Made by a program: the position numbers and the translations under genes
Shown here: piece after piece, positions 1 through 64,000 of the stretch
How the letters are laid out: each line of letters begins with the position of its first letter
Numbering within the stretch: the first letter of the stretch is position 1
Notes under the pieces: generated by a model
The model's database searches: none
Seen by the model: only the letters and a program-made list of their open reading frames with translations
What the model was told of the DNA's origin: nothing
Source of the DNA: Gaiellaceae bacterium
GTDB taxonomy: Bacteria > Actinomycetota > Thermoleophilia > Gaiellales > Gaiellaceae
Length of the DNA stretch: 64,000 nt
NCBI GenBank assembly: GCA_035540835.1
Contig: DATLFU010000023.1
Span: 2,228-66,227 of the forward strand
Direction of reading: 5' to 3'

Positions 1-146
1 CGATCCGGATCAAGGCGCGCGAGCTCGGGCTCGAGCTGACGGAGGAGCGGGAGCGCGAGCTGCTTGCGGAGGTGAAGCGGCTGGGCGCCGAGAAGCGCGG
101 GCTCGTCGGCGACGACGAGTTCCTCCGCCTCGCCGCCTCCCGCTAG
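1..146 (+). CDS. partial CDS (3' end only); tail resembles the C-terminus of HMGL-like / isopropylmalate-homocitrate-citramalate synthase family enzymes (tentative)
   Basis: Frame from nt 3 reads IRIKARELGLELTEERERELLAEVKRLGAEKRGLVGDDEFLRLAASR then TAG at 144-146. GC-rich third positions. The 5' end lies outside the window. Confidence 0.35.
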   Translation, partial: IRIKARELGLELTEERERELLAEVKRLGAEKRGLVGDDEFLRLAASR

Positions 147-859
147 CCCGGCGCCGCCTCCCCCGGGAACAGGTCGTCCTCGCCGAGCCAGCGCGCCACG
201 AGGTTCGCCGTCAGGACGAGGTGCGACCGCAGCGCCTCGTCGGCCGCGTCGGCGTCGTGCGCCGCGCACGCCTCGACGATCCGCTGGTGCTCGCGGGTGC
301 GCCGCTGGAGCGATCCGCTCGCGTGCAGCGAGGCGATCCGGTACCGCTCGCTGTTCTCCCACAGCGGCCGGATCAGGCGCGGCAGCCACCGCGAGCCGGA
401 CGCGTCGTACAGGCCGAGGTGGAACGCGGCGTGCGCCTCGCGGCCTGCGCGGAGGTCGCCCGCGCGGTAAGCGCGCACGTGCTCGTCGATCCGCCGGTGC
501 GCAGCCGCGGCGTCCTCCTCCGTGAACCGCGCCGCCGCGCGCCGCACCGCGAGCGTCTCGAGGGCGAGCCGCGCCTCGTAGGTGTCGCGGAGGTCGTCGA
601 CCGAGAGGCGGCTGACGCGCGCCCCGCGGTGCGGGACGTGCTCCGCGAGCCCGAGCGCCTCGAGCTGCCGCACGGCCTCTCGCACCGGCATCGGGCTCAT
701 CTCGAGCGTCCGCGCGAGCTTCTCCAGGCGGAGCGGCGTGCCGGGTGCGATCTCGCCGTGGAGGATCGCTTCCTGCAGGTCGGCGAGCGCGCGCTCGGCG
801 AGCGTGCGCGGCCGCCGGCGATCGGTGGTGGCCACGGTCGCAGTTTGACACTTGATCAA
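143..859 (-). CDS. GntR/FadR-family transcriptional regulator (winged HTH + FCD-type ligand domain)
   Basis: 238-aa ORF. HTH segment LRLEKLARTLEMSPMPVREAVRQLEALGL followed by a helical His-containing C-terminal domain. Divergent from the transporter operon. Confidence 0.8.
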   Translation of the reverse strand: MIKCQTATVATTDRRRPRTLAERALADLQEAILHGEIAPGTPLRLEKLARTLEMSPMPVREAVRQLEALGLAEHVPHRGARVSRLSVDDLRDTYEARLALETLAVRRAAARFTEEDAAAAHRRIDEHVRAYRAGDLRAGREAHAAFHLGLYDASGSRWLPRLIRPLWENSERYRIASLHASGSLQRRTREHQRIVEACAAHDADAADEALRSHLVLTANLVARWLGEDDLFPGEAAPG

Positions 860-885
860 AAGCGCTTCAAAGTGCCCCTCTCGCG

Positions 886-1827
886 GTGATCGAACGGGTC
901 TGCATCGCCGGCGCCGGCGTCATCGGCAGCCTCTTCGCGGGACACCTCGGGCGCGTCTGCGAGGTGGGGGTGCTGACGCGTCGCCGCGAGCACGCGGAGG
1001 CGCTCGCGGCGGAGGGCCTGCGCGTCTCGGGACGTCACGAGCTGACCGCGCGGGTGCGCGCCTCGACCGACCCCGGCGACCTCGAGGCCGACCTCGTCAT
1101 CGTCGCGACGAAGGCGACGGAGCTGCGCGCGGTGGCCGAGCGGATCGCCGGCCACTTCCCCGGCGCGGCGGTGATGACCGTCCAGAACGGCCTCGGCGCC
1201 GAGGAGATCGTGCGCGCCCACGGCGACTGGCCGCTGATCTCGGCGGTGACGTTCATGAGCGGCACCCGCCACTCCGACACGCACGTCGAGTACATCCTCG
1301 ACACCGAGACGTGGATGGGGCCCTACGAGGGGACGCCGTTCGAGCTCGTCCAGGAGGCCGGCCGCCTCGTCGAGCGCTCCGGCCTCAACGTGGAGGTGCT
1401 GCCCGACCTGCGGCCCGCGCAGTGGTCGAAGCTGATCTTCAACGCGACCGTCAACGCCGTCGCCGCGCTCACCGGCCTCCCGCACGACCACCACTTCGCC
1501 GACCGCGACCGCGCCGAGGATCTCGGCCACCTCGTGCACGAGCTCGTCGAGGAAGGGAGGCGCGTGGCGGCCGCCGCCGGGATCGAGCTCCACGACGACC
1601 CGTGGGAGATGAACGTCCTCGCGACGCGCCGCGGCAGCGCGCACTACCCCTCGATGCTCGAGGACGTGGAGGCGCGGCGGCGGACGGAGATCGACCTCAT
1701 CACGGGGTCGCTCGTGCGCGAGGCCGAGCGGCTCGGCGTCCCGGTCCCGCTGCACACGGCGCTCCTGCGGCTCGTCAAGGCACGCGAGGCGTCGTGGGAT
1801 TTGATCAAACCCGCGGAGGTCGGTTAA
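886..1827 (+). CDS. 2-dehydropantoate 2-reductase family oxidoreductase (ApbA/PanE fold), paralog 1
   Basis: N-terminal Rossmann motif IAGAGVIGS. C-terminal PSMLEDVEARRRTEIDLITG block typical of ketopantoate reductases. Confidence 0.75.
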   Translation: MIERVCIAGAGVIGSLFAGHLGRVCEVGVLTRRREHAEALAAEGLRVSGRHELTARVRASTDPGDLEADLVIVATKATELRAVAERIAGHFPGAAVMTVQNGLGAEEIVRAHGDWPLISAVTFMSGTRHSDTHVEYILDTETWMGPYEGTPFELVQEAGRLVERSGLNVEVLPDLRPAQWSKLIFNATVNAVAALTGLPHDHHFADRDRAEDLGHLVHELVEEGRRVAAAAGIELHDDPWEMNVLATRRGSAHYPSMLEDVEARRRTEIDLITGSLVREAERLGVPVPLHTALLRLVKAREASWDLIKPAEVG

Positions 1828-1867
1828 CGTCGCCGCGGAAGCCCACGAGGAAGAGGAGGCGTAGGTA

Positions 1868-3124
1868 ATGGCATCCAGGAGGAGTCGACCCCGGCTCGTG
1901 GCGCTCCTGCTCGCGGGCGTGCTCGTGCTGGGCGGCGCGGGCTGCGGTGGGGACGACGACGCGGCCGCACCGGCCGACCCCGCGCAGACGGGCGCCGAGC
2001 AGGAGGGCGACACGCAGCAGGAAGAGGGTCCGATCACGATCGGCTGGGCGTACGACGCGTCCGGGCAGATGGCGCCGTTCGACGGCCCGGCGCTCGCCGC
2101 GGCGCAGATCCGGGTGGAGCAGCTCAACGAGCAGGGAGGCGTCGACGGCCGCGAGCTGCGGATCGAGACGTGCGACACGCAGAACAACGATCCGGCGCGC
2201 GCGCGGGTGTGCGCGACGGAGCTCCTCGAGGGCGGCGCGGACATCATCTTCGTCACCTGCGACGTCGACTTCGCCACGCCCGTCGTGCAGGAGGCGATCG
2301 GCCAGGGCGTCCTGGCCGTCGCTCCGTGCATCGGCACCGACCAGATGGGGCCGAGCCGATTCGGCGAGCAGGGGCGGCTCGCGTTCAGCTTCGGCAACGT
2401 CGCCCAGGACGAGGGCGCGGCGATGGCGGAGTGGGCGTGGGACCGCGGCTGGCGCACCGCGGCGCTGGCCACGAACACGGTGATCGTCTACTTCCAGAAC
2501 GTCGTCGACGCGTTCGAGGCGCGCTTCACGGAGCTCGGCGGCGAGATCGTCGCGCAGGAGACGTACGCGACCGGCTCCGACAACGTCGATGCGGCCGTCA
2601 GCCGGTTGAACGCCGTTGGCGCCGACGTGATCGTCACCTCGACCGCGTTCGGCGAGCTGCCGGCGTTCGTCTCCGGCCTGCGCGGGCTCGGGAACGACAC
2701 GCCGATCCTCAACTCGTGGGCCGGCGACGGGACGTACTGGGTGACGGACAACCCGCCGGTGACGAACTACTACGCGGTCACGTACGCGTCGGTGTTCGGC
2801 GACGACCCGAGCGAGGACGTCCGCGGGCTGATCGAGCAGCTGACGGAGCAGGGCGCGCAGCCGGGCACCGGCGGCTTCCTCGCGGGCGCGGGGGCGATCG
2901 ACGGCGTCGTCGAGGCGATCCGCCGCGCCGACGGCTCGACCGAGGGGCAGGCGCTCGCCGAGGAGATGGAGCAGTTCGACGACGTCGAGACGATCTCGGG
3001 CAACGTCAACTTCTCGCCGGAGCTGCACACCGTCTTCGGGCGCGAGTACCGCGTGATCGAGATCCAGAACAACGAGGGCCGGTACGTGGAGGGCGTCACC
3101 GCGACGTCCGTTCCCGAGATCTAG
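1868..3124 (+). CDS. ABC transporter substrate-binding lipoprotein, LivJ / branched-chain amino-acid type
   Basis: Lipobox LLAGVLVLGGAGC, gaggagg SD upstream of the ATG, periplasmic binding fold. First gene of a five-gene transporter operon. Confidence 0.8.
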   Translation: MASRRSRPRLVALLLAGVLVLGGAGCGGDDDAAAPADPAQTGAEQEGDTQQEEGPITIGWAYDASGQMAPFDGPALAAAQIRVEQLNEQGGVDGRELRIETCDTQNNDPARARVCATELLEGGADIIFVTCDVDFATPVVQEAIGQGVLAVAPCIGTDQMGPSRFGEQGRLAFSFGNVAQDEGAAMAEWAWDRGWRTAALATNTVIVYFQNVVDAFEARFTELGGEIVAQETYATGSDNVDAAVSRLNAVGADVIVTSTAFGELPAFVSGLRGLGNDTPILNSWAGDGTYWVTDNPPVTNYYAVTYASVFGDDPSEDVRGLIEQLTEQGAQPGTGGFLAGAGAIDGVVEAIRRADGSTEGQALAEEMEQFDDVETISGNVNFSPELHTVFGREYRVIEIQNNEGRYVEGVTATSVPEI

Positions 3125-3900
3125 TGGCGGCGGCCGCCGCGGCGGAACCTGCACGGGGGCCCGGAGGAGCGCTCCGGGCCCTCGGCGTCTCGCGGTCGTT
3201 CGCGGGCGTGCGGGCGCTGGACGGCGTCACGCTGGAGGTGCACCGCCACGAGGTCGTCGGGCTGATCGGCCCGAACGGCGCCGGGAAGTCGACGCTCGTG
3301 AACCTGCTCAGCGGCTTCGACCGGCCCGGCGAGGGACGGGTGGAGCTGGAGGGCGAGGACGTGACCCGCTGGAGCGCGCACCGGCGCGCGCGGGCGGGTC
3401 TCGCGAGGACGTTCCAGCACAGCCGCGCGTTCACGGGCCTCGCGGTCCGCGAGAACGTCGAGGTCGCGGCGCTCGGGGTCGGCGCCGGCCCTCGCGAGGC
3501 GCGGCGGCGCGCGGACGCCCTCCTCGAGCTGCTCGGCGTCGGCGGTCTCGCCGACGCGCCGGCCTCGGCGCTCGCGCACGGCGACGAGCGCCGGCTCGGC
3601 GTCGCACGCGCACTCGCGACCGAGCCGCGGTTCGTCCTGCTCGACGAGCCGGCCGCCGGGCTGCCGGAGTCGGAGGTGCCCGAGTTCGCCGCGGTCGTCC
3701 GCTCCGTCCGCGACGAGCACGACGCGGGCGTGCTCCTGATCGACCACAACATGGCGCTCGTGATGGAGGTCTGCGACCGCGTGCACGTCCTCGACCAGGG
3801 GCGCACCCTCGCCGTCGGCACCCCCGCCGAGATCCGCGCGAACCTCGACGTCACCGCCGCCTACCTGGGGGAGAGCGCGGCCGCGGGTGCGGCGGCGTGA
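3124..3900 (+). CDS. ABC transporter ATP-binding protein (LivG-like)
   Basis: GTG at 3124 overlaps the TAG of the preceding gene. Walker A GPNGAGKST and Walker B VLLDEP. The track ORF 2170..3900 is an N-terminal over-extension. Confidence 0.85.
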   Translation: MAAAAAAEPARGPGGALRALGVSRSFAGVRALDGVTLEVHRHEVVGLIGPNGAGKSTLVNLLSGFDRPGEGRVELEGEDVTRWSAHRRARAGLARTFQHSRAFTGLAVRENVEVAALGVGAGPREARRRADALLELLGVGGLADAPASALAHGDERRLGVARALATEPRFVLLDEPAAGLPESEVPEFAAVVRSVRDEHDAGVLLIDHNMALVMEVCDRVHVLDQGRTLAVGTPAEIRANLDVTAAYLGESAAAGAAA

Positions 3901-4616
3901 GCGCCGCCGAGCCGCTCCTCGCGCTGCGCGACCTGGAGATCCGCTACGGGACCGTCGCGGCCGTCCGGGGGCTCTCGCTCGAGGTGCGGCCGGGCGAGAT
4001 CGTCGGCCTGATCGGCCCCAACGGCGCGGGGAAGACGACGACGCTCCACGCGGTGATGGGCGCGGTTCCGCACGCGGGCGGCGAGATCCTCCTCCGCGGA
4101 GAGCCGCTGCGCGCTCGCTCGCCGGAGGAGGTCGCGCGCGCCGGCGTCGCGCTCGTGCCGGAAGGGCGCCGCGTCTTCCCGAGCTTCACCGTCGAGGAGA
4201 ACCTCCGGCTCGGGCTCGCCGCGCGCCGCGACGGCGGCACCGCGGCGGAGGCTCTCGAGGAGGCGTACGCGCTGTTCCCGATGCTGGGGGAGTTCCGGCG
4301 GCGGCCCGCGGGCGTGCTCTCCGGCGGACAGCAGCAGCAGCTCGCGATCGCACGCGGGCTGGTCTCGGCGCCCGCGCTCCTCCTGCTCGACGAGCCGTCG
4401 CTCGGCCTCGCGCCGACGGTCGTGGACGCCGTCTTCGGCGCCCTCGCCGACATCCGCGACCGCGGCGTGACGGTGCTGCTCGTGGAGCAGCGCGCGCAGC
4501 GGACGGTCGCGTTCGCCGACCGCACGTACGTGCTGGCGAACGGCGAGCTGCGCGCGACGCTCGGACCCGCCGACGCGGCCGCGACCGACCGGCTCGTGGC
4601 CGCGTACCTCGCATGA
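3897..4616 (+). CDS. ABC transporter ATP-binding protein (LivF-like)
   Basis: Walker A GPNGAGKTT, signature LSGGQQQQLAIARGL, Walker B LLLDEPS. 4-nt overlap with the upstream gene. Confidence 0.9.
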   Translation: MSAAEPLLALRDLEIRYGTVAAVRGLSLEVRPGEIVGLIGPNGAGKTTTLHAVMGAVPHAGGEILLRGEPLRARSPEEVARAGVALVPEGRRVFPSFTVEENLRLGLAARRDGGTAAEALEEAYALFPMLGEFRRRPAGVLSGGQQQQLAIARGLVSAPALLLLDEPSLGLAPTVVDAVFGALADIRDRGVTVLLVEQRAQRTVAFADRTYVLANGELRATLGPADAAATDRLVAAYLA

Positions 4617-5524
4617 CGCCGCTCGCCGTCGTGGACGCGCAGACGCTCGTCGACGCCGTCGCGCTCGGAGCGACCTACGCGCTGATGGCGGTCGGGATCG
4701 GGCTCGTCTTCGGCGTGCTCCGGCTCGTCAACTTCGCGTACGGGCAACTCGTGATGGCCGGCGCGTACACGCTCGCCTTCACGTCGCACCTCCACCCGGC
4801 GGCGAGCATCGCCGCGTGCCTCGCCGTCGTCGTCGCGCTCTCGACGGTCCTCGACCTCGCGGTCTTCCGGCGGCTCCGCAGCCAGTCGCCCGCCGTCATG
4901 CTCGTGACGACGTTCGCGCTCGCATTCCTGCTGCAGAGCATCGCGCTGATCGTCGACGTCCGCGACGGGACGATCGGCGAGCCGGTGCGCGTGCTCTCGG
5001 GGCTGAACCGGGCCTTCACCGTGGGCGACCTCCACGTGCGGCAGATCACGCTCGTCACGATCGCGCTCGCGGCGGTCACGCTCGCCCTGCTCGCGCTGCT
5101 CCTGGGCCGGACGACGATCGGGCTGCACATGCGGGCGGCCGCGGCCGACTTCCGCACGGCGCGGCTGCTGGGCGTCCGCAGCGACCGCGTGATCGGGTTC
5201 GCCGTCCTCCTCTCCGCGGTCATCGCCGTCCTGGTCGCCGTCGTCCTGACCGTGCGGCGGCCACTCGTGACGCCGGCCTTCGGGCTCGGCGAGACGATCG
5301 TGGTCCTGGTCGGCGTCGTCGTCGGCGGGCTCGACCGGCTCTGGACAGCGACGCTCGGCGCGTTCGCGATCGGCGTCGCGACGGGCGTGATCAACGGCGT
5401 CCTCCCGACGGACAAGACCGTCTTCCTGCCGTCGGCGGTGTTCGCGCTCGTGATCCTCGTCCTGCTCCTGCGCCCGGGCGGGCTGTTCGCGCCGCGCGGC
5501 GCCGCCTCCGTGGAGCGCGTGTGA
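4613..5524 (+). CDS. branched-chain amino-acid ABC transporter permease (LivH-like)
   Basis: ATG at 4613 overlaps the upstream stop. Polytopic hydrophobic protein beginning MTPLAVVDAQTLVDAVALGATYALMAVGIGLVFG. Confidence 0.8.
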   Translation: MTPLAVVDAQTLVDAVALGATYALMAVGIGLVFGVLRLVNFAYGQLVMAGAYTLAFTSHLHPAASIAACLAVVVALSTVLDLAVFRRLRSQSPAVMLVTTFALAFLLQSIALIVDVRDGTIGEPVRVLSGLNRAFTVGDLHVRQITLVTIALAAVTLALLALLLGRTTIGLHMRAAAADFRTARLLGVRSDRVIGFAVLLSAVIAVLVAVVLTVRRPLVTPAFGLGETIVVLVGVVVGGLDRLWTATLGAFAIGVATGVINGVLPTDKTVFLPSAVFALVILVLLLRPGGLFAPRGAASVERV

Positions 5525-6525
5525 GACGCACGGCGCCGCTCGTCGAGCTCGGGGGCCCCGTGCTCCTCCTGGTCGCCGCGGGCGTCGTCGCGACGCTCGT
5601 CTCCCGCTCGACGCAGATCTACGTGCTCGACGCGATCGTCGCCGCGGCGATGGTGGCCGGCATCTACGTCTTCATCGGGAACTCGGGCGTGCTCTCGTTC
5701 GGGCAGATCAGCTTCGTCGCGGTGGGTGCGTTCGCCGCCGGCGTGATGACGGTGCCGCTCGCGCTGAAGGGGTCGATCCTCCGCGACCTCTTCCCGATCC
5801 TCCGCGACCACGAGCTGGGGAACCTCCAGTCGCTCGCGCTCGCGGCGGCGGTCGGCGCCGTGCTCGCGGCGGTCGTCGGGCTCCCGCTGATGCGCCTCTC
5901 GGGACTCGCCGCCGGCATCGCCACGTTCGCGGTGCTCGAGATCACGAACAACCTCCTGCGCGAGTGGCGGGCGATCGGGCCCGGCGCCACGACGCTCTCG
6001 CTCGTCCCGCAGACGACGGGGCCGTTCCAGGCGACGGCCGGCGCAGTCCTCGTCGTCGCCGTCGCGTACGCCTACCAGCGGAGCCGCGCGGGGCGGATGC
6101 TCCGGGCGACGCGGGAGGACGCGGCGGCTGCCCAGGCCGCGGGGATCGACGTGCACCGCCAGCGGCTGTGGGCGTTCGTCCTCTCCGGGGCGCTCTGCGG
6201 CTTCGCGGGCGGCCTCTACGTGCACATGCTCGGCTCGATCTCGACCGGCCAGGTGTACCTCGAGCTGACGTTCCTGACCCTCGCGATGCTCGTCGTCGGC
6301 GGCCTCACGAGCCTCTGGGGCGCCGTCGTCGGCGCGCTGTCGGTGAGCGCGCTCGACTCCCTGCTGTCGGAGGCGGAGCGGGGGCTCGACGTCGGCGTCA
6401 CGCTCACGCTCCCGACGGGCACCCGCCTCGTCGTCGTCGGCGCGCTGATGGCGCTCGTCCTCGTCCTGCGGCCGTCGGGTCTGACCGGCGGGCGCGAGCT
6501 CCGGCTGCGTAGAGTCGGCGCGTGA
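5521..6525 (+). CDS. branched-chain amino-acid ABC transporter permease (LivM-like)
   Basis: GTG at 5521 overlaps the LivH-like stop (GTGTGA). Polytopic membrane protein with the IYVFIGNSGVLSFGQISF motif region. Confidence 0.8.
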   Translation: MRRTAPLVELGGPVLLLVAAGVVATLVSRSTQIYVLDAIVAAAMVAGIYVFIGNSGVLSFGQISFVAVGAFAAGVMTVPLALKGSILRDLFPILRDHELGNLQSLALAAAVGAVLAAVVGLPLMRLSGLAAGIATFAVLEITNNLLREWRAIGPGATTLSLVPQTTGPFQATAGAVLVVAVAYAYQRSRAGRMLRATREDAAAAQAAGIDVHRQRLWAFVLSGALCGFAGGLYVHMLGSISTGQVYLELTFLTLAMLVVGGLTSLWGAVVGALSVSALDSLLSEAERGLDVGVTLTLPTGTRLVVVGALMALVLVLRPSGLTGGRELRLRRVGA

Positions 6526-7442
6526 GGATCTGCGTCGTCGGCTGCGGGGCCGTGGGCTCGCTGTTCGCGGCGAACCTGGCGCGGCTGGACGACGTCGAGG
6601 TGTGGGCGTACGACCTCTCCGAGGAGCACGTGCGGGCGATCGAGGCGCACGGCCTGCGGCTGACGGGAGCGGGTGAGGTCGTCGGCCACCCGCGCGCGAC
6701 GACGGACGCGGGCGAGCTGCCGCCCTGCGACTTCGGGATCGTGGCGACGAAGGCGATGCACACGGCCGACGCGATCCGCGCGACCGCCCACGCGTTCGCG
6801 GACGGCTGCGTCGCCACGGTCCAGAACGGCCTCGGGAACGAGGAGACGCTGGCGGAGGACGTCGAGCGCGTGATCCGCGGGACGACGTTCCCGGCGGGGA
6901 AGATCGTCGCGCCCGGCCACGTGCAGTGGGACGTGAAGGGCGACACGACGTTCGGGCCGTTCGAGCCGCGGCCGGCGCCGCTGGCCGAGGTGGAGCGGCT
7001 GGCCGACGCGTGCACGCGGGCGGGGATGCCGGCGCGCGCCGTCCCGGACGCCCGCGGGCCGCAGTGGCGGAAGGTGATCTTCAACGCGGCCACGAACCCG
7101 GTCGGCGCGCTCACGGGGCTGACGCACGGGCGCGTCTGCGAGCAGCCGGCGCTGCGGGCGCTCGTCTCGCGGCTCGTCGACGAGGGGAAGGCCGTCGCGG
7201 CGGCGCAGGGGATCGAGCTCGACGCCGACCCGGAGGAGCTGATCGACCACGCGGCGAGGCCGGACGTCGCGTACGACCACAGGGCGAGCATGCTCCAGGA
7301 CGTGGAGGCGCGGCGGCGGACGGAGGTGCAGTGGCTGAACGGCGGCATCGCCCGCTTCGGCCGCGAGCACGGCGTGCCGACGCCGCTGAACGACGCGATC
7401 GTCGCGCTCGTCGAGGGGGTGGAGCGGTCGTGGACGAGCTGA
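6522..7442 (+). CDS. 2-dehydropantoate 2-reductase family oxidoreductase, paralog 2
   Basis: VVGCGAVGS Rossmann motif and ASMLQDVEARRRTEVQWLNG block, parallel to the 886-1827 protein. Start overlaps the permease stop. Confidence 0.75.
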   Translation: MRICVVGCGAVGSLFAANLARLDDVEVWAYDLSEEHVRAIEAHGLRLTGAGEVVGHPRATTDAGELPPCDFGIVATKAMHTADAIRATAHAFADGCVATVQNGLGNEETLAEDVERVIRGTTFPAGKIVAPGHVQWDVKGDTTFGPFEPRPAPLAEVERLADACTRAGMPARAVPDARGPQWRKVIFNAATNPVGALTGLTHGRVCEQPALRALVSRLVDEGKAVAAAQGIELDADPEELIDHAARPDVAYDHRASMLQDVEARRRTEVQWLNGGIARFGREHGVPTPLNDAIVALVEGVERSWTS

Positions 7443-8503
7443 CGCGGCGGTACGCGAACGTCCGCGAGGCGATGGCGCGCGACGGCCTCGACGCGGTCGT
7501 CGTCTCGGGCAGCGAGTACACCGGCTTCGAGGGCGCCGTCACGTACCTGTCCGGCTTCGTCATCGTCCACCGGTACGCGTACGTCGTCGTCCCGCTCGAG
7601 GGCGACCCGGTCGTCGTGTTCCCGAGCGAGGCGCGGTACGTCGGGGAGCACGGAACCGCCCGGATCGAGCAGGCGTTCGCCGACCACCCGGGCGCGTGGA
7701 TCGCCGACCGGCTACGTGGCCGGCGCGTCGGCGTCTACGGGGGCGACTACGTGATGACGGTACGCGACTACCGCGCGCTCGCCGACGCGGCGGAGGTCGT
7801 GCCGTGGGACGAGCAGTTCGACCTCGCGCGGGCCGTCAAGAGCGATGCCGAGGTCGACTCGGTGCGCGACAGCGTCCGCATCAACACAGAGGGATTCCGG
7901 ATCTTCCTGCGCGAGTACGCGCCCGGGCGGAGCGCCGCGGAGGTGATGGCCGCCTGCGAGCGGTACTTCGTCGCCGAGGGGTGCGGGCGGCTGACGATGA
8001 ACATGGTGCTGAAGGGACCCGAGTTCCTGCTCGCGCGCGACGAGCCGCTCGGCGACTTCGTGCTCCCGTCGCTCGAGATCGCCGGGCCTGGCGGCCACTG
8101 GGTCGAGGTCTCGCGCGCGATCGGCGAGCCGACGCCCGAGGTGCGGCGGATGCTCGAGGCGTACGAGGAGTACTTCGAGGCGGCGCGCGGCGCGCTGCGG
8201 CCGGGCGCGACCGCGCACGACGTCCACCGCGCCGTCTCCGCCGGGTTCACGCGCCGCGGCTACGCGCTCGGCCACGTCACCGGCCATTCGATCGGGATGA
8301 CGATGATCGAGCACCCGAAGATCGGCGAGGGCGTCGACACGGAGCTCCGCGAGAACATGGTCTTCTCCATGCACCCGCACGCGATCTCGGCCGACGGCCG
8401 CGAGTGCCTGTACATGCAGGACACCTGGCTCGTCACGGCAGAGGGCGGCGAGCCGCTCGCGGGGCTGCCGATGCGGATCTACGCGCAGGGCGAGACCGCG
8501 TAG
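7430..8503 (+). CDS. M24-family metallopeptidase (Xaa-Pro peptidase / creatinase-like)
   Basis: GTG at 7430, in frame with track ORF 6926..8503. Creatinase-type N-domain followed by a pita-bread domain containing LGHVTGHSIGMTMIEHP and FSMHPH. Confidence 0.7.
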   Translation: MDELTRRYANVREAMARDGLDAVVVSGSEYTGFEGAVTYLSGFVIVHRYAYVVVPLEGDPVVVFPSEARYVGEHGTARIEQAFADHPGAWIADRLRGRRVGVYGGDYVMTVRDYRALADAAEVVPWDEQFDLARAVKSDAEVDSVRDSVRINTEGFRIFLREYAPGRSAAEVMAACERYFVAEGCGRLTMNMVLKGPEFLLARDEPLGDFVLPSLEIAGPGGHWVEVSRAIGEPTPEVRRMLEAYEEYFEAARGALRPGATAHDVHRAVSAGFTRRGYALGHVTGHSIGMTMIEHPKIGEGVDTELRENMVFSMHPHAISADGRECLYMQDTWLVTAEGGEPLAGLPMRIYAQGETA

Positions 8504-8509
8504 GCGCAG

Positions 8510-9739
8510 CTAGGGGCGGCTCGGGCTCTCGACGAGCGCGAACCAGTCCGTCCCGTCTCGAGGCGCGCCCGCCGTGCAGGTGCGCGTCGGGCGGTCGCAG
8601 GCGAGGACGGCGACGCGGAACTCGCCGCCCCCGGACTCCCACGCGCCGCTGACGACGACGCGGTCCGTCCGGGGCCCGGCGAAGGTCGGCCGGCCGAGCG
8701 CGACCCCGAAGCGGCCGTCGAACGCGTCGCGCTCGGGGCGGAGCACGTCCTCGAGGACGAGCTCCTCGTCCACGACGCGGAGGAAGACCAGCATCCCGTC
8801 GGCCGCGGCGGCGGCGTGCGCGACGATCTCGTCGCCGCGCCACGACGCCTCGAAGAACCCGCCGGTGCCGGGCAGGAGGGGGATCCCGGCGTCCCGCACC
8901 GCCTGGGCGACGTCGAGCGTGTGGGCGACGCGGCCCGTCTCGACCTCGACGAGCCGCGCGTACGGGCTGGGGCTGTCCTGCCCCGGCACCTCCTGGTACG
9001 GGCCGACCGCCCAGCGTCCGTCGGGGCTCAGCGCCGAGAGGTCCGCGAGCGGCAGCGGGTGCGGGTCGCCCGGGCCGTCGAGGGCGTAGAGGCCGACGTC
9101 GAGGCCGTCGTCGGGGCATGCGGGGCAGTAGCGGACGGAGACGAGCAGGCGCGTCCCCGACCATGCGCGCACCTCGAAGGCGTCGGCGCGCGCCGTCCAT
9201 CGCCGCGGCGGAGCGTCGAGCGTCTCGCGCACGACGACGTGGCCGACGTACGGACGGACGCCCGTTCGCGGCGCCGCCGCCTGGAAGTACGCGAGCTGCC
9301 CCGCCGGCCCCCAGGCCACCGTCTGCGCGTTGCGAGCGAGCACTTGCTCCTCGCCGGTGCGCAGGTCGCGGAGCACGAGCAGCGGCGTGTCGTCCTCCCA
9401 GGCGTGGTACGCGAGGAAGCGCCCGTCGCGCGAGGGGACCGCGATCGCGGCGCTCTGGCCGAGGAGCGACGCCTGGAGCCGGTGAGACAGTCGGACCGGC
9501 TCCGGCTGCCCGAGGCGGTGGAGACGGTCGCCCAGGACGTACGTCGACTCGGTGGCGACGACCGGCGGCACCGGCTCGTCGACGTGCGTCACGGCGAAGC
9601 GTGTGCGCGGGTCGGCCTGCGTCGACCCGGCCGGCGGCACTGCCTCGCCCTCGCCGTCGCGCCCGGTGGCGAGCGCCGCGGCGCCCGCGACGACCACGGC
9701 CGCAACCGCGAGCGTCGCGGCGAGCAGGCGGCGGCGCAC
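8510..9739 (-). CDS. membrane-anchored / secreted hypothetical protein with TolB-like beta-propeller repeats
   Basis: GTG at 9739 (VRRRLLAATLAVAAVVVAGAAALATG anchor). Repeated SRDGRFLAY / SPDGRWAV motifs. The track ORF 8510..10699 fuses it to antisense sequence of the next gene. Confidence 0.5.
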   Translation of the reverse strand: MRRRLLAATLAVAAVVVAGAAALATGRDGEGEAVPPAGSTQADPRTRFAVTHVDEPVPPVVATESTYVLGDRLHRLGQPEPVRLSHRLQASLLGQSAAIAVPSRDGRFLAYHAWEDDTPLLVLRDLRTGEEQVLARNAQTVAWGPAGQLAYFQAAAPRTGVRPYVGHVVVRETLDAPPRRWTARADAFEVRAWSGTRLLVSVRYCPACPDDGLDVGLYALDGPGDPHPLPLADLSALSPDGRWAVGPYQEVPGQDSPSPYARLVEVETGRVAHTLDVAQAVRDAGIPLLPGTGGFFEASWRGDEIVAHAAAAADGMLVFLRVVDEELVLEDVLRPERDAFDGRFGVALGRPTFAGPRTDRVVVSGAWESGGGEFRVAVLACDRPTRTCTAGAPRDGTDWFALVESPSRP

Positions 9740-10974
9740 TAGATCTGCCAGGCGCCGCGGCGGAGCACCGGCACGCGCTCGCTTCCGCGGGTGATCCCCG
9801 TGACGTCGACCTCGTCGCCGCCGATCATGAAGTCGACGTGGATCGGGCTGCGGTTGACGCGGTCGCGGTCCTCCTCGCCGACCGTGTCGAGGTACGCGCT
9901 CCCGAGCGCGAGGTGGCTCGCCGCGTTCTCGTCGTAGAGCGTGTTGTAGAACACCGTTCCGAGCGGGCCGATGCGGCCGTTTCCGTCGACGAGCGCGACC
10001 TCGCCGAGCCGGTCCGCGTTCTCGTGCGTCTCGAGCATGCTCCGCATCGCCTCGGCACCGGAGTCCGCCTCGACCGAGACGGCGCGCCCGGCCTCGAAGC
10101 GGACCGTGAGCCCGTCGACGAGCGTGCCGCCCTTCAGCTGGAGCGGCTTCGTCGCCCGCACGACGCCGTCCGCGCGCTGCGGGTCCGGCGCGGTGAACGT
10201 CTCCTCGGTCGGGAGATTGGCCGCGAAGACGATGCCGTCGACGGTCGCGGAGACGCCGCTCTCCCAGCGGGAGGTCGGCATCAGCCCGAGCGTGAAGTCG
10301 GTGCCGGGGCCCTCGAAGTGGAGCGCGTCGAAGCGATGCTCGTTCAACGCGCCCTCGGCGCGCGCGAGGGCGTCGAACCGCTCCTGCCACGCCGCGACGG
10401 GATCGGCCTCGTCGAGCCGGCACGCGTGCAGCACCTCGTCCCACAGCTTCCGCAGCGCCTCGTCCGGCTCGAGCTGCGGATGCACCTGCTGCGCCCACGC
10501 GGCCGTCGGGCAGGCGACGCCGACCCAGTTCGTCGTGTTGTCGTCGATCAGCCGCATGTAGTCCGGCAGGAACGGGAACGGCTCGCGCGCGACCGCGCCC
10601 GGGTCGAGGTCCTCGTAGAGCCCGGGCGGGTTCGACGGCGAGAGCGAGATCCGCGCGCACCGCTGCTCGCCGAGCTGCCGTACGCGCTCCCGGTGCCACG
10701 ACGGGACGAAGTCGAGGGTGGACGCGTCCGCGAGCTCGATCCGGCTGCGGCGCACGTACGGGTCGAACCAGTTGACGTCGACGAAGCGCGCGCCGCGGCG
10801 GTACGCCGCCGCGACGATCTCGTGGACGAGCGCGCGCTGCTCGAGCGTCGCCCGCACCTCCGCGACCTGCCCCGGCTGGACGTTCGCGCCCAGCCCGACG
10901 ATCAGCTCGGCGTACCGCCGGAGCGTCTCGCGCTCGACCTGGGCGTCAGGCGACGTCTGCGTGGATGCGTCCAC
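9739..10974 (-). CDS. M29-family aminopeptidase (AmpS/PepS, aminopeptidase T-like)
   Basis: 411 aa. N-terminal LRRYAELIVGLGANVQPGQ, central NLPTEETFTAP and C-terminal SHLALGSAY...IHVDFMIG blocks typical of thermophilic aminopeptidase family M29. Confidence 0.8.
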   Translation of the reverse strand: MDASTQTSPDAQVERETLRRYAELIVGLGANVQPGQVAEVRATLEQRALVHEIVAAAYRRGARFVDVNWFDPYVRRSRIELADASTLDFVPSWHRERVRQLGEQRCARISLSPSNPPGLYEDLDPGAVAREPFPFLPDYMRLIDDNTTNWVGVACPTAAWAQQVHPQLEPDEALRKLWDEVLHACRLDEADPVAAWQERFDALARAEGALNEHRFDALHFEGPGTDFTLGLMPTSRWESGVSATVDGIVFAANLPTEETFTAPDPQRADGVVRATKPLQLKGGTLVDGLTVRFEAGRAVSVEADSGAEAMRSMLETHENADRLGEVALVDGNGRIGPLGTVFYNTLYDENAASHLALGSAYLDTVGEEDRDRVNRSPIHVDFMIGGDEVDVTGITRGSERVPVLRRGAWQI

Positions 10975-12001
10975 GTGCCTCCCTCAGCGGCCCGCCGGAG
11001 CGGCCCGAACGCACCGCCAGGATCTCGGCGAGGATCGACAGGGCCGTCTCCTCCGGCGTCGCCGCGCCGAGGTCGAGCCCGCACGGGCCGGAGATCCGAT
11101 CCAGCTCCTCCTCGGCGGCGCCGGCGTCGAGGAGCCGCTCCCGGCGGCGCTCCTGGTTGCGGCGGGAGCCGAGCGCGCCGACGTAGAACGCCTCCGTCCG
11201 GAGCGTCCCGAGCAGCGCGGGCACGTCGAAGCGGTCGTCGTGGGTGAGCACGACGACGGCGGTCGCGTGGTCCGGCCGCACCCGTTCGAGCGTCTCCTCC
11301 GGCCACGCGACGACGATTTCGTCGGCGCTCGGGAGCCGCTCCGGCGTCGCGAACCGGCCGCGGGCGTCGGCCACGATCGTCCGCCATCCGAGCAGCTTCG
11401 CGGCGCGGCAGAGTGCCTCGGCGGTGTCGACGGCGCCGAAGACGAGCAGGCGCGGCGCCGGCCCGACGACGTCGGCGAACACCGTCCGGTCCTCGAGCTC
11501 GAGCAGCCGGCTGCGGCCGCCGCGGACAAGGCCGGGCGCGAGCTCGGCGAGCTCCCGCGGCCCGTCCCCCAGCACGTCGCCGTCGTCCGTGACGAGCAGC
11601 CGCGACCCGAGCGACGCGCCGCCGACGACGCTGAAGATGACCGCGTGCCGCTCCTGCTCCACCGCGGCGAGCGCGCGCTCCACGAGCTCCTCGTCCGGCG
11701 CGTCGACGTAGACGTCGATCTCGCCTCCGCACGGGAGCCCGACGCTCAGCGCCTCGTCGTCGGCGATCCCGTAGCTGAGCAGGCGCGGCGCGCCGCCGGC
11801 CAGCACCTCGCGCGCGGCGCCGTAGACCTCGTTCTCCACGCAGCCGCCGGAGACGGAGCCCGCCATCTCGCCCGCATCGGTGACGCCCAGCTTCGCACCG
11901 ACCGGGCGCGGCGCGGAGCGCCGTGTCGCGACCACGGTGGCGAGCGCCACGCGGCGGCCGTCGTCGCGCCAGCGGCGCAGGTCGTCGGCGATGCCTCGCA
12001 C
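10946..12001 (-). CDS. XdhC/CoxI-family accessory protein
   Basis: N-terminal XdhC_CoxI motif (GSVSGGCVE) and a C-terminal Rossmann-like domain (LLVFGAVDTAEAL). No dehydrogenase partner genes nearby. Confidence 0.75.
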   Translation of the reverse strand: MRGIADDLRRWRDDGRRVALATVVATRRSAPRPVGAKLGVTDAGEMAGSVSGGCVENEVYGAAREVLAGGAPRLLSYGIADDEALSVGLPCGGEIDVYVDAPDEELVERALAAVEQERHAVIFSVVGGASLGSRLLVTDDGDVLGDGPRELAELAPGLVRGGRSRLLELEDRTVFADVVGPAPRLLVFGAVDTAEALCRAAKLLGWRTIVADARGRFATPERLPSADEIVVAWPEETLERVRPDHATAVVVLTHDDRFDVPALLGTLRTEAFYVGALGSRRNQERRRERLLDAGAAEEELDRISGPCGLDLGAATPEETALSILAEILAVRSGRSGGPLREARGRIHADVA

Positions 12002-12070
12002 GAGGCCATGCTAACGCGCCGGTACTCTGTGCCCGTGGCGGCCGAGCGGCGTGGCACGAGGCGCACGCGG

Positions 12071-12427
12071 ATGATGGACCGCGTCAGGGCCCGGAAGGCG
12101 CGCCACAAGCAGCGGTCGCGCCTCTACCGCGCGGCGGTCGCCGCGGCCGGGACGTCGCTCGTCCTCATCGGCTTCCTCCTGTCGCTCCCGGGCGTTCCCG
12201 GGCCGGGGCTGCTCGTCGTCGCGATCGGGCTCGGACTGCTCGCGCTCGAGTTCGACCGTGCCGAGCGCCTCCTCGACGGCGTCCTCGGCCGGGTGGAGCG
12301 CGTCGGCGAGAGCGCGTCCGGCGCGAGCGCGCTGCAGAAGGTCCTGACGGGACTCCTCGTGCTCGTCGCGGCGGCGACGGCGATCGCCGCCGTCGTCCTG
12401 CTCGACGTCCCGTTCCTGCCGCTGTAG
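12071..12427 (+). CDS. PGPGW-motif small membrane protein
   Basis: LSLPGVPGPGLLVVAIGLGLLALEF motif and two TM segments. An alternative ATG at 12008 would leave only 6 nt to the divergent xdhC-like start. Confidence 0.55.
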   Translation: MMDRVRARKARHKQRSRLYRAAVAAAGTSLVLIGFLLSLPGVPGPGLLVVAIGLGLLALEFDRAERLLDGVLGRVERVGESASGASALQKVLTGLLVLVAAATAIAAVVLLDVPFLPL

Positions 12428-12432
12428 CCGGG

Positions 12433-12621
12433 CTACGCCGCGGCGTGGCGGTCGCAGCCGCAGATCCGCTCGCCGAGCGCGCGGCGCTCGAGCGGGAGCC
12501 GGCAGCGGGTGCAGCTGGGGTCGCTCGACTCGGGCGCGGGCGCGACCTTCGCCGCGACGAGCAGGGCGCGTCCGAGGGTTGCGGCGCAGATGAGGTACGG
12601 GAGGAGCACGTAGGAGTTCAT
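12433..12621 (-). CDS. small hypothetical protein, hydrophobic N-terminus + CxxC...CxC C-terminus
   Basis: 62 codons with consistently G/C third positions. AGGAA 5 nt upstream of the ATG. Sequence MNSYVLLPYLICAATLG...CTRCRLPLERRALGERICGCDRH. Confidence 0.45.
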   Translation of the reverse strand: MNSYVLLPYLICAATLGRALLVAAKVAPAPESSDPSCTRCRLPLERRALGERICGCDRHAAA

Positions 12622-12850
12622 GCGGTTCCTATCGGCGTGAGAGGGGCGGAGGGTGGAGCCCTTTTCGAGTGAGACGAACCTGTACCAGAACCGATAGGGA
12701 ATTCGGCCGCCGCCGCCGCGATTTCCCCCTTCGGAGGTAGGCCGGAGGACGCGGCCGCGTGGGACCGGGCAGCCGCTACGACGCGCGCGGCCCCACGGGC
12801 CGCGGCGCGCGACAGGAGTAACGCGGCGCCGGTCGGGCTAGACTGGCGGC

Positions 12851-13078
12851 GTGAGCTGGGTCTCGATCGCGCTCCTCGCGGCCGCGGTGCTGATCCTCGT
12901 CGGCGCAGAGTGGCCGCGGCTCGAGGAGCGGTTCGGCGCGCAGGCGCGGCGCCAGCGGGAGCGGGCGCGGCGCAAGCAGAACCTCCGGCTCCTCCACAGC
13001 GACACCGACGAGTTCGCCGCGAGCGTCGAGCGCGACCTCTCGCAGCTGCCGACGATCGACGAGCGCGACCTCCGCTAG
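12851..13078 (+). CDS. small hypothetical membrane protein
   Basis: 75-aa ORF with GTG start, one N-terminal TM (WVSIALLAAAVLILVGA) then a charged tail. Coding-like GC3. Confidence 0.4.
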   Translation: MSWVSIALLAAAVLILVGAEWPRLEERFGAQARRQRERARRKQNLRLLHSDTDEFAASVERDLSQLPTIDERDLR

Positions 13079-13085
13079 GGCCGCG

Positions 13086-15506
13086 CTAGCGGATCCGGAT
13101 CGTCGTCTGCAGGACGGCGGTGTTCGGCAGGATCAGCGGGACGTTCTCCTGGTTCCGCGTCTCCTGGTGGTCCGAGACGCGCAGGTACAGACGGTGCGTC
13201 CCGCGCGGCAGCCCGCGCGTCGAGACGACGACGGCGCCGCGGTCGAACCGCGCCGGCCGCGGGCGGTTGCCGACGCGCGCGACGAGCGACAGCGGATCGA
13301 CGCCCGCGCCTGCGTCGGTCGCGGCGACGCGCACCGGCGAGCCGCGCGAGACCGTCCGGGTCGCGAGCCGCAGCCGCGGCGGCGTGGTGTCGTCGACCCA
13401 GAAGCGGAACCGGAACGGCCCCGCGGCTCCGCGCCCGACCGTGTCGAAGACGAGGTCGTACGTCCCCGGCGCGGGGCGGACGGCGCCGACGATCGAGCGC
13501 GGCTCGCCGAAGTCGGCGAGGTACGGGTTGAGGTTCAGCGGCAGCCCGACGTAGCCGAGGAGCCGGCTCTCGTCCCCGGCGGCGACCGCACGCGGCTCGA
13601 CCCGGGTTCCTCGCGCCTGCGAGAGCACCGCGACGCCGAAGTTGGCGACGGGGCGGGTGATCCGGATCCGGAACACCTGCTCCGGCCCGTCGAGCCGCGC
13701 AGCGATCCCCGCTCCCCCGGGATTGGCCGGGTAGCGGTAGGTCGAGACGAGCGCGCGGCCGCGGCGCGTGTCGCCCGCGTAGACGCCGGGGCGGCGGAGG
13801 AGCGCCGGCCGGTGCCCTGCGAGACGCCGCTCGCTCGTGCCGACCCAGTACGGGATGCGGCGCACCGTGTCGCCGCGCCGCAGGAGGACCCATCCGGAGT
13901 GCTCGCCGGACGTCGTCGCGGTGGGTGACGCCGCGAGCGACAGCGTCCCCGGCACCTCCACCGCGGCCGGCGCCGTGATCCGGACGGCGGGGTGGGGGGC
14001 GGACGGCTGGACGGAGACGGCCCAGGTGCCCGCGCCGCCGCCGGCGTCGGCGAGCGTCACAGACGCCGTGACGGGCGCACCGCCCGCGGGCGGCAGGAGG
14101 CCGAAGGACACGGCTGGGGGCCGCGCGTAGAGCTGCGGCGCGTCGGCGGCAGGGAGGTTGACGACGCCGGCGCCGACGCGTGCGGCCGGGCTCCCTCCAC
14201 CCGGAACGGCCGTGACGACGAGCGCCGACTTGATCTCGTGCGGCGTCCATGCCGGGTGCCGCTGCCGGAGGAGCGCCGCGGCGCCGGCGACGTGCGGCGC
14301 GGCCATGCTCGTCCCGCTGCTCTCGCTCCAGAAGCCGAGACGCGCGGGGACCGACGACAGGACGCCGAGGCCCGGGGCGCTCACCTCCGGCTTCATCTGG
14401 AGCGAGAACGGCGTCGGCGCGCCGGAGCTGAAGCCGGTGGCCGCGCCTGCGCCGGCCGTGGCGGCGACCGTGATCGCGCTCGGCGCGCTGGCGGGCGAGC
14501 CGACGGAGCCGGAGCCGAACTGCTGGAAGTCGTTCCCCGCGGCGACGGCGACGACGACGCCCGCGGCGACCGCGCGCTCGATCGCGTGGACGACGAGGTC
14601 GCGCGTCGGCTCGATCTCCGGCTCGCCGATCGAGAGGTTGATCACGTGCATCCCGTCGCGGACCGCCGCCTCGATCCCGGCCGCGATCTCCGCGGCGTTC
14701 CCGTCCAGGCCGACGCCGGACTCCGTCGGGATCGTCAGCACCTTGTAGTTCCCGAGGTACGCGCGTGGGGCGACGCCCGACACCCGGCGGCCGAGGGCCG
14801 TCGTGCCGTGGTTGCCCGCGGCGATCCCGGCGACGTGCGTCGCGTGGCCCGAGTGCAGCGGGTCGAACGGCGCCGCCGCGTGGCGCCACGCCGGCCGCCG
14901 CGGCGGGAACGAGCGCGCGACGATCACCTTCGCGCTCGTGTGCGCCGTCTGTCCGAGCGGGTACCCCTGAGGCATCGCGTACCCGCGCGGGTCGAAGAAC
15001 GGGTGCGTCCGGTCGATGCCGTCGTCGAGGATCGCGATCCGGATCCCGTCGCCGCCGAAGGCGAGGTTCGTCCCCCACAGCACGGGAGCGCCGATCTGCT
15101 GCGGCGTGTCGTCGAGGCGGCTCCGGTACCGGACGCTCGGGTAGACGCGGGCGACGCCGGGGAGCGCGGCGAGCCGCGCCACGTCCCGCCGCGGCAGCGT
15201 CACCGAGACGCCGTTGACGAGGACGCCGTACCGCCAGCCCACCGCGGCGGCCGGCAGCGCCCGCTCCAGTCGGCCCTCGAAGCGCGCCTGCGCCGCGCCG
15301 AGGTCCCGCAGGTGCGCGCGGCCGTAGGGCGCGGCGACGTCGAGCCGCCGGCGCTTCGCGGCGCCGGAGAGGACGCGGCTCTGCGCGACGGCCTCGACGA
15401 GGGACGGCTCCTCGAGCTCGACGACCACGTCCACGTCCTCCGCGAACGCGGAGGCGGGGACGGCGAGCGCGGCGAGCGCCGCGAGGAGTGCGATACGCGT
15501 CTTCAT
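13086..15506 (-). CDS. secreted S8-family (subtilisin-like) serine peptidase, 806 aa
   Basis: Signal peptide MKTRIALLAALAALAVPASAFA. Catalytic motifs ILDDGID (Asp), GHATHVAGIAAG (His) and SGTSMAAPHVAGAAALL (Ser). Long C-terminal beta-rich extension. Confidence 0.9.
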   Translation of the reverse strand: MKTRIALLAALAALAVPASAFAEDVDVVVELEEPSLVEAVAQSRVLSGAAKRRRLDVAAPYGRAHLRDLGAAQARFEGRLERALPAAAVGWRYGVLVNGVSVTLPRRDVARLAALPGVARVYPSVRYRSRLDDTPQQIGAPVLWGTNLAFGGDGIRIAILDDGIDRTHPFFDPRGYAMPQGYPLGQTAHTSAKVIVARSFPPRRPAWRHAAAPFDPLHSGHATHVAGIAAGNHGTTALGRRVSGVAPRAYLGNYKVLTIPTESGVGLDGNAAEIAAGIEAAVRDGMHVINLSIGEPEIEPTRDLVVHAIERAVAAGVVVAVAAGNDFQQFGSGSVGSPASAPSAITVAATAGAGAATGFSSGAPTPFSLQMKPEVSAPGLGVLSSVPARLGFWSESSGTSMAAPHVAGAAALLRQRHPAWTPHEIKSALVVTAVPGGGSPAARVGAGVVNLPAADAPQLYARPPAVSFGLLPPAGGAPVTASVTLADAGGGAGTWAVSVQPSAPHPAVRITAPAAVEVPGTLSLAASPTATTSGEHSGWVLLRRGDTVRRIPYWVGTSERRLAGHRPALLRRPGVYAGDTRRGRALVSTYRYPANPGGAGIAARLDGPEQVFRIRITRPVANFGVAVLSQARGTRVEPRAVAAGDESRLLGYVGLPLNLNPYLADFGEPRSIVGAVRPAPGTYDLVFDTVGRGAAGPFRFRFWVDDTTPPRLRLATRTVSRGSPVRVAATDAGAGVDPLSLVARVGNRPRPARFDRGAVVVSTRGLPRGTHRLYLRVSDHQETRNQENVPLILPNTAVLQTTIRIR

Positions 15507-15711
15507 GGGCAGCAGGGCGAGTCGAAAGCAGGAAAGACGGTAGCCGCGATCGGTCGTCGCCGCCGACTCGCCGCGGGGCGACGGAAAGGGTGCGCGTTGC
15601 CGCGCTTCCCGGCAGGCGGCCTGCTCCTCGCGGACGCGGTCGAGGCGTCACGCGCGTGCTCCCGCCGCGCAGGCCGGTGTGGCGCTGCGGCCGGCTACAA
15701 TGGCCGTCCGC

Positions 15712-15795
15712 GCGGATGTGGCGGAATTGGTAGACGCGCACGGTTCAGGTCCGTGTGGGGGCAACCCCGTGGAGGTTCAAGTCCTCTCATCCGCA
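15712..15795 (+). tRNA. tRNA-Leu (anticodon CAG)
   Basis: Acceptor GCGGATG/CATCCGC with discriminator A. Anticodon arm CACGG-TTCAGGT-CCGTG. Long variable arm TGGGGGCAACCCCGT. T-loop GGTTCAAGTCC. No encoded CCA. Confidence 0.9.
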
Positions 15796-15965
15796 TAGCG
15801 ACTCACCCGTCAAGTGCCCGCCGCGTTTGGGAGCGGCGACAGCGGACACGACGGGTTCATGTTCCGGCTCCGCAACGTGATCCTGCTCTGGCTCGGCCGC
15901 CGCGCGTGGAATCTCGGCCGCTCCGCGTGGCGCCGGCGGCAGGCCGGCCGCGCGGCGCGACCCCG

Positions 15966-16769
15966 CTAGCCGCAGCGGCGGATCTCGGCGTCGCAGGCGG
16001 CCTCGATCGGGACGACCTGGTTCAGCCCGCCCGTGCCCGTGTCCGTGACGACGCCGGCAATGCGGCCGTTCGCGCCGAGGACCGGCGCCCCGAGGTTCAG
16101 CGGCTCCGCGTGTGCGCGCACCGGGATCCGCCCGCGCGACTTCGCGCCCGCCGTGCCCTCGCCGATCGGGCGGCCGCTTCCGGCCGGGACGACGAGCGCC
16201 ACCGTCCCCGGCTCGAGCCGGTCGGCGGCCGCGCGCTCCTGCCACAGCGGGCGGCCGAGGTCGGCCGGGACGCGGATCAGGACGAGGCCGTTCGGCCGGT
16301 GCGCACGGACGATCCGGCCGGTCCAGATCTGCGGCCCGCGCCGCACGAACACCGTCCGGCCGCCCTCGCGGAGGACGGGCGCGACGGCGGCGTGCGCCGT
16401 CATCACGTACGACTCGCCCCGGATCACCCACGCGACGAAGCCGGATCCCCGTCCGGAGCCGGCCGTCTCGACGACGTAGACGCTCCGCTGCGCCCGAGCG
16501 GCGAGCGCGCGCATCGCGGCGCGGTCCTGCGCGGAGACCTGCGGCACCTCCGCAGCGGCCGAGTCTCCCGCAGCGCCGCCGGGGCCGCCTGCGACGCGCT
16601 CCTCGCCGTACCACGCGGATCGGTAGATCTCGTACGCGACGTAGGCGCCGCCCACGTACGCGACCGCGGCCAGCAGCGCGGCGACGTGGAAGCGCCGGCG
16701 GCGCGGCCGCTTCGACGCTGCCGGACGCGGCGGGAAGTACCAGCCGTCGTCTCGGTTCGGCTCCCCCAC
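15966..16769 (-). CDS. membrane-anchored trypsin-fold (S1C/HtrA-like) domain protein, apparently lacking the catalytic Ser
   Basis: GTG at 16769, just downstream of the bcp stop. TM segment FHVAALLAAVAYVGGAYVAY. His motif GSGFVAWVIRGESYVMTAHAAV. The position of GNSGGP reads LNLGAPV. Confidence 0.55.
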   Translation of the reverse strand: MGEPNRDDGWYFPPRPAASKRPRRRRFHVAALLAAVAYVGGAYVAYEIYRSAWYGEERVAGGPGGAAGDSAAAEVPQVSAQDRAAMRALAARAQRSVYVVETAGSGRGSGFVAWVIRGESYVMTAHAAVAPVLREGGRTVFVRRGPQIWTGRIVRAHRPNGLVLIRVPADLGRPLWQERAAADRLEPGTVALVVPAGSGRPIGEGTAGAKSRGRIPVRAHAEPLNLGAPVLGANGRIAGVVTDTGTGGLNQVVPIEAACDAEIRRCG

Positions 16770-16798
16770 GGGGCGGGAGGTACCCGCCGCGACGGACG

Positions 16799-17257
16799 CT
16801 AACCCGGGAGCGCGTCGAGCACGCGCTGCGCGTGGCCGTCCGGCTTCACGCCGTAGAGCGCCTTGACGACCGTCCCGTCCTCGCCGATCACGAACGTCGA
16901 GCGGTTGACGCCCATGTACGTGTTGCCCCGGAACGTCCGCTCGCCCCAGACGCCGTACCGCTCCGACACCTCGTGCCCCTCGTCGGCCAGCAGCGTGAAC
17001 GGCAGCGCGTGCTTCTGCTTGAACTTCCGGTGCGACTCCTCGTCGTCCGGGCTGACGCCGAGGACGACGGCCCCGCGCTCGACGAACGCGTCCCACGCGT
17101 CGCGGATCCCGCACGCCTGCGTCGTGCATCCGGGGGTGTCGTCCTTGGGGTAGAAGTAGAGGACGACGGGCCTGCCGCGGAGGTCCGAGAGCCGGATCGT
17201 CCCGCCCTCGTCGCTCGGCAGCTCGAAGTCCGGTGCGGGCGTTCCCTCTTCGACCAT
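16799..17257 (-). CDS. bcp: thiol peroxidase / peroxiredoxin Bcp
   Basis: MVEEGTPAPDFELPS...VVLYFYPKDDTPGCTTQACG peroxiredoxin motif. Internal ATG at 17257 chosen over the track start 17293, which collides with the divergent gene. Confidence 0.85.
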   Translation of the reverse strand: MVEEGTPAPDFELPSDEGGTIRLSDLRGRPVVLYFYPKDDTPGCTTQACGIRDAWDAFVERGAVVLGVSPDDEESHRKFKQKHALPFTLLADEGHEVSERYGVWGERTFRGNTYMGVNRSTFVIGEDGTVVKALYGVKPDGHAQRVLDALPG

Positions 17258-17292
17258 GCGGCGTCTCGACCTCCCGGTAGGGTGCGGCCGCA

Positions 17293-17646
17293 ATGCTAGT
17301 CGTGCACGCCGTCCTCGCCGTGGTCGTCGTCGCGGTCGCGGCGGCGGGCGCGATCTGGGGCTTCGTCGCCTACCGTCGGCCGCGTGCGCGCAGCCCCGTG
17401 CTCGACCAGGTGCTCGCGCTCGCGCAGACGGTCCTCATCGCGCAGGTGGGGGTCGGGCTCTACCTGCTGACGCAGGGGCGCCGCGCCCCGCACGACCTCC
17501 ACTACGCGTACGGGACGTTCGCGCTCGCGGCCGTCCTCGCGCCGTGGCTGTACGCGCCCGACGAGCCGCGGCGCCGGCTGCTGTGGTTCGCCGCGGCTAC
17601 CCTCGTGGCGGCGGCGTTCGCCGCCCGCGCCTACACCACCGGCTGA
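17293..17646 (+). CDS. hypothetical membrane protein
   Basis: 117 aa, about 4 hydrophobic segments, coding-like GC3. Stop overlaps the next start (ATGA-type). Confidence 0.5.
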   Translation: MLVVHAVLAVVVVAVAAAGAIWGFVAYRRPRARSPVLDQVLALAQTVLIAQVGVGLYLLTQGRRAPHDLHYAYGTFALAAVLAPWLYAPDEPRRRLLWFAAATLVAAAFAARAYTTG

Positions 17647-18032
17647 TGCGCCGATTCTTCGCCGACATGAACCCGACCGTGCGCGGCTTCCTGATCATCA
17701 CGGTCGTCGTCCTCGTCATCCTCGTGCTCTCGCTCGAGGAGACCGTCGTCTCGCTGCACCTGATCGCGCGGATCGCTTTCTTCATCGCGATCGCGGTCGT
17801 GCTCTTCATGTTCTGGCGCGAGCGGCGGAGCGACATCGCCACGTGGTCGCGACGCGGGCAGCTCGTCTTCTACGGAGCCGCCGCACTCGCGGTCGGCAGC
17901 CTCGCCTGGTACTTCTGGCCGACGGGGGGCCCTGCGACCGGGCTCGACCTCCTCGCGTTCCTCGCCACGCTCGCGATCGCGATCTTCTCGATGATCCGCG
18001 TCTGGCGCGACGAGCGGACGTTCGGGTACTAG
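17646..18032 (+). CDS. hypothetical membrane protein
   Basis: ATG at 17646 overlaps the upstream TGA. 128 aa, MRRFFADMNPTVRGFLIITVVVLVILVL..., about 4 TM segments. Confidence 0.5.
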   Translation: MRRFFADMNPTVRGFLIITVVVLVILVLSLEETVVSLHLIARIAFFIAIAVVLFMFWRERRSDIATWSRRGQLVFYGAAALAVGSLAWYFWPTGGPATGLDLLAFLATLAIAIFSMIRVWRDERTFGY

Positions 18033-18033
18033 C

Positions 18034-18723
18034 TCAGGCGCCGACGCGCGCCGCGGCGCCGTCGAGCCGGTCGAGCGCGGCGCGGATCTCCATCGCCTCG
18101 CCGACGAAGATCGGCGTGTCGCGCTCGGTGTAGCGGCTCGCCTCGCTCTCGCGCAGCCGCAGCATCAGGTGCATGAAGTCGGCCGGCTCGTCGCACTCGA
18201 ACGCCGTCATGAACTCCTGGTCGTCGATCCCGAACGAGTACGTCGTGTGGTTGTGGATCCCGGGGAACTCCTCGCGGCCGATCCGGATGTGTTCCTCCAT
18301 CGCGCGCTGCCGGTCCGCTTCGGGGAGCGCGTACCACGGGCGCACCTTCACGAACGGGTAGACGACGAGGTACGGCGACCCCTTCGGGACGATCTTCCGC
18401 GGCCGCCGGGCCGAGGTGTACTGCGAGGCCTTCGTCGTCGCGAGGTACGAGTAGGGCGTCTCCAGCCACCCCGCGAGCGGCGTCGCGTTGAGGTCGGCCC
18501 CGAGCTCGCCGAGGTCCGCGTACCGCTCGGTGATCTTCCACAGGAAGAAGTCGCAGTCGGGCCGCACGCCCGCCGTGGAGTACGTCCGCAGCTGCATCCG
18601 CTCCGCCCACTGCTCGACGACGTCCGCGAACGCATCCTTCGCCGCGGCTCGCTCCTCGACCGGGAGCGTCCGCCACGCGCGGTCGACGCGGAAGAACGTG
18701 TAGGCGACGTACTGGCCGGTCAC
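18034..18723 (-). CDS. hemQ: chlorite-dismutase-family coproheme decarboxylase (HemQ/ChdC)
   Basis: 229 aa. YVAYTFFRVD..., LVVYPFVKVRPWYALP and HIRIGREEFPGIHNHTTYSFGIDDQEFMTAFE blocks characteristic of actinobacterial HemQ. Confidence 0.85.
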   Translation of the reverse strand: MTGQYVAYTFFRVDRAWRTLPVEERAAAKDAFADVVEQWAERMQLRTYSTAGVRPDCDFFLWKITERYADLGELGADLNATPLAGWLETPYSYLATTKASQYTSARRPRKIVPKGSPYLVVYPFVKVRPWYALPEADRQRAMEEHIRIGREEFPGIHNHTTYSFGIDDQEFMTAFECDEPADFMHLMLRLRESEASRYTERDTPIFVGEAMEIRAALDRLDGAAARVGA

Positions 18724-18742
18724 CCGGCCGATGCTACCGGCG

Positions 18743-20002
18743 CTACGGCGTCGGCTTCTTCGGAGAGGGCGCCCGCCCGGTCTGCGCCGGCGCGACCCGC
18801 TTCCGCGCCTGCGGCACGGGCACCTTCACGAGCCCGGGGCCCGTCCTCGCCGCCGCCGGGCACCGGCCGACGCGGCCGGCGCGGACGGCCTCCGCTGCGC
18901 GCTTGAACGCCTGCAGGCTCGCCTTCGGCGTGTCGTCGGCGTAGTAGACGCCCGACTGCCACCGGTCGAGGTCCTCCTCGTCGGTCACGTGGAAGATCAG
19001 CATCCCGACGACGTTCGGCTGGCAGTACGCCATCTCGAGCGCGAGCTTGTAGTACGCCGCCTGCGTCGCCTCGCTCACCGGCTTCGTCGTCGCGGGCTCG
19101 CGGCCCTTGTACGCGTCCGCCTTCTCCGCCGGGATCTGCGTGTCGACGCCGAACTCGTCGTAGACGATCGGGAGCGTCGAGCCGCGCTGCGCCGTCCCGT
19201 CGAACGCGACCGTCAGCAGCGCCACGAGCCGGTCGTACTCGGCGAGCCCGATCGACGTCGACCGGACGTGGCGGCGGAAGTCGGGCCGGACGCTCGAGTT
19301 CTCGCCGTACGGGTGGAACGCGAACGCGTCCATCACCGGCTTCGTCCGCTTGCTCGCGCGGTAGGCGTTCCCCAGCTCGAGGATGAAGCGCGTGGGGGAG
19401 TGCGTGTGCCGCTTCGAGGCCGGCTTGTCCTGCCCGCGCGGCGACACCGAGCCGCCGATCACGTTCACCTTCGGAGACACCGCCTTCATCGCGTCGTACG
19501 TCTGGGCGAGGAGCTGGAGGTACGCCGCCGGCGACGCGGACGTCCCGTCCGGGTTGAACTGCGGCATCCAGAAGAGGTTGAGGTTGGGCTCGTTCCCGAT
19601 GATGTAGTCGGTGATCGAGGGGATCAGCCGCGGGATCGACGCGGCGAACGCGGCGAACTCCGCGCGGTGCTCCGGCGTCAGCGGCGTCGTCCGGCTCCCG
19701 GGCTGGTAGACCGAGAGCACGATGCGGATCCCGTTCAGGTCGGCGCCCGTCGCGGCGTTCCGGAGCGCGTCGAGCTGCCAGCCGCCGATCTCGCGCTGCC
19801 CCGGCACCCAGTAGGCGGTCATGCGGATCGCGTTCATCCCCGCGAGCCGCGCGAGCGACATCTTCGCCTCGGCGACGACGAGGTCCGTCTGCTTCGCCGC
19901 GTCCTCGGCGGCGCCGACGTACATCCGCGGCCCCGCCGGCGCCGTCGGCGCGAGGGCGAGCGCGAGCGCGCTGCAGCACATGAGGAGAAAGAGGCGACGC
20001 AT
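18743..20002 (-). CDS. secreted clan-A (TIM-barrel) glycoside-hydrolase-like protein, paralog A
   Basis: ATG at 20002 (MRRLFLLMCCSALALALAPTAPAG signal). IIGNEPN (acid/base-type NEP) and VYDEFG (nucleophile-type) motifs. Collinear with 57327-58769. The track ORF continues as antisense of uvrC. Confidence 0.6.
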   Translation of the reverse strand: MRRLFLLMCCSALALALAPTAPAGPRMYVGAAEDAAKQTDLVVAEAKMSLARLAGMNAIRMTAYWVPGQREIGGWQLDALRNAATGADLNGIRIVLSVYQPGSRTTPLTPEHRAEFAAFAASIPRLIPSITDYIIGNEPNLNLFWMPQFNPDGTSASPAAYLQLLAQTYDAMKAVSPKVNVIGGSVSPRGQDKPASKRHTHSPTRFILELGNAYRASKRTKPVMDAFAFHPYGENSSVRPDFRRHVRSTSIGLAEYDRLVALLTVAFDGTAQRGSTLPIVYDEFGVDTQIPAEKADAYKGREPATTKPVSEATQAAYYKLALEMAYCQPNVVGMLIFHVTDEEDLDRWQSGVYYADDTPKASLQAFKRAAEAVRAGRVGRCPAAARTGPGLVKVPVPQARKRVAPAQTGRAPSPKKPTP

Positions 20003-20113
20003 GGGGGAGGGGCCGAGCCCGCCGGGGTTGTAGCACAGGCGGCGGACGCTGCCCAGGCGGCGCGCCGCTGGACCGTCCGGGACGGCCGCGGGGCGGGGGT
20101 ACGCTGGACCGCG

Positions 20114-21964
20114 ATGGCGACGCGCGTCGAGGAGCAACTGCGGCGGCTGCCGGCGAAGCCCGGCGTGTACCTGTTCCGCGACGCCCGCGGCGACGTGCTC
20201 TACGTCGGGAAGGCGAAGTCGCTGCGCCCGCGCGTCCGGTCGTACTTCCAGCGCGGCGGCGAGACGCGCGCCGCGATCGCGAAGCTCCCGTCGCGCGTCG
20301 CCGACGTCGAGGTGATCGTGACGGGGTCCGAGGTGGAGGCGCTCCACCTGGAGCAGAACCTCGTCAAGCGGCACCGGCCGCCCTTCAACGTCCGGCTCCG
20401 CGACGACAAGTCGTTCCCGTACATCGCGGTGACCGTCGAGGACGAGTACCCGCGCGTCATGTTCACGCGCGAGCGGCACCGGCGCGGCGTCTGGTACTTC
20501 GGGCCCTACGCGAGCGCGAAGAAGGTGCGCGAGACGCTCGACGTGCTCAACCGGGTCTTCCAGTTCCGGCCGTGCGAGGGGCCGAAGCCGGGGCGGCACT
20601 CCGGGATCCCCTGCCTCGACTACCACATCGAGCGGTGCCGGGCCCCGTGCGTCGGCTACGTCTCGCCCGCCGAGTACCGCGCGATCGTCGACGGCGTGAT
20701 CGAGTTCCTGGCGGGGGAGACGCGGCCGATCCAGCAGGAGCTGGAGCGGAAGATGCGCGAGGCCGCCGCCGACGAGCGGTTCGAGGAGGCGGCGCGGTAC
20801 CGCAACCGGCTGAAGTCGATCCAGCACCTCGCGGAGCGGCAGGCGGCGGACCGCCGCTCCGTCGGCGACGTCGACGTGATCGGGCTCGCCGCGGAGGGCG
20901 ACCGGGCAGCCGTGCAGATCTTCCCGCTGCGGGACGGGAAGCTCATCGACCGCTACGCGTTCCACCTCGAGAACGTCGGCGGCCAGGACCTGACGACGAT
21001 CCTCGAGTCGTTCTGCCTCGAGCACTACGGCTCCGCGCCGAGCGTGCCGCCGCAGCTGGTCGTGCCGCGCGACGCCGGCGACCTGTCCGCGCTGGAGGAG
21101 TTCCTGTCGGAGCGGCGCGGGTCGCGCGTCGAGATCCGGATGCCGGAGCGCGGCGAGAAGCGGCGGCTCGCCGAGCTCGCGGCCGAGAACGCGCGGCTCG
21201 CGCTCGATGCCGAGGCGGCCGGCGCCGAGCAGAAGCGGCTGCGCCGCGTCGAGGCGCTCGAGGAGCTGCGCGAGGCGCTCAACCTCGAGAGCCTGCCGCT
21301 GCGGATCGAGTGCTTCGACATCTCGAACATCCAGGGCGCCGATCCCGTCGGCTCGATGGTCGTGTTCGAGGACGCGACGCCGAAGAAGGCGCACTACCGG
21401 AAGTTCGCCGTCCGCTCGCTCGAGGGCCAGGACGACTTCGCCGCCATGGCCGAGGTGATCGCACGGCGGTTCGAGCGCCTCGGCGTCGTCACCGACGAGG
21501 AGTACGACGCCGGGTTCGCGAGCGAGCCGAACCTCGTCGTCGTCGACGGCGGGAAGGGGCAGCTGTCGGCGGCGCTCGCGGCGATGCAGCGGTTCGACCT
21601 CTCGCGCGTCGCGGTGATCGCCCTGGCCAAGCGGATCGAGGAGGTGTTCGTGCCGGGGCGACCCGATCCGATCCTGCTCGACCGGCACTCGGCGGGGCTC
21701 CAGCTCCTGCAGCGGATTCGCGACGAGGCGCACCGGTTCGCGCTCGGCTTCCACCGGCAGCGCCGGACGGCTCGGTCGTTCGAGTCGATCTTCGACGACC
21801 TGCAGGGCGTGGGACCGGCTCGCCGGCGCGCGCTGCTCCGCCACTTCGGCTCGGTCGAGGGCGTGCTCGCCGCGACGCAGGAGGAGCTGGAGGGCGTCCC
21901 GGAGCTCCCGGCGAAGACGGCGCGGTCGATCTACGCGCAGCTCCACAAGGCGGGTCGCGGGTAG
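20114..21964 (+). CDS. uvrC: excinuclease ABC subunit C
   Basis: GIY-YIG N-terminus (PGVYLFRDARGDVLYVGKAKSLRPRVRSY), UVR domain, RNase H-like endonuclease domain and C-terminal (HhH)2 (LQGVGPARRRALLRHFGS). Confidence 0.95.
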   Translation: MATRVEEQLRRLPAKPGVYLFRDARGDVLYVGKAKSLRPRVRSYFQRGGETRAAIAKLPSRVADVEVIVTGSEVEALHLEQNLVKRHRPPFNVRLRDDKSFPYIAVTVEDEYPRVMFTRERHRRGVWYFGPYASAKKVRETLDVLNRVFQFRPCEGPKPGRHSGIPCLDYHIERCRAPCVGYVSPAEYRAIVDGVIEFLAGETRPIQQELERKMREAAADERFEEAARYRNRLKSIQHLAERQAADRRSVGDVDVIGLAAEGDRAAVQIFPLRDGKLIDRYAFHLENVGGQDLTTILESFCLEHYGSAPSVPPQLVVPRDAGDLSALEEFLSERRGSRVEIRMPERGEKRRLAELAAENARLALDAEAAGAEQKRLRRVEALEELREALNLESLPLRIECFDISNIQGADPVGSMVVFEDATPKKAHYRKFAVRSLEGQDDFAAMAEVIARRFERLGVVTDEEYDAGFASEPNLVVVDGGKGQLSAALAAMQRFDLSRVAVIALAKRIEEVFVPGRPDPILLDRHSAGLQLLQRIRDEAHRFALGFHRQRRTARSFESIFDDLQGVGPARRRALLRHFGSVEGVLAATQEELEGVPELPAKTARSIYAQLHKAGRG

Positions 21965-22689
21965 TGCGCGCCGCGGCGGCCGTCGTGTGCGTCGCGGGGC
22001 TGCTCGCCGCCGGGTGCGGGGGCGACGAGCAGGAGCCGCCGCCCGCCGTCGGGCTGCGCGTCGCCGCGGGGGCGCCGGCTCCCGGCGCGGCGCGCGTCTT
22101 CGCCGAGTTCCTCGACGCTGCCGCGCGCGGCGACGCGACGGGGATGTGGGCGCTCCTGAGCGAGCCGACGCGGGCGAGCCTCGGCCGCACGCTCGACGGC
22201 TTCCGCCGCGGCGCCGCCTACGACCTGGAGCAGACGGCGGGGCTGCTCCGCGACCCGGGCGAGCCGGTGCTCGCGCGCGCGTTCGGGCCGCGGTGGGCGG
22301 TCGCCGCGGTCGCCGGCGAGATCGAGCGCGACGGCGAGCGGGAGCACGCCGCCTACGCGGCCGCGCTTCGCCGCGAGCGCGGCGAGTGGCGGCTCGAGCT
22401 GAACGGCCTCTTCTTCGTCTCGCACGAGCCGGCGCCGCTCGAGGAGGTCGAGACGCGGACGCCGCTCCTCCGCGTCACGGCGCAGTCGTCCGCGCGGATC
22501 GAGCGGATGGTGCTCTGGCTCGACGGCGAGCCGGTCGGCGCCAGGGCGGTGCGCCCGCAGCCGTTCACCGGGACGATCACCGCCCGCGCGGCGCGGCCGC
22601 TCGAGCCCGGCGTGTACGTCGTCACCGCCTTCGCGGCGACCGACGAGACGGCCGCGGCGCAGGCGTGGCCGTTCGTCGTCGGGGACTAG
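21964..22689 (+). CDS. hypothetical lipoprotein
   Basis: GTG at 21964 overlaps the uvrC TAG. Lipobox VAGLLAAGCGGD. 241 aa with no recognisable domain. Confidence 0.5.
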   Translation: MRAAAAVVCVAGLLAAGCGGDEQEPPPAVGLRVAAGAPAPGAARVFAEFLDAAARGDATGMWALLSEPTRASLGRTLDGFRRGAAYDLEQTAGLLRDPGEPVLARAFGPRWAVAAVAGEIERDGEREHAAYAAALRRERGEWRLELNGLFFVSHEPAPLEEVETRTPLLRVTAQSSARIERMVLWLDGEPVGARAVRPQPFTGTITARAARPLEPGVYVVTAFAATDETAAAQAWPFVVGD

Positions 22690-22727
22690 TTGTCAAGAGT
22701 TGCCGATGCCGTGCCGATGAGTGGCTC

Positions 22728-23243
22728 GTGGGGTGGCGCGACCGCGACTGGGCGAAGTTCACCGACGACGAGTGGCGCGAGATCTACGGCGCGACACCGC
22801 GCAAACGTTCGGGCGTCTCGACGCGTGCCACCGGCGGCGCGGCGCCACCCGGATGTCAGGAGGTGCTCGACGATCGTGACGCGCGTTCCGGGTCGCCGCG
22901 CGTTCGCGTACCTTGGATCGGCCTCGCCGTCGTGGCGACCGCGCTCGCGGCGGCCGCTGTCAACGCCCGCGATCGGCCCGAACCGCGCGCGGCGTCACCT
23001 TCGCGGCCGCTGTACATCTACGGCGTGGCGGCCGACGGAGCCTCCGGTCATCCGGACGCGGTCTGTACGGAGATGATCGCGTCGGACGACGGCGAGTGGC
23101 GGTGCGTCGTCTGGAGCATGAACCTCGACCGCGTGCCGGTCCTTCGCCCGAGGCAGTACGACGGGCCGTGTAGTCACGCAATCGTCGATCAGGTCCGAGG
23201 CGCATGGGTGTGCCGCCGCGCGGCCGGTACGACCGCGCCTTGA
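22728..23243 (+). CDS. hypothetical single-pass membrane protein with 4-Cys C-terminal domain
   Basis: In-frame GTG at 22728 (start uncertain; a later GTG near 22863 is possible). TM WIGLAVVATALAAAAV. C-terminal domain with 4 Cys. Confidence 0.35.
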   Translation: MGWRDRDWAKFTDDEWREIYGATPRKRSGVSTRATGGAAPPGCQEVLDDRDARSGSPRVRVPWIGLAVVATALAAAAVNARDRPEPRAASPSRPLYIYGVAADGASGHPDAVCTEMIASDDGEWRCVVWSMNLDRVPVLRPRQYDGPCSHAIVDQVRGAWVCRRAAGTTAP

Positions 23244-23250
23244 CGCCGGC

Positions 23251-24936
23251 CTACGGTTTGTCCGCGGCGCCGCTCGTCCCCGACCCGTCCTGGGACGCGT
23301 CGGACTCCTCGCCCATGAACGGGTAGCGGTAGTCCTTCGGCGGCACGAACGTCTCCTTGATCGTCCGCGGGCTGACCCAGCGGATGAGGTTCCACATCGA
23401 GCCCGCCTTGTCGTTCGTGCCGGACGCGCGCGCGCCGCCGAACGGCTGCTGGCCGACGATCGCGCCCGTGGGCTTGTCGTTCACGTAGAAGTTCCCCGCC
23501 GAGTACCGGAGGGCCTCCCCCGCCTCCTCGATCGCCTCCCGCTCCTGCGCGAAGATCGCCCCTGTGAGCGCGTACGGCGCCGTCTCGTCGACGAGCCGGA
23601 GCGTGTCGTGCCACTCGTCCGGCCGGTACACGTACGTCGTCACGATGGGGCCGAAGAGCTCCTCCCGCATCAGCTCGAACTTCGGATCGCGCGTCTCGAT
23701 CACGGTCGGCTCGACGAAGAAGCCCTCGCTGTCGTCGACGCCGCCGCCGACGAGGATCTCCGTGTCGGCCGCGTTGCGCGCCAGCTCGATCGCCTCCGCG
23801 TGCTGGCGCTGCGCCCGCGCGTCGATGACGGCGCCCATGAAGTTCCCGAAGTCGTTCACGTCGCCCATCCGGATCGACGCGACCTCCTCCGCGAGCCGCT
23901 CGCGCAGCTCCGGCCAGAGGTTCTCCGGGATGTAGAGCCGCGACGACGCCGAGCACTTCTGCCCCTGGTACTCGAACGAGCCGCGGAGGATCGCCGTGGC
24001 GAGCGCGTCGGCGTCCGCGGTCGGGTGCGCGACGATGAAGTCCTTGCCGCCCGTCTCGCCGACGATCCGCGGATAGTTGCGGTAGTTCGCGACGTTGCCG
24101 CCGATCGTCTGCCACATGCCCTGGAAGACGGGGGTGGAGCCGGTGAAGTGGACGCCGGCGAGGTCCCGGTGCGCGAGCGCCGCGTTGCCGATCACGGGAC
24201 CGCTGCCGTAGACGAGGTTGATCACGCCCGGCGGCAGGCCCGCCTCCTCGAGCAGGCGCATGACGTAGTACGCGGACACCGCCGCCGTCGAGGCGGGCTT
24301 CCAGACGACCGTGTTGCCCATCAGCGCCGGACTCGCGGGGAGGTTGCCGCCGATCGCGGTGAAGTTGAACGGCGTGACGGCGAAGACGAAGCCCTCGAGC
24401 GGCCGGTACTCCATCCGGTTCCACGTCCCCTGCGCCGACAGCGGCTGCTCCTCGTAGATCCGCGTCATGAACTCGACGTTGAACCGCCAGAAGTCGATCA
24501 GCTCGCACGCGGCGTCGATCTCGGCCTGGTGCGCCGTCTTCGACTGTCCGAGCATCGTCGCCGCGTTCAGCACCTGGCGCCACGGCCCCGAGAGCAGCTC
24601 CGCGGCGCGGAGGAAGACGGCCGCGCGCTCCTCCCACGGCGTCCGCGACCAGTCGTGCCACGCCTCGCCCGCCGCCGCGATCGCGCGCTCGACCTCCGCC
24701 TCGCCGCCCGCGTGGACGTCGGCGAGCACGTGCGCCTTCTTGTGCGGCTGCACCGCCTCGAACGTGTCGCCCGTCCGGACGTCCTCGCCGCCGATCACGC
24801 ACGGGATCTCGATCCGCTGGGACTGCATGTCGGCGAGGCGCCGCTTCAGCTCCGCGCGCTCCGGCGACCCCGGCGCGTAGGTCAGGTTCGGCTCGTTCGC
24901 CGGCGTCGGCGGGCGGAAGATCCCGGGGGCTGACAC
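23251..24936 (-). CDS. pruA: L-glutamate gamma-semialdehyde (1-pyrroline-5-carboxylate) dehydrogenase
   Basis: 561 aa aldehyde dehydrogenase with VGETGGKDF, FEYQGQKCSASSR and the N-terminal extension typical of the PruA/RocA type. Confidence 0.9.
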   Translation of the reverse strand: MSAPGIFRPPTPANEPNLTYAPGSPERAELKRRLADMQSQRIEIPCVIGGEDVRTGDTFEAVQPHKKAHVLADVHAGGEAEVERAIAAAGEAWHDWSRTPWEERAAVFLRAAELLSGPWRQVLNAATMLGQSKTAHQAEIDAACELIDFWRFNVEFMTRIYEEQPLSAQGTWNRMEYRPLEGFVFAVTPFNFTAIGGNLPASPALMGNTVVWKPASTAAVSAYYVMRLLEEAGLPPGVINLVYGSGPVIGNAALAHRDLAGVHFTGSTPVFQGMWQTIGGNVANYRNYPRIVGETGGKDFIVAHPTADADALATAILRGSFEYQGQKCSASSRLYIPENLWPELRERLAEEVASIRMGDVNDFGNFMGAVIDARAQRQHAEAIELARNAADTEILVGGGVDDSEGFFVEPTVIETRDPKFELMREELFGPIVTTYVYRPDEWHDTLRLVDETAPYALTGAIFAQEREAIEEAGEALRYSAGNFYVNDKPTGAIVGQQPFGGARASGTNDKAGSMWNLIRWVSPRTIKETFVPPKDYRYPFMGEESDASQDGSGTSGAADKP

Positions 24937-24955
24937 GGCTGCGATTCTATGGTCG

Positions 24956-25426
24956 GTGCGCGCGACGTGGACCCGCTACGAGATCCCCGGGTGGGGCGTG
25001 GGGGAGGTCGGCGTCGCGGACGGACGGCTCGTCGAGCACGTGCTCCCTCGCGAAGCGGCGCCGGGTGCCGGCGCGGCCGGCGGCGACGCGCCGCTCGTCG
25101 CGCGCCTCGAGGCCTACTTCGGGGGCGCTCGCGTCGACTTCTCGGACGTGGAGCTGTTCCCGTTCGACGCGACGCGGTTCGAGCGGGACGTCCTCGCCGC
25201 GGCACGCCGCATCCCGTGGGGCGAGACCGTCTCCTACGGCGAGCTGGCGGCGCTGGCGGGACATCCCCGCGCGGCGCGCGCCGTCGGCAGCTTCTGCGCG
25301 CGGAACCCGTTCGCGCTCGTCGTCCCGTGCCATCGAGTCGTCTCGTCGGCCGGCCCCGGCTCGTACGGGTCGCTCGGCCTGGAGTACAAGCTCCGCCTCC
25401 TCCGCCTCGAGGGCGTGCGCGTGTGA
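24956..25426 (+). CDS. ogt: methylated-DNA--protein-cysteine methyltransferase
   Basis: IPWGETVSYGELAA...NPFALVVPCHRVV active-site PCHR motif. GTG start 19 nt from the divergent pruA start. Confidence 0.85.
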   Translation: MRATWTRYEIPGWGVGEVGVADGRLVEHVLPREAAPGAGAAGGDAPLVARLEAYFGGARVDFSDVELFPFDATRFERDVLAAARRIPWGETVSYGELAALAGHPRAARAVGSFCARNPFALVVPCHRVVSSAGPGSYGSLGLEYKLRLLRLEGVRV

Positions 25427-26343
25427 CGCTGTCGGAGGACGTCCGCAACGAGCTGGCGGCGATCGAGCCGACGAGCGAGTGCGACCGGCTCGCGGAGCTC
25501 TCGGCGCTCTTCCACTCGGCGGGTCGCGTCCACCTCCTCGGGCGCGGGCGCGTGGCCGTCCACCTCGACCTCGGCAGCTCCTCGGCGGCGCGGCGGGCGT
25601 TCAGCCTGCTCCGCGCGCTGGACGTCGACTCGGAGATCCGGACGTACGTGCAGCGCGCCTTCGACCGGCCGACGCGCTACCAGCTGCACGTCGCGGGCGA
25701 GCCGCGCGCGGTCGACGTGCTGCAGCGCGCGGGCGTCCTCGACCAGCGGTGCGCGCCGCTCGAGCGGCCGCCGCGGAGCGTCGTCTCGCGCCCGTGCTGC
25801 CGCGCGGCGTACCTCCGCGGCGCGCTGCTCGGCGGCGGCTCACTCACGGGGCCGCCGGCGCGGCACCTGGAGATCCGCTCGTCCGGGCCCGACGGCGCGC
25901 GGTTCCTCGCGCGGCTCGCCTCGTCGGTCGACGCGCCGCTCGCCGTCGTCGACCGCGGCCGGCACGCCGTCGCGTACGCGAAGGGGAGCGAGGCGATCGC
26001 GTCGGTGCTCGCCGCCGCGGGCGCGAGCGGCGTCGTCCTCGGGCTCGAGGAGCGCGCGGTGATCGGCGCGACCCGCGCCGGCGCGAACCGGCTCGCGAAC
26101 GCCGACCACGCGAACCTCGTCCGCGCGGGCGCAGCGGCGCACCGGCAGCTCCGCGCGATCCGCGTCCTCGGCGAGCGCGGCGTGCTCGGCGACCTGCCGC
26201 GGCCGCTGCGCGAGGCCGCCGAGCTACGCGCGCGGCACCCGTCGCTGTCGCTGCGGGAGCTCGCGGCGCGGGCGAAGCCGCCGCTGACGAAGGCCGCGCT
26301 CCACCGGCGGCTCGCCCGGCTCGTCCGCCTCGCGGAGATGTAG
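25423..26343 (+). CDS. whiA: DNA-binding protein WhiA
   Basis: GTG at 25423 overlaps the ogt stop (GTGTGA). VTLSEDVRNELAAI..., LAGLIDADG-derived middle domain, C-terminal HTH (SLSLRELAARAKPPLTKAALHRRLARL). Confidence 0.9.
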   Translation: MTLSEDVRNELAAIEPTSECDRLAELSALFHSAGRVHLLGRGRVAVHLDLGSSSAARRAFSLLRALDVDSEIRTYVQRAFDRPTRYQLHVAGEPRAVDVLQRAGVLDQRCAPLERPPRSVVSRPCCRAAYLRGALLGGGSLTGPPARHLEIRSSGPDGARFLARLASSVDAPLAVVDRGRHAVAYAKGSEAIASVLAAAGASGVVLGLEERAVIGATRAGANRLANADHANLVRAGAAAHRQLRAIRVLGERGVLGDLPRPLREAAELRARHPSLSLRELAARAKPPLTKAALHRRLARLVRLAEM

Positions 26344-26360
26344 TACGTAGCGCGATCGAT

Positions 26361-26379
26361 CTTCGCCGCCGCGGCGAAG
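26361..26379 (+). terminator. GC-rich hairpin just after whiA (possible intrinsic terminator, no U-tract)
   Basis: Perfect palindrome CTTCGCCGC-c-GCGGCGAAG located 18 nt after the whiA stop. Confidence 0.3.
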
Positions 26380-26494
26380 AATCCCGCCTGAAAGAGCGGT
26401 ATCGCGCCGCGTCTCGATCCTGCATACTTCCATGGCGGCGGGTCCATGCTCGTCCGGCGCCGGATTCAGACCCCGTCCGTCGCCACGGTCCTGA

Positions 26495-27655
<1,161 letters not shown>

Positions 27656-27659
27656 GCGA

Positions 27660-28028
27660 ATGCGGCTGACGCACGCGCGTCTCCTCGTCGACGACTTCGG
27701 CGCCTGCTTCCGCTTCTACCGCGACGTCCTCGGCCTCGAGCCGACGTGGGGGGAGGAGGACGGCGCCTACGCCGACTTCGAGGGCGGCGGCGCGACGCTC
27801 GCGCTCTTCGCGCGCCACGGGATGGACGGCCGCGCGGAGCTGCGGCCGCCTGGCGACGGCGCGATGCTCGTGTTCGAGGTCGACGACGTCGACGCGGTCG
27901 CGGCTCGCCTGGGCGAGCACCGCGTCCCGCTCGAGGCGGAGCCGCACGACGAGCCGGAGTGGGGGATCCGCGTCGCCCACTTCCGCGACCCCGCGGGGAC
28001 GCTGATCGAGGTGAACCAGCCGCTGTGA
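27660..28028 (+). CDS. VOC-family (glyoxalase/bleomycin-resistance fold) protein
   Basis: 122 aa, MRLTHARLLVDDFGACFRFYRDVLGL... and ...WGIRVAHFRDPAGTLIEV, typical of the paired beta-alpha-beta-beta-beta VOC fold. Confidence 0.8.
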   Translation: MRLTHARLLVDDFGACFRFYRDVLGLEPTWGEEDGAYADFEGGGATLALFARHGMDGRAELRPPGDGAMLVFEVDDVDAVAARLGEHRVPLEAEPHDEPEWGIRVAHFRDPAGTLIEVNQPL

Positions 28029-29074
28029 GGCGGCCGCGGTCCGTCCGCGACGCAGAGGTCGCCGGCAAGCGCGTCCTCGTCCGCGCCGACCTCAACGTCC
28101 CGCTCGAGGACGGGCAGGTCGCCGACGACACGCGCATCCAGGCGGCGCTGCCGACGCTGCGGTGGCTGCTCGAGCAGGGCGCCGCGGAGGTGGCGGTGTG
28201 CTCGCACCTCGGCCGCCCGAAGACGGAGGAGGACCGCGCGCGGTACTCGATCGCGCCGGTGCGCGCGCGCCTGCGGGAGCTCGTTCCCGACCAGCGGCTG
28301 ACCGTGCTCGAGAACACGCGCTTCGACCCCGGCGAGACGGCGAACGACGAGGCGTACGCGCGCGAGCTCGCCCGCGGCCGCGACCTCTACGTCAACGACG
28401 CGTTCGGCTCGGCGCACCGCGCGCACGCGTCGACGGAAGCGGTGACGCGGCTGCTCCCCGCGTACGCGGGCTTCCTGCTCGAGGAGGAGCTGGAGCAGCT
28501 CGGCCGGCTGCTCGGCGACGTGGAGCGTCCGTTCGTGCTCGTCGCGGGCGGCGCGAAGGTCGACGACAAGCTCGGGGTCCTCCGGCACCTCGGCGGCCGC
28601 GCCGACACCGTCCTGATCGGCGGCAAGATGGCCGAGGAGCTGCGCGACGAGAACCCGCTCGGCTTCCCGGTCGAGCTGCCCGACGACGTCGTCGCCGCGA
28701 GCGAATTCGCCGCCGACGCGGAGACGCGCGAGGTCCCGTACGACGCCGTCCCGGAAGGCTGGCTCGGGCTCGACGTCGGGCCGCGGACGCGCGAGCGGTT
28801 CGCGGAGATCGTCCGCGGGGCGGGGACGGTGTTCTGGAACGGTCCGATGGGCGTCTTCGAGTGGCCGCCGTTCGCGGAGGGGACGCGCGCGGTCGCGCAG
28901 GCGGTGGCGGAGTGCGACGGCTTCACCGTCGTCGGCGGCGGCGACTCCGTGCGCGCGCTCCAGGAGCTCGGGCTCGCCGACCGCGTCTCGTGGGTCTCGA
29001 CCGGCGGCGGCGCGTCGCTCGAGCTGCTCGAGGGAAAGGATTTGCCGGGCGTCGCCGCGATCCCGGAGGCCTGA
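28025..29074 (+). CDS. pgk: phosphoglycerate kinase
   Basis: GTG at 28025 overlaps the VOC stop. VAGKRVLVRADLNVP, NDAFGSAHRAHAST, WNGPMGVFE and STGGGASLE motifs. Confidence 0.9.
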   Translation: MRRPRSVRDAEVAGKRVLVRADLNVPLEDGQVADDTRIQAALPTLRWLLEQGAAEVAVCSHLGRPKTEEDRARYSIAPVRARLRELVPDQRLTVLENTRFDPGETANDEAYARELARGRDLYVNDAFGSAHRAHASTEAVTRLLPAYAGFLLEEELEQLGRLLGDVERPFVLVAGGAKVDDKLGVLRHLGGRADTVLIGGKMAEELRDENPLGFPVELPDDVVAASEFAADAETREVPYDAVPEGWLGLDVGPRTRERFAEIVRGAGTVFWNGPMGVFEWPPFAEGTRAVAQAVAECDGFTVVGGGDSVRALQELGLADRVSWVSTGGGASLELLEGKDLPGVAAIPEA

Positions 29075-29757
29075 TGCTGATCGCCGGCAACTGGAAGATG
29101 TTCAAGGGCCCGCGCGAGACGCGCGAGTTCGTCGCCGCGTTCCGGCCGCCCGACGGCGTCGACGTCGTCCTCTGCCCGCCGTACGTGTCCCTCCCGGCGG
29201 CGCTCGAGGGAGATGTCGCGGTCTACGCGCAGAACGTCCACTGGGGGGCCGAGGGCCCGTTCACCGGCGAGGTCTCGGCGGCGATGCTGCTCGAGCTCGG
29301 CGTCCGCGGCTCGATCGTGGGGCACTCGGAGCGGCGGCAGCACTTCGGCGAGACCGACGACACCGTCGCGCGCCGCACCGCCGCCGCGCTCGAGGCGGGG
29401 CTCGCCGTGATCGCCTGCGTCGGCGAGCTCGAGGAGGAGCGCGACCTCGGCCGCACGGCGGACGTCCTCCGGCGGCAGGCGTCGGTGCTCGAGGCGCACG
29501 AGCGGCTCGTGGTCGCGTACGAACCCGTCTGGGCGATCGGCACCGGCAAGACCGCGACCCCGGAGCAGGCGCAGGAGGCGCACGCCCTGATCAAGAGCAT
29601 CGTCGACGTCCCCGTCCTGTACGGCGGTTCCGTCAAGCCCGACAACGCCGAGGAGCTGCTGTCGCAGCCGGACGTCGACGGGGCGCTCGTCGGCGGCGCG
29701 TCGCTCGACCCCGACTCCTTCGCCGCGATTTGCCGCACGGCCGCACGTCTCTCGTAG
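29074..29757 (+). CDS. tpiA: triose-phosphate isomerase
   Basis: ATG at 29074 overlaps the pgk TGA. IAGNWKM, GHSERR, AYEPVWAIGTG and YGGSV motifs. Confidence 0.95.
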   Translation: MLIAGNWKMFKGPRETREFVAAFRPPDGVDVVLCPPYVSLPAALEGDVAVYAQNVHWGAEGPFTGEVSAAMLLELGVRGSIVGHSERRQHFGETDDTVARRTAAALEAGLAVIACVGELEEERDLGRTADVLRRQASVLEAHERLVVAYEPVWAIGTGKTATPEQAQEAHALIKSIVDVPVLYGGSVKPDNAEELLSQPDVDGALVGGASLDPDSFAAICRTAARLS

Positions 29758-31211
29758 CGCTCGTCGTCCTCGACGGCTGGGGCTGCGCGCCGCCCGGCCC
29801 GGGGAACGCCGTCGCGCTCGCCGCGACGCCGGTGTTCGACGCGCTGTGGGAGCAGTACCCCCACACGACGCTCGAGGCGTCGGGGCCGGCCGTCGGCCTC
29901 CCGCCCGGGCAGATGGGCAACTCCGAGGTCGGGCACCTGACGATCGGCACCGGGCGCGTGCTCGACCAGGACCTCCAGCGCGTGAACCGCGCCGTCGAGA
30001 GCGGCGCGCTGTACGAGAACGAGGCGCTCGTCGGCGCGTTCCGGCGGGCGCGCGACCGCGGCGGCGTCGTCCACCTCCTCGGCCTCGTCTCGCGAGGCGG
30101 CGTCCACTCGCACCTCTCGCACCTGCTCGCGCTGCTCGAGCTGGCGCGGCGGGAGGGGATGGAGGAGCGGACGTGGGTGCACGCGTTCACGGACGGCCGC
30201 GACGTCTCGCCGACCTCGGCCGCGACCGACCTCGGGGACCTGCCGGCGGCGCGGCTGGCGACGGTGATCGGCCGCTACTGGGCGATGGACCGCGACGCGC
30301 GCTGGGAGCGGACGGAGCGCGCGCTCGCAGCGATCCTCGCGCGCGATGGCGAGCGCGCGGTCGACGCGGTCGCCGCCGTCCGCGCCAGCTACGACCGCGG
30401 CGTCACCGACGAGTTCGTCGAGCCGGTCGTGCTCGCCGGTGCGCCGGCGCTCGACCCGCGCCGCGACGCGGCGATCTTCTTCAACTTCCGCCCCGACCGC
30501 GCGCGCCAGCTGAGCGTGAAGCTGCTGGCCGCCGGCGTCGACCTGACGACGATGACGCGGTACCGCGACGACTTCGGCTGCCCGGCCGCGTTCGCCGAGC
30601 ACGACGTGCGCGAGACGGTGGCGGAGGTGCTCGCGGCGCATGGCCTGCGGCAGCTCCACGCCGCGGAGACGGAGAAGTACGCGCACGTGACGTACTTCTT
30701 CAACGGGGGCCGCGAGGACGAGTGGGCGGGGGAGACGCGGATCCTCGTGCCGTCCCCGCGCGACGTCCCGAGCTACGACCTCAAGCCGGAGATGTCCGCG
30801 CCCGAGGTGGCGGAACGGTTCGCGGCGGAGATCGGCCGCGGCTACGCGTTCGGGGTCGTCAACTTCGCGAACCCCGACATGGTCGGCCACACGGGATCGA
30901 TTCCCGCTGCGATCGCCGCCGTCGAGACGGTCGACACGTGCCTCGGCGTCGTCGCGCGCGCGGTCGAGGACGCGGGCGGCGTCTGCCTCGTCACCGCCGA
31001 CCACGGCAACGCCGAGCAGATGCTCGAGGCCGACGGCGCCAGCCCGCACACGGCACACACCACGAACCCCGTCCCGCTGATCGTCACCGACGCCGGCATC
31101 GGCCTGCGCGAGGGCGGCGAGCTCTCCGACCTCGTCCCGACGGCGCTCGACCTCCTCGGCCTCGAGCAGCCGGAGCGAATCACCGGAACGAGCCTGGTCG
31201 TTCGCGATTGA
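29730..31211 (+). CDS. gpmI: 2,3-bisphosphoglycerate-independent phosphoglycerate mutase
   Basis: LVVLDGWG, GQMGNSEVGHLTIGTGR and TADHGNAE motifs. Track start is TTG at 29730, overlapping the tpiA end by 28 nt, so the exact start is uncertain. Confidence 0.9.
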   Translation: MPHGRTSLVALVVLDGWGCAPPGPGNAVALAATPVFDALWEQYPHTTLEASGPAVGLPPGQMGNSEVGHLTIGTGRVLDQDLQRVNRAVESGALYENEALVGAFRRARDRGGVVHLLGLVSRGGVHSHLSHLLALLELARREGMEERTWVHAFTDGRDVSPTSAATDLGDLPAARLATVIGRYWAMDRDARWERTERALAAILARDGERAVDAVAAVRASYDRGVTDEFVEPVVLAGAPALDPRRDAAIFFNFRPDRARQLSVKLLAAGVDLTTMTRYRDDFGCPAAFAEHDVRETVAEVLAAHGLRQLHAAETEKYAHVTYFFNGGREDEWAGETRILVPSPRDVPSYDLKPEMSAPEVAERFAAEIGRGYAFGVVNFANPDMVGHTGSIPAAIAAVETVDTCLGVVARAVEDAGGVCLVTADHGNAEQMLEADGASPHTAHTTNPVPLIVTDAGIGLREGGELSDLVPTALDLLGLEQPERITGTSLVVRD

Positions 31212-31231
31212 GCGGGCTATACTGCGGCGCC

Positions 31232-31831
31232 TTGTCGCTCGCACAGCCAGACCTTGGGGTCCTGCGGAGGGCTCAGCGGGGAGACGAACGTGCCTTCACG
31301 CTGATCGTGCGCGCCTACGAGGTGCCGGTCTTCAACTACGTGATGCGGCTGGTCGGCGACCGCTCGCTCGCGGAGGACCTGACCCAGGAGGTCTTCCTGC
31401 GCGTGTTCCAGGGGCTGCCGCGGTTCTCGCTGCGCTCGAAGTTCACGACGTGGCTGTTCCAGGTGACGAAGAACCGCGTGCTCGACGAGCTGCGCGCGAC
31501 GGAGCGGCGGCCGCGCGCGACCGTCGCGCTCGAGGACGCGCCGCCGTTCGAGGTCGTCGACGCGCCGTTCGAGCGCCTCGAGGCGATCGACGCGGTCTGG
31601 CGCGCGGTCGAGAGCCTCAACGTCGACCTGAAGATGGCGCTGCTGCTGCGCGACGTGGTCGGCATGTCGTACACCGAGATCGCCGACGCGCTCGAGATCA
31701 CCCTCGCGACCGTCAAGTGGCGGATCTACAAGGCGCGCGAGGAGGTCCAGCTCGCGCTCGCGCGCGAGGGGATCACCTTCCGCGAGCCCGCCGAGTCGGC
31801 GCCCGCCGCACCCGCGGCCGCGGCCGGCTGA
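31232..31831 (+). CDS. ECF-type RNA polymerase sigma-70 family factor
   Basis: Region 2 (DLTQEVFLRVF, FTTWLFQVTKNRVLDELR) and region 4 (MSYTEIADALEITLATVKWRIYKAREE). No ATG/GTG lies upstream of region 2, so TTG at 31232 is proposed. Confidence 0.75.
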   Translation: MSLAQPDLGVLRRAQRGDERAFTLIVRAYEVPVFNYVMRLVGDRSLAEDLTQEVFLRVFQGLPRFSLRSKFTTWLFQVTKNRVLDELRATERRPRATVALEDAPPFEVVDAPFERLEAIDAVWRAVESLNVDLKMALLLRDVVGMSYTEIADALEITLATVKWRIYKAREEVQLALAREGITFREPAESAPAAPAAAAG

Positions 31832-31832
31832 G

Positions 31833-32915
31833 CTAGCCCGAGTTCTCGCGGAGCCACTCCGCGAGGTTGCGCGCCTGCTCCTCCGGCGTCTGCGCCGGCG
31901 GCACCGGCTCGACCTGGGGCGGCGGCGCGGGATCGTCGCCGCCGCCGGTGGCGAGCGCCGCTGCCAGGGCGAGCGTCGCGAGCGTGGCGGCGACGACGAC
32001 CGCGAGCGGCCACCGCGCCCGCGGCCGCGTGCGCGTCCGGATCACCTCCGTCGGCCACTCGACCGCCGCGGCCCGCCGCTCCACCGCCTGCGTCGGCTCC
32101 TCGCCGAGCGCCGCGCGGAGGTCGGCTGCGAACGCGCCCGCCGTCGGGGGGCGGTACTCCGGCAGGCGCGCGAGCGCGCGCATGACCGCGTCCTCGAGCC
32201 GCGGCGGGACGTCGTCCGGCAGCGGGTCGGGCGGCGCGCCCGCGCCGCCGTGGCGCGCGGCGAGCGCCTCGAGCGAGTCGTCGCGGAACGGCGGCCGACC
32301 CGCCAGCAGCTCGTAGAGGACGGCGCCGAGCGCGTACACGTCCGCCGCGGGCCCGACGTCGCCGCCCGTCGCCTGCTCCGGGGCGAGGTACGCGGCCGTG
32401 CCGAGGATGGTCCCGACGGCGGTCACCTGCGTCCCGTCGGCGGCGCGCGCGATCCCGAAGTCCGCGACCTTCACCGTCCCGTCGCGCGTGAGGAGGAGGT
32501 TCTGCGGCTTCACGTCGCGATGGACGAGCCCGTGCGCGTGCGCGTGCTCGAGGCCGGCGCACGCCTGGAGCGCGATCCGCACCGCCTCGGCCGGGTCGAG
32601 GCGGCCGCGCCGGCGGACGACGTCGGCGAGCGTCTCGCCGTCGACGTGCTCCATGACGATGTAGGGGCGTCCGCCCTGCTCGCCCGCGTCGAAGACGCCG
32701 ACGACGTTGGGGTGCGTCAGCCGCGCCGCGAGGCGGCCCTCGCGCAGGAACCGCCGCCGCACCTCCTCGTCGTCGGCGAACCGCTCGGCGAGGAGCTTCA
32801 CCGCGACCCGGCGGTCGAGCTCGGTGTCGTGCGCCAGGAGGACGGTCGCCATGCCGCCCTCGCCGAGCCGCCGCTCCACGCGGTAGCGCTCGCCCGCGAT
32901 CGAGGCGACGCTCAC
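31833..32915 (-). CDS. Ser/Thr protein kinase (Hanks type) with C-terminal TM anchor
   Basis: GTG at 32915. GEGGMATV...VAVK, HRDVKPQNLL, DFGIA and APE motifs. TM WPLAVVVAATLATLALAAALA followed by a short Pro-rich ectodomain. Confidence 0.85.
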   Translation of the reverse strand: MSVASIAGERYRVERRLGEGGMATVLLAHDTELDRRVAVKLLAERFADDEEVRRRFLREGRLAARLTHPNVVGVFDAGEQGGRPYIVMEHVDGETLADVVRRRGRLDPAEAVRIALQACAGLEHAHAHGLVHRDVKPQNLLLTRDGTVKVADFGIARAADGTQVTAVGTILGTAAYLAPEQATGGDVGPAADVYALGAVLYELLAGRPPFRDDSLEALAARHGGAGAPPDPLPDDVPPRLEDAVMRALARLPEYRPPTAGAFAADLRAALGEEPTQAVERRAAAVEWPTEVIRTRTRPRARWPLAVVVAATLATLALAAALATGGGDDPAPPPQVEPVPPAQTPEEQARNLAEWLRENSG

Positions 32916-33406
32916 CCTCGGCCCTTGCCCTTCCCCTTGCCCTTCGCCTTGTCCTTGCCCTTGCCCTTCTGCTTCTCGGGCGGGGCCTCCTCGGCCTCGT
33001 CGTCGTCCGCGTCGTCGGCCTCGCCGTCGTCGGCGTCGTCGGACGCCGGCGGCTCGGGCTCGGGCTCCGGAGCGGGCTGCGGCTGCTGCGGCACGCACTC
33101 GATCCGGTGCTGCAGCTCCTGCGCGCTCGCGAGCAGCTCCTCCTGGAAGGCGGGTGGCACGTCGCCGGCCTGGATCGCGCGGACGGTCGCGTTGACGAGC
33201 TCGTCCGCCTCGCTCGCGGCCGCGCACGCGTCTCCGGCCGCGAGCCGGTCGGCGACGGCGTCGGCCCGTGCGGCAAGCGCGGTCGCGACCGGCTTCGGCA
33301 GGCGCGGCTCGTCCGTCTCCTGCGCGCCGTCGCCGCCGCAGCCGGCGGCGAGCGCGGCGACGGCGACGGCGAGTACGACGATGCGCCTAGCTCGTCTCGT
33401 TCGGAT
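32912..33406 (-). CDS. putative lipoprotein with poly-acidic then (K-G)n C-terminal tail; no canonical start codon
   Basis: The frame encodes (I)RTRRARRIVVLAVAVAALAAGCGGDG... ending ...DDADDGEADDADDDEAEEAPPEKQKGKGKDKAKGKGKGKGRG. Its stop overlaps the kinase GTG (GTGA). The only in-frame ATG/GTG/TTG is GTG 33160, well after the signal peptide, so the 5' end given is provisional (ATC 33406; ACG 33400 and ATC 33382 are alternatives). Confidence 0.45.
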   Translation of the reverse strand: MRTRRARRIVVLAVAVAALAAGCGGDGAQETDEPRLPKPVATALAARADAVADRLAAGDACAAASEADELVNATVRAIQAGDVPPAFQEELLASAQELQHRIECVPQQPQPAPEPEPEPPASDDADDGEADDADDDEAEEAPPEKQKGKGKDKAKGKGKGKGRG

Positions 33407-33875
33407 CCTCCTGTCCCGCGAGCTGGACGAGCGCGGTCTGCGCGTTCTTCAGGTGCTGCTTCTGGATCGGCAGCTGCCAGCGGACGAGCTCCCGGATCTG
33501 CTTGTTGCCGGCCTTCTTGTTCAGCTCCTGGAGCACCGTCCAGTGGCCGACCTCGCCCGCCTCCGCCATCGTCAGGAACTCGAACCCGTCGAGCGCGTCC
33601 GAGCCGCGCTCGAGGTAGTCCTTCATCATCTCGGTCGCCTTCTTCTTGACGGCACGCGCCTCCTTCATGATCGCGCCCTTCTTGCCGTCGAGGCCGGCCG
33701 CGACCTCGGCGGCGCGCTTCTCCGCCTCGGCGGCCTCCTTGCCCATCTGGTCGAGCTGCTTCGCGAGCGCCTTGTCCTTCACGAGGCTCTTGACCTTCGT
33801 CGTGGCGCCCTGCGAGGCCATCGCCAGGCCGATCACCTCGGCGAGCTTCTCGTCCAGCGTCGTGAGCTCTGCCAT
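33387..33875 (-). CDS. helical, Lys-rich hypothetical protein (ferritin-like / DUF892-YciE-like, tentative)
   Basis: ATG at 33875 with GGGGAGGA SD. 162 aa, MAELTTLDEKLAEVIGLAMASQ...FEFLTMAEAGEVGHWTVL. The track ORF 33387..34541 is over-extended. Confidence 0.5.
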   Translation of the reverse strand: MAELTTLDEKLAEVIGLAMASQGATTKVKSLVKDKALAKQLDQMGKEAAEAEKRAAEVAAGLDGKKGAIMKEARAVKKKATEMMKDYLERGSDALDGFEFLTMAEAGEVGHWTVLQELNKKAGNKQIRELVRWQLPIQKQHLKNAQTALVQLAGQEDPNETS

Positions 33876-33901
33876 TCGTCCTCCCCGTCTGTCGAAGTCG
33901 T

Positions 33902-34636
33902 TCAGTGTCCGAGAGCCAGCCGCGCGGCGAGCGACTCGGGCAGGCCGCGGCGGCGGATCTCGGTCTGGGCTGTCTCGACGGAATATGGAACGCGGCGGAA
34001 CGTCGCAAACCTCTCCTGCAGGTCGAGGAGCAGCCACGCCGCGCGCGGGTCGCCGTCGCGCGGCTGCCCCACGGACCCCGGGTTGAGCAGGCGCCGCCCC
34101 TCCAGCGCGACCTCGGTGCCCGCCGCGGCGACGCCGCCGTCGACCCCGCCGCGGTCGCCGAGCCGCAGCGACAGCGCGACGTGGCTGTGCCCGACGAGGA
34201 CGAGCGGCGCCGCGCTCTCGCGGAAGGCGGCCTCCGCGGCCTCGACCGTCAGCACGTACTCCCAGACCGGGTCGCGCGGGCTCGCGTGGTACAGCTCGAC
34301 GCCCTCGCGGGCCGCGGCCGGCGCCAGCGGCTCGAGGAACGAGCGCGACTCCGGCGAGAGCTCGTCGCGCGTCCACAGCGCGGCCGCGGCCGCGTCCGGG
34401 TTGAACTCCCGCACGTCCACGTCCGCCGTCCCGAGCGCCACGAGGTCGTGGTTGCCGACGAGGCAGAGGTCGGCGCGCTCGGCGACGGTGGCGCAGCACT
34501 CGTTCGGGAACGCGCCGTAGCCGACGACGTCGCCGAGGCACCAGATCGCGTCGGGCGCCTCGGCGTCCACGTCGCGCAGGACGGCGTCGAGTGCCGGCCC
34601 GTTACCGTGGACGTCGGAGATGACGGCGACGCGCAT
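33902..34636 (-). CDS. metallophosphoesterase (PPP/ApaH-like calcineurin-fold phosphatase)
   Basis: MRVAVISDVHGN, LGDVVGYG, VGNHD and GHSH motifs in the canonical order. Confidence 0.8.
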   Translation of the reverse strand: MRVAVISDVHGNGPALDAVLRDVDAEAPDAIWCLGDVVGYGAFPNECCATVAERADLCLVGNHDLVALGTADVDVREFNPDAAAAALWTRDELSPESRSFLEPLAPAAAREGVELYHASPRDPVWEYVLTVEAAEAAFRESAAPLVLVGHSHVALSLRLGDRGGVDGGVAAAGTEVALEGRRLLNPGSVGQPRDGDPRAAWLLLDLQERFATFRRVPYSVETAQTEIRRRGLPESLAARLALGH

Positions 34637-35843
34637 CGTCGCGGCGACGATAGCCGCCTGCCTCGGCGCCGTCGCCGCGGTGCTGCTCTGGCGGACGGAG
34701 GTGCCGCCCGGACTCGAGCTGCGCCCCGCCGCCGCGGAGGAGGAGTTCGGAGCGGACGTCGTCCGGGACGCGGCGGCGTACGCGCGCGTCGCCCGCGCCC
34801 TCTGGCTCGCGTCGGTGCTCGCGCAGCTTGCGGCGCTGGCGGTGCTCGTCCGGCGCGCGTCGTGGCTCGCGCGACGGCTCCCGGGCCCGCGCGCGGCGCG
34901 CTCGCTCGCGCTGCTCCTCGCCTCGCTCGGCGTCGTCTGGGCGGCGCGGCTCCCGTTCGGCGCCGCGGCGCACTGGTGGCGCCGCCGGCACGGCCTGTCG
35001 GAGCAGGGCTACGCCGACTGGCTCGTCGACCCGTGGCCGGAGCAGCTCGCGACCGTCGTGGCCGCCGCGGTCGCGCTCGCGGCGGCGGTCGCGCTCGCCT
35101 CCCGGCTCGGGTCCCGCTGGTGGCTGGCCGGCGGGCCCGCGCTCGCCGCCGTCGCAGCGGCGCTCGTGCTCGCGCAGCCGCTCGTGGAGTCGTCGCGGCT
35201 CGAGCCGCTGCGCGACGCGGCGCTCGAGCGGGAGGTGCTCGCGCTCGCCGCGGCCGTCGGCGTCCCCGCGACGGCGGTGGTGGTCGAGGACGCGTCGCGT
35301 CGGACGACGCGCGTGAACGCCGAGGTCGTCGGGGCGGGGGCGACGCGCCGGATCGTCCTCTGGGACACGCTCCTCGACGGGCGGCTGACGCCGCCGGAGG
35401 TGCGGTTCGTCGTCGCCCACGAGCTGGCGCACGTCGGCCGGCGGCACGTGCCGAAGGGGCTCGCGTGGTTCGCGCTCCTCTCGCTGCCGCTCGCGTACGT
35501 CGTCGCGCGCGCGACCCGCCGACGCGGCGGGATCGGGGAGCCGGCGGCGGTCCCGCTCGCCGTCCTCGTCGTCCTGCTGTTGCAGCTCGCGCTGCTCCCG
35601 CTCGAGAACGCGATCTCGCGGCGCTACGAGGCGGAGGCGGACTGGGTCGCGCTGCGCGCGACCGCCGATCCCGACGCCGCCCGCGGCGTCTTCCGCCGGT
35701 TCGCGGCGGAGAACCTCGCGCAGCCGGAGCCGCCGCTCTGGGCCCGTGTGCTGCTCGGCTCGCACCCGTCGCTCGTCGAGCGGGCGGGGATGGCGGAGGC
35801 GTTCAGGAGAGATCCGGGCCGTCGGTCTCCGGGAGGTTCCTGA
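34620..35843 (+). CDS. M48-family (Ste24/HtpX-like) membrane zinc metallopeptidase
   Basis: Multiple TM segments. HEXXH as VVAHELAHVGRRH and a downstream E in YEAEADW. The annotated ATG overlaps the divergent phosphoesterase start by 17 nt, so the start is uncertain. Confidence 0.8.
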   Translation: MTATRIVAATIAACLGAVAAVLLWRTEVPPGLELRPAAAEEEFGADVVRDAAAYARVARALWLASVLAQLAALAVLVRRASWLARRLPGPRAARSLALLLASLGVVWAARLPFGAAAHWWRRRHGLSEQGYADWLVDPWPEQLATVVAAAVALAAAVALASRLGSRWWLAGGPALAAVAAALVLAQPLVESSRLEPLRDAALEREVLALAAAVGVPATAVVVEDASRRTTRVNAEVVGAGATRRIVLWDTLLDGRLTPPEVRFVVAHELAHVGRRHVPKGLAWFALLSLPLAYVVARATRRRGGIGEPAAVPLAVLVVLLLQLALLPLENAISRRYEAEADWVALRATADPDAARGVFRRFAAENLAQPEPPLWARVLLGSHPSLVERAGMAEAFRRDPGRRSPGGS

Positions 35844-36102
35844 TCCCCTCCTGGTGCGACCACTTCGACCACGCGTCCTCCATCGCGTCGAGCAGCTCGC
35901 GCATGAACTTCGTCGACATGTTGACGCGCGCGACGACGGCGCCCGGCACGTCGCCTTCCTCGACCTCGTGCTCGATCCGCGCGAAGGTGACGGTGAACTC
36001 GTACGGCGAGAAGCTGACGTTGGCGAAGTTCGCGTAGACGCCGACGAGGTCCTTCGGCTCGATGTGGATGTTGAGCTGGCGCTCCTGGGGCTCCTCGTCC
36101 AC
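35803..36102 (-). CDS. DUF3467-like small protein
   Basis: GTG at 36102. VDEEPQERQLNIHIEPKDLVGVYANFANVSFSPYEFTVTFARI... matches the DUF3467 pattern as I recall it. 99 aa. Confidence 0.6.
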   Translation of the reverse strand: MDEEPQERQLNIHIEPKDLVGVYANFANVSFSPYEFTVTFARIEHEVEEGDVPGAVVARVNMSTKFMRELLDAMEDAWSKWSHQEGIRNLPETDGPDLS

Positions 36103-36121
36103 GCCTCTACGATAACGGGCG

Positions 36122-37645
36122 ATGCCCGGGCACGCCGTCAGCCGCCTCGCCGCCGAGGTCGCGGAGCTCGCAGGCGCCCCCGTCGAGCTGGAGCGGCCGA
36201 GCGACCCGGCGCACGGCGACTTCGCGACGAACGCGGCGCTGCGGCTCGCGCGGCGGCCGGCGGCGCGCGCCCGCGAGCCGCAGCGCGAGCTCGCAGCCGA
36301 GCTCGCCGAACGCGCGCAGCGGCTGGAGCACGTCGCCTCCGCGGAGGTCGCCGGCCCCGGCTTCGTCAACCTCCGCGTCGCCACGTCGTGGTACGCCGAG
36401 GCGCTGCGCGAGGTGCTCGAGGCGGGGGCCGACTACGGCGCCGGGTCGGCGGAGCGGCGCGAGCGGATCCAGGTGGAGATGGTGTCCGCGAACCCGACCG
36501 GCCCGGTCGTCGTCTCGGCGGCGCGGAACGGTGCCTACGGCGACGCGGTCGCGCGGCTGCTCGCCTTCGCCGGCCACGCCGTCGAGCGCGAGTACTACTA
36601 CAACGACACCGGGCGGCAGATGGACCTCTTCCGGGCGTCGGTCGAGGCGCGCCGGCGCGGGGAGGACCCGCCGGAGGACGGCTACCACGGCGAGTACGTC
36701 GCCGAGCTCGCGCTCGAGCCCGGCGACCCGGTGCCGCGGATGCTCGAGCAGATCGAGCGGACGCTCGAGCGCTTCCGCATCCACTTCGACACGTGGGAGC
36801 GGCAGAGCGAGATCGACGGCGAGGTCGCCGAGGCGCTCGCGGCGCTTCCGACGTACGAGGCCGACGGGGCCGTCTGGGTGCGCACCTCCGAGTACGGCGA
36901 CGACAAGGACCGCGTCGCGATCCGCTCCGACGGGACGCCGACGTACTTCGCCGCCGACTGCGCCTACATCCGCCACAAGCTGGCCCGCTACGACCGCGCG
37001 ATGTACGTCCTCGGCGCAGACCACCACGGCTACGTCGGACGGCTGCGTGCGATCGCGCAGGCGTTCGGCGAGGATCCCGACCGCGTCGAGGTGCTGATCT
37101 ACCAGCTCGTCCACCTCACTCGCGGCGGCGAGGCGGCGAAGATGTCGAAGCGCCGCGGCGACGTCGTCACCCTCGACGAGCTGATCGACGAGGTCGGGGT
37201 CGACGCCGCGCGCTGGTACCTCGTCAACCGCGGCCCCGACCAGCCGATCGAGATCGACGTCGACCTCGCCGCGGAGAAGAGCCAGAAGAACCCCGTCTAC
37301 TACGTGCAGTACGCGCACGCGCGGGTCGCGGGCATCCTGCGGAACGCGGACGGCGCCGAGATCGGCGCGGAGCCGCCGCGCGAGCTCGCCGTCGAGGAGA
37401 AGGAGCTCGTCAAGCGCCTGGCGGAGTTTCCGGCGATCGCCGCGGAGGCGGCGGTGCGGCGGGGGCCGCAGGCGATCCCGACGTACGCGATCCGCCTCGC
37501 CGACGACTTCCATCGCTTCTACCACGAGCACCGCGTCCTCGAGAGCGACGCGCAGGCGTTCCGGCTCGGCCTCTGCCGGGCGACGCAGCTCGTGATCGCG
37601 CGCTGCCTCGACCTCGTCGGCGTCGAGGCGCCCGAGCGGATGTAG
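36122..37645 (+). CDS. argS: arginine--tRNA ligase
   Basis: HGDFATNAAL, class I HIGH-type region SANPTGP, ADHHGY, KMSKRRGD (KMSKS) and the DALR anticodon-binding C-terminus. Confidence 0.95.
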   Translation: MPGHAVSRLAAEVAELAGAPVELERPSDPAHGDFATNAALRLARRPAARAREPQRELAAELAERAQRLEHVASAEVAGPGFVNLRVATSWYAEALREVLEAGADYGAGSAERRERIQVEMVSANPTGPVVVSAARNGAYGDAVARLLAFAGHAVEREYYYNDTGRQMDLFRASVEARRRGEDPPEDGYHGEYVAELALEPGDPVPRMLEQIERTLERFRIHFDTWERQSEIDGEVAEALAALPTYEADGAVWVRTSEYGDDKDRVAIRSDGTPTYFAADCAYIRHKLARYDRAMYVLGADHHGYVGRLRAIAQAFGEDPDRVEVLIYQLVHLTRGGEAAKMSKRRGDVVTLDELIDEVGVDAARWYLVNRGPDQPIEIDVDLAAEKSQKNPVYYVQYAHARVAGILRNADGAEIGAEPPRELAVEEKELVKRLAEFPAIAAEAAVRRGPQAIPTYAIRLADDFHRFYHEHRVLESDAQAFRLGLCRATQLVIARCLDLVGVEAPERM

Positions 37646-38025
37646 CGTCAGCCGAAGACTTCGGAACACGCGGTCGGCGAGGAGCAAGATCGCCAGCGCC
37701 GAGAGGGCGCTCGCGTAGACGACGCGCCGCGCCGCCGCGTGCGTCGCCGGCAGGTGGTCTCGTTCCGGATCGAGGACGTGCAGCGCGAACCAGACGAGCA
37801 GCACGAGGAGGCCCGGCGACACCGTCAACGCAGCTCCCAGTGCGAGGAGCGAGCACGTGTCCATCAGCGTCGCGCCCCGACCACCACGTCCGAGGAGGTC
37901 CGCCGCACCGTCGGCGCCTGGCGGCCGCGCCGCGTCACGAGGCGGACTGCGAGCGAGACGTGGAGAAGCCGCACAGCGGTGGCGTCACCCGCGGCGCGGC
38001 GGCGGAAACGCCTAGCGTTCGACCG

Positions 38026-38922
38026 GTGCGCTGGAACCTTTCGGTCGCCGGGATCGCCGCCGCCTGGGGGGCGGTGGCCGTCATCGTCGCCGGGGTCGAG
38101 CTCGACGCGGCGGTGCTCGTCTTCCTGCGGCTCGCCCTCGCGGCGGCGGCGACGGCGGCCGGCGCGGCGCTGCTGCGGCGCCCCGGCGTCCTCCGCCGCC
38201 CGCCCGCGGCGTGGCGCCTGCTCGTCGTCGGCGGCCTGCTCGCGGCGCACTGGTGGCTGTTCTTCCAGACGATCAAGCTCGCCTCGGTCGCCTTCGCGGT
38301 GCTCGTCGTCTACACGGCACCGATCTTCCTCGCGCTGCTCGCGCCGGTCTTCCTGCCGGAGCGCCGCAGCCGCGTCGCGCTCGCCGCGCTCGTCCCCGCG
38401 CTCGCCGGAATCGCGCTCGTCGCCCTTGCCGGGGAGGCGGAGGTGCGCGTCGGCGCCGCCGGCGTCGCCGCGGGCGTCGGCGCCGCGGTCACGTACGCGC
38501 TGCTCGTGATCGCGACGAAGCGCCTGACGCTCACGGTCGCCGCGCCGACGATCACGTTCTGGAGCTACGTCGTCGCCGCGGCCGTCCTCGCGCCGTTCCT
38601 CGCCACGGCCGACCGGATCCTGCCGCGCGGGGCGGAAGTGGGGTACGTGCTCCTCCTCGGGGTCGTCTTCACCGCCCTCTCGGGCGTCGTCTACGTGTGG
38701 CTGCTGCGGAAGGTGACGGCGCAGGCGGTCGGGATCCTGTCGTACCTCGAGCCCGTCTCCGCGGCGTTCCTCGCCTGGGCGATCCTGGGGCAGCCGCTCG
38801 GCGCGCCGGTCCTCCTCGGTGCCGCGCTCGTCGTCGCCGGCGGCGTCCTCGTGGTGCTCGTCGAGCCGGCAGACGCGGCCGCGCCCGTCGAGGCCCTTCC
38901 CGCCGTCGGCGAAGCGGAGTAG
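38026..38922 (+). CDS. DMT-superfamily (EamA-like) transporter
   Basis: GTG at 38026. About 10 TM segments in two EamA-like halves. The track ORF 35746..38922 is a long in-frame over-extension. Confidence 0.75.
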
Positions 38923-38993
38923 CATCCTCCGCCGGAGGGGCGACGCTGCGGCGGCCGCCCCTCCGCCACGAGCGGCCGGTTAGGATCGCCGCG

Positions 38994-39980
38994 GTGCCCG
39001 TCGCGCCCGACAGGAACCTCGCCCTCGAGCTCGTCCGCGTGACCGAGGCCGCCGCGCTCGGCGCAGGTCGCTGGATCGGGCGCGGCGACAAGGAGAGCGC
39101 CGACCAGGCCGCGGTCGACGCGATGCGCGCGATGCTCGACACGGTGCAGATGGACGGCGTCGTCGTGATCGGCGAGGGCGAGAAGGACGAGGCGCCGATG
39201 CTCTACAACGGCGAGGGCGTCGGGAGCGGCAGCGGCCCGCAGGTCGACGTCGCCGTCGACCCGCTCGAGGGCACGCGGCTGACGGCGCTCGGGCAGCCGA
39301 ACGCGATCGCCGTCATCGCGGTCGCGGAGCGGGGGACGATGTTCTACCCCGGCGCGGCTGTCTACATGGACAAGATCGCGTGCGGGCCCGAGGCGGCGGA
39401 CGCGATCGACATCGACGCGTCGCCGACGGAGAACGTCCGCCGCGTCGCGGAGGCGAAGGGGAAGCAGGTGCGCGACGTCGTCGTGATCGTGCTCGAGCGG
39501 GATCGGCACGAGTCGCTGATCGCCGAGCTGCGCGAGTGCGGCGCGCGCGTCCACCTGATCCGCGACGGCGACGTGTCGCCCTCGATCGCGGCCGCGCACG
39601 GAGGCGCCGAGGTCGACCTGCTCATGGGGATCGGCGGGACCCCCGAGGGCGTCATCTCCGCCGCCGCGATCAAGTGCCTCGGCGGCGCGCTCCAGGGGCG
39701 GCTGTGGCCGCGGAACGACGAGGAGCGGCAGGCGCTCGTCGACGCCGGCTTCGACGTCGACGCGGTGCTCACGACCGATGACCTCGTCTCCGGCGACGAC
39801 GTCTTCGTCGCGCTCACCGGCGTCACCGGCGGCGCGCTCCTGCGCGGCGTCCGCTACACGCGCGACGGCGCGACGACGCACTCGATGGTGATGCGCTCCC
39901 GCTCCGGGACGGTGCGGACGGTCGAGGCCGAGCACGCCTTCGAGAAGCTGACGCGCTTCACCGGGCGCGAGTACCGCTAG
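38994..39980 (+). CDS. glpX: class II fructose-1,6-bisphosphatase
   Basis: GTG at 38994. [57 protein letters not shown] and GIGGTPEGV motifs. Confidence 0.9.
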
Positions 39981-39986
39981 CGCGGC

Positions 39987-40301
39987 TCAGTAGTAGTCCT
40001 CGACGCCCTCGTCGGGCGGCGCCCACCCGAGCGTGACCTCGAGCTCGCCGCGCAGGCGGCGCGCGAGCTGGCGGTACGCCTCCGCCTCCGTCAGCGCGAC
40101 CGCCGCCGCTCGCTCGCCGTTCGGCCCCTCCGCAAGCGCGGCCCAGGCACGCACGATCCGCGTCGGCTCGTCGAACCACTGGAACCCCTCGCGGTCCGTG
40201 CCGCGCAGCCGCCACCCGGCCGGCAGCGCCGACTCCGCCTGCGCGCGCGCCTGCTCGACCTCCAGCTTCCTCTGCCTCCGCTCCTTGCCCCAGAACGGCA
40301 C
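39987..40301 (-). CDS. hypothetical protein
   Basis: 104-aa ORF, 4 nt downstream of fba on the same strand. Coding-like GC3. No recognisable motif. Confidence 0.45.
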   Translation of the reverse strand: MPFWGKERRQRKLEVEQARAQAESALPAGWRLRGTDREGFQWFDEPTRIVRAWAALAEGPNGERAAAVALTEAEAYRQLARRLRGELEVTLGWAPPDEGVEDYY

Positions 40302-40305
40302 GGCG

Positions 40306-41334
40306 CTACGCCATCGCGGCCTCGCGCTCCATCTCGGGCGCGTACATCCCCGAGCGCGCCGCGCTGTTCATCTTCGCGCGGTGGTAGTACGCGCGCTGCG
40401 CCGCCTCGACGTTCGCGGGGTCGCCGCGCCACGCCTTCAGCGCCGGCGCCTGCAGGGCGCGGCCGTACGAGAACGAGAGCTGCCACGGGTGCTCGCCCAG
40501 CGCGTTCATCGCGTTCAGGTTCGCGGTGGCGTCCTCGTCGCTCTGGCCGCCCGACAGGAAGACGATCCCCGGAACCGCCGCCGGGACGTGCCGGTAGAAG
40601 CAGCGCATCGTCATCTCCGCGACGCGCTGGTGGTCGGCCTGGTCGGCGCAGTCGTAGCCGGAGAGGACCATGTTCGGCTTGAGCAGCGTGCCCTCGAACT
40701 CGACGCGCTGGTCGCGCAGCTCGGTGTAGAGCGCGTGGAGGACGCGCGAGGTGACGGAGAACGACTCCTCGATGGTGTGCGAGCCGTCCATCAGCACCTC
40801 CGGCTCGACGATCGGGACGATCCCGGCCTCCTGGCACAGCGCCGCGTAGCGCGCGAGCGCGTGCGCGTTGGTCCAGATCGCGTACTCGCTCGGCTTGCCG
40901 CCGCCGATCGTGTACGTCGCGCGCCACTTCGCGAACCGCGCGCCGAGCTCGCGGTACTCCTCGAGCCGCCCGCGCAGCCCGTCCAGCCCCTCGGTCACCG
41001 TCTCGCCGTCGGCGAGCGCGAGCGGCTTCGCGCCCTTGTCGACCTTGATCCCGGGGATCACGCCCTTGCGCTCGAGCAGCTGCGGGAACGGCGTGCCGTC
41101 GGCGGAGCTCTGGCGGATCGTCTCGTCGTAGAGGATCACGCCGCTGATGAACTCCTCGACGCCCTCGGTCGTGAAGAGCAGGTCGCGGTAGGCGCGCCGG
41201 TTCTCCTCCGTCGACTCCACGCCGATCGAGTCGAAGCGCTTCTTGATCGTGCCGTCGCTCTCGTCCGCGGCGAGGATGCCCTTGCCCTCGGCGACGAGCG
41301 CTCTGGCGGTGTCGTGCAGCTCCTGTCCAGGCAT
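40306..41334 (-). CDS. fba: class I fructose-bisphosphate aldolase
   Basis: ATG at 41334 with GAGGAG SD. GKGILAADES, GIKVDKG, LLKPNMV (Schiff-base Lys region), FLSGGQS and SFSYGRALQ motifs. Confidence 0.9.
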   Translation of the reverse strand: MPGQELHDTARALVAEGKGILAADESDGTIKKRFDSIGVESTEENRRAYRDLLFTTEGVEEFISGVILYDETIRQSSADGTPFPQLLERKGVIPGIKVDKGAKPLALADGETVTEGLDGLRGRLEEYRELGARFAKWRATYTIGGGKPSEYAIWTNAHALARYAALCQEAGIVPIVEPEVLMDGSHTIEESFSVTSRVLHALYTELRDQRVEFEGTLLKPNMVLSGYDCADQADHQRVAEMTMRCFYRHVPAAVPGIVFLSGGQSDEDATANLNAMNALGEHPWQLSFSYGRALQAPALKAWRGDPANVEAAQRAYYHRAKMNSAARSGMYAPEMEREAAMA

Positions 41335-41474
41335 CACGTCTCCTCTCGTTCTGGGTGCGGCTACCGGTCCGTGGGACGGCAAGCCCCCCGACGGAGGGAG
41401 TATTCCCCATCGGCGCGCTCGGAATCGCGGCTACGGGCGGGCGGCGGCACGCGCGGAGGCGCGCGCGCCGCGGC

Positions 41475-41645
41475 TCAGGCGCCGGGCAGGCCGGAGATGA
41501 TGTGCAGCACGCGGAGGAACTCGTTGCGCGCGGCGGTCGAGAGCGCGGCGAGCCCACCGAGGATCCCCGCGGTGATGACGCCGAGCACGACCGCGTACTC
41601 GGCCATCGTCTGGCCGTCGTCGCGGCGGAAGCGGGTCTTCAGCAT
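41475..41645 (-). CDS. Flp-family type IVb pilin
   Basis: MLKTRFRRDDGQTMAEYAVVLGVITAGILGGL: the Flp G/xxxxEY processing motif plus a hydrophobic helix. Internal ATG at 41645 preferred over the track start 41678. Confidence 0.7.
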   Translation of the reverse strand: MLKTRFRRDDGQTMAEYAVVLGVITAGILGGLAALSTAARNEFLRVLHIISGLPGA

Positions 41646-41762
41646 CTGGAACCTCCTGGTCGGGAGGGCGTGCCGCACCGCCTCCGGGTCTCCTCGAATT
41701 GTCCGCCGCGCGCGGCGCGCGGCAATCCCTCGTGGCGGTGATTCGCGCTATCCTCGCGGGGC

Positions 41763-41835
41763 GCGGGCGTAGCTCAGTTGGTAGAGCATCAGCTTCCCAA
41801 GCTGAGGGTCGTGGGTTCGAGCCCCATCGCCCGCT
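41763..41835 (+). tRNA. tRNA-Gly (anticodon CCC)
   Basis: Acceptor GCGGGCG/CGCCCGC with discriminator T. D-arm GCTCAGTTGGTAGAGC. Anticodon arm TCAGC-TTCCCAA-GCTGA. T-loop GGTTCGAGCCC. Confidence 0.9.
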
Positions 41836-41864
41836 TTCGAGGACGAGGTGGTGACGGAGACGCC

Positions 41865-42743
41865 GTGCAGCGGCGTAGACGCGACGTGACGGGGCGGGCT
41901 GATCTGATCCGGGCGACGCGGGGTCGCGCGCGACTCGTCGCCGTAGGAGCAGCGATCGCGGCCGTCCTTGCCGGGTGTGGCGGCGCGCCTGCGGCGGAGC
42001 CGGCGGCGGGGCCCGAGAGCGAGAGCGCTCCTGCGTCGCAGGTGCCCGTCCAGGGCGGCTCCCCCGCGCAGCGAGAACTCCTCCGCTCGATCCTCGGCGG
42101 GATGCGCTCGACCTCGATCAGCCGCGTGGAGATCGAGCCGGCGCGGCCGGAGTGGAAGCCGTTCGAGGAGGGGAGCGTGCAGATCGCCCTCGCCGCCGGC
42201 CGCGAGGACGAGCAGCGCGCGTACTGGGAGGAGCTGCTCGTGGCGGGCGCGTTCCGGGATCGCTCCGCCGAGGCGAATGTGCCGCCGGTCGTGGCAGTCG
42301 AGGCGGGAAGGTTCGGGAGCTCGCGGATCGGCCCCGGCGACGGGATCCGCCTGGACCCCGCGGCGACGGGTGCGCCCACCGTCCGGGAGGGCATCGCCGA
42401 CGAGCTCGCGGAAGCGGCTGCGGGGCACGGCGCGGAGATCGAGGAGATCGAGGTGCTGCAGCCGTACGGGCAGGCGTTCGCCGTCACCGTGCGCGTCGAC
42501 GACCCAGCCCGATTCCTTCTCGAGCGCTTCGGCGAGATGCTCGACGGCTTCTTCTGGGACCAGGAGCTCGACGGCGGCTACGTGCTCGTCCGCGACGCGG
42601 GCGGCGACTTCGTGCTGGAGGCGTTCTACGCGACGCGGATCTCCGCCGGCGGCCATCGCGTCCGCCCCGACCTCGAGGGGTGCAACCCGATCCCGCACTC
42701 GCGGCCGGCGCTCAGCCAGCCGCCGCCGTGTCCGGAGCCTTGA
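41865..42743 (+). CDS. hypothetical lipoprotein
   Basis: GTG at 41865 with GGAG 5 nt upstream (GTG 41886 is an alternative). Lipobox AAVLAGCGG. The track start 41778 lies inside tRNA-Gly. Confidence 0.5.
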   Translation: MQRRRRDVTGRADLIRATRGRARLVAVGAAIAAVLAGCGGAPAAEPAAGPESESAPASQVPVQGGSPAQRELLRSILGGMRSTSISRVEIEPARPEWKPFEEGSVQIALAAGREDEQRAYWEELLVAGAFRDRSAEANVPPVVAVEAGRFGSSRIGPGDGIRLDPAATGAPTVREGIADELAEAAAGHGAEIEEIEVLQPYGQAFAVTVRVDDPARFLLERFGEMLDGFFWDQELDGGYVLVRDAGGDFVLEAFYATRISAGGHRVRPDLEGCNPIPHSRPALSQPPPCPEP

Positions 42744-42799
42744 CGCGGGCTGCCGCCGCTGCGGTGGTCGCGGCGCCGGCACGGCCGTAGGATCGGCGG

Positions 42800-43675
42800 G
42801 TGGCGGTGCGCGAGGTGCACGCGCCGGGTCTCGGCGCGGTCGCGCTCGCGACGGCGCTCCTGCAGCGGGCGCGCCTCGCCGACGCGGAGGCCGGCCTCTG
42901 GGAGGCGGCGGACGTCCAGTGGTGGTGGCGGACGCCGCGCGCGTCGGACGCAGTCGCCCAGCGCTTCTGGGTCGACGACACCGGGCCCGTCGCCGCCGTG
43001 CTCCTGACGGACTGGGGGCGGGCTTGGGGGTGCGACCCGCTCGTCGTCCCGGGCGCGGCGGTCGGAGTCGACGAGGTCTGGAGGCGCGCGGCCGAGGCGA
43101 TCGACGCGCTCGGTCTCGGGTCCGTCGAGGTGCTGGTCCGGGACGACGACGAGGAGCTGCGCGAACTCGTCGTGCGCGGCGGGTTCGAACCGGACGAGGC
43201 CGAGCGCGGCGGGATCACGTGGCTCGCGGCGGAGAGCGGCCCTCCGGTCCCGGCACTGCCGGACGGCTTCGTCCTCGTCGACCGCGCACGTTCGCCGGCG
43301 GCGCCGCACCCGATGCGCGGCCGGAACGGGGAGGCGGTGGAGGAGCGGCTGCGGCAGTGCAGCCTGTACGACGCGGCGCTCGACCTCGCGATCGAGGCTC
43401 CTACCGGCGACGTCGCGGCGTACGCGCTCTTCTGGTTCGACCCCGTGACGGAGGTCGGGCTCGTCGAGCCGATGCGCGTGGAGGACGCGTACCAGCGGCG
43501 CGGGCTCGGCCGCGCGCTGCTCGCGGCGGGGCTCGACCGCCTCGCGCATCGCGGGGCGCGACGGCTCAAGGTCGGCTTCTCCACGGAGCCGGCGCGCGCG
43601 CTGTACCTCGCCGCCGGGTTCCGCGTCGCCGCGACGGACACGACCTACCGGCGCGGGTCGCGCGCGCAGCGGTGA
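42800..43675 (+). CDS. GNAT-family N-acetyltransferase
   Basis: C-terminal acetyl-CoA motif VEDAYQRRGLGRALLAAGLDRLAHRGARRL...ARALYLAAGF. Confidence 0.7.
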   Translation: MAVREVHAPGLGAVALATALLQRARLADAEAGLWEAADVQWWWRTPRASDAVAQRFWVDDTGPVAAVLLTDWGRAWGCDPLVVPGAAVGVDEVWRRAAEAIDALGLGSVEVLVRDDDEELRELVVRGGFEPDEAERGGITWLAAESGPPVPALPDGFVLVDRARSPAAPHPMRGRNGEAVEERLRQCSLYDAALDLAIEAPTGDVAAYALFWFDPVTEVGLVEPMRVEDAYQRRGLGRALLAAGLDRLAHRGARRLKVGFSTEPARALYLAAGFRVAATDTTYRRGSRAQR

Positions 43676-43748
43676 CCGCGGCGGCTGCGCCGTTTGGCGT
43701 TCCGGCGTCGGGAGAGAACCGTCGGGTCAACCGAGAGAGGAGAGCCGC

Positions 43749-43814
43749 ATGTACATCGGTGGCGGGCTCATCACGCTGATCATCATCATCCTCATCCTCG
43801 TCTGGCTGCTCTAG
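43749..43814 (+). CDS. 21-codon hydrophobic micro-ORF (MYIGGGLITLIIIILILVWLL)
   Basis: Not in the ORF track (too short). GAGAGGAGAG SD with 6-nt spacing to the ATG. Followed by a GC hairpin at 43818-43840. Confidence 0.35.
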   Translation: MYIGGGLITLIIIILILVWLL

Positions 43815-43817
43815 CCG

Positions 43818-43840
43818 GCGCGGGGGCCGCCCCTCCGCGC
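43818..43840. terminator. GC-rich hairpin between convergent genes (possible bidirectional terminator)
   Basis: GCGCGGGGG-ccgc-CCC(t)CCGCGC stem of 9 bp with one bulge. No U-tract. Confidence 0.3.
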
Positions 43841-43848
43841 ACCGCGCG

Positions 43849-44715
43849 CTACGGCGCGAGCTCGAGCGGGATCTCGACGAGGTTCTGCCGCGACCCGTCG
43901 GCGGCCGATTCCTCGAAGACCCGAAGCGTCCCCATCCCGGCCTCGGCGCCCTCGAACTGGAACGTGGTGTCGAACGTGCCGCGCTCCCCGGATCCCGACG
44001 TCGCGGTGGCGAAGGTGTCGAGGAGCGTCCGCCCGGCAGCGTCGACGAGCTCGACGCGGAAGTTCGCCTCGAACGTGTTCGCCGTCCCCTGGATCCGGAG
44101 CGGGCTGGCGACGCGGTCGCCCGGCGCCGGCGACTCGACGAGGATCGGCGGCGTCACGTCCTCGAAGTCGGCGCGGCCGAGGTCCGTGGCGAGGATCCCC
44201 TCGCCGCCGATCGCGTCGACCGCCTCGCCGTCGAGGCGGATCGAGACGCGCTCGACCGTCGGGAACTGCGTCAGCGTGTAGACGACCTGCGCGACGCGCG
44301 CCGTCATCGACAGCGACCCGCCGCCCGAGGCGAACTCGTCGGAGAGGTCGACCACGGCGTGGCCGCCGCCGTCGATCGAGAGGCCGAGCAGCTCCGTCCC
44401 CTGCGGGATCTCCGTCGCGAGCCCGAGCTCCCGCTCCTCGTCCGTCGGCCCCTGCAGGAGCGCCTCGAGCGACGCGCGGCCGACGGCCGGCCCCGCGTCG
44501 ACCGAACGGGCCGCGACGCCCAGGTGCTCGCCTCGCATCAGGTACACGCGGACGATCCGCGGGTCCTGCTCCGCGGCGGTCTCCGGCGGCTCCGTCTCGG
44601 CGGCCGTCGTCTCCGGCGTCGCGGTTCCAGCGGGCGGAGCCGCGTCGTCACCGGCCCCGCCGCACCCAGGGCAGAGGAGCGCGAGGATCGCGAGAACGGG
44701 AAGCGCGCGACGCAT
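43849..44715 (-). CDS. GerMN + Gmad2 (immunoglobulin-like) domain lipoprotein
   Basis: MRRALPVLAILALLCPGCGG lipobox at internal ATG 44715. SLEALLQGPTDEE...GLATEIP (GerMN) and VESPAPGDRVASPLRIQGTANTFEANF (Gmad2-type) blocks. Confidence 0.7.
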   Translation of the reverse strand: MRRALPVLAILALLCPGCGGAGDDAAPPAGTATPETTAAETEPPETAAEQDPRIVRVYLMRGEHLGVAARSVDAGPAVGRASLEALLQGPTDEERELGLATEIPQGTELLGLSIDGGGHAVVDLSDEFASGGGSLSMTARVAQVVYTLTQFPTVERVSIRLDGEAVDAIGGEGILATDLGRADFEDVTPPILVESPAPGDRVASPLRIQGTANTFEANFRVELVDAAGRTLLDTFATATSGSGERGTFDTTFQFEGAEAGMGTLRVFEESAADGSRQNLVEIPLELAP

Positions 44716-44761
44716 CACCGCGGATTCTGCCGACACGGCTGCGGCGGCGCGCGCGGGCGCG

Positions 44762-46102
44762 TCAGGCGCCGGTCGGGCGCCGCGCGACGGCAGCGGCCGC
44801 GCCCGTCTCGCCGACGACCGGCACCGGCGGGGGCTCCGGGGCGGGCGCGTGGCCGCCCACCGGCGTCACCCACGCCGACCGCGGCAGGTGCCGCTCGAGC
44901 CGCAGCGCCCACGCGGCGCCCGCGAGGCACAGCGCTGCAGCGAGCGCCCAGAGCGCGAGCGGCTCGGAGTGCAGGACGAAGCCCCCCACCGCCGGCCCGA
45001 CGATGAACCCCACCTGCCACGAGATGCTCGAGAGCGCCATGTAGCGGCCGAGGAGGCGCGGGTCCGAGAGGTCGACGACCATCGGCCCCTGGACGGCGCC
45101 GTGCAGGCACTCGCCGAGCGCGAACGCGACCATCGCCGCCGCGAGCACGACGGTGGCGGCGATCCCGGCGAGCGTCGCGCCGACGACGAGGACGACGAGC
45201 CACACCGCCGCCCACAGCACGCCCATCGCCGCGAGCACGCGCATCCGCCGCCGCCCCTCGAGCGCGCGCGCGATCGGCACCTGCGTGAGCACGATCGCCA
45301 GCGTGTTGACGAGGAAGATGAGCCCGATCCCGGTCTCGCTCACGCCGGCTTCGTTCTTCGAGAACACCGGGAAGAACTCCGACAGCGGCACGATTCCGAC
45401 CGCGATGAAGAGCACGTTCAGCGACAGGAACGCGACGAACGGCCGGTTCCGGAGCACGTCCGCGTAGCGGCCGCCGGACCGTTCGCCCCGCGCCTGGCCG
45501 GGCGCGCGCCCTGCGGGGAGGCGCAGGAGGATCGCCGCGAAGACGAGGAAGCTCGCGCCGTCGAGCAGGAAGAGCACGGTGAACGTGCCGGCCGCCTCCG
45601 CGCTCGCGATCAGGCCGCCGACGAGACCGCCGAGCCCGAAGCCGAGGTTCATCGTCACGCGCTGCTGCGCGAACGCCTGGTGCCGCCGGTGCGGCGGCGT
45701 CAGCCGCGTCAGGAGCGACGACTGGCTCGGCCAGAACGCGCCGCTGCCGAGGCCGGCGAGGGCGTTGAGCGCGAACGCGTGCCACGCCTCGGTGATGAGC
45801 GGGAACGCGCTGAAGGCGCCGGCCATCACGAGCAGCGCGCCGGTCAGGGTCGCGCGCGGGCCGACACGGTCGACGAGCGCGCCGCCGAGCGCTCCCGACA
45901 GGAGCCCCGCGACGGCGTTCGTCGCCGCGATCAGCCCCGCCACCGCCAGCGAGATCCCGCGGACGTTGTGCAGGTAGATGATCAGGAACGGGAGCACGAT
46001 CCCGTTCCCGAAGAAGTTCGCGAGACCGCCCGCCTGGAGGATCCACACCTGCCGCGGCAGATCGGGATTCAGGCTGCGGACGTAGGCGCTCAGGTGCCGC
46101 AC
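44762..46102 (-). CDS. MFS transporter
   Basis: 446 aa, 12-14 TM segments. Loop motif GALVDRVGPR between TM2 and TM3. Confidence 0.85.
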   Translation of the reverse strand: MRHLSAYVRSLNPDLPRQVWILQAGGLANFFGNGIVLPFLIIYLHNVRGISLAVAGLIAATNAVAGLLSGALGGALVDRVGPRATLTGALLVMAGAFSAFPLITEAWHAFALNALAGLGSGAFWPSQSSLLTRLTPPHRRHQAFAQQRVTMNLGFGLGGLVGGLIASAEAAGTFTVLFLLDGASFLVFAAILLRLPAGRAPGQARGERSGGRYADVLRNRPFVAFLSLNVLFIAVGIVPLSEFFPVFSKNEAGVSETGIGLIFLVNTLAIVLTQVPIARALEGRRRMRVLAAMGVLWAAVWLVVLVVGATLAGIAATVVLAAAMVAFALGECLHGAVQGPMVVDLSDPRLLGRYMALSSISWQVGFIVGPAVGGFVLHSEPLALWALAAALCLAGAAWALRLERHLPRSAWVTPVGGHAPAPEPPPVPVVGETGAAAAVARRPTGA

Positions 46103-46241
46103 CGCGGCAGCCTAGCCAGCGGTCTTGTGCTACACGCTGAGCGAGCTGCGCGATCTCGACGCGGCGCTCGCGCTCGTATTCGGCCTGTGACGACCCCTCG
46201 CCGACCGGCGGCCGGCGCGAGCCGCTGGCCTCGGCGGTCGA

Positions 46242-46268
46242 GATGCGCCTGGCAGGAATCGAACCTGC
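46242..46268. repeat. att direct repeat, distal copy (orphan tRNA-Arg 3' fragment)
   Basis: GATGCGCCTGGCAGGAATCGAACCTGC is identical to 54556-54582. Confidence 0.85.
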
Positions 46269-46296
46269 CTGCAAATAGGCATCTTTTCCAGCTCGA

Positions 46297-46318
46297 GGAC
46301 AGCACCGGGGACAGCACC
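46297..46318 (+). repeat. tandem 10-mers GGACAGCACC x2 (12-nt register), candidate integrase arm-type sites
   Basis: GGACAGCACCggGGACAGCACC sits 28 nt inside the island from the att copy. The same doublet occurs at 54458-54479. Confidence 0.5.
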
Positions 46319-46362
46319 GTGCGCGCGCGGGCGGCCGCGTCCGAGCGGTTTCGCCGCGCCGA

Positions 46363-46605
46363 CTACAGCTCAGAGGCGGTGATCTCGAGCTCGACCAAGT
46401 CGGGCTGGAGAGCTACCTCGGGAACGAGAAGCCCCTCCTTCGCCGCGGCCTCGAGATAGCCGAGGATGGCGTCGCGCGTCTGATCGAGGGCGTCGTCACG
46501 GGTGTCGCCGTAGGTCGCGAGCGACTCGAGGCTCGGGACGAGCGTCAGCCAGGCGCCCGCAGCTGCATCCCACTCGAGCAGTACTCGAAAGCGCCGGGTC
46601 GTCAT
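46363..46605 (-). CDS. HicB-like (UPF0150) antitoxin-fold protein
   Basis: 80 aa. FRVLLEWDAAAGAWLTLVPSLESLATYGDTRDDALDQTRDAILGYLEAAAKEG matches the HicB N-terminal fold pattern. Confidence 0.7.
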   Translation of the reverse strand: MTTRRFRVLLEWDAAAGAWLTLVPSLESLATYGDTRDDALDQTRDAILGYLEAAAKEGLLVPEVALQPDLVELEITASEL

Positions 46606-46617
46606 CGCTTCGCTGCG

Positions 46618-46875
46618 TTACCGGGAGCTGGCGTGGGCCAGGTTTGCGCGCGCGTCGGCGTAGAGCGGCTCGGGAGCCATGTCGAGACCGTCAGGCCAGG
46701 CGACCGTTCCGGCCTCCGGATCGACGGTGACCCGCGCGAAGTACTCGTGGTCCCGCAGCGGCTCGAAGACGCCACGCCAGACACGTCCGCTGAAGTCGAC
46801 GTCGCCGACCGTTCCGTCCGCGAAGGTCACGCGCAGCCGGTACTCGCCGATGACCTCGACGCCCTTGACGTCCAC
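46618..46875 (-). CDS. DUF2442-like protein
   Basis: YRLRVTFADGTVGDVDF...FEPLRDHEYFARVTVDPEAGTVAWPDGLDMAPEPLY matches the DUF2442 pattern. Confidence 0.7.
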   Translation of the reverse strand: MDVKGVEVIGEYRLRVTFADGTVGDVDFSGRVWRGVFEPLRDHEYFARVTVDPEAGTVAWPDGLDMAPEPLYADARANLAHASSR

Positions 46876-46884
46876 GAGAGCCCG

Positions 46885-47109
46885 TCAGCTCGCGACGCCG
46901 ACCGGCGGCGACGGGAGCATCCGGAGCAGGTCGGGCGGCAAGGTCTCGCTCGCTCGCCAGAACTCGAGCCCCACGAGGTGCCGATCGCGGGAATCGAGCT
47001 CGCGCAAGCCGAAATCGGTTTCCTCGGCGACGACCGTCGTCGGCTGGTAGTCCTCGAACCGCAGCCAGGCGATGTCTGCGTTCTCGTCGTAGTGGCCGTC
47101 GATCTTCAT
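46885..47109 (-). CDS. DUF2283-like protein
   Basis: YDENADIAWLRFED...LVGLEFWRASETLP matches the DUF2283 pattern. Confidence 0.65.
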   Translation of the reverse strand: MKIDGHYDENADIAWLRFEDYQPTTVVAEETDFGLRELDSRDRHLVGLEFWRASETLPPDLLRMLPSPPVGVAS

Positions 47110-47119
47110 TGCACAGATG

Positions 47120-47359
47120 CTAGCTCCGTCGCCAGAGGGTGACGATGAGCGCCGTCAGCTCGTCCCGTGCGGGATGGTTGTAAGCGATTGCGAGACGGCC
47201 CGACACGACGAGCCAGTCGGCGCCCCGCGTATTGCGTGAACGCCGCTCGTGCAGCGTGAGCACCGCTTCCTCGATGTCTGCACGAGCGATAGACAGCAGC
47301 TGCGCCTTGGCGAGCGCATGATCGGTCCACTCGACGATCCGAGGTCCTTCTTCGGCCAC
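47120..47359 (-). CDS. DUF4258-like protein (putative toxin partner of DUF2283)
   Basis: IVEWTDHALAKAQLLSIARADIEEAV... matches the DUF4258 pattern. Sits immediately downstream of the integrase. Confidence 0.6.
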   Translation of the reverse strand: MAEEGPRIVEWTDHALAKAQLLSIARADIEEAVLTLHERRSRNTRGADWLVVSGRLAIAYNHPARDELTALIVTLWRRS

Positions 47360-47418
47360 ACCCGGATCCTCCGCCGTGGAGCGGACAACCGCGCCCTATC
47401 CGAAGGGACGAAAGGCGG

Positions 47419-48471
47419 TCAGCCGCTCGTCCCGGCAAGCAGGACGACGTAGTCGAGCTCGGTCTCGTCGGTGAGGACGTGCGTGTAGGTATTCGCGGTT
47501 ACCGCGAGGTTGCGCTGGCCGACGAGCTCGCCGATACGCGCCCAGGGGACGCCGCGCAGGTGCTCGAGCGAGATCCGCCGGTGGCGGAGGTCGTGCGGCG
47601 AGAACGCCGGTACGCCGGCGGCGGTGCAGGCGCGCGCGACGGCGGTGCGGAAGCGGTCGCCGCCGAAGCCCTGGAAGACGCGGCGCTCGGGCGTTCGGTC
47701 TTCGCGGGGCACGAGCTCCAGCACTGCGTCGAAGATCGGCGGCGGCACGTGCACCCAGCGCCCGCGTCCGGTCTTGGACACCGCCTGCGAGACGCGCCAG
47801 CGTCCGCGTCCCTCGTCGACGTCGCCCCAGGCGAGCTGCTCGAGCTCGCCGAGCCGCATCCCGGTCGCGTCGAGGACGAGGAGAGGGAGCCTGTACCGCC
47901 GCGGGAGCAGCGCGTAGACGGCGAGCACGTGCTCGCCCGCCGGCGGCGCGATCTCCGGCCGCTGCTCGCGCGGGAGCCGGATGCGCACACGGTCGCGGGC
48001 AGGGTTCGGCGCGATGCCGGCGTGGTCGAGGACCATCGCCACCGCGTTGACGACCTTGCGGATCGACTCGCGCTTCGCGCCTTCGGCGTCGAGCCGTGCC
48101 ACGAGCTCGGCGACGTCCTGCGCCGACATTGCGTCGACCCGCCGCCTGCCGAGCGCGGGCAGCGCCTTGCGGATCGCCGTCCGGTGCTGCAACCGCGTCG
48201 CCTCGGCGATGTCGACGCGCGACTCCTGCCAACGCCGCGCGGCCTCCGCGAACGGCGGCGCGAGCGCCGGCTCGCCGAGCAGCTTCAGGTCCGGCACGCG
48301 GAGGGCCGCGAGCTCGCCGCCGATCCAGTCCCGCCGGCTCTTCGCCTCCCGCATCGTCCTGAAGGAGCCGCCGTAGTGGATGCGGCTCTCGCGACCGCCG
48401 AGCCGGTACTCGACGCGGAACCGCCTGCCGCCGTCCTTCGTCGGCCTGGCTCTGATCCAGACGCTAGCCAC
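47419..48471 (-). CDS. int: tyrosine-type site-specific recombinase / integrase
   Basis: 350 aa. N-terminal arm/SAM-like domain and a catalytic domain with TGMRLGEL (Arg), HDLRHRRIS (HxxR) and NTYTHV (Tyr). Confidence 0.9.
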   Translation of the reverse strand: MASVWIRARPTKDGGRRFRVEYRLGGRESRIHYGGSFRTMREAKSRRDWIGGELAALRVPDLKLLGEPALAPPFAEAARRWQESRVDIAEATRLQHRTAIRKALPALGRRRVDAMSAQDVAELVARLDAEGAKRESIRKVVNAVAMVLDHAGIAPNPARDRVRIRLPREQRPEIAPPAGEHVLAVYALLPRRYRLPLLVLDATGMRLGELEQLAWGDVDEGRGRWRVSQAVSKTGRGRWVHVPPPIFDAVLELVPREDRTPERRVFQGFGGDRFRTAVARACTAAGVPAFSPHDLRHRRISLEHLRGVPWARIGELVGQRNLAVTANTYTHVLTDETELDYVVLLAGTSG

Positions 48472-48925
48472 CTCTCACCGCCACTTTCGCGGTCGCGGTC
48501 GCGGGCGGACGCATGGGTCGCACGCGATCGTCGTCGAAGGTGCTGTGGGCGAGAAGGTCGCGGTACTCCTCGGCGCGGATCATCGGCCGCGAGTATCCAG
48601 GCAGTGAGACCACCGGCAGGGCCCGGAAGACGGCGTCGACGGCGCGCCGCTCGAGCCCGAGCTGGCGGAGGTGCGTTCGCGTCAGGAGCGCGCCGGGCGT
48701 CTCGAGAAGCTCCTTCGCCGTCGGCTGGTGCGGCGACGAGCGTGCTTCGGCGGTCGGTCCCCGGCCGCGCGGCTTCACATCTTCGCGTCGTTCCAGTTCC
48801 TGCTCCCATTCGTCGATCGTCAGCTGGCCGGGCGATGAGGTGGTTGCTGGACGCTGGCCTGGGATAGCAGCTCCCCGTCGTGGCAGGATCGAGCGTGGAA
48901 GCATATCAGCCACAGATGACGTCAA
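48464..48925 (-). CDS. putative excisionase-like HTH protein (start uncertain)
   Basis: Overlaps the integrase start by 8 nt. C-terminal LLTRTHLRQLGLERRAVDAVFRALPVVSLPGYSRPMIRAEEYRDLL resembles Xis/AlpA-type HTH. The N-terminal ~70 aa are low-complexity. Confidence 0.45.
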   Translation of the reverse strand: MTSSVADMLPRSILPRRGAAIPGQRPATTSSPGQLTIDEWEQELERREDVKPRGRGPTAEARSSPHQPTAKELLETPGALLTRTHLRQLGLERRAVDAVFRALPVVSLPGYSRPMIRAEEYRDLLAHSTFDDDRVRPMRPPATATAKVAVRGG

Positions 48926-48952
48926 CCAATCTGGGCCGTAGGATCCTGGACC

Positions 48953-49252
48953 GTGAGGAGCGCGGATCTGATCCGAGAGGCGAGGCTACGGGCCGGCCTG
49001 AGTCAGTACGAGCTCGCGGAACGCAGTGGTCGCGATCGGTCCGTCATCGCCCGCTGGGAGCAGGGCGCCGTCGCCCCGAGCGTCGAGACGCTGATCGAGC
49101 TCGTCCGCGCCTGCGGCTTCGATCTCCCGCTCGAGCTCGTGCCGTACGACCCGTCGCGCGGCGAGAAGCTCCGGAAGAACGCGCTCCTCTCGCCGGAGCG
49201 ACGCGTGCTGCGCTTCCTGAAGGCGCGCTCGAAGGCTTCCGGAGCGCCGTGA
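48953..49252 (+). CDS. XRE-family helix-turn-helix protein
   Basis: IREARLRAGLSQYELAERSGRDRSVIARWEQG is the canonical Cro/C1-type HTH. Confidence 0.8.
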   Translation: MRSADLIREARLRAGLSQYELAERSGRDRSVIARWEQGAVAPSVETLIELVRACGFDLPLELVPYDPSRGEKLRKNALLSPERRVLRFLKARSKASGAP

Positions 49253-49758
49253 GCGCCCTTCCACCGCACTTCGATCCGTACGCCCTCCTGGCCGCGCTCG
49301 AGCGTCAGCGGGTCAGCTACGTCCTCATAGGAGCCTTTGCGCGCGTCGTCCAGGGTACGGAGGAGCTCACGCACGGGCTCGACGTCGTCCCGTCGACGAG
49401 AGACCAGAACATCCGCCGGCTCGCGCTCGCGCTCGAGGCCCTCGACGCGCGTCACCGCGGCGGCCGGAGCGTTGCGCTCGAGCGCGACCTCGCCCGCGGG
49501 CCGGTCCTGGAGCTCGAGACCAGCGCGGGCGAGGTGAAGGTCGTCGCCGAGCCGGCCGGCACCCGCGGCTACGACGACCTGCGCCGCCACGCCACCCGCG
49601 AGCCGATCGGGAAGGGCCTGCGCCCCTCCGTGGCCTCGATCGGCGACCTCGCCCGCATGGCAGCCGCGCTCGGCCGCGAGCAAGACCGCGAGCCGCTCCA
49701 GCAGCTCCGCACCCTCGCCGAGCTCGCGCGCGGCCTCCATCGAGGCCTCGAGCGCTGA
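49249..49758 (+). CDS. minimal nucleotidyltransferase-fold protein (TA-type partner of the XRE gene)
   Basis: GTG at 49249 overlaps the XRE stop (GTGA). VSYVLIGAFARVVQGTEELTHGLDVV resembles the G-x-A...T-x-D-x-D pattern of MNT/AbiEii-type nucleotidyltransferases. Confidence 0.45.
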   Translation: MSALPPHFDPYALLAALERQRVSYVLIGAFARVVQGTEELTHGLDVVPSTRDQNIRRLALALEALDARHRGGRSVALERDLARGPVLELETSAGEVKVVAEPAGTRGYDDLRRHATREPIGKGLRPSVASIGDLARMAAALGREQDREPLQQLRTLAELARGLHRGLER

Positions 49759-49913
49759 CGAGTCTTGCGCGGAGACCCGCCTGCGAGGAGCAGCTACGAG
49801 GCCGGATAGCCGGAGGGGCACATATGCACCCCTCGGTGCAGAAGCGCCTCGCCGACGATTCGGGTCACCGTTGCTGGTGCTATCCTTACTTCAACCTGTA
49901 AGTAAGGAGAGCT

Positions 49914-50159
49914 ATGGACATCGCCGCCCGCGTCACTTCGAAGGGGCAGATCACGATTCCGAAGCCGGTGCGCGAGGCGCTCAAGCTCACAGACGGCGAT
50001 CACGTGGTCTTCCGCGTCGTCGAGGGTGAGCGAGCGATTCTGGCGCGGACGCCGGACCTGCTCGATCTCGCCGGAGCGGTTCCGGTCCCGGCCGGCGTAC
50101 GAGGACTTCCGTGGGAAGAGATCCGCCGGCGGGCGTGGTCGGGACAGCTCCGCGGTTGA
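49914..50159 (+). CDS. vapB: AbrB/MazE/SpoVT-family antitoxin (VapB-like)
   Basis: RVTSKGQITIPKPVREALKLTDGDHVVF is the SpoVT-AbrB swapped-hairpin motif. Confidence 0.8.
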   Translation: MDIAARVTSKGQITIPKPVREALKLTDGDHVVFRVVEGERAILARTPDLLDLAGAVPVPAGVRGLPWEEIRRRAWSGQLRG

Positions 50160-50554
50160 CCGCGTTCATCGACTCGAACGTCCTCATCCGACATCTGACC
50201 GGCGATCCGCCCGATCAGGCGAGGGCTGCGACCGGGTTCCTGCGAAGCGGCGAGAGCTTCATCCTCGTCGATCTGGTCGTGGCGGAGGTCGTCTACGTGC
50301 TCGAGTCCGTCTACGAAGTCGAGCGAGAGCGGGTTGCGGAGCTCGTTCGCGCGATCCTGGCCTTCGCGTCGGTGGCCGTACCGGACGAGCCGTTGCTCCT
50401 CCGCGCGCTCGAGATCTACGAGCAGTATCGGATCCACTTCGCCGAGTCGTACCTTGCCGCCTGCGCAGAGTTCTCAGGAGTTGGAGTCGTCGCCTCGTTC
50501 GACCGTGACGTCGACCGCCTGACATCGATTCGCCGGCTCGAGCCGACCGCCTGA
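50156..50554 (+). CDS. vapC: PIN-domain ribonuclease toxin (VapC-like)
   Basis: TTG at 50156 overlaps the vapB stop (TTGA). FIDSNVLI (Asp1), AEVVYVLE (Glu), ESYLAACA and SFDRD acidic residues in PIN order. An alternative GTG lies at 50111. Confidence 0.75.
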   Translation: MTAFIDSNVLIRHLTGDPPDQARAATGFLRSGESFILVDLVVAEVVYVLESVYEVERERVAELVRAILAFASVAVPDEPLLLRALEIYEQYRIHFAESYLAACAEFSGVGVVASFDRDVDRLTSIRRLEPTA

Positions 50555-50685
50555 CGGACCTTGACCAGGCGTGTCGGATCCGCCCAAACGCGTCAAACGC
50601 GACCGAACGCGCATACGGCGTGCCCCCACTGGCGCCCCCATCGCCTCGAAAAACCGATTAGCAGGATTGTTTCGAATCTCACGAC

Positions 50686-51090
50686 TGGTCGGGATCAGCT
50701 ACCTCGGCGCCGCCTGCATCATCTTGGCGAGGTCGGCGACGTCCGCCGTATCGCCAGCAAGGCCCGCTTCGCGCGCTTGAACGGCACCGCCCCGATCCCC
50801 GCCTCCTCCGGCCAGACGCAGAGGTCACCGGCTGGAACAAGGGCGGCACCGTCGGCTCAACCACACGCTGGACATGATGGCGCTCACCCAGGCCCGCCAC
50901 GACCCGCGCGCCCGCGCCTACCTCGAGCGGCGGCGCGCGGAAGGCCGCACCCACCGCGAGGCCCTCCGCGCCCTCAAAACGGGACCTCTCCGACGCCGTC
51001 GACCAGCAGCTCCGCCGCGACGCGGGACTCACGGCACCCGCCTTGACATGGGAGCTCATCACGATGCGAGGCCAGGGCGGCTCGTGGTGA
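50686..51090 (+). pseudogene. IS110-family transposase, 3' remnant with multiple frameshifts
   Basis: Three reading frames must be spliced to read GISYLGAACIILA / EVGDVRRIASKARFARLNGTAPIPASSGQTQR / HRLEQGRHRRLNHTLDMMALTQARHDPRARAYLERRRAEGRTHREALRALK / RDLSDAVDQQLRRD. The N-terminal DEDD domain is absent. Confidence 0.7.
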
Positions 51091-51386
51091 CCACGAGCCG
51101 CGCTTGGCTCGTCGGTTCCTGTGCGAGGGGCGCGACGCCTGCTCGAGGCTCACGAATGCGTCCCCCACATGAGCTCTGCGGAGTGCTTCATCTTCCGAAG
51201 GGAGCGAGGAGTTGACAGGCGTCGAAGCAGACGTCATGCTCTGCGTGACGCAGGGGGAGCCGTGGTTCGTGCCTACACTTCCTTTGCTGCGGCATCTTCA
51301 TCGTCATGGCGTGCTGGGCTGCTTCCCATGGCGCGCGCGTGAGAGCCATCGCCGTGCGCGGTAGGGCGATCGATCCAGGGGACGCT

Positions 51387-51962
51387 ATGACGATGGAGGC
51401 GGCGGCGCTTGGCTCGCGATTCCTGCTGGCATTTGTATTGATCCTCGCCAGCATTCCGAAGCTCGCCGCGCAGCAGGAGTTCGCTCGCGCTGTTGAGAAC
51501 TATGGCCTCGTCCCGCGGTTTCTGGTTCGGCCCTTTTCTCGTACACTGCCCGCGTTCGAACTCCTGGCGGGATCGGCGCTCCTCGCTGGCGTCGCCATCG
51601 CGGCGGTGTCCGTGGCAGTCACCGGCATGCTTCTGATCTTCGCCACCGCGATCACGTGGAACCTTCTGCATGGTCGGAAGATCGAGTGCGGTTGCGCTGG
51701 ATCTGCTCTGCCTCGCGTGATTTCGTGGCACCTGGTCGCACGTGATCTGTTCCTCGCTGCGGTCGCGGTCTTTGTGGCTCTCGCCGCTTTCGCGGGAATC
51801 GCGGGTTCGTTCTTGTCGCCACCGGAGGGAGTCGCAGCCGGCGATGCGGTCGCCGTACTGCTCATTGCGGCGCTCCTTGTATTCAGCGACGCCTTGATCG
51901 CGGATGGTTTCCGCGCTGCATCCGCCTCACACGCGTTTTCCAACCGTACCGGATCGACATGA
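51387..51962 (+). CDS. MauE/DoxX-family redox-associated membrane protein
   Basis: ATG at 51387. 4-5 TM segments. LGSRFLLAFVLILASIPKLAAQQEFARAVENYGLVP and HGRKIECGCAGS (CGC motif) as in MauE-type proteins. Confidence 0.7.
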   Translation: MTMEAAALGSRFLLAFVLILASIPKLAAQQEFARAVENYGLVPRFLVRPFSRTLPAFELLAGSALLAGVAIAAVSVAVTGMLLIFATAITWNLLHGRKIECGCAGSALPRVISWHLVARDLFLAAVAVFVALAAFAGIAGSFLSPPEGVAAGDAVAVLLIAALLVFSDALIADGFRAASASHAFSNRTGST

Positions 51963-52549
51963 GCGGTCCCTGGATGATCGCGTTCAGCGTCCTTACCGGA
52001 GTGGTCGTGATTCTCGTCCTGATCGTCTTCGGCATTCTGCGCCGAGTCTCAGTGGTGCTTGAGCAGGCCGAGGCCGCTCTCCAAGCGAACGGGCCGCCGC
52101 GCCCGAGCGGACTCCCCCCGGGTACGCGCCTCCCCGCTTTCGAAGGCGTCACATCCGGCGATTCGCATTTCGCCAGCTCAAGTCTTCGCGGTACGCCGGC
52201 GGTCCTTGTTCTGCTTGGCCGGAACTGTCCTAGCTGCCGAGCACTCGAAGCTGAGTTGGCGGCGGTGAAGGTTTCGGAACTCGGGGTTCGCGTCGTCGCC
52301 ATCGTCAATGGTGCCGAGCACGCGGAGCGTCTGAGACGAACATCCGAACTGGAGGTCGTTCAACAGCTTGACCACAGCGTTGCGAAGGCCCTTCAGAGCA
52401 CTATGACGCCACACGCGTTCGTGATCGACGCCGAGGGCGTGATCGAGGAAACGGGGATCCCAAGTAGCTTCGAGTCTTTGCGAGCTTTGACTATGAGTGT
52501 CCGGAGACGCGACCAACAGACGGAGACAAGGGAAGTTGCGCGCGCTTGA
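51959..52549 (+). CDS. membrane-anchored thioredoxin-fold thiol:disulfide oxidoreductase (TlpA/ResA/MauD-like)
   Basis: ATGA overlap with the MauE-like gene. N-terminal TM, then LPAFEG...PAVLVLLGRNCPSCRAL (CxxC) and TPHAFVIDAEGVI. Confidence 0.7.
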   Translation: MSGPWMIAFSVLTGVVVILVLIVFGILRRVSVVLEQAEAALQANGPPRPSGLPPGTRLPAFEGVTSGDSHFASSSLRGTPAVLVLLGRNCPSCRALEAELAAVKVSELGVRVVAIVNGAEHAERLRRTSELEVVQQLDHSVAKALQSTMTPHAFVIDAEGVIEETGIPSSFESLRALTMSVRRRDQQTETREVARA

Positions 52550-52738
52550 CCAGAGTCGCTTCTATCGGCACGCTACCGTCGTCGAAGCGGCAAGCCTTGG
52601 AAATGCCTGACGCGATTAGCCACATCCGGAAGCGGCAACGGCGATTCATATATTGACTAGGAGTCATGAGAGGAGGTGGTGAGGCAGAGATTCTCCACTC
52701 CTGTAACGAACGTAAGAAGTCGAAGGGAGAGAATCGCG

Positions 52739-52993
52739 GTGGTCGAGCAAGTCACGACTAATCGGAAGAGCTTTCTGCGGCAGATCGGAGTCACTATAGG
52801 GGCCGCCTTTGGAGCGCTCGCACTCCCCGCGGTGGCCCGGGCCGCACAAAACCAGTGCTGCCCGACCAATCACAGTGTGTGCCCCGAGTGTCCTCCGAAC
52901 TCGGTGCCGTACTGGTGCGACTGCTCGCCGCACCTGCCGTCTTACTGTCAGTGTCGACAGAGCGATACTGGGTGCGACCCCGCTCCTTGCTAA
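52739..52993 (+). CDS. small exported cysteine-rich peptide (10 Cys in the last 45 residues), Tat-like RK signal
   Basis: GTG at 52739 with GGGAGAG SD 7 nt upstream (the track start 52676 abuts its SD). TNRKSFLRQIGVTIGAAFGALALPAVARA / AQNQCCPTNHSVCPECPPNSVPYWCDCSPHLPSYCQCRQSDTGCDPAPC. Confidence 0.6.
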   Translation: MVEQVTTNRKSFLRQIGVTIGAAFGALALPAVARAAQNQCCPTNHSVCPECPPNSVPYWCDCSPHLPSYCQCRQSDTGCDPAPC

Positions 52994-53033
52994 CCGCGGA
53001 TCGCGGGACCTAGCTTGGGACCTGCCGCAGGTC
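52994..53033. terminator. two short GC hairpins between convergent genes
   Basis: CCGCG-gat-CGCGG immediately after the TAA, then GACCTGC-c-GCAGGTC at 53019-53033. No U-tract. Confidence 0.3.
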
Positions 53034-53104
53034 GCAGAGCCCAGCCGTTCCTTCGCGGCAACGTGTTGGGCTCTGTGGCCTCGCCGCCGTCGTCCGTCTA
53101 GGGG

Positions 53105-53869
53105 TCAGCGCCAGCAGTGGCGCGCGGCGTAGAGCTGGACGCTCGTCCTCGTTGCGGTCGCGAAGGCCAATGGGCGTCCGTTCTGGGTACGAACTGCAAT
53201 GGCTCCTTGGGTGATCCTTCCTCCGCGCGCTGCCATCAGTCGCGGCGAGACCGCCACCCAGCGCGACGGCCGCTCGAAAGTTGCGCGAATCCGAACTAGC
53301 ACCTGCCGAGGAGCCTCGCACTTCTGCTTCTCCTGGAACATTGCGCGACCCCCCGCGAGGCCGGTCATGGCGAGCGGCACCTGTGCGTTCACGACGCGGC
53401 AATCCTGGCGGCTGTAACGTGCCTGCCCCGTCCACGGCGAGGTATCCGGGTATCGGTCAGTCTGCAACGAGATCCACGTTCCGGTCTCGGCGCCGCCGCT
53501 CGTCATGCTGACGCTGCTTGGCACCGGCCCCAGCGGCTCGCGCCGCGTAGGTACGGGCGGAGTCGCCACCATCTCGATCATCCGCAGACCTCCCTGTACT
53601 TGCGTGGAACAGAGGAGCGTCCGGTCGACTACGCGGGCACTAGGAGTCGCGGCTTGATCCTGGAGGGCACGCTCTGCGCCGAGGGCGGCAAGTGCGAGCA
53701 CAAGGACCGTCGCTAGCGCGATGCCGCCGATCAGCGGCACGCGCCGGCGGCGGGCTGCGTGTTCGGTTTGGGCGAGCAGGTTCATGATTCCGCGCTCGGC
53801 CGCGGCAGGCGCCACGTCGGGCGTTGCCGCGCGGGCCTCGCGCAGGAGCGTCTCGAGATTAGGCTGCAT
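53105..53869 (-). CDS. putative anti-sigma factor / single-pass membrane protein with 4-Cys ectodomain
   Basis: ATG at 53869 overlaps the sigma gene end by 11 nt. Short cytoplasmic N-terminus, TM VPLIGGIALATVLVLALAALG and a ~180-aa outside domain. No zinc-binding anti-sigma motif seen. Called by position only. Confidence 0.4.
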   Translation of the reverse strand: MQPNLETLLREARAATPDVAPAAAERGIMNLLAQTEHAARRRRVPLIGGIALATVLVLALAALGAERALQDQAATPSARVVDRTLLCSTQVQGGLRMIEMVATPPVPTRREPLGPVPSSVSMTSGGAETGTWISLQTDRYPDTSPWTGQARYSRQDCRVVNAQVPLAMTGLAGGRAMFQEKQKCEAPRQVLVRIRATFERPSRWVAVSPRLMAARGGRITQGAIAVRTQNGRPLAFATATRTSVQLYAARHCWR

Positions 53870-54398
53870 TCTCTTCCTCCTTGATCGCCTCGCGGAGTTC
53901 GGCCCGCGCGCGGCTGAGACGAGCGAGCACCGTGCCGACCGGGACGCCGAGCACATCGGCGATGTCCTTCACGGCGTAGTCGAGCCAGTAGTGGAGGACA
54001 ACGACGATCCGCTTCTCGGCAGGCAGAGCTGCGACCGCCTCGGCGACCGCGACCTGCGCGTCGCTCGCCTCCTCGTTCCACCGCGGCGCCGCCTCGTCTG
54101 GCGGCTCGGCGACGCGAACGAGTCTGCGGTCGCGCCGCAGCTCGTCGAGCGCGCAGTTGACCGCGATCCGGGTGATCCAGGGGCGGAGCGGTCGCGTCTC
54201 GTCAAAGGTGTCCAGCGAGCGGATGACCCGGTGGATCGCCTCCTGGGTCACGTCGTCGGTCGCCGTACGATCGAGCAGCACGCGGTAGGCGGCCTGCCAG
54301 GCGACGTTCCAGTACTTGTCGGCCAGGCGCGCAAGCGCCTCGCGGTCGCCGCGGCGGACGAGCCGGACCAGGATCGCGTCGTCGCTTGGGCGCGCCAT
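53859..54398 (-). CDS. ECF-type RNA polymerase sigma factor
   Basis: Region 2 (DVTQEAIHRVIRSLDTFDETRPLRPWITRIAVNCALDELRR) and region 4 (YAVKDIADVLGVPVGTVLARLSRARAELR). Confidence 0.85.
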   Translation of the reverse strand: MARPSDDAILVRLVRRGDREALARLADKYWNVAWQAAYRVLLDRTATDDVTQEAIHRVIRSLDTFDETRPLRPWITRIAVNCALDELRRDRRLVRVAEPPDEAAPRWNEEASDAQVAVAEAVAALPAEKRIVVVLHYWLDYAVKDIADVLGVPVGTVLARLSRARAELREAIKEEENAA

Positions 54399-54457
54399 CT
54401 GCTCTTTCTACTGTGGCGAGCGGCTGCTTATTGCAACTCGCGCCGGCGGAAGTCCGA

Positions 54458-54479
54458 GGACAGCACCGAGGACAGCACC
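54458..54479 (+). repeat. tandem 10-mers GGACAGCACC x2, candidate integrase arm-type sites (tRNA-proximal arm)
   Basis: GGACAGCACCgaGGACAGCACC lies 76 nt inside the island from the att copy, in the same orientation as 46297-46318. Confidence 0.5.
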
Positions 54480-54555
54480 ATTTGCGCTTTTGCGGCACGG
54501 GCGTCACCCGTGACGCACGTAACCATGCGGGTTTGCGCCTTTGGCCTACCCTCTT

Positions 54556-54582
54556 GATGCGCCTGGCAGGAATCGAACCTGC
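54556..54582. repeat. att direct repeat, tRNA-proximal copy
   Basis: Identical 27-mer. Covers the T-arm and 3' acceptor strand of tRNA-Arg plus 2 nt downstream. Confidence 0.85.
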
Positions 54583-54630
54583 GACCTTGCGCTCCGGAGG
54601 CGCACGCTCTATCCCCTGAGCTACAGGCGC
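54558..54630 (-). tRNA. tRNA-Arg (anticodon CCG)
   Basis: The reverse complement reads GCGCCTG-TA-GCTCAGGGGATAGAGC-G-TGCGC-CTCCGGA-GCGCA-AGGTC-GCAGGTTCGATTCCTGC-CAGGCGC-A. No encoded CCA. Confidence 0.9.
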
Positions 54631-54690
54631 GGGAGAGCCAGTGTACAAGCAGCCCGGCGCGACCGCGCCCCGGCGCCGTAGGCTCCCGCC

Positions 54691-55710
54691 GTGGAGCTGC
54701 GCGCGCGCACCGCGACCCTGCGTCTCGCAGAGACGTTCGTGATCGCGCGCGAGGCGTCCGACGAGGCGGAGGTGGTGCACGTCGAGCTGCGCCACGACGG
54801 CGTCTCGGGGTTCGGCGAAGGCGCGCCCGTCGCGCGCTACGACGAGTCCGCGGCCTCGGCGCTCGCCTTCTGCGAGGACGCGCGCGACGTCCTCGGCGAC
54901 GACCCGTTCGCGCTCGAGGAGATCGGCGCCCGCCTCGCGGAACTGCCGGGCCAGCAGGCCGCGAAGAGCGCGCTCGACGCCGCCCTCCACGACCTCTGCG
55001 GGAAGCTCGTCGGGCTGCCGGTGCACCGCCTCCTCGGGCTGCCGCGCGGCGGGCCGCCCACCTCCTGGACGATCTGGCTCGGCGACCCCGACGACATGGC
55101 GCGCCGGACCGAGCGCGTCGCGGGCCGCTTCCGCCGCCTCAAGCTGAAGCTCGGCGGCCGCGACGGTCTCGACGTCGAGCGCGTCCGCGCCGTGCGCTCC
55201 GTGGCGGGCGACGCCCTGCCGCTGATGGTCGACGTGAACGAGGCGTGGTCGCTCGACGAGGCGCTCGCCGCGCTCTTCGAGCTCGCCGGCCTCGGCGTCG
55301 AGTACTGCGAGCAGCCGCTCGCGGCCGGCGACCCCGGCGGGGCCGACCTGCGGGCGCGCTCGCCGCTCCCGATCTACCTCGACGAGGACTGCCACACGCT
55401 CGCGGACGTCGCCGCCTGCGCCGAGCGCGGCCACGGGATCAACATCAAGCTCGCCAAGTCGGGCGGGATCCGCGAGGCGGTGCGGATGGCGCACGCCGCG
55501 CGCGCGCTCGGCCTCGGCGTGATGCTCGGCTGCATGCTCGAGTCGGGCCTCGGCATCGCCGCCGGTGCGCACGTCGCGCCGCTCTGCGACCACGTCGACC
55601 TCGACGGGAACCTGCTGCTGGCGGAGGACCCCTGGCCGGGAGTCGTCTTCGCCGACGGCGTGCAGCTCCCCGCCGACGCGCCCGGGCTCGGCGTTCGAAC
55701 GACCGTCTAG
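54691..55710 (+). CDS. enolase-superfamily dipeptide-epimerase-like enzyme (L-Ala-D/L-Glu epimerase / DgcA-like)
   Basis: 339 aa. KLKLGG, MVDVNEAW, YCEQPL, IYLDED and NIKLAKSGG blocks of MR/MLE-type epimerases. Confidence 0.75.
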   Translation: MELRARTATLRLAETFVIAREASDEAEVVHVELRHDGVSGFGEGAPVARYDESAASALAFCEDARDVLGDDPFALEEIGARLAELPGQQAAKSALDAALHDLCGKLVGLPVHRLLGLPRGGPPTSWTIWLGDPDDMARRTERVAGRFRRLKLKLGGRDGLDVERVRAVRSVAGDALPLMVDVNEAWSLDEALAALFELAGLGVEYCEQPLAAGDPGGADLRARSPLPIYLDEDCHTLADVAACAERGHGINIKLAKSGGIREAVRMAHAARALGLGVMLGCMLESGLGIAAGAHVAPLCDHVDLDGNLLLAEDPWPGVVFADGVQLPADAPGLGVRTTV

Positions 55711-55715
55711 CTGGC

Positions 55716-56177
55716 GTGCACCGCCACGCCCCCGCGGACTACGACTGCCCCTTCTGCGCGATCGTCCGCGCCGAGCGGCGGCCGTCGCTCGCGACCGTGC
55801 CAGAGGACGTCGTCTGGCGCGACGGCCGCACGACGGCGTGGATCAACTGCCGCTGGTGGGTGCGGAACCCTGGCGGGGTCGTCGTCGTCCCCAACGAGCA
55901 CGTGGAGAACCTGTACGAGCTCGAGCGCGACCTCGCCGCCGACCTCCACGAGACCGTCCGGCGCGTCGCGATCGCGATGAAGCTCTCGTACGGCTGCGCC
56001 GGCACCTCGACGCGACAGCACAACGAGCCGGGGGCCGGGCAGGAGGTCTGGCACCACCACGTCCACATCTTCCCGCGCGAGGCTGGCGACGGCCTCTACG
56101 GGTCGGCCAACCGCGAGACGTCGCCGGAGGAGCGGCAGCCGTACGCCGAGCGGCTGCGTGCGGCGCTCGCGCCGTAG
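55716..56177 (+). CDS. HIT-family protein
   Basis: GTG at 55716. CPFC near the N-terminus and the histidine triad VWHHHVHIFPR. Confidence 0.75.
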   Translation: MHRHAPADYDCPFCAIVRAERRPSLATVPEDVVWRDGRTTAWINCRWWVRNPGGVVVVPNEHVENLYELERDLAADLHETVRRVAIAMKLSYGCAGTSTRQHNEPGAGQEVWHHHVHIFPREAGDGLYGSANRETSPEERQPYAERLRAALAP

Positions 56178-56186
56178 GCTTCGCGC

Positions 56187-57230
56187 GTGGCCGCCGAGAA
56201 GCGCTACCTGATCCTCGCTGAGGGCTTCAGCGGCGACGCGCACTACGGGAAGACGACGCGCGGCGTCGTCCGCTACCGGCGCGACGACGTCGTCGCCGTG
56301 CTCGACTCGACGCGCGCCGGCGAGACGGTGGACGGGCTCCCGGTCGTCGCGACGGTGGAGGAGGGGCTCCGCCTCGCGCCGACGACGGCGCTCGTCGGGG
56401 TCGCCACGCAGGGCGGGCGCTTCCCGCCGGCGTGGCGCGCGCTCCTGCGCACGTGCATCGAGCACGGCCTCGACGTCGAGAACGGCCTCCACGAGTTCCT
56501 CGCCGACGACGACGAGATGCGGGAGCTCGCGGCGCGGCACGGCGTCGAGCTGCGGGACCTGCGGCGGCCGCCGGCCGGCCTCAACGTCCCGACCGGCGAG
56601 AACATGCGCGTGCCGGCGACGATCGCGCTCACCGTCGGCTCGGAGTGCGCGATCGGCAAGAAGACCGTCGCGCTCGAGCTCGACCTCGAGGCGCGGCGTC
56701 GCGGCGTCGCCTCGCAGTTCGTCCCGACCGGGCAGACCGGGATCGTCATCGCCGGCTGGGGGATCGCGGTCGACGCGGTCGTCGCCGACTTCCTCGCCGG
56801 CGCCGCGGAGCAGCTCGTGCTCGAGGGGCACCGCCGCGGCGGCCGGGACCTCCTCGTCGTCGAGGGGCAGGGGTCGCTCGTGCACCCCGCCTACTCCGGC
56901 GTGACGATGGGGCTCCTCCACGGCGCCGCGCCGCACCTGCTCGTCCTCTGCCACCTCGCCGGGCAGACGGAGGTGGAGGGCTATCCGGGCCACCCGATCC
57001 CGCCGCTCTCCGACCTCGTGGAGCTGTACGAGCGCGCCTCGCTGCCGGGGCGCCGCGCGCGAGTCGCCGCGATCGCGCTCAACACCCGCGAGCTCGCGGA
57101 CGACGCGGCGGCTCGCGACGCGGTCGCCGCGGCCGAGGCGGAGACCGGTCTGCCCGCGGACGACCCCGTCAGGTTCGGGGCCGGGCGCCTCGTCGACGCG
57201 CTCCTCGCCCCTGCGGGGGCTACAGCCTAG
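56187..57230 (+). CDS. DUF1611-family protein (DgcN-like N-acetyltransferase)
   Basis: 347 aa. YLILAEG...GKTTRGVVRY, TVGSECAIGKKT (P-loop-like) and LVVEGQGSLVHPAYSGVT blocks typical of DUF1611. Confidence 0.7.
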   Translation: MAAEKRYLILAEGFSGDAHYGKTTRGVVRYRRDDVVAVLDSTRAGETVDGLPVVATVEEGLRLAPTTALVGVATQGGRFPPAWRALLRTCIEHGLDVENGLHEFLADDDEMRELAARHGVELRDLRRPPAGLNVPTGENMRVPATIALTVGSECAIGKKTVALELDLEARRRGVASQFVPTGQTGIVIAGWGIAVDAVVADFLAGAAEQLVLEGHRRGGRDLLVVEGQGSLVHPAYSGVTMGLLHGAAPHLLVLCHLAGQTEVEGYPGHPIPPLSDLVELYERASLPGRRARVAAIALNTRELADDAAARDAVAAAEAETGLPADDPVRFGAGRLVDALLAPAGATA

Positions 57231-57326
57231 GTCCCGCGCTGCCGAAAGATGGGCCGAGCGGCCCATTCGGCGCACCGGTGCCGGTGCGATCCTCTAGGGG
57301 CGTTTCCCACGACTAAAGGGCGGTCC

Positions 57327-58769
57327 ATGAAGAGATTTGCGGCAGCGGTTGCGGCGATCGGCGCGAGCCTCGCGCTCACGGGGTCGGCGTCGGCGATCGA
57401 CTACGGCGTGACGGAGGACGTGGGGAAGATCGCCCCGACGGCCACGTACGACCACCTCCAGAACCTCGGGATGACGACGAACGTCATGTCCGTCACCTGG
57501 AACCCGCTGGCGCCGACGGCGATGCCGCCGGACCTCGCCAACGTCGTCAACTCGTCGACCATCGCGGCGAGCCGCGGCGTGGAGATCATCCTCGCGGTCT
57601 ACCAGGGCCGCGCGCGGGGGATGTCGGACACGCCCGGCGCGAACGCGGTGCTGGCGAACTGGGTCGTGCAGGTGCTCCGCGCGTGCCCGGCGTGCAAGAA
57701 GGTCATCTACCTCAACGAGCCGAACCAGACGCGATTCTGGCAGCCGGTCTTCAACCCCGACTGCACGCCGGCTTCGCCCGCCGCGTACACGCAGGCGCTC
57801 GCCGCCGGCTACGACGCGATCAAGGCCGCCCTCCCCGGCGTCCGCGTCTACGGGCTCGGGCTCTCGCCCCGCGGCAACGACCGCTGCGACGCGCCGAGCA
57901 ACGTCTCGCACTCGCCCTCGTCGTTCCTGCTCGAGATGGGCAAGGCGTACAAGGCGATCGGCCGGAACGCGCCGCTGATGGACGCGCTCAGCTTCCACCC
58001 GTACCCGAACGTCAACACCGACCCACCGATGAAGGGCTACCAGTGGCCGAACATCGGCGTGCCGAACCTCGACCGCCTCAAGCAGGTGTTCGAGGACGCG
58101 TTCGGCGGCACCGCGCAGCCGACGTTCCGCAACCCGTCGTTCAAGGTCGCGCTCGACGAGGTCGGCTGGCAGGTCGACACCGCCGGCCGCCCCGGCTACC
58201 ACGGCAACGAGAACGTCCCCGTGGTCGACGAGGCGACGCAGGCGCGGTACTACGCCGAGCTCGTCAAGTACTTCGCGTGCGATCCGGCCGTCGAGTCGCT
58301 GAACTTCTTCCACCTCGTCGACGAGGAGGACCGCGACCGGTTCCAGAGCGGCCTGCTGCGCGCCGACTGGAGCAAGCGCGCCTCCTACGACTCGGTGAAG
58401 GCGGCGATCGTCGAGGCGAAGCGCGGCTGCCAGGGCCAGCAGCGGCCGGCGGGCCCGCCGGCGCTGACGGGCGTGCTGAAGGCCAGGGCGGTCTTCAAGA
58501 TGCCGGCCCGCAACTCCGTGAAGCGGACGTTCTGGTCGTTCAACGTCTACGCCGAGGAGGCCGCGACCTACGAGGCGACGCTGAAGGCCGCCAACGGCCG
58601 CACCGTGGCGACGACGCGCGGCCAGGTCAAGGCGTACTTCACGCCGCTCGTGAAGTTCCCCGCGCAGCGCCTCGCCCCGGGCCAGTACCGGTTCGAGGTG
58701 ACGCTCAGCGCGGTCGCGAACCCGTCGCGGAAGTCGAGCTTCCGCAGCGGGCTCTTCCGCGTCGGCTAG
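57327..58769 (+). CDS. secreted clan-A (TIM-barrel) glycoside-hydrolase-like protein, paralog B, with extra C-terminal beta domain
   Basis: ATG at 57327. Signal MKRFAAAVAAIGASLALTGSASA. YLNEPN and ALDEVG motifs. Collinear blocks shared with 18743-20002. Confidence 0.6.
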   Translation: MKRFAAAVAAIGASLALTGSASAIDYGVTEDVGKIAPTATYDHLQNLGMTTNVMSVTWNPLAPTAMPPDLANVVNSSTIAASRGVEIILAVYQGRARGMSDTPGANAVLANWVVQVLRACPACKKVIYLNEPNQTRFWQPVFNPDCTPASPAAYTQALAAGYDAIKAALPGVRVYGLGLSPRGNDRCDAPSNVSHSPSSFLLEMGKAYKAIGRNAPLMDALSFHPYPNVNTDPPMKGYQWPNIGVPNLDRLKQVFEDAFGGTAQPTFRNPSFKVALDEVGWQVDTAGRPGYHGNENVPVVDEATQARYYAELVKYFACDPAVESLNFFHLVDEEDRDRFQSGLLRADWSKRASYDSVKAAIVEAKRGCQGQQRPAGPPALTGVLKARAVFKMPARNSVKRTFWSFNVYAEEAATYEATLKAANGRTVATTRGQVKAYFTPLVKFPAQRLAPGQYRFEVTLSAVANPSRKSSFRSGLFRVG

Positions 58770-58819
58770 CCGTCGGGAGGAGCGGGGCGGCCCGGCGCCG
58801 CCCCGCTCATACTCCCCGC

Positions 58820-59308
58820 GTGGCGGTCGTCGCCGTGCTCTCGGACACGCACCTCCCGCGCGGCTCGCGGCGGCTCCCGGACGCGTGCGTCGAGCGGCTG
58901 CGCGCAGCCGACCTGATCCTCCACGGCGGCGACCTCACGTCGGCGGCGTTCCTCGAGGAGCTGCGGGCGCTCGGGCCGCCGGTGCAGGCGGTGCTGGGGA
59001 ACATGGACGAGCCGGCGCTCGCGCAGGCGCTGCCCAGGGAGGTCGTCGCGGAGGTGGAGGAGGCGCGCATCGGGATGGTGCACATCCCCGGCCCGCGGGA
59101 GGGGAGGGAGGAGCGCCTCCGGGCGCGGTTCCCCGGCTGCGACGCCGTCGTCTACGGCCACACGCACGTCCCGCAGGTCGAGCGGCACGGCGACGCCTGG
59201 ATCCTCAACCCGGGGAGCCCGACGGAGCGGCGCAGCGCGCCCGCGCACACCCTGCTCGTGCTGACCGTCCGCGGCACCGCGATCACGCCGGAGCTCGTCG
59301 AGGTTTGA
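58820..59308 (+). CDS. YfcE/MJ0936-type metallophosphoesterase
   Basis: GTG at 58820. VAVLSDTHLP, HGGDL, GNMD, YGHTHVP and NPGS motifs. Confidence 0.8.
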   Translation: MAVVAVLSDTHLPRGSRRLPDACVERLRAADLILHGGDLTSAAFLEELRALGPPVQAVLGNMDEPALAQALPREVVAEVEEARIGMVHIPGPREGREERLRARFPGCDAVVYGHTHVPQVERHGDAWILNPGSPTERRSAPAHTLLVLTVRGTAITPELVEV

Positions 59309-59349
59309 CACGAACGCGTGTTCGGTATAGCCTGCCGAACACATGTTCG
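59305..59349 (+). promoter_or_regulatory. TTGACA -35 element plus two LexA (SOS) boxes, CGAACgcgtGTTCG and CGAACacatGTTCG
   Basis: TTGACA at 59305-59310. Box 1 at 59311-59324. TATAGC at 59326-59331. Box 2 at 59336-59349 spans the ATG (59343) of the LysM gene. Confidence 0.7.
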
Positions 59350-59588
59350 TCCGAATCCTCATCGTCGCCGTCGTCGCGACCATCGCCTGGGCCACGTTCG
59401 TCCGCCCGTCGGAGAGCGCCGGCCCCGAGCGGACGTACGTCGTGCAGCCCGCCGACACGCTCTGGTCGATCGCGTCCGAGCACTACGCGGGGGACCCGCG
59501 CGCCGCGATCTGGAAGCTCCAGCAGCGGAACGGGCTCACGAGCACGACGCTCCGCCCGGGGCAGGAGCTCGTCCTGCCGCGCGGGTAG
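59343..59588 (+). CDS. small membrane-anchored LysM peptidoglycan-binding protein
   Basis: 81 aa. TM ILIVAVVATIAWATF, then the LysM motif YVVQPADTLWSIASEHYG...LRPGQELVLP. No SD, so probably (near-)leaderless. Confidence 0.8.
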   Translation: MFVRILIVAVVATIAWATFVRPSESAGPERTYVVQPADTLWSIASEHYAGDPRAAIWKLQQRNGLTSTTLRPGQELVLPRG

Positions 59589-59631
59589 CCGCGCCGGCCA
59601 CCGCCCCGGGGACGCGTCCTAGACTGCGTCC

Positions 59632-60612
59632 GTGGACCTCGACGTCGTCTTCCTCGGCACCTCCGGCTCGATGCCGACGGCCAGGCGCGCGCCGACGGCG
59701 CTGCTGATCCGCCGCGGCGGCGAGCGCATCCTGATCGACTGCGGCGAGGGGACGCAGCGCCAGCTCCTGCGCTCCGACGTCGGCCTGGTCGACTTCGAGG
59801 AGGTCTTCGTCTCGCACTACCACGCGGACCACTACCTCGGCCTGCCCGGGATGCTGAAGACGTTCGCGCTCCGCGGCCGCGAGCTGCCGCTCACCGTCTA
59901 CGGGCCCCCGGGCCTGCGGGAGCTCTTCGGCGCGCTGCGGCGGATCTTCGGCCGGCTCACGTACGAGCTCGAGCTCGTCGAGCTGCGGCCGGGCGACGTG
60001 CTCGAGCGCGACGGCTACGAGCTCGTCGCGTTCCCCGTCGACCACGGCGTCAGCGCGGTCGGCTACGCCATCGTCGAGGCGCCGCGGCCGGGCCGCTTCG
60101 ACGTCGAGGTGGCCGAGCGGCTCGGAGTCCCCGTCGGCCCCCAGCGGGGCGCGCTCCAGCGCGGCGAGGCGGTCACGCTCGCGGACGGCCGCCTCGTCGC
60201 CCCGGACGACGTGCTCGGCCCCGCGCGCCCCGGCCGCCGCGTCGTGATCGCCGGCGACACGGCCCCGGCCGCGTCGGTGGTCGAGGTCGCCGCGGGCGCC
60301 GACCTCCTCGTCCACGAGGCGACGTTCTGCGAGGACGAGCGGGAGCGCGCCGCCGAGACGCTCCACTCCACGGCCGCGCAGGCGGCGGAGGTGGCGCGCA
60401 CGGCCGGCGTCGGGCTGCTCGCGCTGACGCACATCTCGAACCGGTACTTCGGCCCCGACGTCGAGCGCGAGGCCCGGGCCGTCTTCCCCGGTGTGGTCGT
60501 CCCGCGCGACTTCGACGTCGTCGAGGTGCCGTTCGCCGAGCGGGGCTCGCCGCGGCTCGTCGAGCGCGGCGCGCGCACGCCGAGGACGACGCCCGAGGGC
60601 GTTCCCGCGTAA
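59632..60612 (+). CDS. rnz: ribonuclease Z
   Basis: VVFLGTSGSMPT, IDCGEGTQRQL and the SHYHADH (HxHxDH) metallo-beta-lactamase motif, plus HISNRY near the C-terminus. Confidence 0.9.
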   Translation: MDLDVVFLGTSGSMPTARRAPTALLIRRGGERILIDCGEGTQRQLLRSDVGLVDFEEVFVSHYHADHYLGLPGMLKTFALRGRELPLTVYGPPGLRELFGALRRIFGRLTYELELVELRPGDVLERDGYELVAFPVDHGVSAVGYAIVEAPRPGRFDVEVAERLGVPVGPQRGALQRGEAVTLADGRLVAPDDVLGPARPGRRVVIAGDTAPAASVVEVAAGADLLVHEATFCEDERERAAETLHSTAAQAAEVARTAGVGLLALTHISNRYFGPDVEREARAVFPGVVVPRDFDVVEVPFAERGSPRLVERGARTPRTTPEGVPA

Positions 60613-60622
60613 GATCGGCGCG

Positions 60623-60856
60623 ATGACGGACATGGTCCAGGCCGCCGTCGCGGCCGACATCACCGAAGCGGAGGAGCTGCGCACGATCCTGCGCCAGGCC
60701 GGGATCGAGTCCGAGCTCGAGCCCGCCGTCGACCACCACCCGACCGCCGTCGAGGACGCGCCGCAGAAGGTGATGGTGCCCGCGTCGGAGCTCGAGGCGG
60801 CGCAGGACGCGATCGAGGCGCTCACCGAACCGGACGACCTGCTCGGCGACGCCTGA
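60623..60856 (+). CDS. small acidic hypothetical protein (DUF2007-like, tentative)
   Basis: ATG at 60623. 77 aa, MTDMVQAAVAADITEAEELRTILRQAGIESEL... Confidence 0.45.
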   Translation: MTDMVQAAVAADITEAEELRTILRQAGIESELEPAVDHHPTAVEDAPQKVMVPASELEAAQDAIEALTEPDDLLGDA

Positions 60857-60898
60857 GCGAGTAGGCTTCGGCGGCCATGATCACGACGGCGGTCTTCC

Positions 60899-61669
60899 GT
60901 GGCCGTCCGACGCCGGCACTCGCCCGGCGAACGGACCGGCCGGCACCTTCTTCGTAGCGCCGCGCTCGCGCGGGCTCTCGTCGCCGACGCCGGCGTGCGC
61001 CCGGGCGACCTCGTCGTCGACGTCGGCGCGGGAACGGGCGTCCTCACGGGGGCGCTCGACGCGCGCGGCGCCCGGGTGCTCGCGGTCGAGCTCGACGGCG
61101 CGCTCGCCCGCGACCTGCGCCGCCGCTTCGCGGGGCGGCCGGTCGAGGTGGTACACGCCGACGCGCGCGAGCTCCGGTGGCCGGGCGAGCCGTTCGCCGT
61201 CGTGGCGAACCTCCCTTTCGGGATCTCGACCGCGCTCCTGCGGCGCCTCCTCGGCGACCCCGGCCTGCGGCTCCGGCACGCGGAGCTCGTCGTCGAGTGG
61301 GGGCTCGCCGTCAAGCGGACGGCCGCCTGGCCGAGCACGCTGCTCGGCGTGCTCTGGGGCGTCGGCTTCGAGCTCCGGCTCGTCCGGCGCCTGCCGCCCG
61401 AGGCGTTCGCGCCGCCGCCGTCGGTCGCCGCGGCGATCCTCCGCGCATCGCGACGCCCGGAGCCGCTCGTTCCGCCTCACGCGCTGCCGGCCTTCGGCGC
61501 GCTCGTCCGCGACGGATTCGCGAGCGACGCGCCGCTCCGCCGCCTCCTTCCACCGCGAACCGTGAAGCGCCTCGCGCACGAGCTCGGCTTCGCGCCCGAC
61601 GCCCGCGCCCGCGACCTCGACGCGCACCAGTGGGCGGCGGTCTTCCGCGCCGTCCGGCCGCTCCGCTAG
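60899..61669 (+). CDS. rRNA adenine N6-methyltransferase family protein (Erm-like)
   Basis: GRHLL (QNFL position), SAM motif VVDVGAGTGVLTGAL, AVELD, NLPFGISTALLRRLL and FAPPPSVAAAILRASRR in Erm/KsgA order. Confidence 0.7.
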   Translation: MAVRRRHSPGERTGRHLLRSAALARALVADAGVRPGDLVVDVGAGTGVLTGALDARGARVLAVELDGALARDLRRRFAGRPVEVVHADARELRWPGEPFAVVANLPFGISTALLRRLLGDPGLRLRHAELVVEWGLAVKRTAAWPSTLLGVLWGVGFELRLVRRLPPEAFAPPPSVAAAILRASRRPEPLVPPHALPAFGALVRDGFASDAPLRRLLPPRTVKRLAHELGFAPDARARDLDAHQWAAVFRAVRPLR

Positions 61670-61685
61670 CGTTCCCGCCCGACCC

Positions 61686-61716
61686 TTTAACCCGGTCCAG
61701 CGAGGCCGGAAAGGAG
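61686..61716 (+). promoter_or_regulatory. PyrR-binding hairpin overlapping the pyrR ribosome-binding site
   Basis: TTTAACCCGGUCCAGCGAGGCCGGAAAGGAG: stem CCGG/CCGG (61692-61695 / 61706-61709) presents a UCCAGCGAGG loop, similar to the PyrR consensus UCCAGAGAGG. The AAGGAG SD follows directly. Confidence 0.7.
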
Positions 61717-61720
61717 CGGA

Positions 61721-62329
61721 ATGAGCACGCACGTCCCCACGGCTTCGGCCGGCCGCCGCCCTGCGGCGAAGATCCTCCTCGACGCCGACGCGGTCTCGCG
61801 GACGCTCTCGCGGATCGCGCACGAGATCATCGAGCGGAACGACGACCTCGACGCGGTCGCGCTCGTCGGCATCCACACGCGCGGCGTCCCGCTCGCGCAC
61901 CGGCTCCGGCGGCTGATCGCCGAGCGGGCCGGGGTGGACGTCGCCGTCGGCGCCGTCGACATCACCTTCTACCGCGACGACGTCGGCATCCGCGGCGGCG
62001 AGGCGCCGCTGCACGCGCAGCCGATCGTGCGGGCGACCCAGCTCGACTTCCCGCTCGAGGGCCGCACCTGCATCCTCGTCGACGACGTCCTCTACACGGG
62101 GCGGACGATCCGCGCCGCCGTCGAGGCGCTGTTCGACTACGGGCGCCCCGCTCGCGTCCAGCTCGCCGTGCTCGCCGACCGCGGCCACCGCGAGCTCCCC
62201 GTCCGCGCCGACTACGTCGGCAAGAACCTGCCCACGAGCCGGGAGGAGCGCGTCCAGGTCGAGCTCCTCGAGGTCGACGAGGTCGACCGCGTCCTGCTCG
62301 TCTCGACCCCCGAGGAGGGATCCCAGTGA
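61721..62329 (+). CDS. pyrR: bifunctional pyrimidine operon regulator / uracil phosphoribosyltransferase PyrR
   Basis: [20 protein letters not shown]-binding motif, [12 protein letters not shown], 202 aa. Confidence 0.9.
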
Positions 62330-63321
62330 CCGAGCTCCGCGTGATGCGGGAGACGCTCCCGCCGCCGCCCGAGGAGCGGCGCCACCTCATCTCCGTGCGC
62401 GACCTCGGCCGCGACGACGTCGAGCGGCTCCTCGCCACCGCGGCGAGCTTCGAGCGGTCGCTCGAGCGCGAGGTGAAGAAGCTGCCGACGCTGCGCGGCC
62501 GCACCGTCGTCAACGTCTTCTACGAGTCGTCGACGCGGACGTCCTCGAGCTTCGAGCTCGCGGCGAAGCGGCTCTCGGCCGACACGATGTCGATCAAGGC
62601 CGCCGGCTCCGCGGTCGACAAGGGCGAGTCGCTGAAGGACACGGCGCTCACGCTGTCGGCGTACGACCCGGACGTGATCGTGATCCGGCACCCGCAGATC
62701 GGCGCGCCGCACCTCGTCGCGCGCGTCACGCAGGCGCGGATCGTCAACGCCGGCGACGGCAAGCACCAGCATCCGACGCAGGCGCTGCTCGACCTCTACA
62801 CGATGCAGCGGGCGACCGGCCGCCTCGAGGGGCTGCACGTCGCGATCGTCGGCGACGTGCTCCACTCGCGCGTCGCGCGCTCGCTCATCCAGGCGCTCGA
62901 GCTCGTGGGCGCGCGCACGACGCTCGTCGGCCCGCCGGCGCTCCTGCCGCGCGGGATGGAGGCGATGGGCTGCGAGCTCCGCACCGACGTCGAGGCGGTG
63001 GCCGACGCGGACGTCGTCTACGTCCTGCGGATGCAGCGGGAGCGGATGCAGGCCGGCGCGAACTACGTCCCCAGCCTGCGCGAGTACACGGCGCGCTGGG
63101 GGATCACGCCGGAGCGCGTCCGTCCCGGCCAGCTCGTGATGCACCCCGGCCCGATGAACCGCGGCGTCGAGATCGACGGCCGCGTGGCGGACGCCGCCGA
63201 GTCCCTGATCCTCGAGCAGGTACGGTCGGGCCTCGTCGTCCGCATGGCCGTCCTCTACGACCTGCTGACGACCGGCCCGGCTCCCGTCCCCGCCGCCGCG
63301 GCCATGGAGGAGGTGGCCTGA
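62326..63321 (+). CDS. pyrB: aspartate carbamoyltransferase catalytic subunit
   Basis: GTG at 62326 overlaps the pyrR stop (ATG 62341 is an alternative). [19 protein letters not shown] and HPGPMNRG motifs. Confidence 0.9.
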
Positions 63322-64000
63322 TGCTGCACGCGAAGAGCAAGCGCAGGGAGAACGTCGTCGTCCGCGGCGCGCGGGTGCTCGACCCCGCGGCCGGCGTCGA
63401 CGAGGTGATGGACGTCCGCGTCGACTGCGGCGTGATCGCGCAGCTCGGCACCGGGCTCGACACGAACGAGCACCACGTCGTCGAGGCGGAGGGGCTCGTG
63501 CTCGCGCCCGCCTTCGTCGACCCGCACGTCCACCTGCGGGCCCCGGGCCGGGAGGACGAGGAGACGATCGCCTCCGGCACGGCGGCGGCCGCGGCCGGCG
63601 GCTACTGCACGATCCTCGCGATGCCGAACACGGAGCCGGTCGTGGACTCCGCCGCCGTCCTCGGCTCGCTGGTGGACGCCGCCCGCGCGGAGGCGGAGGT
63701 GCCCGCCGGCTTCCTCGCGTCGATCACGAAGGCGCAGGAGGGCGAGGAGCTCGCGGAGCTCGGCGAGCTCGCCGACGCGGGCGCGGTCGGCTTCAGCGAC
63801 GACGGCCGCCCGGTGACCTCGGCGGGGCTGATGCGCCGCGCGCTCCAGTACGCGTCGGTCACCGGCCGCCGGCTCGCGCTCCACTGCGAGGAGCAGACGC
63901 TCTCGCGCTCGGGGCAGATGCACGAGGGCGCCGTCTCGGCCGAGCTCGGCTTCGCGGGCTACCCGTCCGTCGCGGAGAGCCTGATGGTCGAGCGCGACCT
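63321..64000 (+). CDS. pyrC: dihydroorotase (partial, 3' end outside window)
   Basis: ATG at 63321 overlaps the pyrB TGA by 1 nt. LAPAFVDPHVHLRAPG and ILAMPNTEP motifs. The frame is open to the window end and is not in the ORF track. Confidence 0.85.
   Translation, partial: MLHAKSKRRENVVVRGARVLDPAAGVDEVMDVRVDCGVIAQLGTGLDTNEHHVVEAEGLVLAPAFVDPHVHLRAPGREDEETIASGTAAAAAGGYCTILAMPNTEPVVDSAAVLGSLVDAARAEAEVPAGFLASITKAQEGEELAELGELADAGAVGFSDDGRPVTSAGLMRRALQYASVTGRRLALHCEEQTLSRSGQMHEGAVSAELGFAGYPSVAESLMVERD

Follow-up and report, generated by a model that had tools for sequence, protein, structure and literature searches.

The 8.3-kb island carried by this uncultured soil actinobacterium (Gaiellaceae) was very probably formed when an element inserted, by means of its own integrase, into the host gene for tRNA-Arg(CCG), at its 3′ end. 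Such an integrative island had been proposed from the sequence alone, and the proposal was supported: the tRNA has been regenerated and a 3′ fragment displaced, the integrase is intact and has an Xis-like partner, and the composition is foreign. It was further backed by paired arm-type repeats inside both ends and by sibling elements at the same tRNA. The island is a well-formed but ordinary tRNA-targeting integrase element, and belongs to a large, apparently undescribed family of very small elements using this tRNA; we know of no characterised element from the host phylum and order (Gaiellales). Its most unusual part is the cargo, namely a MauE/MauD-like pair, a Cys-rich peptide with a Tat signal and an ECF sigma factor. 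The features that define its ends, numbered within the 64-kb window (the whole stretch of DNA analysed), are as follows.

46242..46268, plus strand: distal att core, the displaced tRNA-Arg 3′ end (T-arm, acceptor 3′ strand and 2 nt); outer (left) boundary, exact 27-mer
46266..46290, plus strand: hairpin TGCCT-GCAAAT-AGGCA and then a T-rich run, directly after the core; P′ side of attP
46297..46318, plus strand: P′ arm, a pair of GGACAGCACC 10-mers (12-bp period) lying 28 nt inward of the distal core; arm-type sites putatively bound by the integrase
54458..54479, plus strand: P arm, a second pair of GGACAGCACC 10-mers, oriented like the P′ pair and lying 76 nt inward of the tRNA-side core
54516..54538, plus strand: CACGTAACCATGCGGGTTTGCGC, conserved P-arm motif 26 nt from the core GGCAGG; candidate accessory-protein site
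54556..54582, plus strand: tRNA-side att core, the 3′ end of the regenerated tRNA; inner (right) boundary
54558..54630, minus strand: intact host tRNA-Arg(CCG), the integration target (ARAGORN, Rfam)

Exact matching bore out the perfect 27-bp direct repeat that the sequence-only reading had claimed at the two ends: the 27-mer GATGCGCCTGGCAGGAATCGAACCTGC occurs in exactly two copies in the 64-kb window, both on the plus strand, the count remained two when 3 mismatches were allowed, and matches appeared in 0 of 100 shuffles. The intact tRNA-Arg(CCG), detected by ARAGORN and by Rfam (69.8 bits), has the same sequence as in 8 related genomes. Direct reading in the tRNA sense confirmed that the second copy of the 27-mer is the T-arm and 3′ acceptor strand of this minus-strand gene, beginning at position 49, where the T stem starts, and extending to the discriminator A73 plus 2 nt, and comparison with the tRNA likewise confirmed the first copy as an orphan fragment that departs from the tRNA sequence right after the repeat. 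Identity that extends from the T-arm to the 3′ end falls into the T-loop sublocation class described by Williams 2002. A rival view takes the two copies for a coincidental or dispersed repeat, or for part of a tRNA duplicated independently of site-specific recombination. It has in its favour only that tRNA-derived sequence can be duplicated; its probability is negligible, and within the available data it was refuted, given that the 27-mer lies only at the two ends of the island in the window, that the copies bracket an integrase, and that the same architecture recurs in independent genomes.

The exact GGACAGCACC 10-mer is present in four copies in the 64 kb, all of them in tandem pairs inside the two ends of the island. 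These pairs are also kept in the siblings L006, L083-L087 and L096, where the P′ pair sits at the same place, and the arrangement suggests that they are putative integrase arm sites, while Pfam reported no arm-binding domain in the integrase at E ≤ 0.01. Furthermore, the hairpin after the distal core is retained in the sibling elements as TGCC-N8-GGCA with a T-rich tail, CACGTAACCATGCGGGTTTGCGC is identical and equally spaced in L006 and L083, and the window and L006 share an attP-like sequence.

Profile searches with Pfam, NCBIfam and PHROGs confirmed the gene content that had been read between the repeats, that is, an integrase, an ORF in the Xis position, toxin-antitoxin (TA)-type genes, an IS110 remnant and the sigma/MauE genes. 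The genes on the distal side of the IS110 remnant are listed below.

46363..46605, minus strand: HicB-like antitoxin-type protein, 80 aa (PF15919 E 4.9e-5, below gathering score; PHROG 497)
46618..46875, minus strand: DUF2442 protein, 85 aa (Pfam E 5.9e-15)
46885..47109, minus strand: DUF2283-like protein, 74 aa (Pfam E 1e-3, below cut-off; 90% identical in L083)
47120..47359, minus strand: 79-aa protein, perhaps a DUF4258-type toxin paired with DUF2283 (weak; DUF4258 E 0.075)
47419..48471, minus strand: tyrosine integrase, 350 aa (Pfam PF00589 and PF22022; PHROG 1 E 1e-46)
48464..48778, minus strand: Xis-like small protein, 104 aa; 8-nt overlap between its stop and the int start
48953..49252, plus strand: XRE-family HTH regulator, 99 aa (Pfam HTH_3 E 3e-14)
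49249..49758, plus strand: nucleotidyltransferase (NTase)-fold protein, 169 aa, overlapping the XRE gene by 4 nt; conserved backbone
49914..50159, plus strand: AbrB/MazE-type antitoxin, 81 aa (Pfam PF04014 E 4.8e-11)
50111..50554, plus strand: PIN-domain (VapC-type) toxin (Pfam PF01850 E 1.1e-14)

Alignment of the integrase, which is transcribed towards the distal att site, to XerA (4a8e) identified the catalytic residues R206, K233, H293, R296 and Y329, with Q319 at the usual His/Trp position. In the set of 121 sequences formed by the window protein and its 120 closest homologs, all six positions are conserved: four are invariant, and H293 and R296 occur in 120. The 104-aa Xis-like protein is a probable recombination directionality factor: as the sequence-only reading had it, the ORF overlaps the int start, and it is conserved together with int, always lying upstream of it in siblings with a 65-80% identical core. 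Its resemblance in fold did not reach significance, since the single-sequence model (pLDDT 83, helix-strand-helix elements) gave BldC as the best match at E 0.41, and no sequence match was found in Pfam or PDB. The XRE gene, which is separated by 175 bp of intergenic DNA from the divergently oriented xis-int and is conserved at 52-88% in all siblings, encodes a putative repressor and/or antitoxin.

The 169-aa protein encoded next to it gave no match in Pfam, NCBIfam, PHROG or PADLOC. Its AF2 model (pLDDT 73.5) matched TM1012 (2fcl) and the MenT1 toxin (8an5, 8an4) in Foldseek with E values of 2e-5 to 2e-4 and TM scores of 0.52-0.62. Some of its 2625 homologs are fused to an XRE HTH, and thus a regulatory instead of a toxic role is possible. 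The description of the island as carrying four TA-like pairs was fair, and AbrB/PIN is a textbook pair; the others are not. The XRE and NTase-fold module is part of the conserved backbone, and the HicB-like and DUF2442 proteins are both antitoxin-type, DUF2442 being the antitoxin-type partner of DUF4160 in other elements, as in the DUF4160-DUF2442 pair of L096. The 79-aa protein is 86% identical in L083, and its match to DUF4258 is not significant.

The remaining genes, up to the tRNA side, comprise the IS110 remnant and the cargo.

50667..50978 (about), plus strand: decayed IS110-family transposase, C-terminal fragment with a frameshift near 50825
51387..51962, plus strand: MauE-family membrane protein (Pfam PF07291 E 4.5e-24)
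51959..52549, plus strand: MauD-like membrane-anchored thioredoxin-fold protein (AhpC-TSA/Redoxin; TIGR02661 MauD)
52739..52993, plus strand: Cys-rich precursor, 84 aa, with a Tat-type signal and an AxA cleavage site
53105..53869, minus strand: single-pass membrane protein (gene call), overlapping the stop of the ECF sigma gene
53859..54398, minus strand: ECF sigma factor, 179 aa, encoded closest to the tRNA (Sigma70_r2 and r4_2; TIGR02937 E 1.5e-26)

After repair of the frameshift, the IS110 peptide matched Transposase_20 (E 3.5e-12). The MauD-like protein matched TIGR02661 from end to end at a level below the cut-off (E 1.2e-7), and the Cys-rich precursor carries NRKSFLR, with a variant RK for RR, ahead of a mature part of 49 residues with 10 Cys. 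The single-pass membrane protein, a putative anti-sigma factor on the basis of its position and topology only, had no family match in profile searches; tblastn identified two 32-33% identical relatives in L083.

As had been proposed as a check, GC and tetranucleotide composition were profiled, and the island was an outlier in both. Its GC content is 68.0%, against 74.3 ± 0.7% (minimum 72.5%) in 156 windows of the same size outside it, and the tetranucleotide distance was 0.25-0.43 inside and 0.11-0.16 outside. The AT-rich stretch that had been placed at about 50.6-53.1 kb is present, and the lowest GC lies slightly to the right, at approximately 51.0-53.2 kb. The GC content of the backbone is 70.1% and, with a step at the IS110 remnant, falls to 65.4% for the cargo, which sits on the tRNA side of the remnant. 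This drop, the existence of minimal siblings of about 5 kb without such cargo, and the differences of L084 and L085 past the distal att site, which are consistent with accretion at a hotspot, would fit a composite of two events, in which a minimal int-xis-XRE-NTase-TA element separately gained the sigma/MauE block through IS110 or through a second element in tandem, with an att site since decayed. We consider this distinctly unlikely: no core-like sequence with ≤7 mismatches was found inside the island, nor any further one in the 64-kb window; L083, whose integrase is 85% identical, has a MauE/MauD-like/Cys-peptide cassette at the corresponding position, with no IS; and the P-arm repeats lie outside the cargo, beside the tRNA, so that the cargo is today inside one att-bounded unit.

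The core, the arm repeats and the backbone of int, Xis, XRE and NTase-fold genes recur, with differing cargo, at tRNA-Arg(CCG) in further genomes of Gaiellales and in metagenomes. The integrases of these siblings are 63-89% identical, the NTase-XRE/Xis-Int backbone is present in all of them at this tRNA, and those with both ends covered measure about 5-8 kb, a minimal backbone being common to all seven examined. Homology among siblings ends at the core repeat, beyond which distal flanks differ, as do cargo and TA modules: between the window and L096 it breaks about 10 nt outside the distal core, and L085 and L084, 99.8% identical over 5419 bp, part precisely where the displaced tRNA fragment ends, having unrelated distal flanks in two samples. 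The tRNA-Arg(CCG)-epimerase-DUF1611 neighbourhood was found in 75 of 80 Gaiellales loci and the integrase module in L006 only, indicating that the tRNA belongs to the host and that the element is patchily distributed.

The search for an empty site did not yield a strict one at the nucleotide level for the strain or species among the available relatives, the nearest of which are too diverged (epimerase ≤83% identical in the genome collection; MFS relatives at 86-88% with other neighbours). MFS-tRNA-Arg-epimerase contiguity in L022 and L055 is an analogue in gene order only, the MFS there being only 51% identical. Nor did the suggested search for an excised circle reveal a circle junction in the JGI metagenome contigs; the 100% identical L094 spans the distal junction in the occupied state, and L088, also 100% identical, stops short of the core and is uninformative on the junction. 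It is conceivable, if unlikely, that the island is a fixed fossil, integrated long ago and inherited only vertically without excision or movement, its TA genes just blocking loss. Such a history would agree with the occupied state being the only one seen, with the decayed IS110 inside the island and the lack of transfer or replication genes, with the integrase of L006 being split into two ORFs, though L006 is a long-read MAG, and with the report that AICE-type elements co-evolve mainly with their hosts (PMC2440964). It is at odds with the perfect 27-bp repeats and intact arm pairs, the preserved catalytic positions and xis-int overlap, a composition without drift towards that of the host, the patchy distribution among relatives, and the near-identical element of L084 and L085 in two different surroundings.

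No genes for replication, conjugation or transfer, packaging or virions were found in the island, and it is therefore neither an AICE nor a prophage. It might instead be the degraded descendant of an AICE/ICE, prophage or phage satellite, stripped of replication, transfer or structural genes. The AICE-like combination of an actinobacterial host, a tRNA 3′-end target, the int-attP arrangement, an XRE regulator and Xis (PMC2440964), the presence at this tRNA in L073 of another, phage-like element that encodes an HK97-type capsid, and a 52% identical integrase on one IMG/VR contig are compatible with such a descent, which is nevertheless very improbable, because all coding space is accounted for with nothing like Rep, FtsK/Tra, Nudix, capsid, terminase or primase, and seven siblings share one minimal backbone, not varied remnants of a larger one.

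For the preferred reading, insertion by the element's own integrase, we propose that the circular form would have an attP of about 180 bp in the order two GGACAGCACC, 36 bp, CACGTAACCATGCGGGTTTGCGC, 17 bp, the 27-bp core, 28 bp with the hairpin, and two GGACAGCACC. The integrase may bind the arm sites through an N-terminal domain and the core at the natural T-arm dyad GCAGG-TTCGATT-CCTGC, and strand exchange with the tRNA gene would take place within the 27 bp. The copy borne by the element would complete the tRNA, which is still the same as in relatives, and the original 3′ end of the host gene would be pushed 8.3 kb away, beside the MFS gene. Excision, if the element is mobile at present, would require Int with the small overlapping Xis-like protein, xis-int probably being controlled by the divergent XRE regulator. 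AbrB/PIN and the exchangeable TA-type genes that lie between the distal att site and int most likely serve to stabilise the element, whether integrated or excised, and the XRE and NTase-fold pair, conserved in every sibling, may be counted under maintenance as well. Lacking replication, conjugation and packaging genes, the element must rely on something else for movement between cells.

Compared with known systems, the island resembles the tyrosine-integrase islands in tRNA/tmRNA genes catalogued by Islander, for which, as outlined there, the integrase splits a tRNA gene that island sequence restores, and the regenerated target and displaced 3′ fragment that mark the ends are the standard signature (PMC4383910); here, the element is very small (8.3 kb; siblings about 5-8 kb) and the integrase gene is located at the opposite end from the intact tRNA. 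With the AICEs pSAM2, SLP1 and pMEA300 it shares an actinobacterial host, a tRNA 3′-end target, xis-int, an attP directly downstream of int and an XRE-family regulator, AICEs having either XRE or GntR, and its size is only slightly below the AICE range (PMC2440964). In contrast, a TA module stands between int and attP, and a replication initiator, FtsK-like Tra, Spd and Nudix are absent, so that it cannot be conjugative or replicate autonomously by known means. The core sites on the T-arm dyad and the predicted arm 10-mers, about 30 and 80 bp from the core on both arms, suggest the heterobivalent logic of lambda/L5-type integrases, as does the putative small directionality factor encoded immediately upstream of int; here, however, all four 10-mers have one orientation in two tandem pairs, and Q replaces the usual active-site His/Trp family-wide. 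The 169-aa protein is akin to MenAT/AbiE-type NTase TA systems (PMC10435456, PMC7450476) in its fold, nearest to TM1012/MenT1, and in its translational coupling to a small HTH protein, whereas it has no sequence-level membership (no DUF1814, Pfam or PADLOC match) and its partner is an XRE HTH encoded upstream. Finally, as in the Streptomyces MauE/MauD candidate RiPP clusters of decRiPPter (PMC7794033), the MauE homolog stands beside a small precursor with at least 8 Cys, is accompanied by a MauD-like thioredoxin-fold protein and occurs in a context without a methylamine dehydrogenase operon; in the island, the precursor bears both a Tat-type signal and an AxA site, and the cassette comes with an ECF sigma factor and is carried by an integrative element.

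The 8.3-kb segment between 46242 and 54582 is a real integrative island in tRNA-Arg(CCG), as had been proposed in the sequence-only reading, and that reading is supported by the exact repeat, the intact tRNA, the integrase, the foreign composition and the boundaries seen in sibling elements. The 27-mer GATGCGCCTGGCAGGAATCGAACCTGC occurred as a direct repeat exactly twice in the window, at 46242-46268 and 54556-54582, both on the plus strand; the count across the 64-kb window was still two with up to 3 mismatches allowed, and 100 dinucleotide-preserving shuffles gave 0 matches. Relaxing the scan of the window for the core to 8 mismatches or fewer added one site only, the T-arm of an unrelated tRNA-Leu. 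ARAGORN and Rfam both placed an intact tRNA-Arg(CCG) of 73 nt on the minus strand at the right end (54558-54630), and the Rfam search of the window returned no RNA family besides tRNA. Read in the tRNA sense, the repeat runs from the first base of the T stem through the T loop and the 3' acceptor strand to discriminator A73 plus 2 nt, just as had been described, and the sequence downstream of the copy at 46242 is unrelated to the tRNA. The Islander definition calls for this arrangement, in which the tRNA gene is intact at one end and its displaced 3' part stands as a direct repeat at the other.

The window also carries tRNA-Gly(CCC) (41763-41835) and tRNA-Leu(CAG) (15712-15795), and a displaced 3' fragment was found for neither in a search that used the island's core as the query. 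The window itself is a metagenome contig (ENA ERZ27256763 k141_19425). Pieces 100% identical to it were present in two other public assemblies, L094 (SRR8438990) over 45995-50382, the distal junction included, and L088 over 44176-46143.

In composition the island stood out from its flanks when GC and tetranucleotide usage were profiled in windows, the check that the sequence-only reading had suggested. The GC content was 68.0% for the island as a whole, 70.1% for the backbone and 65.4% for the cargo, compared with 74.3 +/- 0.7% (minimum 72.5%) in windows of the same size elsewhere on the contig, and the tetranucleotide distance in 4-kb tiles rose from 0.11-0.16 outside to 0.25-0.43 inside, i.e., two to three times the background. 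The island thus has the foreign composition of a tRNA-integrated island. The AT-rich stretch described at 50.6-53.1 kb proved real, but its minimum sits at about 51.0-53.2 kb. Genes were called by GC3 frame statistics, six-frame reading, Pfam, NCBIfam and PHROGs, with the following result.

Features of the island and its immediate flanks
44762-46102, minus: MFS transporter (flank, distal side)
46297-46318: P' tandem GGACAGCACC pair, 28 nt inside the distal core
46363-46605, minus: HicB-like protein
46618-46875, minus: DUF2442 protein
46885-47109, minus: DUF2283-like protein
47120-47359, minus: 79-aa protein, DUF4258 at E 0.075 only
47419-48471, minus: tyrosine integrase (PF00589 and PF22022)
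48464-48778, minus: 104-aa Xis-like ORF, its stop overlapping the int start by 8 nt
48953-49252, plus: XRE HTH protein
49249-49758, plus: 169-aa protein, no known family by sequence
49914-50159, plus: AbrB/MazE antitoxin
50111-50554, plus: PIN toxin
about 50667-50978, plus: IS110 Transposase_20 remnant, frameshifted
51387-51962, plus: MauE
51959-52549, plus: membrane-anchored thioredoxin-fold protein resembling MauD
52739-52993, plus: small Cys-rich precursor
53105-53869, minus: single-pass membrane protein
53859-54398, minus: ECF sigma factor
54458-54479: P tandem GGACAGCACC pair, 76 nt inside the tRNA-side core
54691-55710, plus: L-Ala-D/L-Glu-epimerase-type enolase (flank, tRNA side), followed by HIT protein and DUF1611 genes

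Both the tyrosine integrase and the decayed IS110 transposase previously placed between the repeats were recovered, the former with PF00589 and PF22022 and the conserved catalytic R, K, H, R and Y, and the latter as a frameshifted Transposase_20 remnant. The coding space of the island was completely assigned, leaving no gap big enough for a replication, transfer or virion gene, and no replication initiator, FtsK-like transfer protein, relaxase, primase, capsid or terminase was found among its ORFs with Pfam, NCBIfam and PHROGs. The PHROGs matches were confined to the integrase, the HTH regulators and the HicB-like and DUF2442-type proteins; a prophage or phage satellite was accordingly rejected, virion, packaging and hijacking genes being absent by PHROGs. 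PADLOC gave generic HTH matches only and no defence-system assignment for the island proteins, and a scan for sigma-70 promoters and terminators found sites at a frequency not above chance, apart from a hairpin adjoining the core. A near-perfect palindrome (51067-51111; 22-nt arms, 1-nt spacer), situated after the IS110 remnant and before the MauE gene, could represent an IS end or a terminator.

Integrase homologs numbered at least 2,600 at E <= 1e-20, and the best 120 were all at least 66% identical. The integrase aligned to XerA (4a8e), and in the conservation set of 121 sequences R206, K233, Q319 and Y329 were invariant, and H293 and R296 were present in 120. Tyrosine recombinases usually have His or Trp at the position of Q319, just before the nucleophilic Tyr. 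Since Gln occupied this position in 121/121 sequences, it is a trait of the family, not a sign of decay. The 104-aa ORF named Xis-like in the sequence-only reading overlaps the int start by 8 nt and is highly conserved beside int, and to that extent the description stood. Its model was a small helix/strand domain of DNA-binding type (pLDDT 83); the proposed kinship with excisionases, however, found no significant sequence or fold match, the best being BldC, a small MerR-like DNA-binding protein (E 0.41, not significant; probability 0.82; TM 0.47 on the query and 0.60 on the target). Neither Pfam at E 10 nor a profile search against PDB sequences yielded a meaningful match for this protein, the best PDB match being a mitochondrial ribosomal protein (E 0.94).

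Some 2,600 homologs of the 169-aa protein exist, every one annotated as hypothetical, and membership in DUF1814/AbiEii found no match in Pfam, NCBIfam or PADLOC even at E 10 or 0.1. Its model, of moderate pLDDT (73.5), adopted a nucleotidyltransferase fold, for which Foldseek returned TM1012 and the M. tuberculosis toxin MenT1 (8an5/8an4) as closest (E 2e-5 to 2e-4, TM 0.52-0.62). MenT toxins extend acceptor ends and thereby block tRNA charging (PMC10435456, PMC7450476). A stabilisation role of the TA type would be the preferred reading; a regulatory role is possible, and there are homologs in which the XRE HTH and the 169-aa domain are fused into one 269-aa protein (P0278, P0309, P0345).

Comparison with other loci defined the element and its ends. 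The 3' side of tRNA-Arg was hypervariable among relatives, and 8 loci, which fell into two junction families, had the tRNA 3' end repeated at a distance of 0.7-8.3 kb. In the family of the window (L006, L023, L028, L050), CTGC(A/T)AAT...GGCA and then tandem 10-12-mers follow the core. L006 carries GGACAGCACC pairs at both ends, and its proteins were 63% (Int), 74% (Xis), 52% (XRE) and 62% (169-aa protein) identical to those of the window. The L006 integrase (L006:1106-2155) is split into two ORFs, which may reflect a sequencing frameshift instead of decay because the name of the MAG suggests a long-read assembly. A closer sibling, L083 (Int 85%), is an 8.2-kb contig corresponding almost exactly to one element, with tRNA-Arg and the P-arm repeats on one side and the P' repeats where the contig stops; its backbone is that of the window, it carries DUF4258-like, DUF2283 and DUF2442 genes as well, and at the cargo position it has a MauE, MauD-like and Cys-peptide cassette 36-41% identical to that of the window. 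Between int and the distal core, the 5-kb element of L084, L085 and L086 (identical integrases, 75% to the window's) has a PemK-type TA pair, L087 (Int 73%) a RES/Xre pair, and L096 (Int 89%; NCBI GCA_030155625.1) a DUF4160/DUF2442 pair. These contexts thus identify the backbone as the nucleotidyltransferase-fold protein and XRE, then the divergently oriented Xis and Int; a slot for swappable TA genes separates int from the distal att, and cargo occupies a slot between the nucleotidyltransferase gene and the tRNA.

L085 and L084 shared 99.8% identity across a stretch of 5,419 bp that takes in the tRNA flank and the complete element, and became unrelated exactly where the displaced tRNA fragment ends. 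Likewise, the window and L096 were 81-85% identical through the backbone, P' arm and core, with the similarity ending about 10 nt outside the core, beyond which L096 encodes an unrelated membrane protein in place of the MFS transporter. In this family, therefore, it is the core repeat that marks the real end of the element, and the same element type resides beside different DNA. The displaced copy in L084-L086 (L084:8734-8760, L085:5395-5421) has the T loop TCTGATT instead of TTCGATT, and the two differences would be due either to later decay or to a crossover on the 3' side of the loop. At L010:6762-7880, an AbrB-PIN pair 76% identical in nucleotides to that of the island and an ECF sigma fragment adjoin tRNA-Arg with integrase and repeat absent; this locus may be a decayed relative of the element. 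A scan of IMG/VR with the integrase gave a single distant match (52%).

The other junction family (L007, L019, L058, L073) is phage-like. Its identity block is slightly longer than that of the window's family, with the junction ...CCTGCG followed by GAAAGTTCCCGCCAG. L073 (e.g., L073:1526-9935) has an unrelated integrase directly beside the tRNA and an HK97-type capsid gene, and L058 has a decayed copy of the L073-type integrase. The use of tRNA-Arg(CCG) by two unrelated element families therefore makes it an integration hotspot in Gaiellaceae.

The exact 10-mer GGACAGCACC occurred four times in 64 kb, all within the island ends and in one orientation, and the pairs were conserved across 8 sibling loci including L006, L083-L087 and L096; a 23-nt P-arm motif, CACGTAACCATGCGGGTTTGCGC, was identical in L006 at the same spacing. 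The joined ends would plausibly form an attP of about 180 bp, in which putative paired arm sites flank the core. Repeated arm-type sites on both sides of a core, as found here at the sequence level, are a feature of arm-site-dependent (heterobivalent) tyrosine integrases. The N-terminal 70 residues of Int appear to show the W-x-R...R-Y/F-R-V...G-S-F pattern of arm-binding domains, and Pfam detected no such domain in Int at E <= 0.01. The core holds the T-arm dyad GCAGG-TTCGATT-CCTGC, a kind of site that tyrosine integrases use, and its 7-nt loop would be a candidate overlap region. Directly after the distal core is a hairpin, TGCCT-GCAAAT-AGGCA, with a T-rich tail (46266-46290), and the TGCC-N8-GGCA plus T-rich pattern also follows the core in L023, L050, L084 and L087. 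P-arm-like sequences with arm repeats adjoin tRNA-Arg in two further MAGs (L081:9711-9902, L035:391-565); the genes beside that of L081 resemble a DNA methyltransferase/restriction-type fusion, and no related integrase lies within 9.8 kb.

With respect to the host site, an epimerase scan using one genome per species yielded 80 loci, all from Gaiellaceae, Gaiellales or Thermoleophilia MAGs (best 83% identical). tRNA-Arg(CCG) was located upstream of the epimerase gene in 75 of them, within 250 bp and in the window's orientation in 34, and the window's tRNA sequence was identical to that in 8 of these genomes; the tRNA and the right flank are therefore the host's. Among the relatives keeping this neighbourhood, only L006 had an int module. 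The order MFS, 70-215 bp, tRNA-Arg and epimerase found in L022 and L055 is the predicted unoccupied arrangement, with an MFS only 51% identical. When the 60 nt outside the distal core were compared with an equally long stretch downstream of tRNA-Arg in 71 relatives, they scored 9.4 on average, no better than an island-internal control (8.8), this intergenic DNA being too diverged; no attB was recognised at the nucleotide level. An exact-protein look-up of both flank genes returned the source contig only. An MFS homolog 100% identical to the window's (P0121) is on a contig ending 41 bp upstream of the gene, and homologs at 86-88% have different upstream genes, a nitrile hydratase in L089 and another ORF in L090 and L091; none of these contigs carries a tRNA, so they have no bearing on the empty site. 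A 'second copy' in L039 was rejected as an att site, being an unrelated short match.

Exact-pattern scans of JGI metagenome contigs gave 0 matches both for the left flank joined to the core (attB or attL of this strain) and for the circle junction of attP (P-arm motif, core, P' start). This absence of junction evidence in the contigs scanned and the presence of the IS remnant would be in line with a fossil no longer excising, which we nevertheless consider unlikely in view of the intact repeats, arm sites and integrase. The same intact set, with the arm sites putative, argues for an island that may still excise.

The cargo cassette (51387-54398) comprises MauE, the MauD-like membrane thioredoxin, an 84-aa precursor, the single-pass membrane protein and the ECF sigma factor. 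The precursor has a Tat-type signal (NRKSFLR; mostly SRRxFLR in relatives) and an AxA site, followed by a mature part that has 10 Cys among its 49 residues. Searched exhaustively, 1.84 billion representative proteins yielded only 48 related clusters, and this rare family conserves the leader SRRxFLR...AxA and 8 invariant Cys in the pattern CC..C..CxC..YCxC..C..C.

That islands integrate into tRNA 3' ends is a textbook principle, and the island is ordinary in kind; what is new is an element in a lineage that has been little studied. The Gaiellales, Actinomycetota abundant in soil, have almost no genetics, and to our knowledge no mobile element from them has been characterised. Tentatively, and with slightly less than even confidence, we propose that the island belongs to a very abundant, so far undescribed family of minimal elements (about 5-8 kb) specific to tRNA-Arg(CCG) in Gaiellales, which has only int, xis, XRE, the MenT-like nucleotidyltransferase-fold protein and swappable TA genes, spreads without replication, conjugation or packaging genes of its own, and ferries a fast-diverging cassette for a Tat-exported 10-12-Cys peptide with MauE/MauD-type maturation proteins, here with an ECF sigma switch. 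If this is true, the product of the cassette could be a secreted peptide of a new class, disulfide-rich or cross-linked. Modest added interest comes from the size of this family of minimal elements, from the clean definition of the att architecture and from the Cys-rich peptide in the cargo. The family poses the question of transfer, its distribution being patchy and wide although transfer functions are absent, and the att/int/xis system, which is compact and delimited in full, with a 27-bp core, defined arm repeats and many natural variants, could become an integration vector for high-GC actinobacteria.

Compared with known systems, the island fits the structural definition of a tDNA island (PMC4383910). 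AICEs are defined by modules for integration/excision, for replication (one or two of RepSA, RepAM and Prim-pol) and for FtsK/SpoIIIE-like transfer (PMC2440964). The island shares their host phylum and tRNA target, and like them it carries xis-int with an attP downstream of int as well as an XRE regulator (PMC2440964); the AICE integration/excision module, in which int, usually accompanied by xis, adjoins attP and a tRNA is the target, is recognisable in it, the putative attP being 1.15 kb downstream of int with TA genes between. In contrast to AICEs, it is without both the replication and the transfer module (PMC2440964): no RepSA, RepAM or Prim-pol domain was detected in any island ORF by Pfam, NCBIfam and PHROGs, and no FtsK/SpoIIIE-like conjugal transfer protein was found in the island. 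It is thus not an AICE and is best described as a minimal integrative element. As for the cargo, clusters of MauE/MauD with Cys-rich precursors have been flagged as candidate RiPP families by Streptomyces genome mining (PMC7794033), the only earlier ground for linking such proteins to Cys-rich peptides, and the cargo ties MauE/MauD-type proteins to a defined family bearing Tat signals. Like the Streptomyces clusters (PMC7794033), the cassette brings MauE, a MauD-like protein and a Cys-rich precursor together; unlike them, it also includes an ECF sigma factor and a membrane protein and resides on an element of mobile type.

Follow-up and report, generated by a model that had tools for sequence, protein, structure and literature searches.

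What does a pair of proteins resembling MauE and MauD do beside a small cysteine-rich peptide, where no methylamine dehydrogenase accompanies them? The question is raised by a 64-kb stretch of DNA from a Gaiellaceae bacterium, which was analysed as a whole and is called the window below. A sequence-only reading of this DNA had singled out three neighbouring genes, and had taken the first two for a dedicated oxidative-folding or thiol-handling pair serving a small disulfide-rich peptide. The protein families, the recurrence of the arrangement and the cysteine spacing described here support that reading.

Three genes on a tRNA-Arg island

The three genes at 51387-52993 are co-directional, as had been described, and follow the order MauE-like, thioredoxin-like (Trx-like), peptide. 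The features of the region are:

46242..46268, unstranded: distal att-like direct repeat of 27 bp, left island boundary, a perfect repeat of the tRNA-Arg 3' end
47419..48471, minus strand: tyrosine integrase (Pfam Phage_integrase, E=2.8e-13)
49914-50159, plus strand: MazE-like antitoxin (Pfam MazE_antitoxin, E=4.8e-11)
50111-50554, plus strand: PIN toxin (Pfam PIN, E=1.1e-14)
51387..51962, plus strand: MauE-family membrane protein (Pfam MauE, PF07291, E=2.9e-24)
51959..52549, plus strand: thioredoxin-fold protein with one N-terminal membrane anchor and CPSC (Pfam AhpC-TSA, E=3.3e-8; Redoxin, E=1.1e-6)
52739..52843, plus strand: predicted Tat-type signal peptide, residues 1-35 (..TNRKSFLRQIG.., hydrophobic region, AVARA cleavage site)
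52844..52993, plus strand: mature 49-aa peptide and stop codon, with 10 Cys, one of them at the C-terminus
53105..53869, minus strand: anti-sigma-like membrane protein of the 'dom' family (family HMM; no Pfam or NCBIfam match)
53859..54398, minus strand: ECF sigma factor (Sigma70_r2, Sigma70_r4_2; TIGR02937, 93 bits vs a cut-off of 42.9)
54556..54630, minus strand: tRNA-Arg(CCG), the tRNA itself at 54558-54630 (ARAGORN and repeat search)
54556-54582: proximal 27-bp att repeat, identical with the tRNA-Arg(CCG) 3' end and a perfect copy of 46242-46268

The 27-bp direct repeats at tRNA-Arg, the tyrosine integrase and a GC content of 0.65-0.70, against ~0.74 outside, bear out the earlier suggestion of a mobile island, which is ~8.3 kb in size and integrated at the tRNA gene. 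In the related locus L001, too, the MazE/PIN pair precedes the module, at 91% nucleotide identity.

Profile-HMM searches against the MauE and Redoxin/AhpC-TSA models showed both enzyme family calls to be correct. The first protein, read earlier as a MauE/DoxX-type protein with a CGC motif, scores 86.3 bits with Pfam MauE (cut-off 27) and covers profile positions 2-126 of 128. It has five hydrophobic segments, and the CGC motif, in the stretch RKIECGCAGS, lies in the TM3-TM4 loop. K25 in TM1, E58 in TM2 and C101-G-C103 are invariant among 10 homologues, and the Phe-Gly that usually follows CXC in MauE proteins is variable in the homologues examined here. An identical protein carries the NCBI label MauE/DoxX family. 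Roles of CXC, Lys and Glu in MauE have been shown or proposed in a 2026 preprint, in which MauE proteins were able to substitute for DsbB in E. coli (10.64898/2026.03.05.709764); by analogy, the MauE-like protein may be a quinone-linked disulfide generator.

All three features ascribed earlier to the second gene, namely the membrane anchor, the thioredoxin fold with CPSC and the ATGA overlap, were confirmed. Its start overlaps the MauE stop codon, which couples the two genes translationally, and there is no other in-frame start codon upstream. The CxxC and the TP (cis-Pro) loop are invariant among 10 homologues. MauD is the best named NCBIfam (TIGR02661, equivalog), with a score of 31.4 bits that is far below the cut-off of 188.6; a true MauD, from locus L022, reaches 241 bits with the same model. 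The alignment to the MauD profile spans both from one end to the other (residues 7-182 of the protein, positions 3-179 of 189 in the profile), and the architecture is that of MauD, with an N-terminal hydrophobic anchor, a CxxC thioredoxin fold and a position directly after a mauE-like gene. By this analogy the Trx-like protein could be the direct oxidant of the peptide. The window holds a second thioredoxin match at 16799-17293, which from its sequence resembles a soluble peroxiredoxin; it has no hydrophobic anchor and is therefore of no use as a topology control.

The sequence-only reading had placed an ECF sigma factor and a putative anti-sigma factor beside the trio. Both genes lie on the opposite strand; the sigma family is confirmed, and the 'dom' gene is coupled to the sigma gene. 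The 'dom' protein is predicted to have a short cytoplasmic N-terminus, one TM and a ~190-aa extracytoplasmic domain with 4 conserved Cys; its single-sequence AlphaFold2 model has a pLDDT of 38.8. No ECF-type promoter shared by the upstream regions of the MauE and sigma genes came out of a regex search, and a scan for sigma-70 promoters and terminators gave nothing above shuffled background.

A ten-cysteine peptide family in a constant gene order

The third gene had been described as a small Cys-rich exported-peptide ORF starting at 52676. The 10 Cys, the one Trp and the 49-aa mature part stand, but the start does not: we place it at the GTG at 52739, which gives a precursor of 84 aa. The metagenomic homologue P0001 starts at the same position, a ribosome-binding site (AGGGAGAG) lies 7 nt upstream of this GTG, and within 52676-52738 indels of 1 nt and 2 nt relative to locus L001 disrupt the reading frame. 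The mature peptide begins after the cut between ARA and AQ, and its sequence is AQNQCCPTNHSVCPECPPNSVPYWCDCSPHLPSYCQCRQSDTGCDPAPC.

To the earlier reading we add that the export signal of the precursor appears to be of the Tat type. The signal consensus across the family is SRRxFLRxxG...AxA, 25 of the 53 members match the TIGR01409 TAT_signal model and 32 match formate_TAT, and the best PDB sequence match of the family profile is the NapA Tat signal peptide. In locus L007, TatA and TatC genes adjoin the peptide gene. Counting against the Tat reading, RR is found in only ~55% of family members (the second Arg is absent in ~45%), and the copy in the window reads RK at this place.

A word-indexed search for homologues of the 105-aa ORF returned one near-identical protein only, so that an exhaustive phmmer search was needed. 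Among 1.84e9 representatives, it gave 48 clusters (50% identity) at E<=1e-3, which form an unnamed family with a fixed Cys framework: in an alignment of 53 sequences, with a mean column identity of 28%, each of the 10 Cys columns is either invariant or conserved to at least 90%. Exactly 10 Cys are found in 54 of 70 unique members and an even number in 65 of the 70 (93%); aromatic and Pro positions are conserved as well. One phmmer match was rejected, the 3874-aa P0026, a repetitive protein with a chance match to 'AAQNQC'. Cys makes up 20% of the peptide, in CC, CxC and CxxC motifs, and the AlphaFold2 model of the mature part is compact, with three beta strands (pLDDT 83-89). The mature part has no relative in Pfam, NCBIfam, PDB or Foldseek, in keeping with the earlier view that this is not a named system, and with no structural relative the model offers no hint of function. 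Plasmid sequences searched by tblastn with the peptide contained nothing that matched.

A further 20 loci share the order MauE-Trx-peptide; they belong to Gaiellaceae, to other Actinomycetota and to Chloroflexota, and the host range of the module takes in Thermoleophilia, Acidimicrobiia and Chloroflexota. The search for related loci was seeded with a MauE alignment, and MauE identity goes down to 30%; in all 21 loci the peptide gene directly follows the Trx gene. The same order is present in 5/5 loci reached from peptide homologues and in 4/4 reached from MauE homologues (L005 after reading an uncalled ORF), and 11 of 18 genome loci located with the MauE pattern carry the peptide. The peptide genes of the window and L001 differ by 10 synonymous and 3 non-synonymous changes. 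Recurrence, Cys conservation and this ratio together show that the arrangement is not fortuitous; the survey of neighbourhoods and the alignment of Cys spacing that the sequence-only reading had proposed came out in its favour.

A conserved fourth partner is a further addition to that reading. In every locus with downstream sequence there is either an FtsX/ABC system or a 'dom' protein, the 4-Cys membrane/anti-sigma protein. The ABC system, of the MacB/LolCDE type, is the partner in 12 loci, and the nearest relatives of its ATPase are LolD, MacB, FtsE and bacteriocin exporters. The 'dom' family HMM matches in eight loci (the window, L001, L002, L003, L004, L007, L011 and L019); in the window, L007 and L019 the gene stands after an ECF sigma gene, and in other loci directly after the peptide gene.

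A proposed folding route and its alternatives

The explanation that we consider probable, if by no means assured, is that the module is dedicated to the production, oxidative folding and export of a small mini-protein knotted by disulfides, which would probably serve as a competition or signalling peptide. The 84-aa precursor would be targeted by its twin-arginine-type signal and cut after AVARA. Its 10 Cys would be joined as five disulfides by the membrane-anchored Trx-fold protein through CPSC, as an analogue of DsbA and MauD. The MauE-family protein would re-oxidise this Trx-fold protein through its CGC loop and, as a DsbB analogue, hand the electrons to the quinone pool. The fourth partner would probably serve in self-protection against the mature peptide, or in sensing it; from this gene context, the peptide is most likely a bacteriocin-like competition factor or a signalling factor. 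It counts against this explanation that an ABC partner is missing beside the copy in the window. The pair could also be accessory, since membrane thioredoxins of the TlpA/ResA kind frequently act as reductants, and SviF, the thioredoxin of a lasso-peptide cluster, is dispensable for sviceucin.

On which face of the membrane would oxidation take place? Over 26 MauE-like proteins, bona fide MauE included, Lys and Arg number 290 in loop L1 (124), the CGC loop (100) and the C-terminus (66), against 39 on the opposite side (N-terminus 22, L2 1, L4 16). The anchor of the Trx/MauD proteins has an uncharged N-terminus of 4-6 residues and a conserved LRR/LRQ after the TM in all loci, and the canonical Methylobacterium MauE/MauD and a Bacillus plasmid pair have the same charge pattern. 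By the positive-inside rule, applied here as a hand-made charge count and not as a trained predictor or an experiment, both active sites are predicted to face the cytoplasm, which suggests oxidation before Tat export. The pair may therefore fold its cargo on the cytoplasmic face, with the CGC loop and the thioredoxin domain turned inward, a rival to which we give limited credence. Folding at the membrane would make the cargo acceptable to Tat, which takes only folded proteins, and such a pair would be the natural counterpart of the engineered CyDisCo-plus-Tat route; Tat exports PhoA and scFv only when their disulfides form first (review PMC6708511). The Cys-rich partners seen beside such pairs also fit, as they have either a Tat signal (the present family, the WCW family, a Nocardia defensin, MauA) or a peptide of the leader type alongside an ABC exporter (Bacillus L030, the Streptomyces decRiPPter precursors), and none has a Sec signal. 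Against it stand the reducing cytoplasm, which opposes disulfide formation, the hand-made nature of the charge count, and the possibility that L1 is an interfacial helix. Moreover, in the only MauE experiments, two 4-TM MauE proteins restore periplasmic disulfides in E. coli dsbB mutants, and TOPCONS places the CXC of these two proteins in the periplasm, in disagreement with the charge count (10.64898/2026.03.05.709764). A tentative generalisation, about as doubtful as the inward orientation itself, is that MauE/MauD-type pairs, canonical ones included, oxidise small Cys-rich proteins at the cytoplasmic face via the quinone pool before export. These would then pass the Tat folding control or be handed over to an ABC exporter, which would account for the Tat, and not Sec, signals of MauA and of no fewer than three unrelated families of Cys-rich peptides encoded beside such pairs.

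The abundance of Cys would also suit a peptide that binds metal. Tat export is typical of cofactor-containing proteins, TlpA-type thioredoxins act in copper-centre assembly, and the CC, CxC and CxxC motifs would be in place in a Tat-exported Cu/Zn-binding, metallothionein-like or cluster-binding protein whose thiols the pair keeps ready for metal loading. We think this improbable: the family has no conserved His or Met ligands and the peptide no ferredoxin-type CxxCxxCxxxCP motif, the conserved aromatics and Pro and the compact beta model are unlike metallothioneins, the Cys count is even in nearly all members, and the loci have no recurrent metal transporter or chaperone. MauE proteins, furthermore, are oxidases where tested (10.64898/2026.03.05.709764). 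Slightly less credible still is that the pair is general or has another purpose, for instance the 4-Cys 'dom' ectodomain, with the ORF as passenger or regulator, or that the peptide is a RiPP or a quinone-cofactor subunit needing enzymes encoded elsewhere. MauE has been described as a generalist (10.64898/2026.03.05.709764), the predicted outer domain of 'dom' proteins does have its conserved Cys, and MauA itself depends on MauG, whose gene lies a few genes off. But the peptide gene directly follows Trx in every locus and 'dom' is found in 8 only, no radical-SAM, YcaO, lanthionine (LanM), protease or MauG-type gene recurs in the 21 loci, and the N-terminal region is a predicted export signal with no recognisable RiPP leader; the RiPP reading was rejected. 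The quinone-cofactor alternative has against it that the window has no mauB/G/F/J and that the peptide is unlike MauA.

The dedicated folding route outlined above would give MauE/MauD-like pairs a concrete and testable candidate substrate outside methylotrophy. The family itself is a widespread and unnamed one of 10-Cys mini-proteins with Tat-like signals, built on a three-gene core with two alternative fourth partners and found in poorly studied soil Actinomycetota and Chloroflexota; the peptides are candidate disulfide-rich antimicrobials or signals with immunity or sensor genes of their own. The puzzle of mauE/mauD can be tied to a general rule, namely that the companions of such pairs are small Cys-rich proteins whose way out of the cell is Tat or an ABC exporter and not Sec. 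If the inward orientation were true, we would learn how Tat substrates that contain structural disulfides are folded in nature.

Relation to known systems

The module resembles mauE-mauD-mauA of Methylobacterium pLVM1 (L029) and of a Binatia MAG (L022) in gene order, in an anchored CxxC thioredoxin followed by a small Cys-rich protein with a Tat signal, in the CXC, Lys and Glu features of MauE, and in the charge pattern of both membrane proteins. It differs in what surrounds these genes. When eight Methylobacterium mau-cluster proteins were searched against the 64-kb window by tblastn, only MauE and MauD found matches, and mauB, mauG, mauF, mauJ and amicyanin did not, in agreement with the earlier statement that a heavy subunit and a mauG-like gene are missing. 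The Trx-like protein, unlike MauD, stays at 31 bits against the cut-off of 188.6. The peptide was rejected as a MauA homologue: it has 49 aa against ~130 for MauA, and none of 53 members has a Pfam hit at E<=0.1 (PF02975 Me-amine-dh_L included), whereas the true MauA in L022, as positive control, scores 2.6e-49. The family profile matches no PDB MADH chain at E<=10, and Foldseek with the peptide model gave nothing better than E=6. TTQ is impossible with a single Trp that is unconserved across the family, so the earlier view that this is not a TTQ dehydrogenase subunit holds.

Related MauE/Trx pairs adjoin other Tat-signal Cys-rich proteins, namely the true MauA in L022, the 'WCW' family and a Nocardia peptide of the plant-defensin type (Gamma-thionin, E=1.4e-9), and the Bacillus plasmid relative L030 sits with a bacteriocin-type ABC exporter. 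The idea of MauE/MauD with Cys-rich precursors is not wholly unrecognised, since decRiPPter and the 2026 preprint precede us. decRiPPter found candidate RiPP families in Streptomyces with mauE, one of them also with mauD (Kloosterman et al. 2020, PMC7794033); here too MauE/MauD homologues stand outside a mau cluster, beside a precursor with at least 8 Cys, and the pair was proposed to modify the precursor of these uncharacterised families. Their precursors have a short non-Tat leader (e.g. MFKKLEAVGSALLERLVPRVDA) and another Cys spacing; our module has a Tat-type signal, other partners and another host range.

The class I lasso-peptide clusters offer a further parallel in SviE (DoxX) and SviF, a DoxX/MauE-superfamily membrane protein and a CxxC thioredoxin whose genes share a cluster with ABC transporters and with a small actinobacterial peptide that contains disulfides. 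Their substrate is a lasso peptide with two disulfides; it is produced by lasso enzymes dedicated to it and has no Tat signal. Lastly, DsbB-DsbA and VKOR-thioredoxin pairs likewise combine a small helical membrane protein bearing a redox Cys pair with a thioredoxin-fold oxidant. The MauE-like protein has five hydrophobic segments where the DsbB-substituting MauE has four (10.64898/2026.03.05.709764), and its charge bias predicts the reverse orientation. DsbB-DsbA and VKOR pairs are housekeeping generalists, whereas the pair described here is operon-linked to one peptide family and is carried on a mobile island.

Gene trio and mobile island

The trio occupies 51387-52993 of the window, its three genes running in one direction, and it is faced by the gene of a membrane protein, 'dom', which is coupled to an ECF sigma gene:

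51387-51962, MauE-like gene, 191 aa, Pfam MauE at 86.3 bits (E=2.9e-24)
51959-52549, thioredoxin-like (Trx-like) gene, 196 aa, Pfam AhpC-TSA and Redoxin matches
52739 (GTG) to 52993, Cys-rich peptide gene, 84 codons, placed by homologue start, ribosome-binding site and indel pattern against L001, a closely related island copy
53105-53869, minus strand, 'dom', membrane protein of 254 aa, after an ECF sigma gene

The sequence-only reading had described a MauE-type protein with a CGC motif and an anchored CPSC thioredoxin-fold protein, and the profile-HMM searches it proposed for both enzymes agree with this. The first protein contains RKIECGCAGS, and NCBI lists an identical protein as 'MauE/DoxX family redox-associated membrane protein [Gaiellaceae bacterium]'. 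The start codon of the second gene overlaps the stop codon of the first (ATGA), and its product has a single N-terminal hydrophobic anchor, the CPSC motif and a conserved Thr-Pro loop; the nearest named NCBIfam family is MauD, aligned end to end at 31 bits against a cut-off of 188.6.

The peptide gene, earlier given as 52676-52993, holds as a gene but not in its start. A metagenomic protein, 96% identical, begins at the position equivalent to GTG 52739, a ribosome-binding site lies upstream of this codon, and 52676-52738 shows frame-breaking indels relative to L001, all of which places the real start at 52739 rather than 52676. Across the 84 codons, the window and L001 differ by 10 synonymous and 3 non-synonymous changes. 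The precursor consists of a 35-residue signal (TNRKSFLRQIG, a hydrophobic stretch, AVARA) and a mature peptide of 49 residues with 10 Cys, the last residue being Cys, as anticipated for a small exported peptide of about this size.

A mobile island carrying an ECF sigma/putative anti-sigma pair beside the trio had also been proposed, and its boundaries could be found: two identical 27-bp copies of the 3' end of tRNA-Arg(CCG) sit at 46242-46268 and at 54556-54582. The 8.3 kb in between have lower GC and encode, in order, a tyrosine integrase, an HTH protein, a MazE-PIN pair, an IS110 transposase fragment, the trio, and the ECF sigma/membrane-protein pair, which is convergent with the trio. Near each island end there is also a second direct repeat (46294-46335 and 54455-54496; 42 nt, 81% identity) that contains CGAGGACAGCACC twice. 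The IS110-family fragment (50561-51215, between the PIN and MauE genes) is a frameshifted C-terminal part with a partial match to Pfam Transposase_20, and is absent from L001. At L001:2401-3248, corresponding to window 52550-52738, the Trx and peptide genes are separated by a further peptide paralogue and by a 'dom' gene standing alone. The flanks of L001 have 91-94% DNA identity to the window, whereas the MauE-Trx stretch gives no blastn match between the two (MauE is 60% identical in protein), a combination that suggests cassette exchange within the island.

The peptide family and its gene neighbourhoods

Searched exhaustively with phmmer, 1.84 billion representatives yielded 48 clusters at E<=1e-3, with all matched proteins of 79-113 aa except P0026, a repetitive protein of 3874 aa that we rejected as spurious. 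In the alignment, the family consensus starts with SRRxFLRxxG, continues through a hydrophobic region and AxA, and then runs CC-C-C-C-C-C-C-C-C to a final Pro-Cys. Mean column identity is 28%, and each of the ten Cys columns is invariant or at least 90% conserved, so that the proposed check of Cys spacing speaks for conservation. Exactly 10 Cys are found in 54 of the 70 unique members and an even number in 65, and even numbers fit with full pairing into disulfides. Among 53 members searched, the mature part is not matched by any Pfam or NCBIfam model; profile hits are confined to Tat-signal models (TIGR01409 in 25, formate_TAT in 32), and among PDB sequences the top match is to the Tat signal peptide of NapA. 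The model that AlphaFold2 built from the family alignment is compact and three-stranded (pLDDT 83-89 across the mature part), and Foldseek found no relative of it in the PDB. In the Tat motif (alignment A2) the first Arg is invariant, but at the second position only about 55% of members have Arg, the others having Lys (5 members) or Gly, Pro, Thr or Ser; members without the second Arg often carry another one next (R-x-R-F-L). Such variability is unusual for Tat signals. Judged from these results, the peptide represents a real family.

Look-ups from peptide homologues (L006-L010) gave MauE-Trx-peptide each time, as did those from MauE homologues (L002-L005), including L005, where the peptide gene is present but uncalled in the annotation. 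When one genome per species was scanned for the MauE pattern, 18 loci were obtained, and in 11 of them the peptide follows the pair. The trio thus recurs, with the same order common to 21 loci in all, from Gaiellaceae, other Actinomycetota, Thermoleophilia and Acidimicrobiales MAGs and one Ca. Limnocylindria (Chloroflexota) MAG, and with MauE identity to the window as low as 30% (ten aligned loci). In 12 loci the gene after the peptide encodes a duplicated FtsX permease (~915 aa) and is close to that of an ABC ATPase whose nearest relatives are LolD, MacB, FtsE and bacteriocin exporters; in 8 loci it encodes membrane-anchored 'dom' instead, which has four conserved Cys. In the window, L007 and L019, 'dom' is the gene after an ECF sigma, the place where an anti-sigma factor is encoded. 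In L007, tatA and tatC come directly after the peptide gene.

Some loci showed further features. L006 has a second, uncalled peptide paralogue (7455-7697; 9 Cys as read) between the first one and the gene for the FtsX permease. In L028 (4100-9400; uncultured Actinomycetes MAG) the coding sequences of the ABC ATPase, MauE, Trx and FtsX are all broken up across several frames, and the signal is missing from the peptide ORF, reflecting either a decayed module copy or assembly errors. Upstream of the MauE gene, L002 (5840-6005) and L004 (330-441) have AGTACT repeats and a common conserved stretch, GTACTGGTCCTCCGCATGGACCGAA.ATGGATC.AAAGGTC.ATTGCGCT, which may be a regulator site, since LuxR/GerE-type regulator genes lie nearby.

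More distant MauE/Trx pairs adjoin other Cys-rich proteins:

L023:5932-6486, WCW-family protein after a distant MauE/MauD-like pair
L026:6129-6494, the same
L021:2332-2814, the same
L016:3372-3914, the same
L018:4561-4959, defensin-like peptide, Nocardia sp. NPDC051832, 8 Cys, Tat-type signal RSRRSFIR
L030:1-440 and 797-4555, Bacillus toyonensis plasmid pDC11_2, two identical 64-aa, 8-Cys leader-type peptides

The WCW family is a second, likewise unnamed Tat-signal family (CSWCWWGxCH...CCE) from Solirubrobacteraceae, Thermoleophilaceae, Anaerolineae and Limnocylindria MAGs, with a mature part of ~75 aa (C.LC...SC..C..WCW..C..H...CCE) and no Pfam or NCBIfam match. In L026 tatA and tatC are near its gene, and in L021 a MauF-like gene separates it from the pair. 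The Nocardia peptide, encoded directly upstream of its MauE-Trx pair, scores above the gathering threshold of Pfam Gamma-thionin (plant defensin; E=1.4e-9) and resembles a bacterial defensin accompanied by an oxidoreductase pair of its own. The Bacillus peptides have neither a Sec nor a Tat signal and lie beside a thioredoxin-like protein, a MauE/DoxX protein and an ABC transporter/exporter; the leader of these peptides, MFEKLVGVEPRVE, is similar to that of the Streptomyces MauE-associated precursors in the decRiPPter S2 Table (PMC7794033).

Proposed oxidative folding and its possible membrane side

The evidence fits best with a dedicated relay for oxidative folding, in which MauE would be the quinone-linked disulfide source, the anchored thioredoxin the direct oxidant, and the Tat-signal peptide the substrate, finishing with five disulfides. 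The trio order in 21 loci and the conserved Cys framework support the earlier suggestion of an oxidative-folding or thiol-handling pair for a secreted Cys-rich peptide.

A somewhat doubtful variant is that both active sites face the cytoplasm and the disulfides are made before export. In 26 MauE-like proteins, true MauE included, most Lys and Arg fall in loop 1, the CGC loop and the C-terminus (290, versus 39 on the opposite side), and in the Trx/MauD anchors the N-terminus, 4-6 residues long, is uncharged and Arg residues are conserved after the membrane segment; the canonical Methylobacterium MauE/MauD and the Bacillus pair have the same pattern. By the positive-inside rule, both active sites would then face the cytoplasm. 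Together with the lack of a Sec signal in any partner peptide, and with the finding that Tat accepts disulfide-dependent proteins only once oxidised (PMC6708511), which fits this order of events, the charge pattern suggests oxidation before export. However, complementation data and a TOPCONS prediction for 4-TM MauE proteins (preprint 10.64898/2026.03.05.709764) conflict with the inward orientation, which rests on a manual charge count, and for both reasons we consider pre-export oxidation rather unlikely.

As to the product of the oxidative-folding relay, three features point to a putative peptide for competition or signalling that would bring its own means of protection or sensing: the partner (ABC or 'dom'/anti-sigma), the defensin analogue and the location on a mobile island.

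Comparison with mau clusters and published relatives

One locus from the MauE-pattern scan, L022, is a true mauE-mauD-mauA locus (MauD 241 bits, MauA E=2.6e-49), and the mauEDA genes of methylamine-utilisation (mau) clusters have, in parallel, the same arrangement as the trio. Unlike mau clusters, the window matched only MauE (35% identity) and MauD (26% identity) when searched with the eight proteins of the canonical Methylobacterium mauFBEDA-amicyanin-JG cluster, and the peptide family showed no similarity to MauA, the methylamine dehydrogenase light chain, in profile, PDB or Foldseek searches. The trio, as the sequence-only reading concluded, thus resembles mauEDA in arrangement without being a methylamine system.

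Three Streptomyces candidate RiPP families found by decRiPPter have mauE, one of them also mauD, with precursors of at least 8 Cys that these genes were suggested to modify (PMC7794033). In a 2026 preprint (10.64898/2026.03.05.709764), two MauE proteins replace DsbB in E. coli, the CXC motif being required; a Lys and a Glu are conserved in MauE, and MauA is present in only 10% of MauE-bearing species. Class I lasso-peptide clusters likewise carry a DoxX protein and a thiol-disulfide oxidoreductase. We read the module as a pair of thiol oxidoreductases that probably serves one secreted Cys-rich peptide, and as such of a kind already known; here the peptide family is unnamed, its predicted export signal is Tat-type and the partners are defined.
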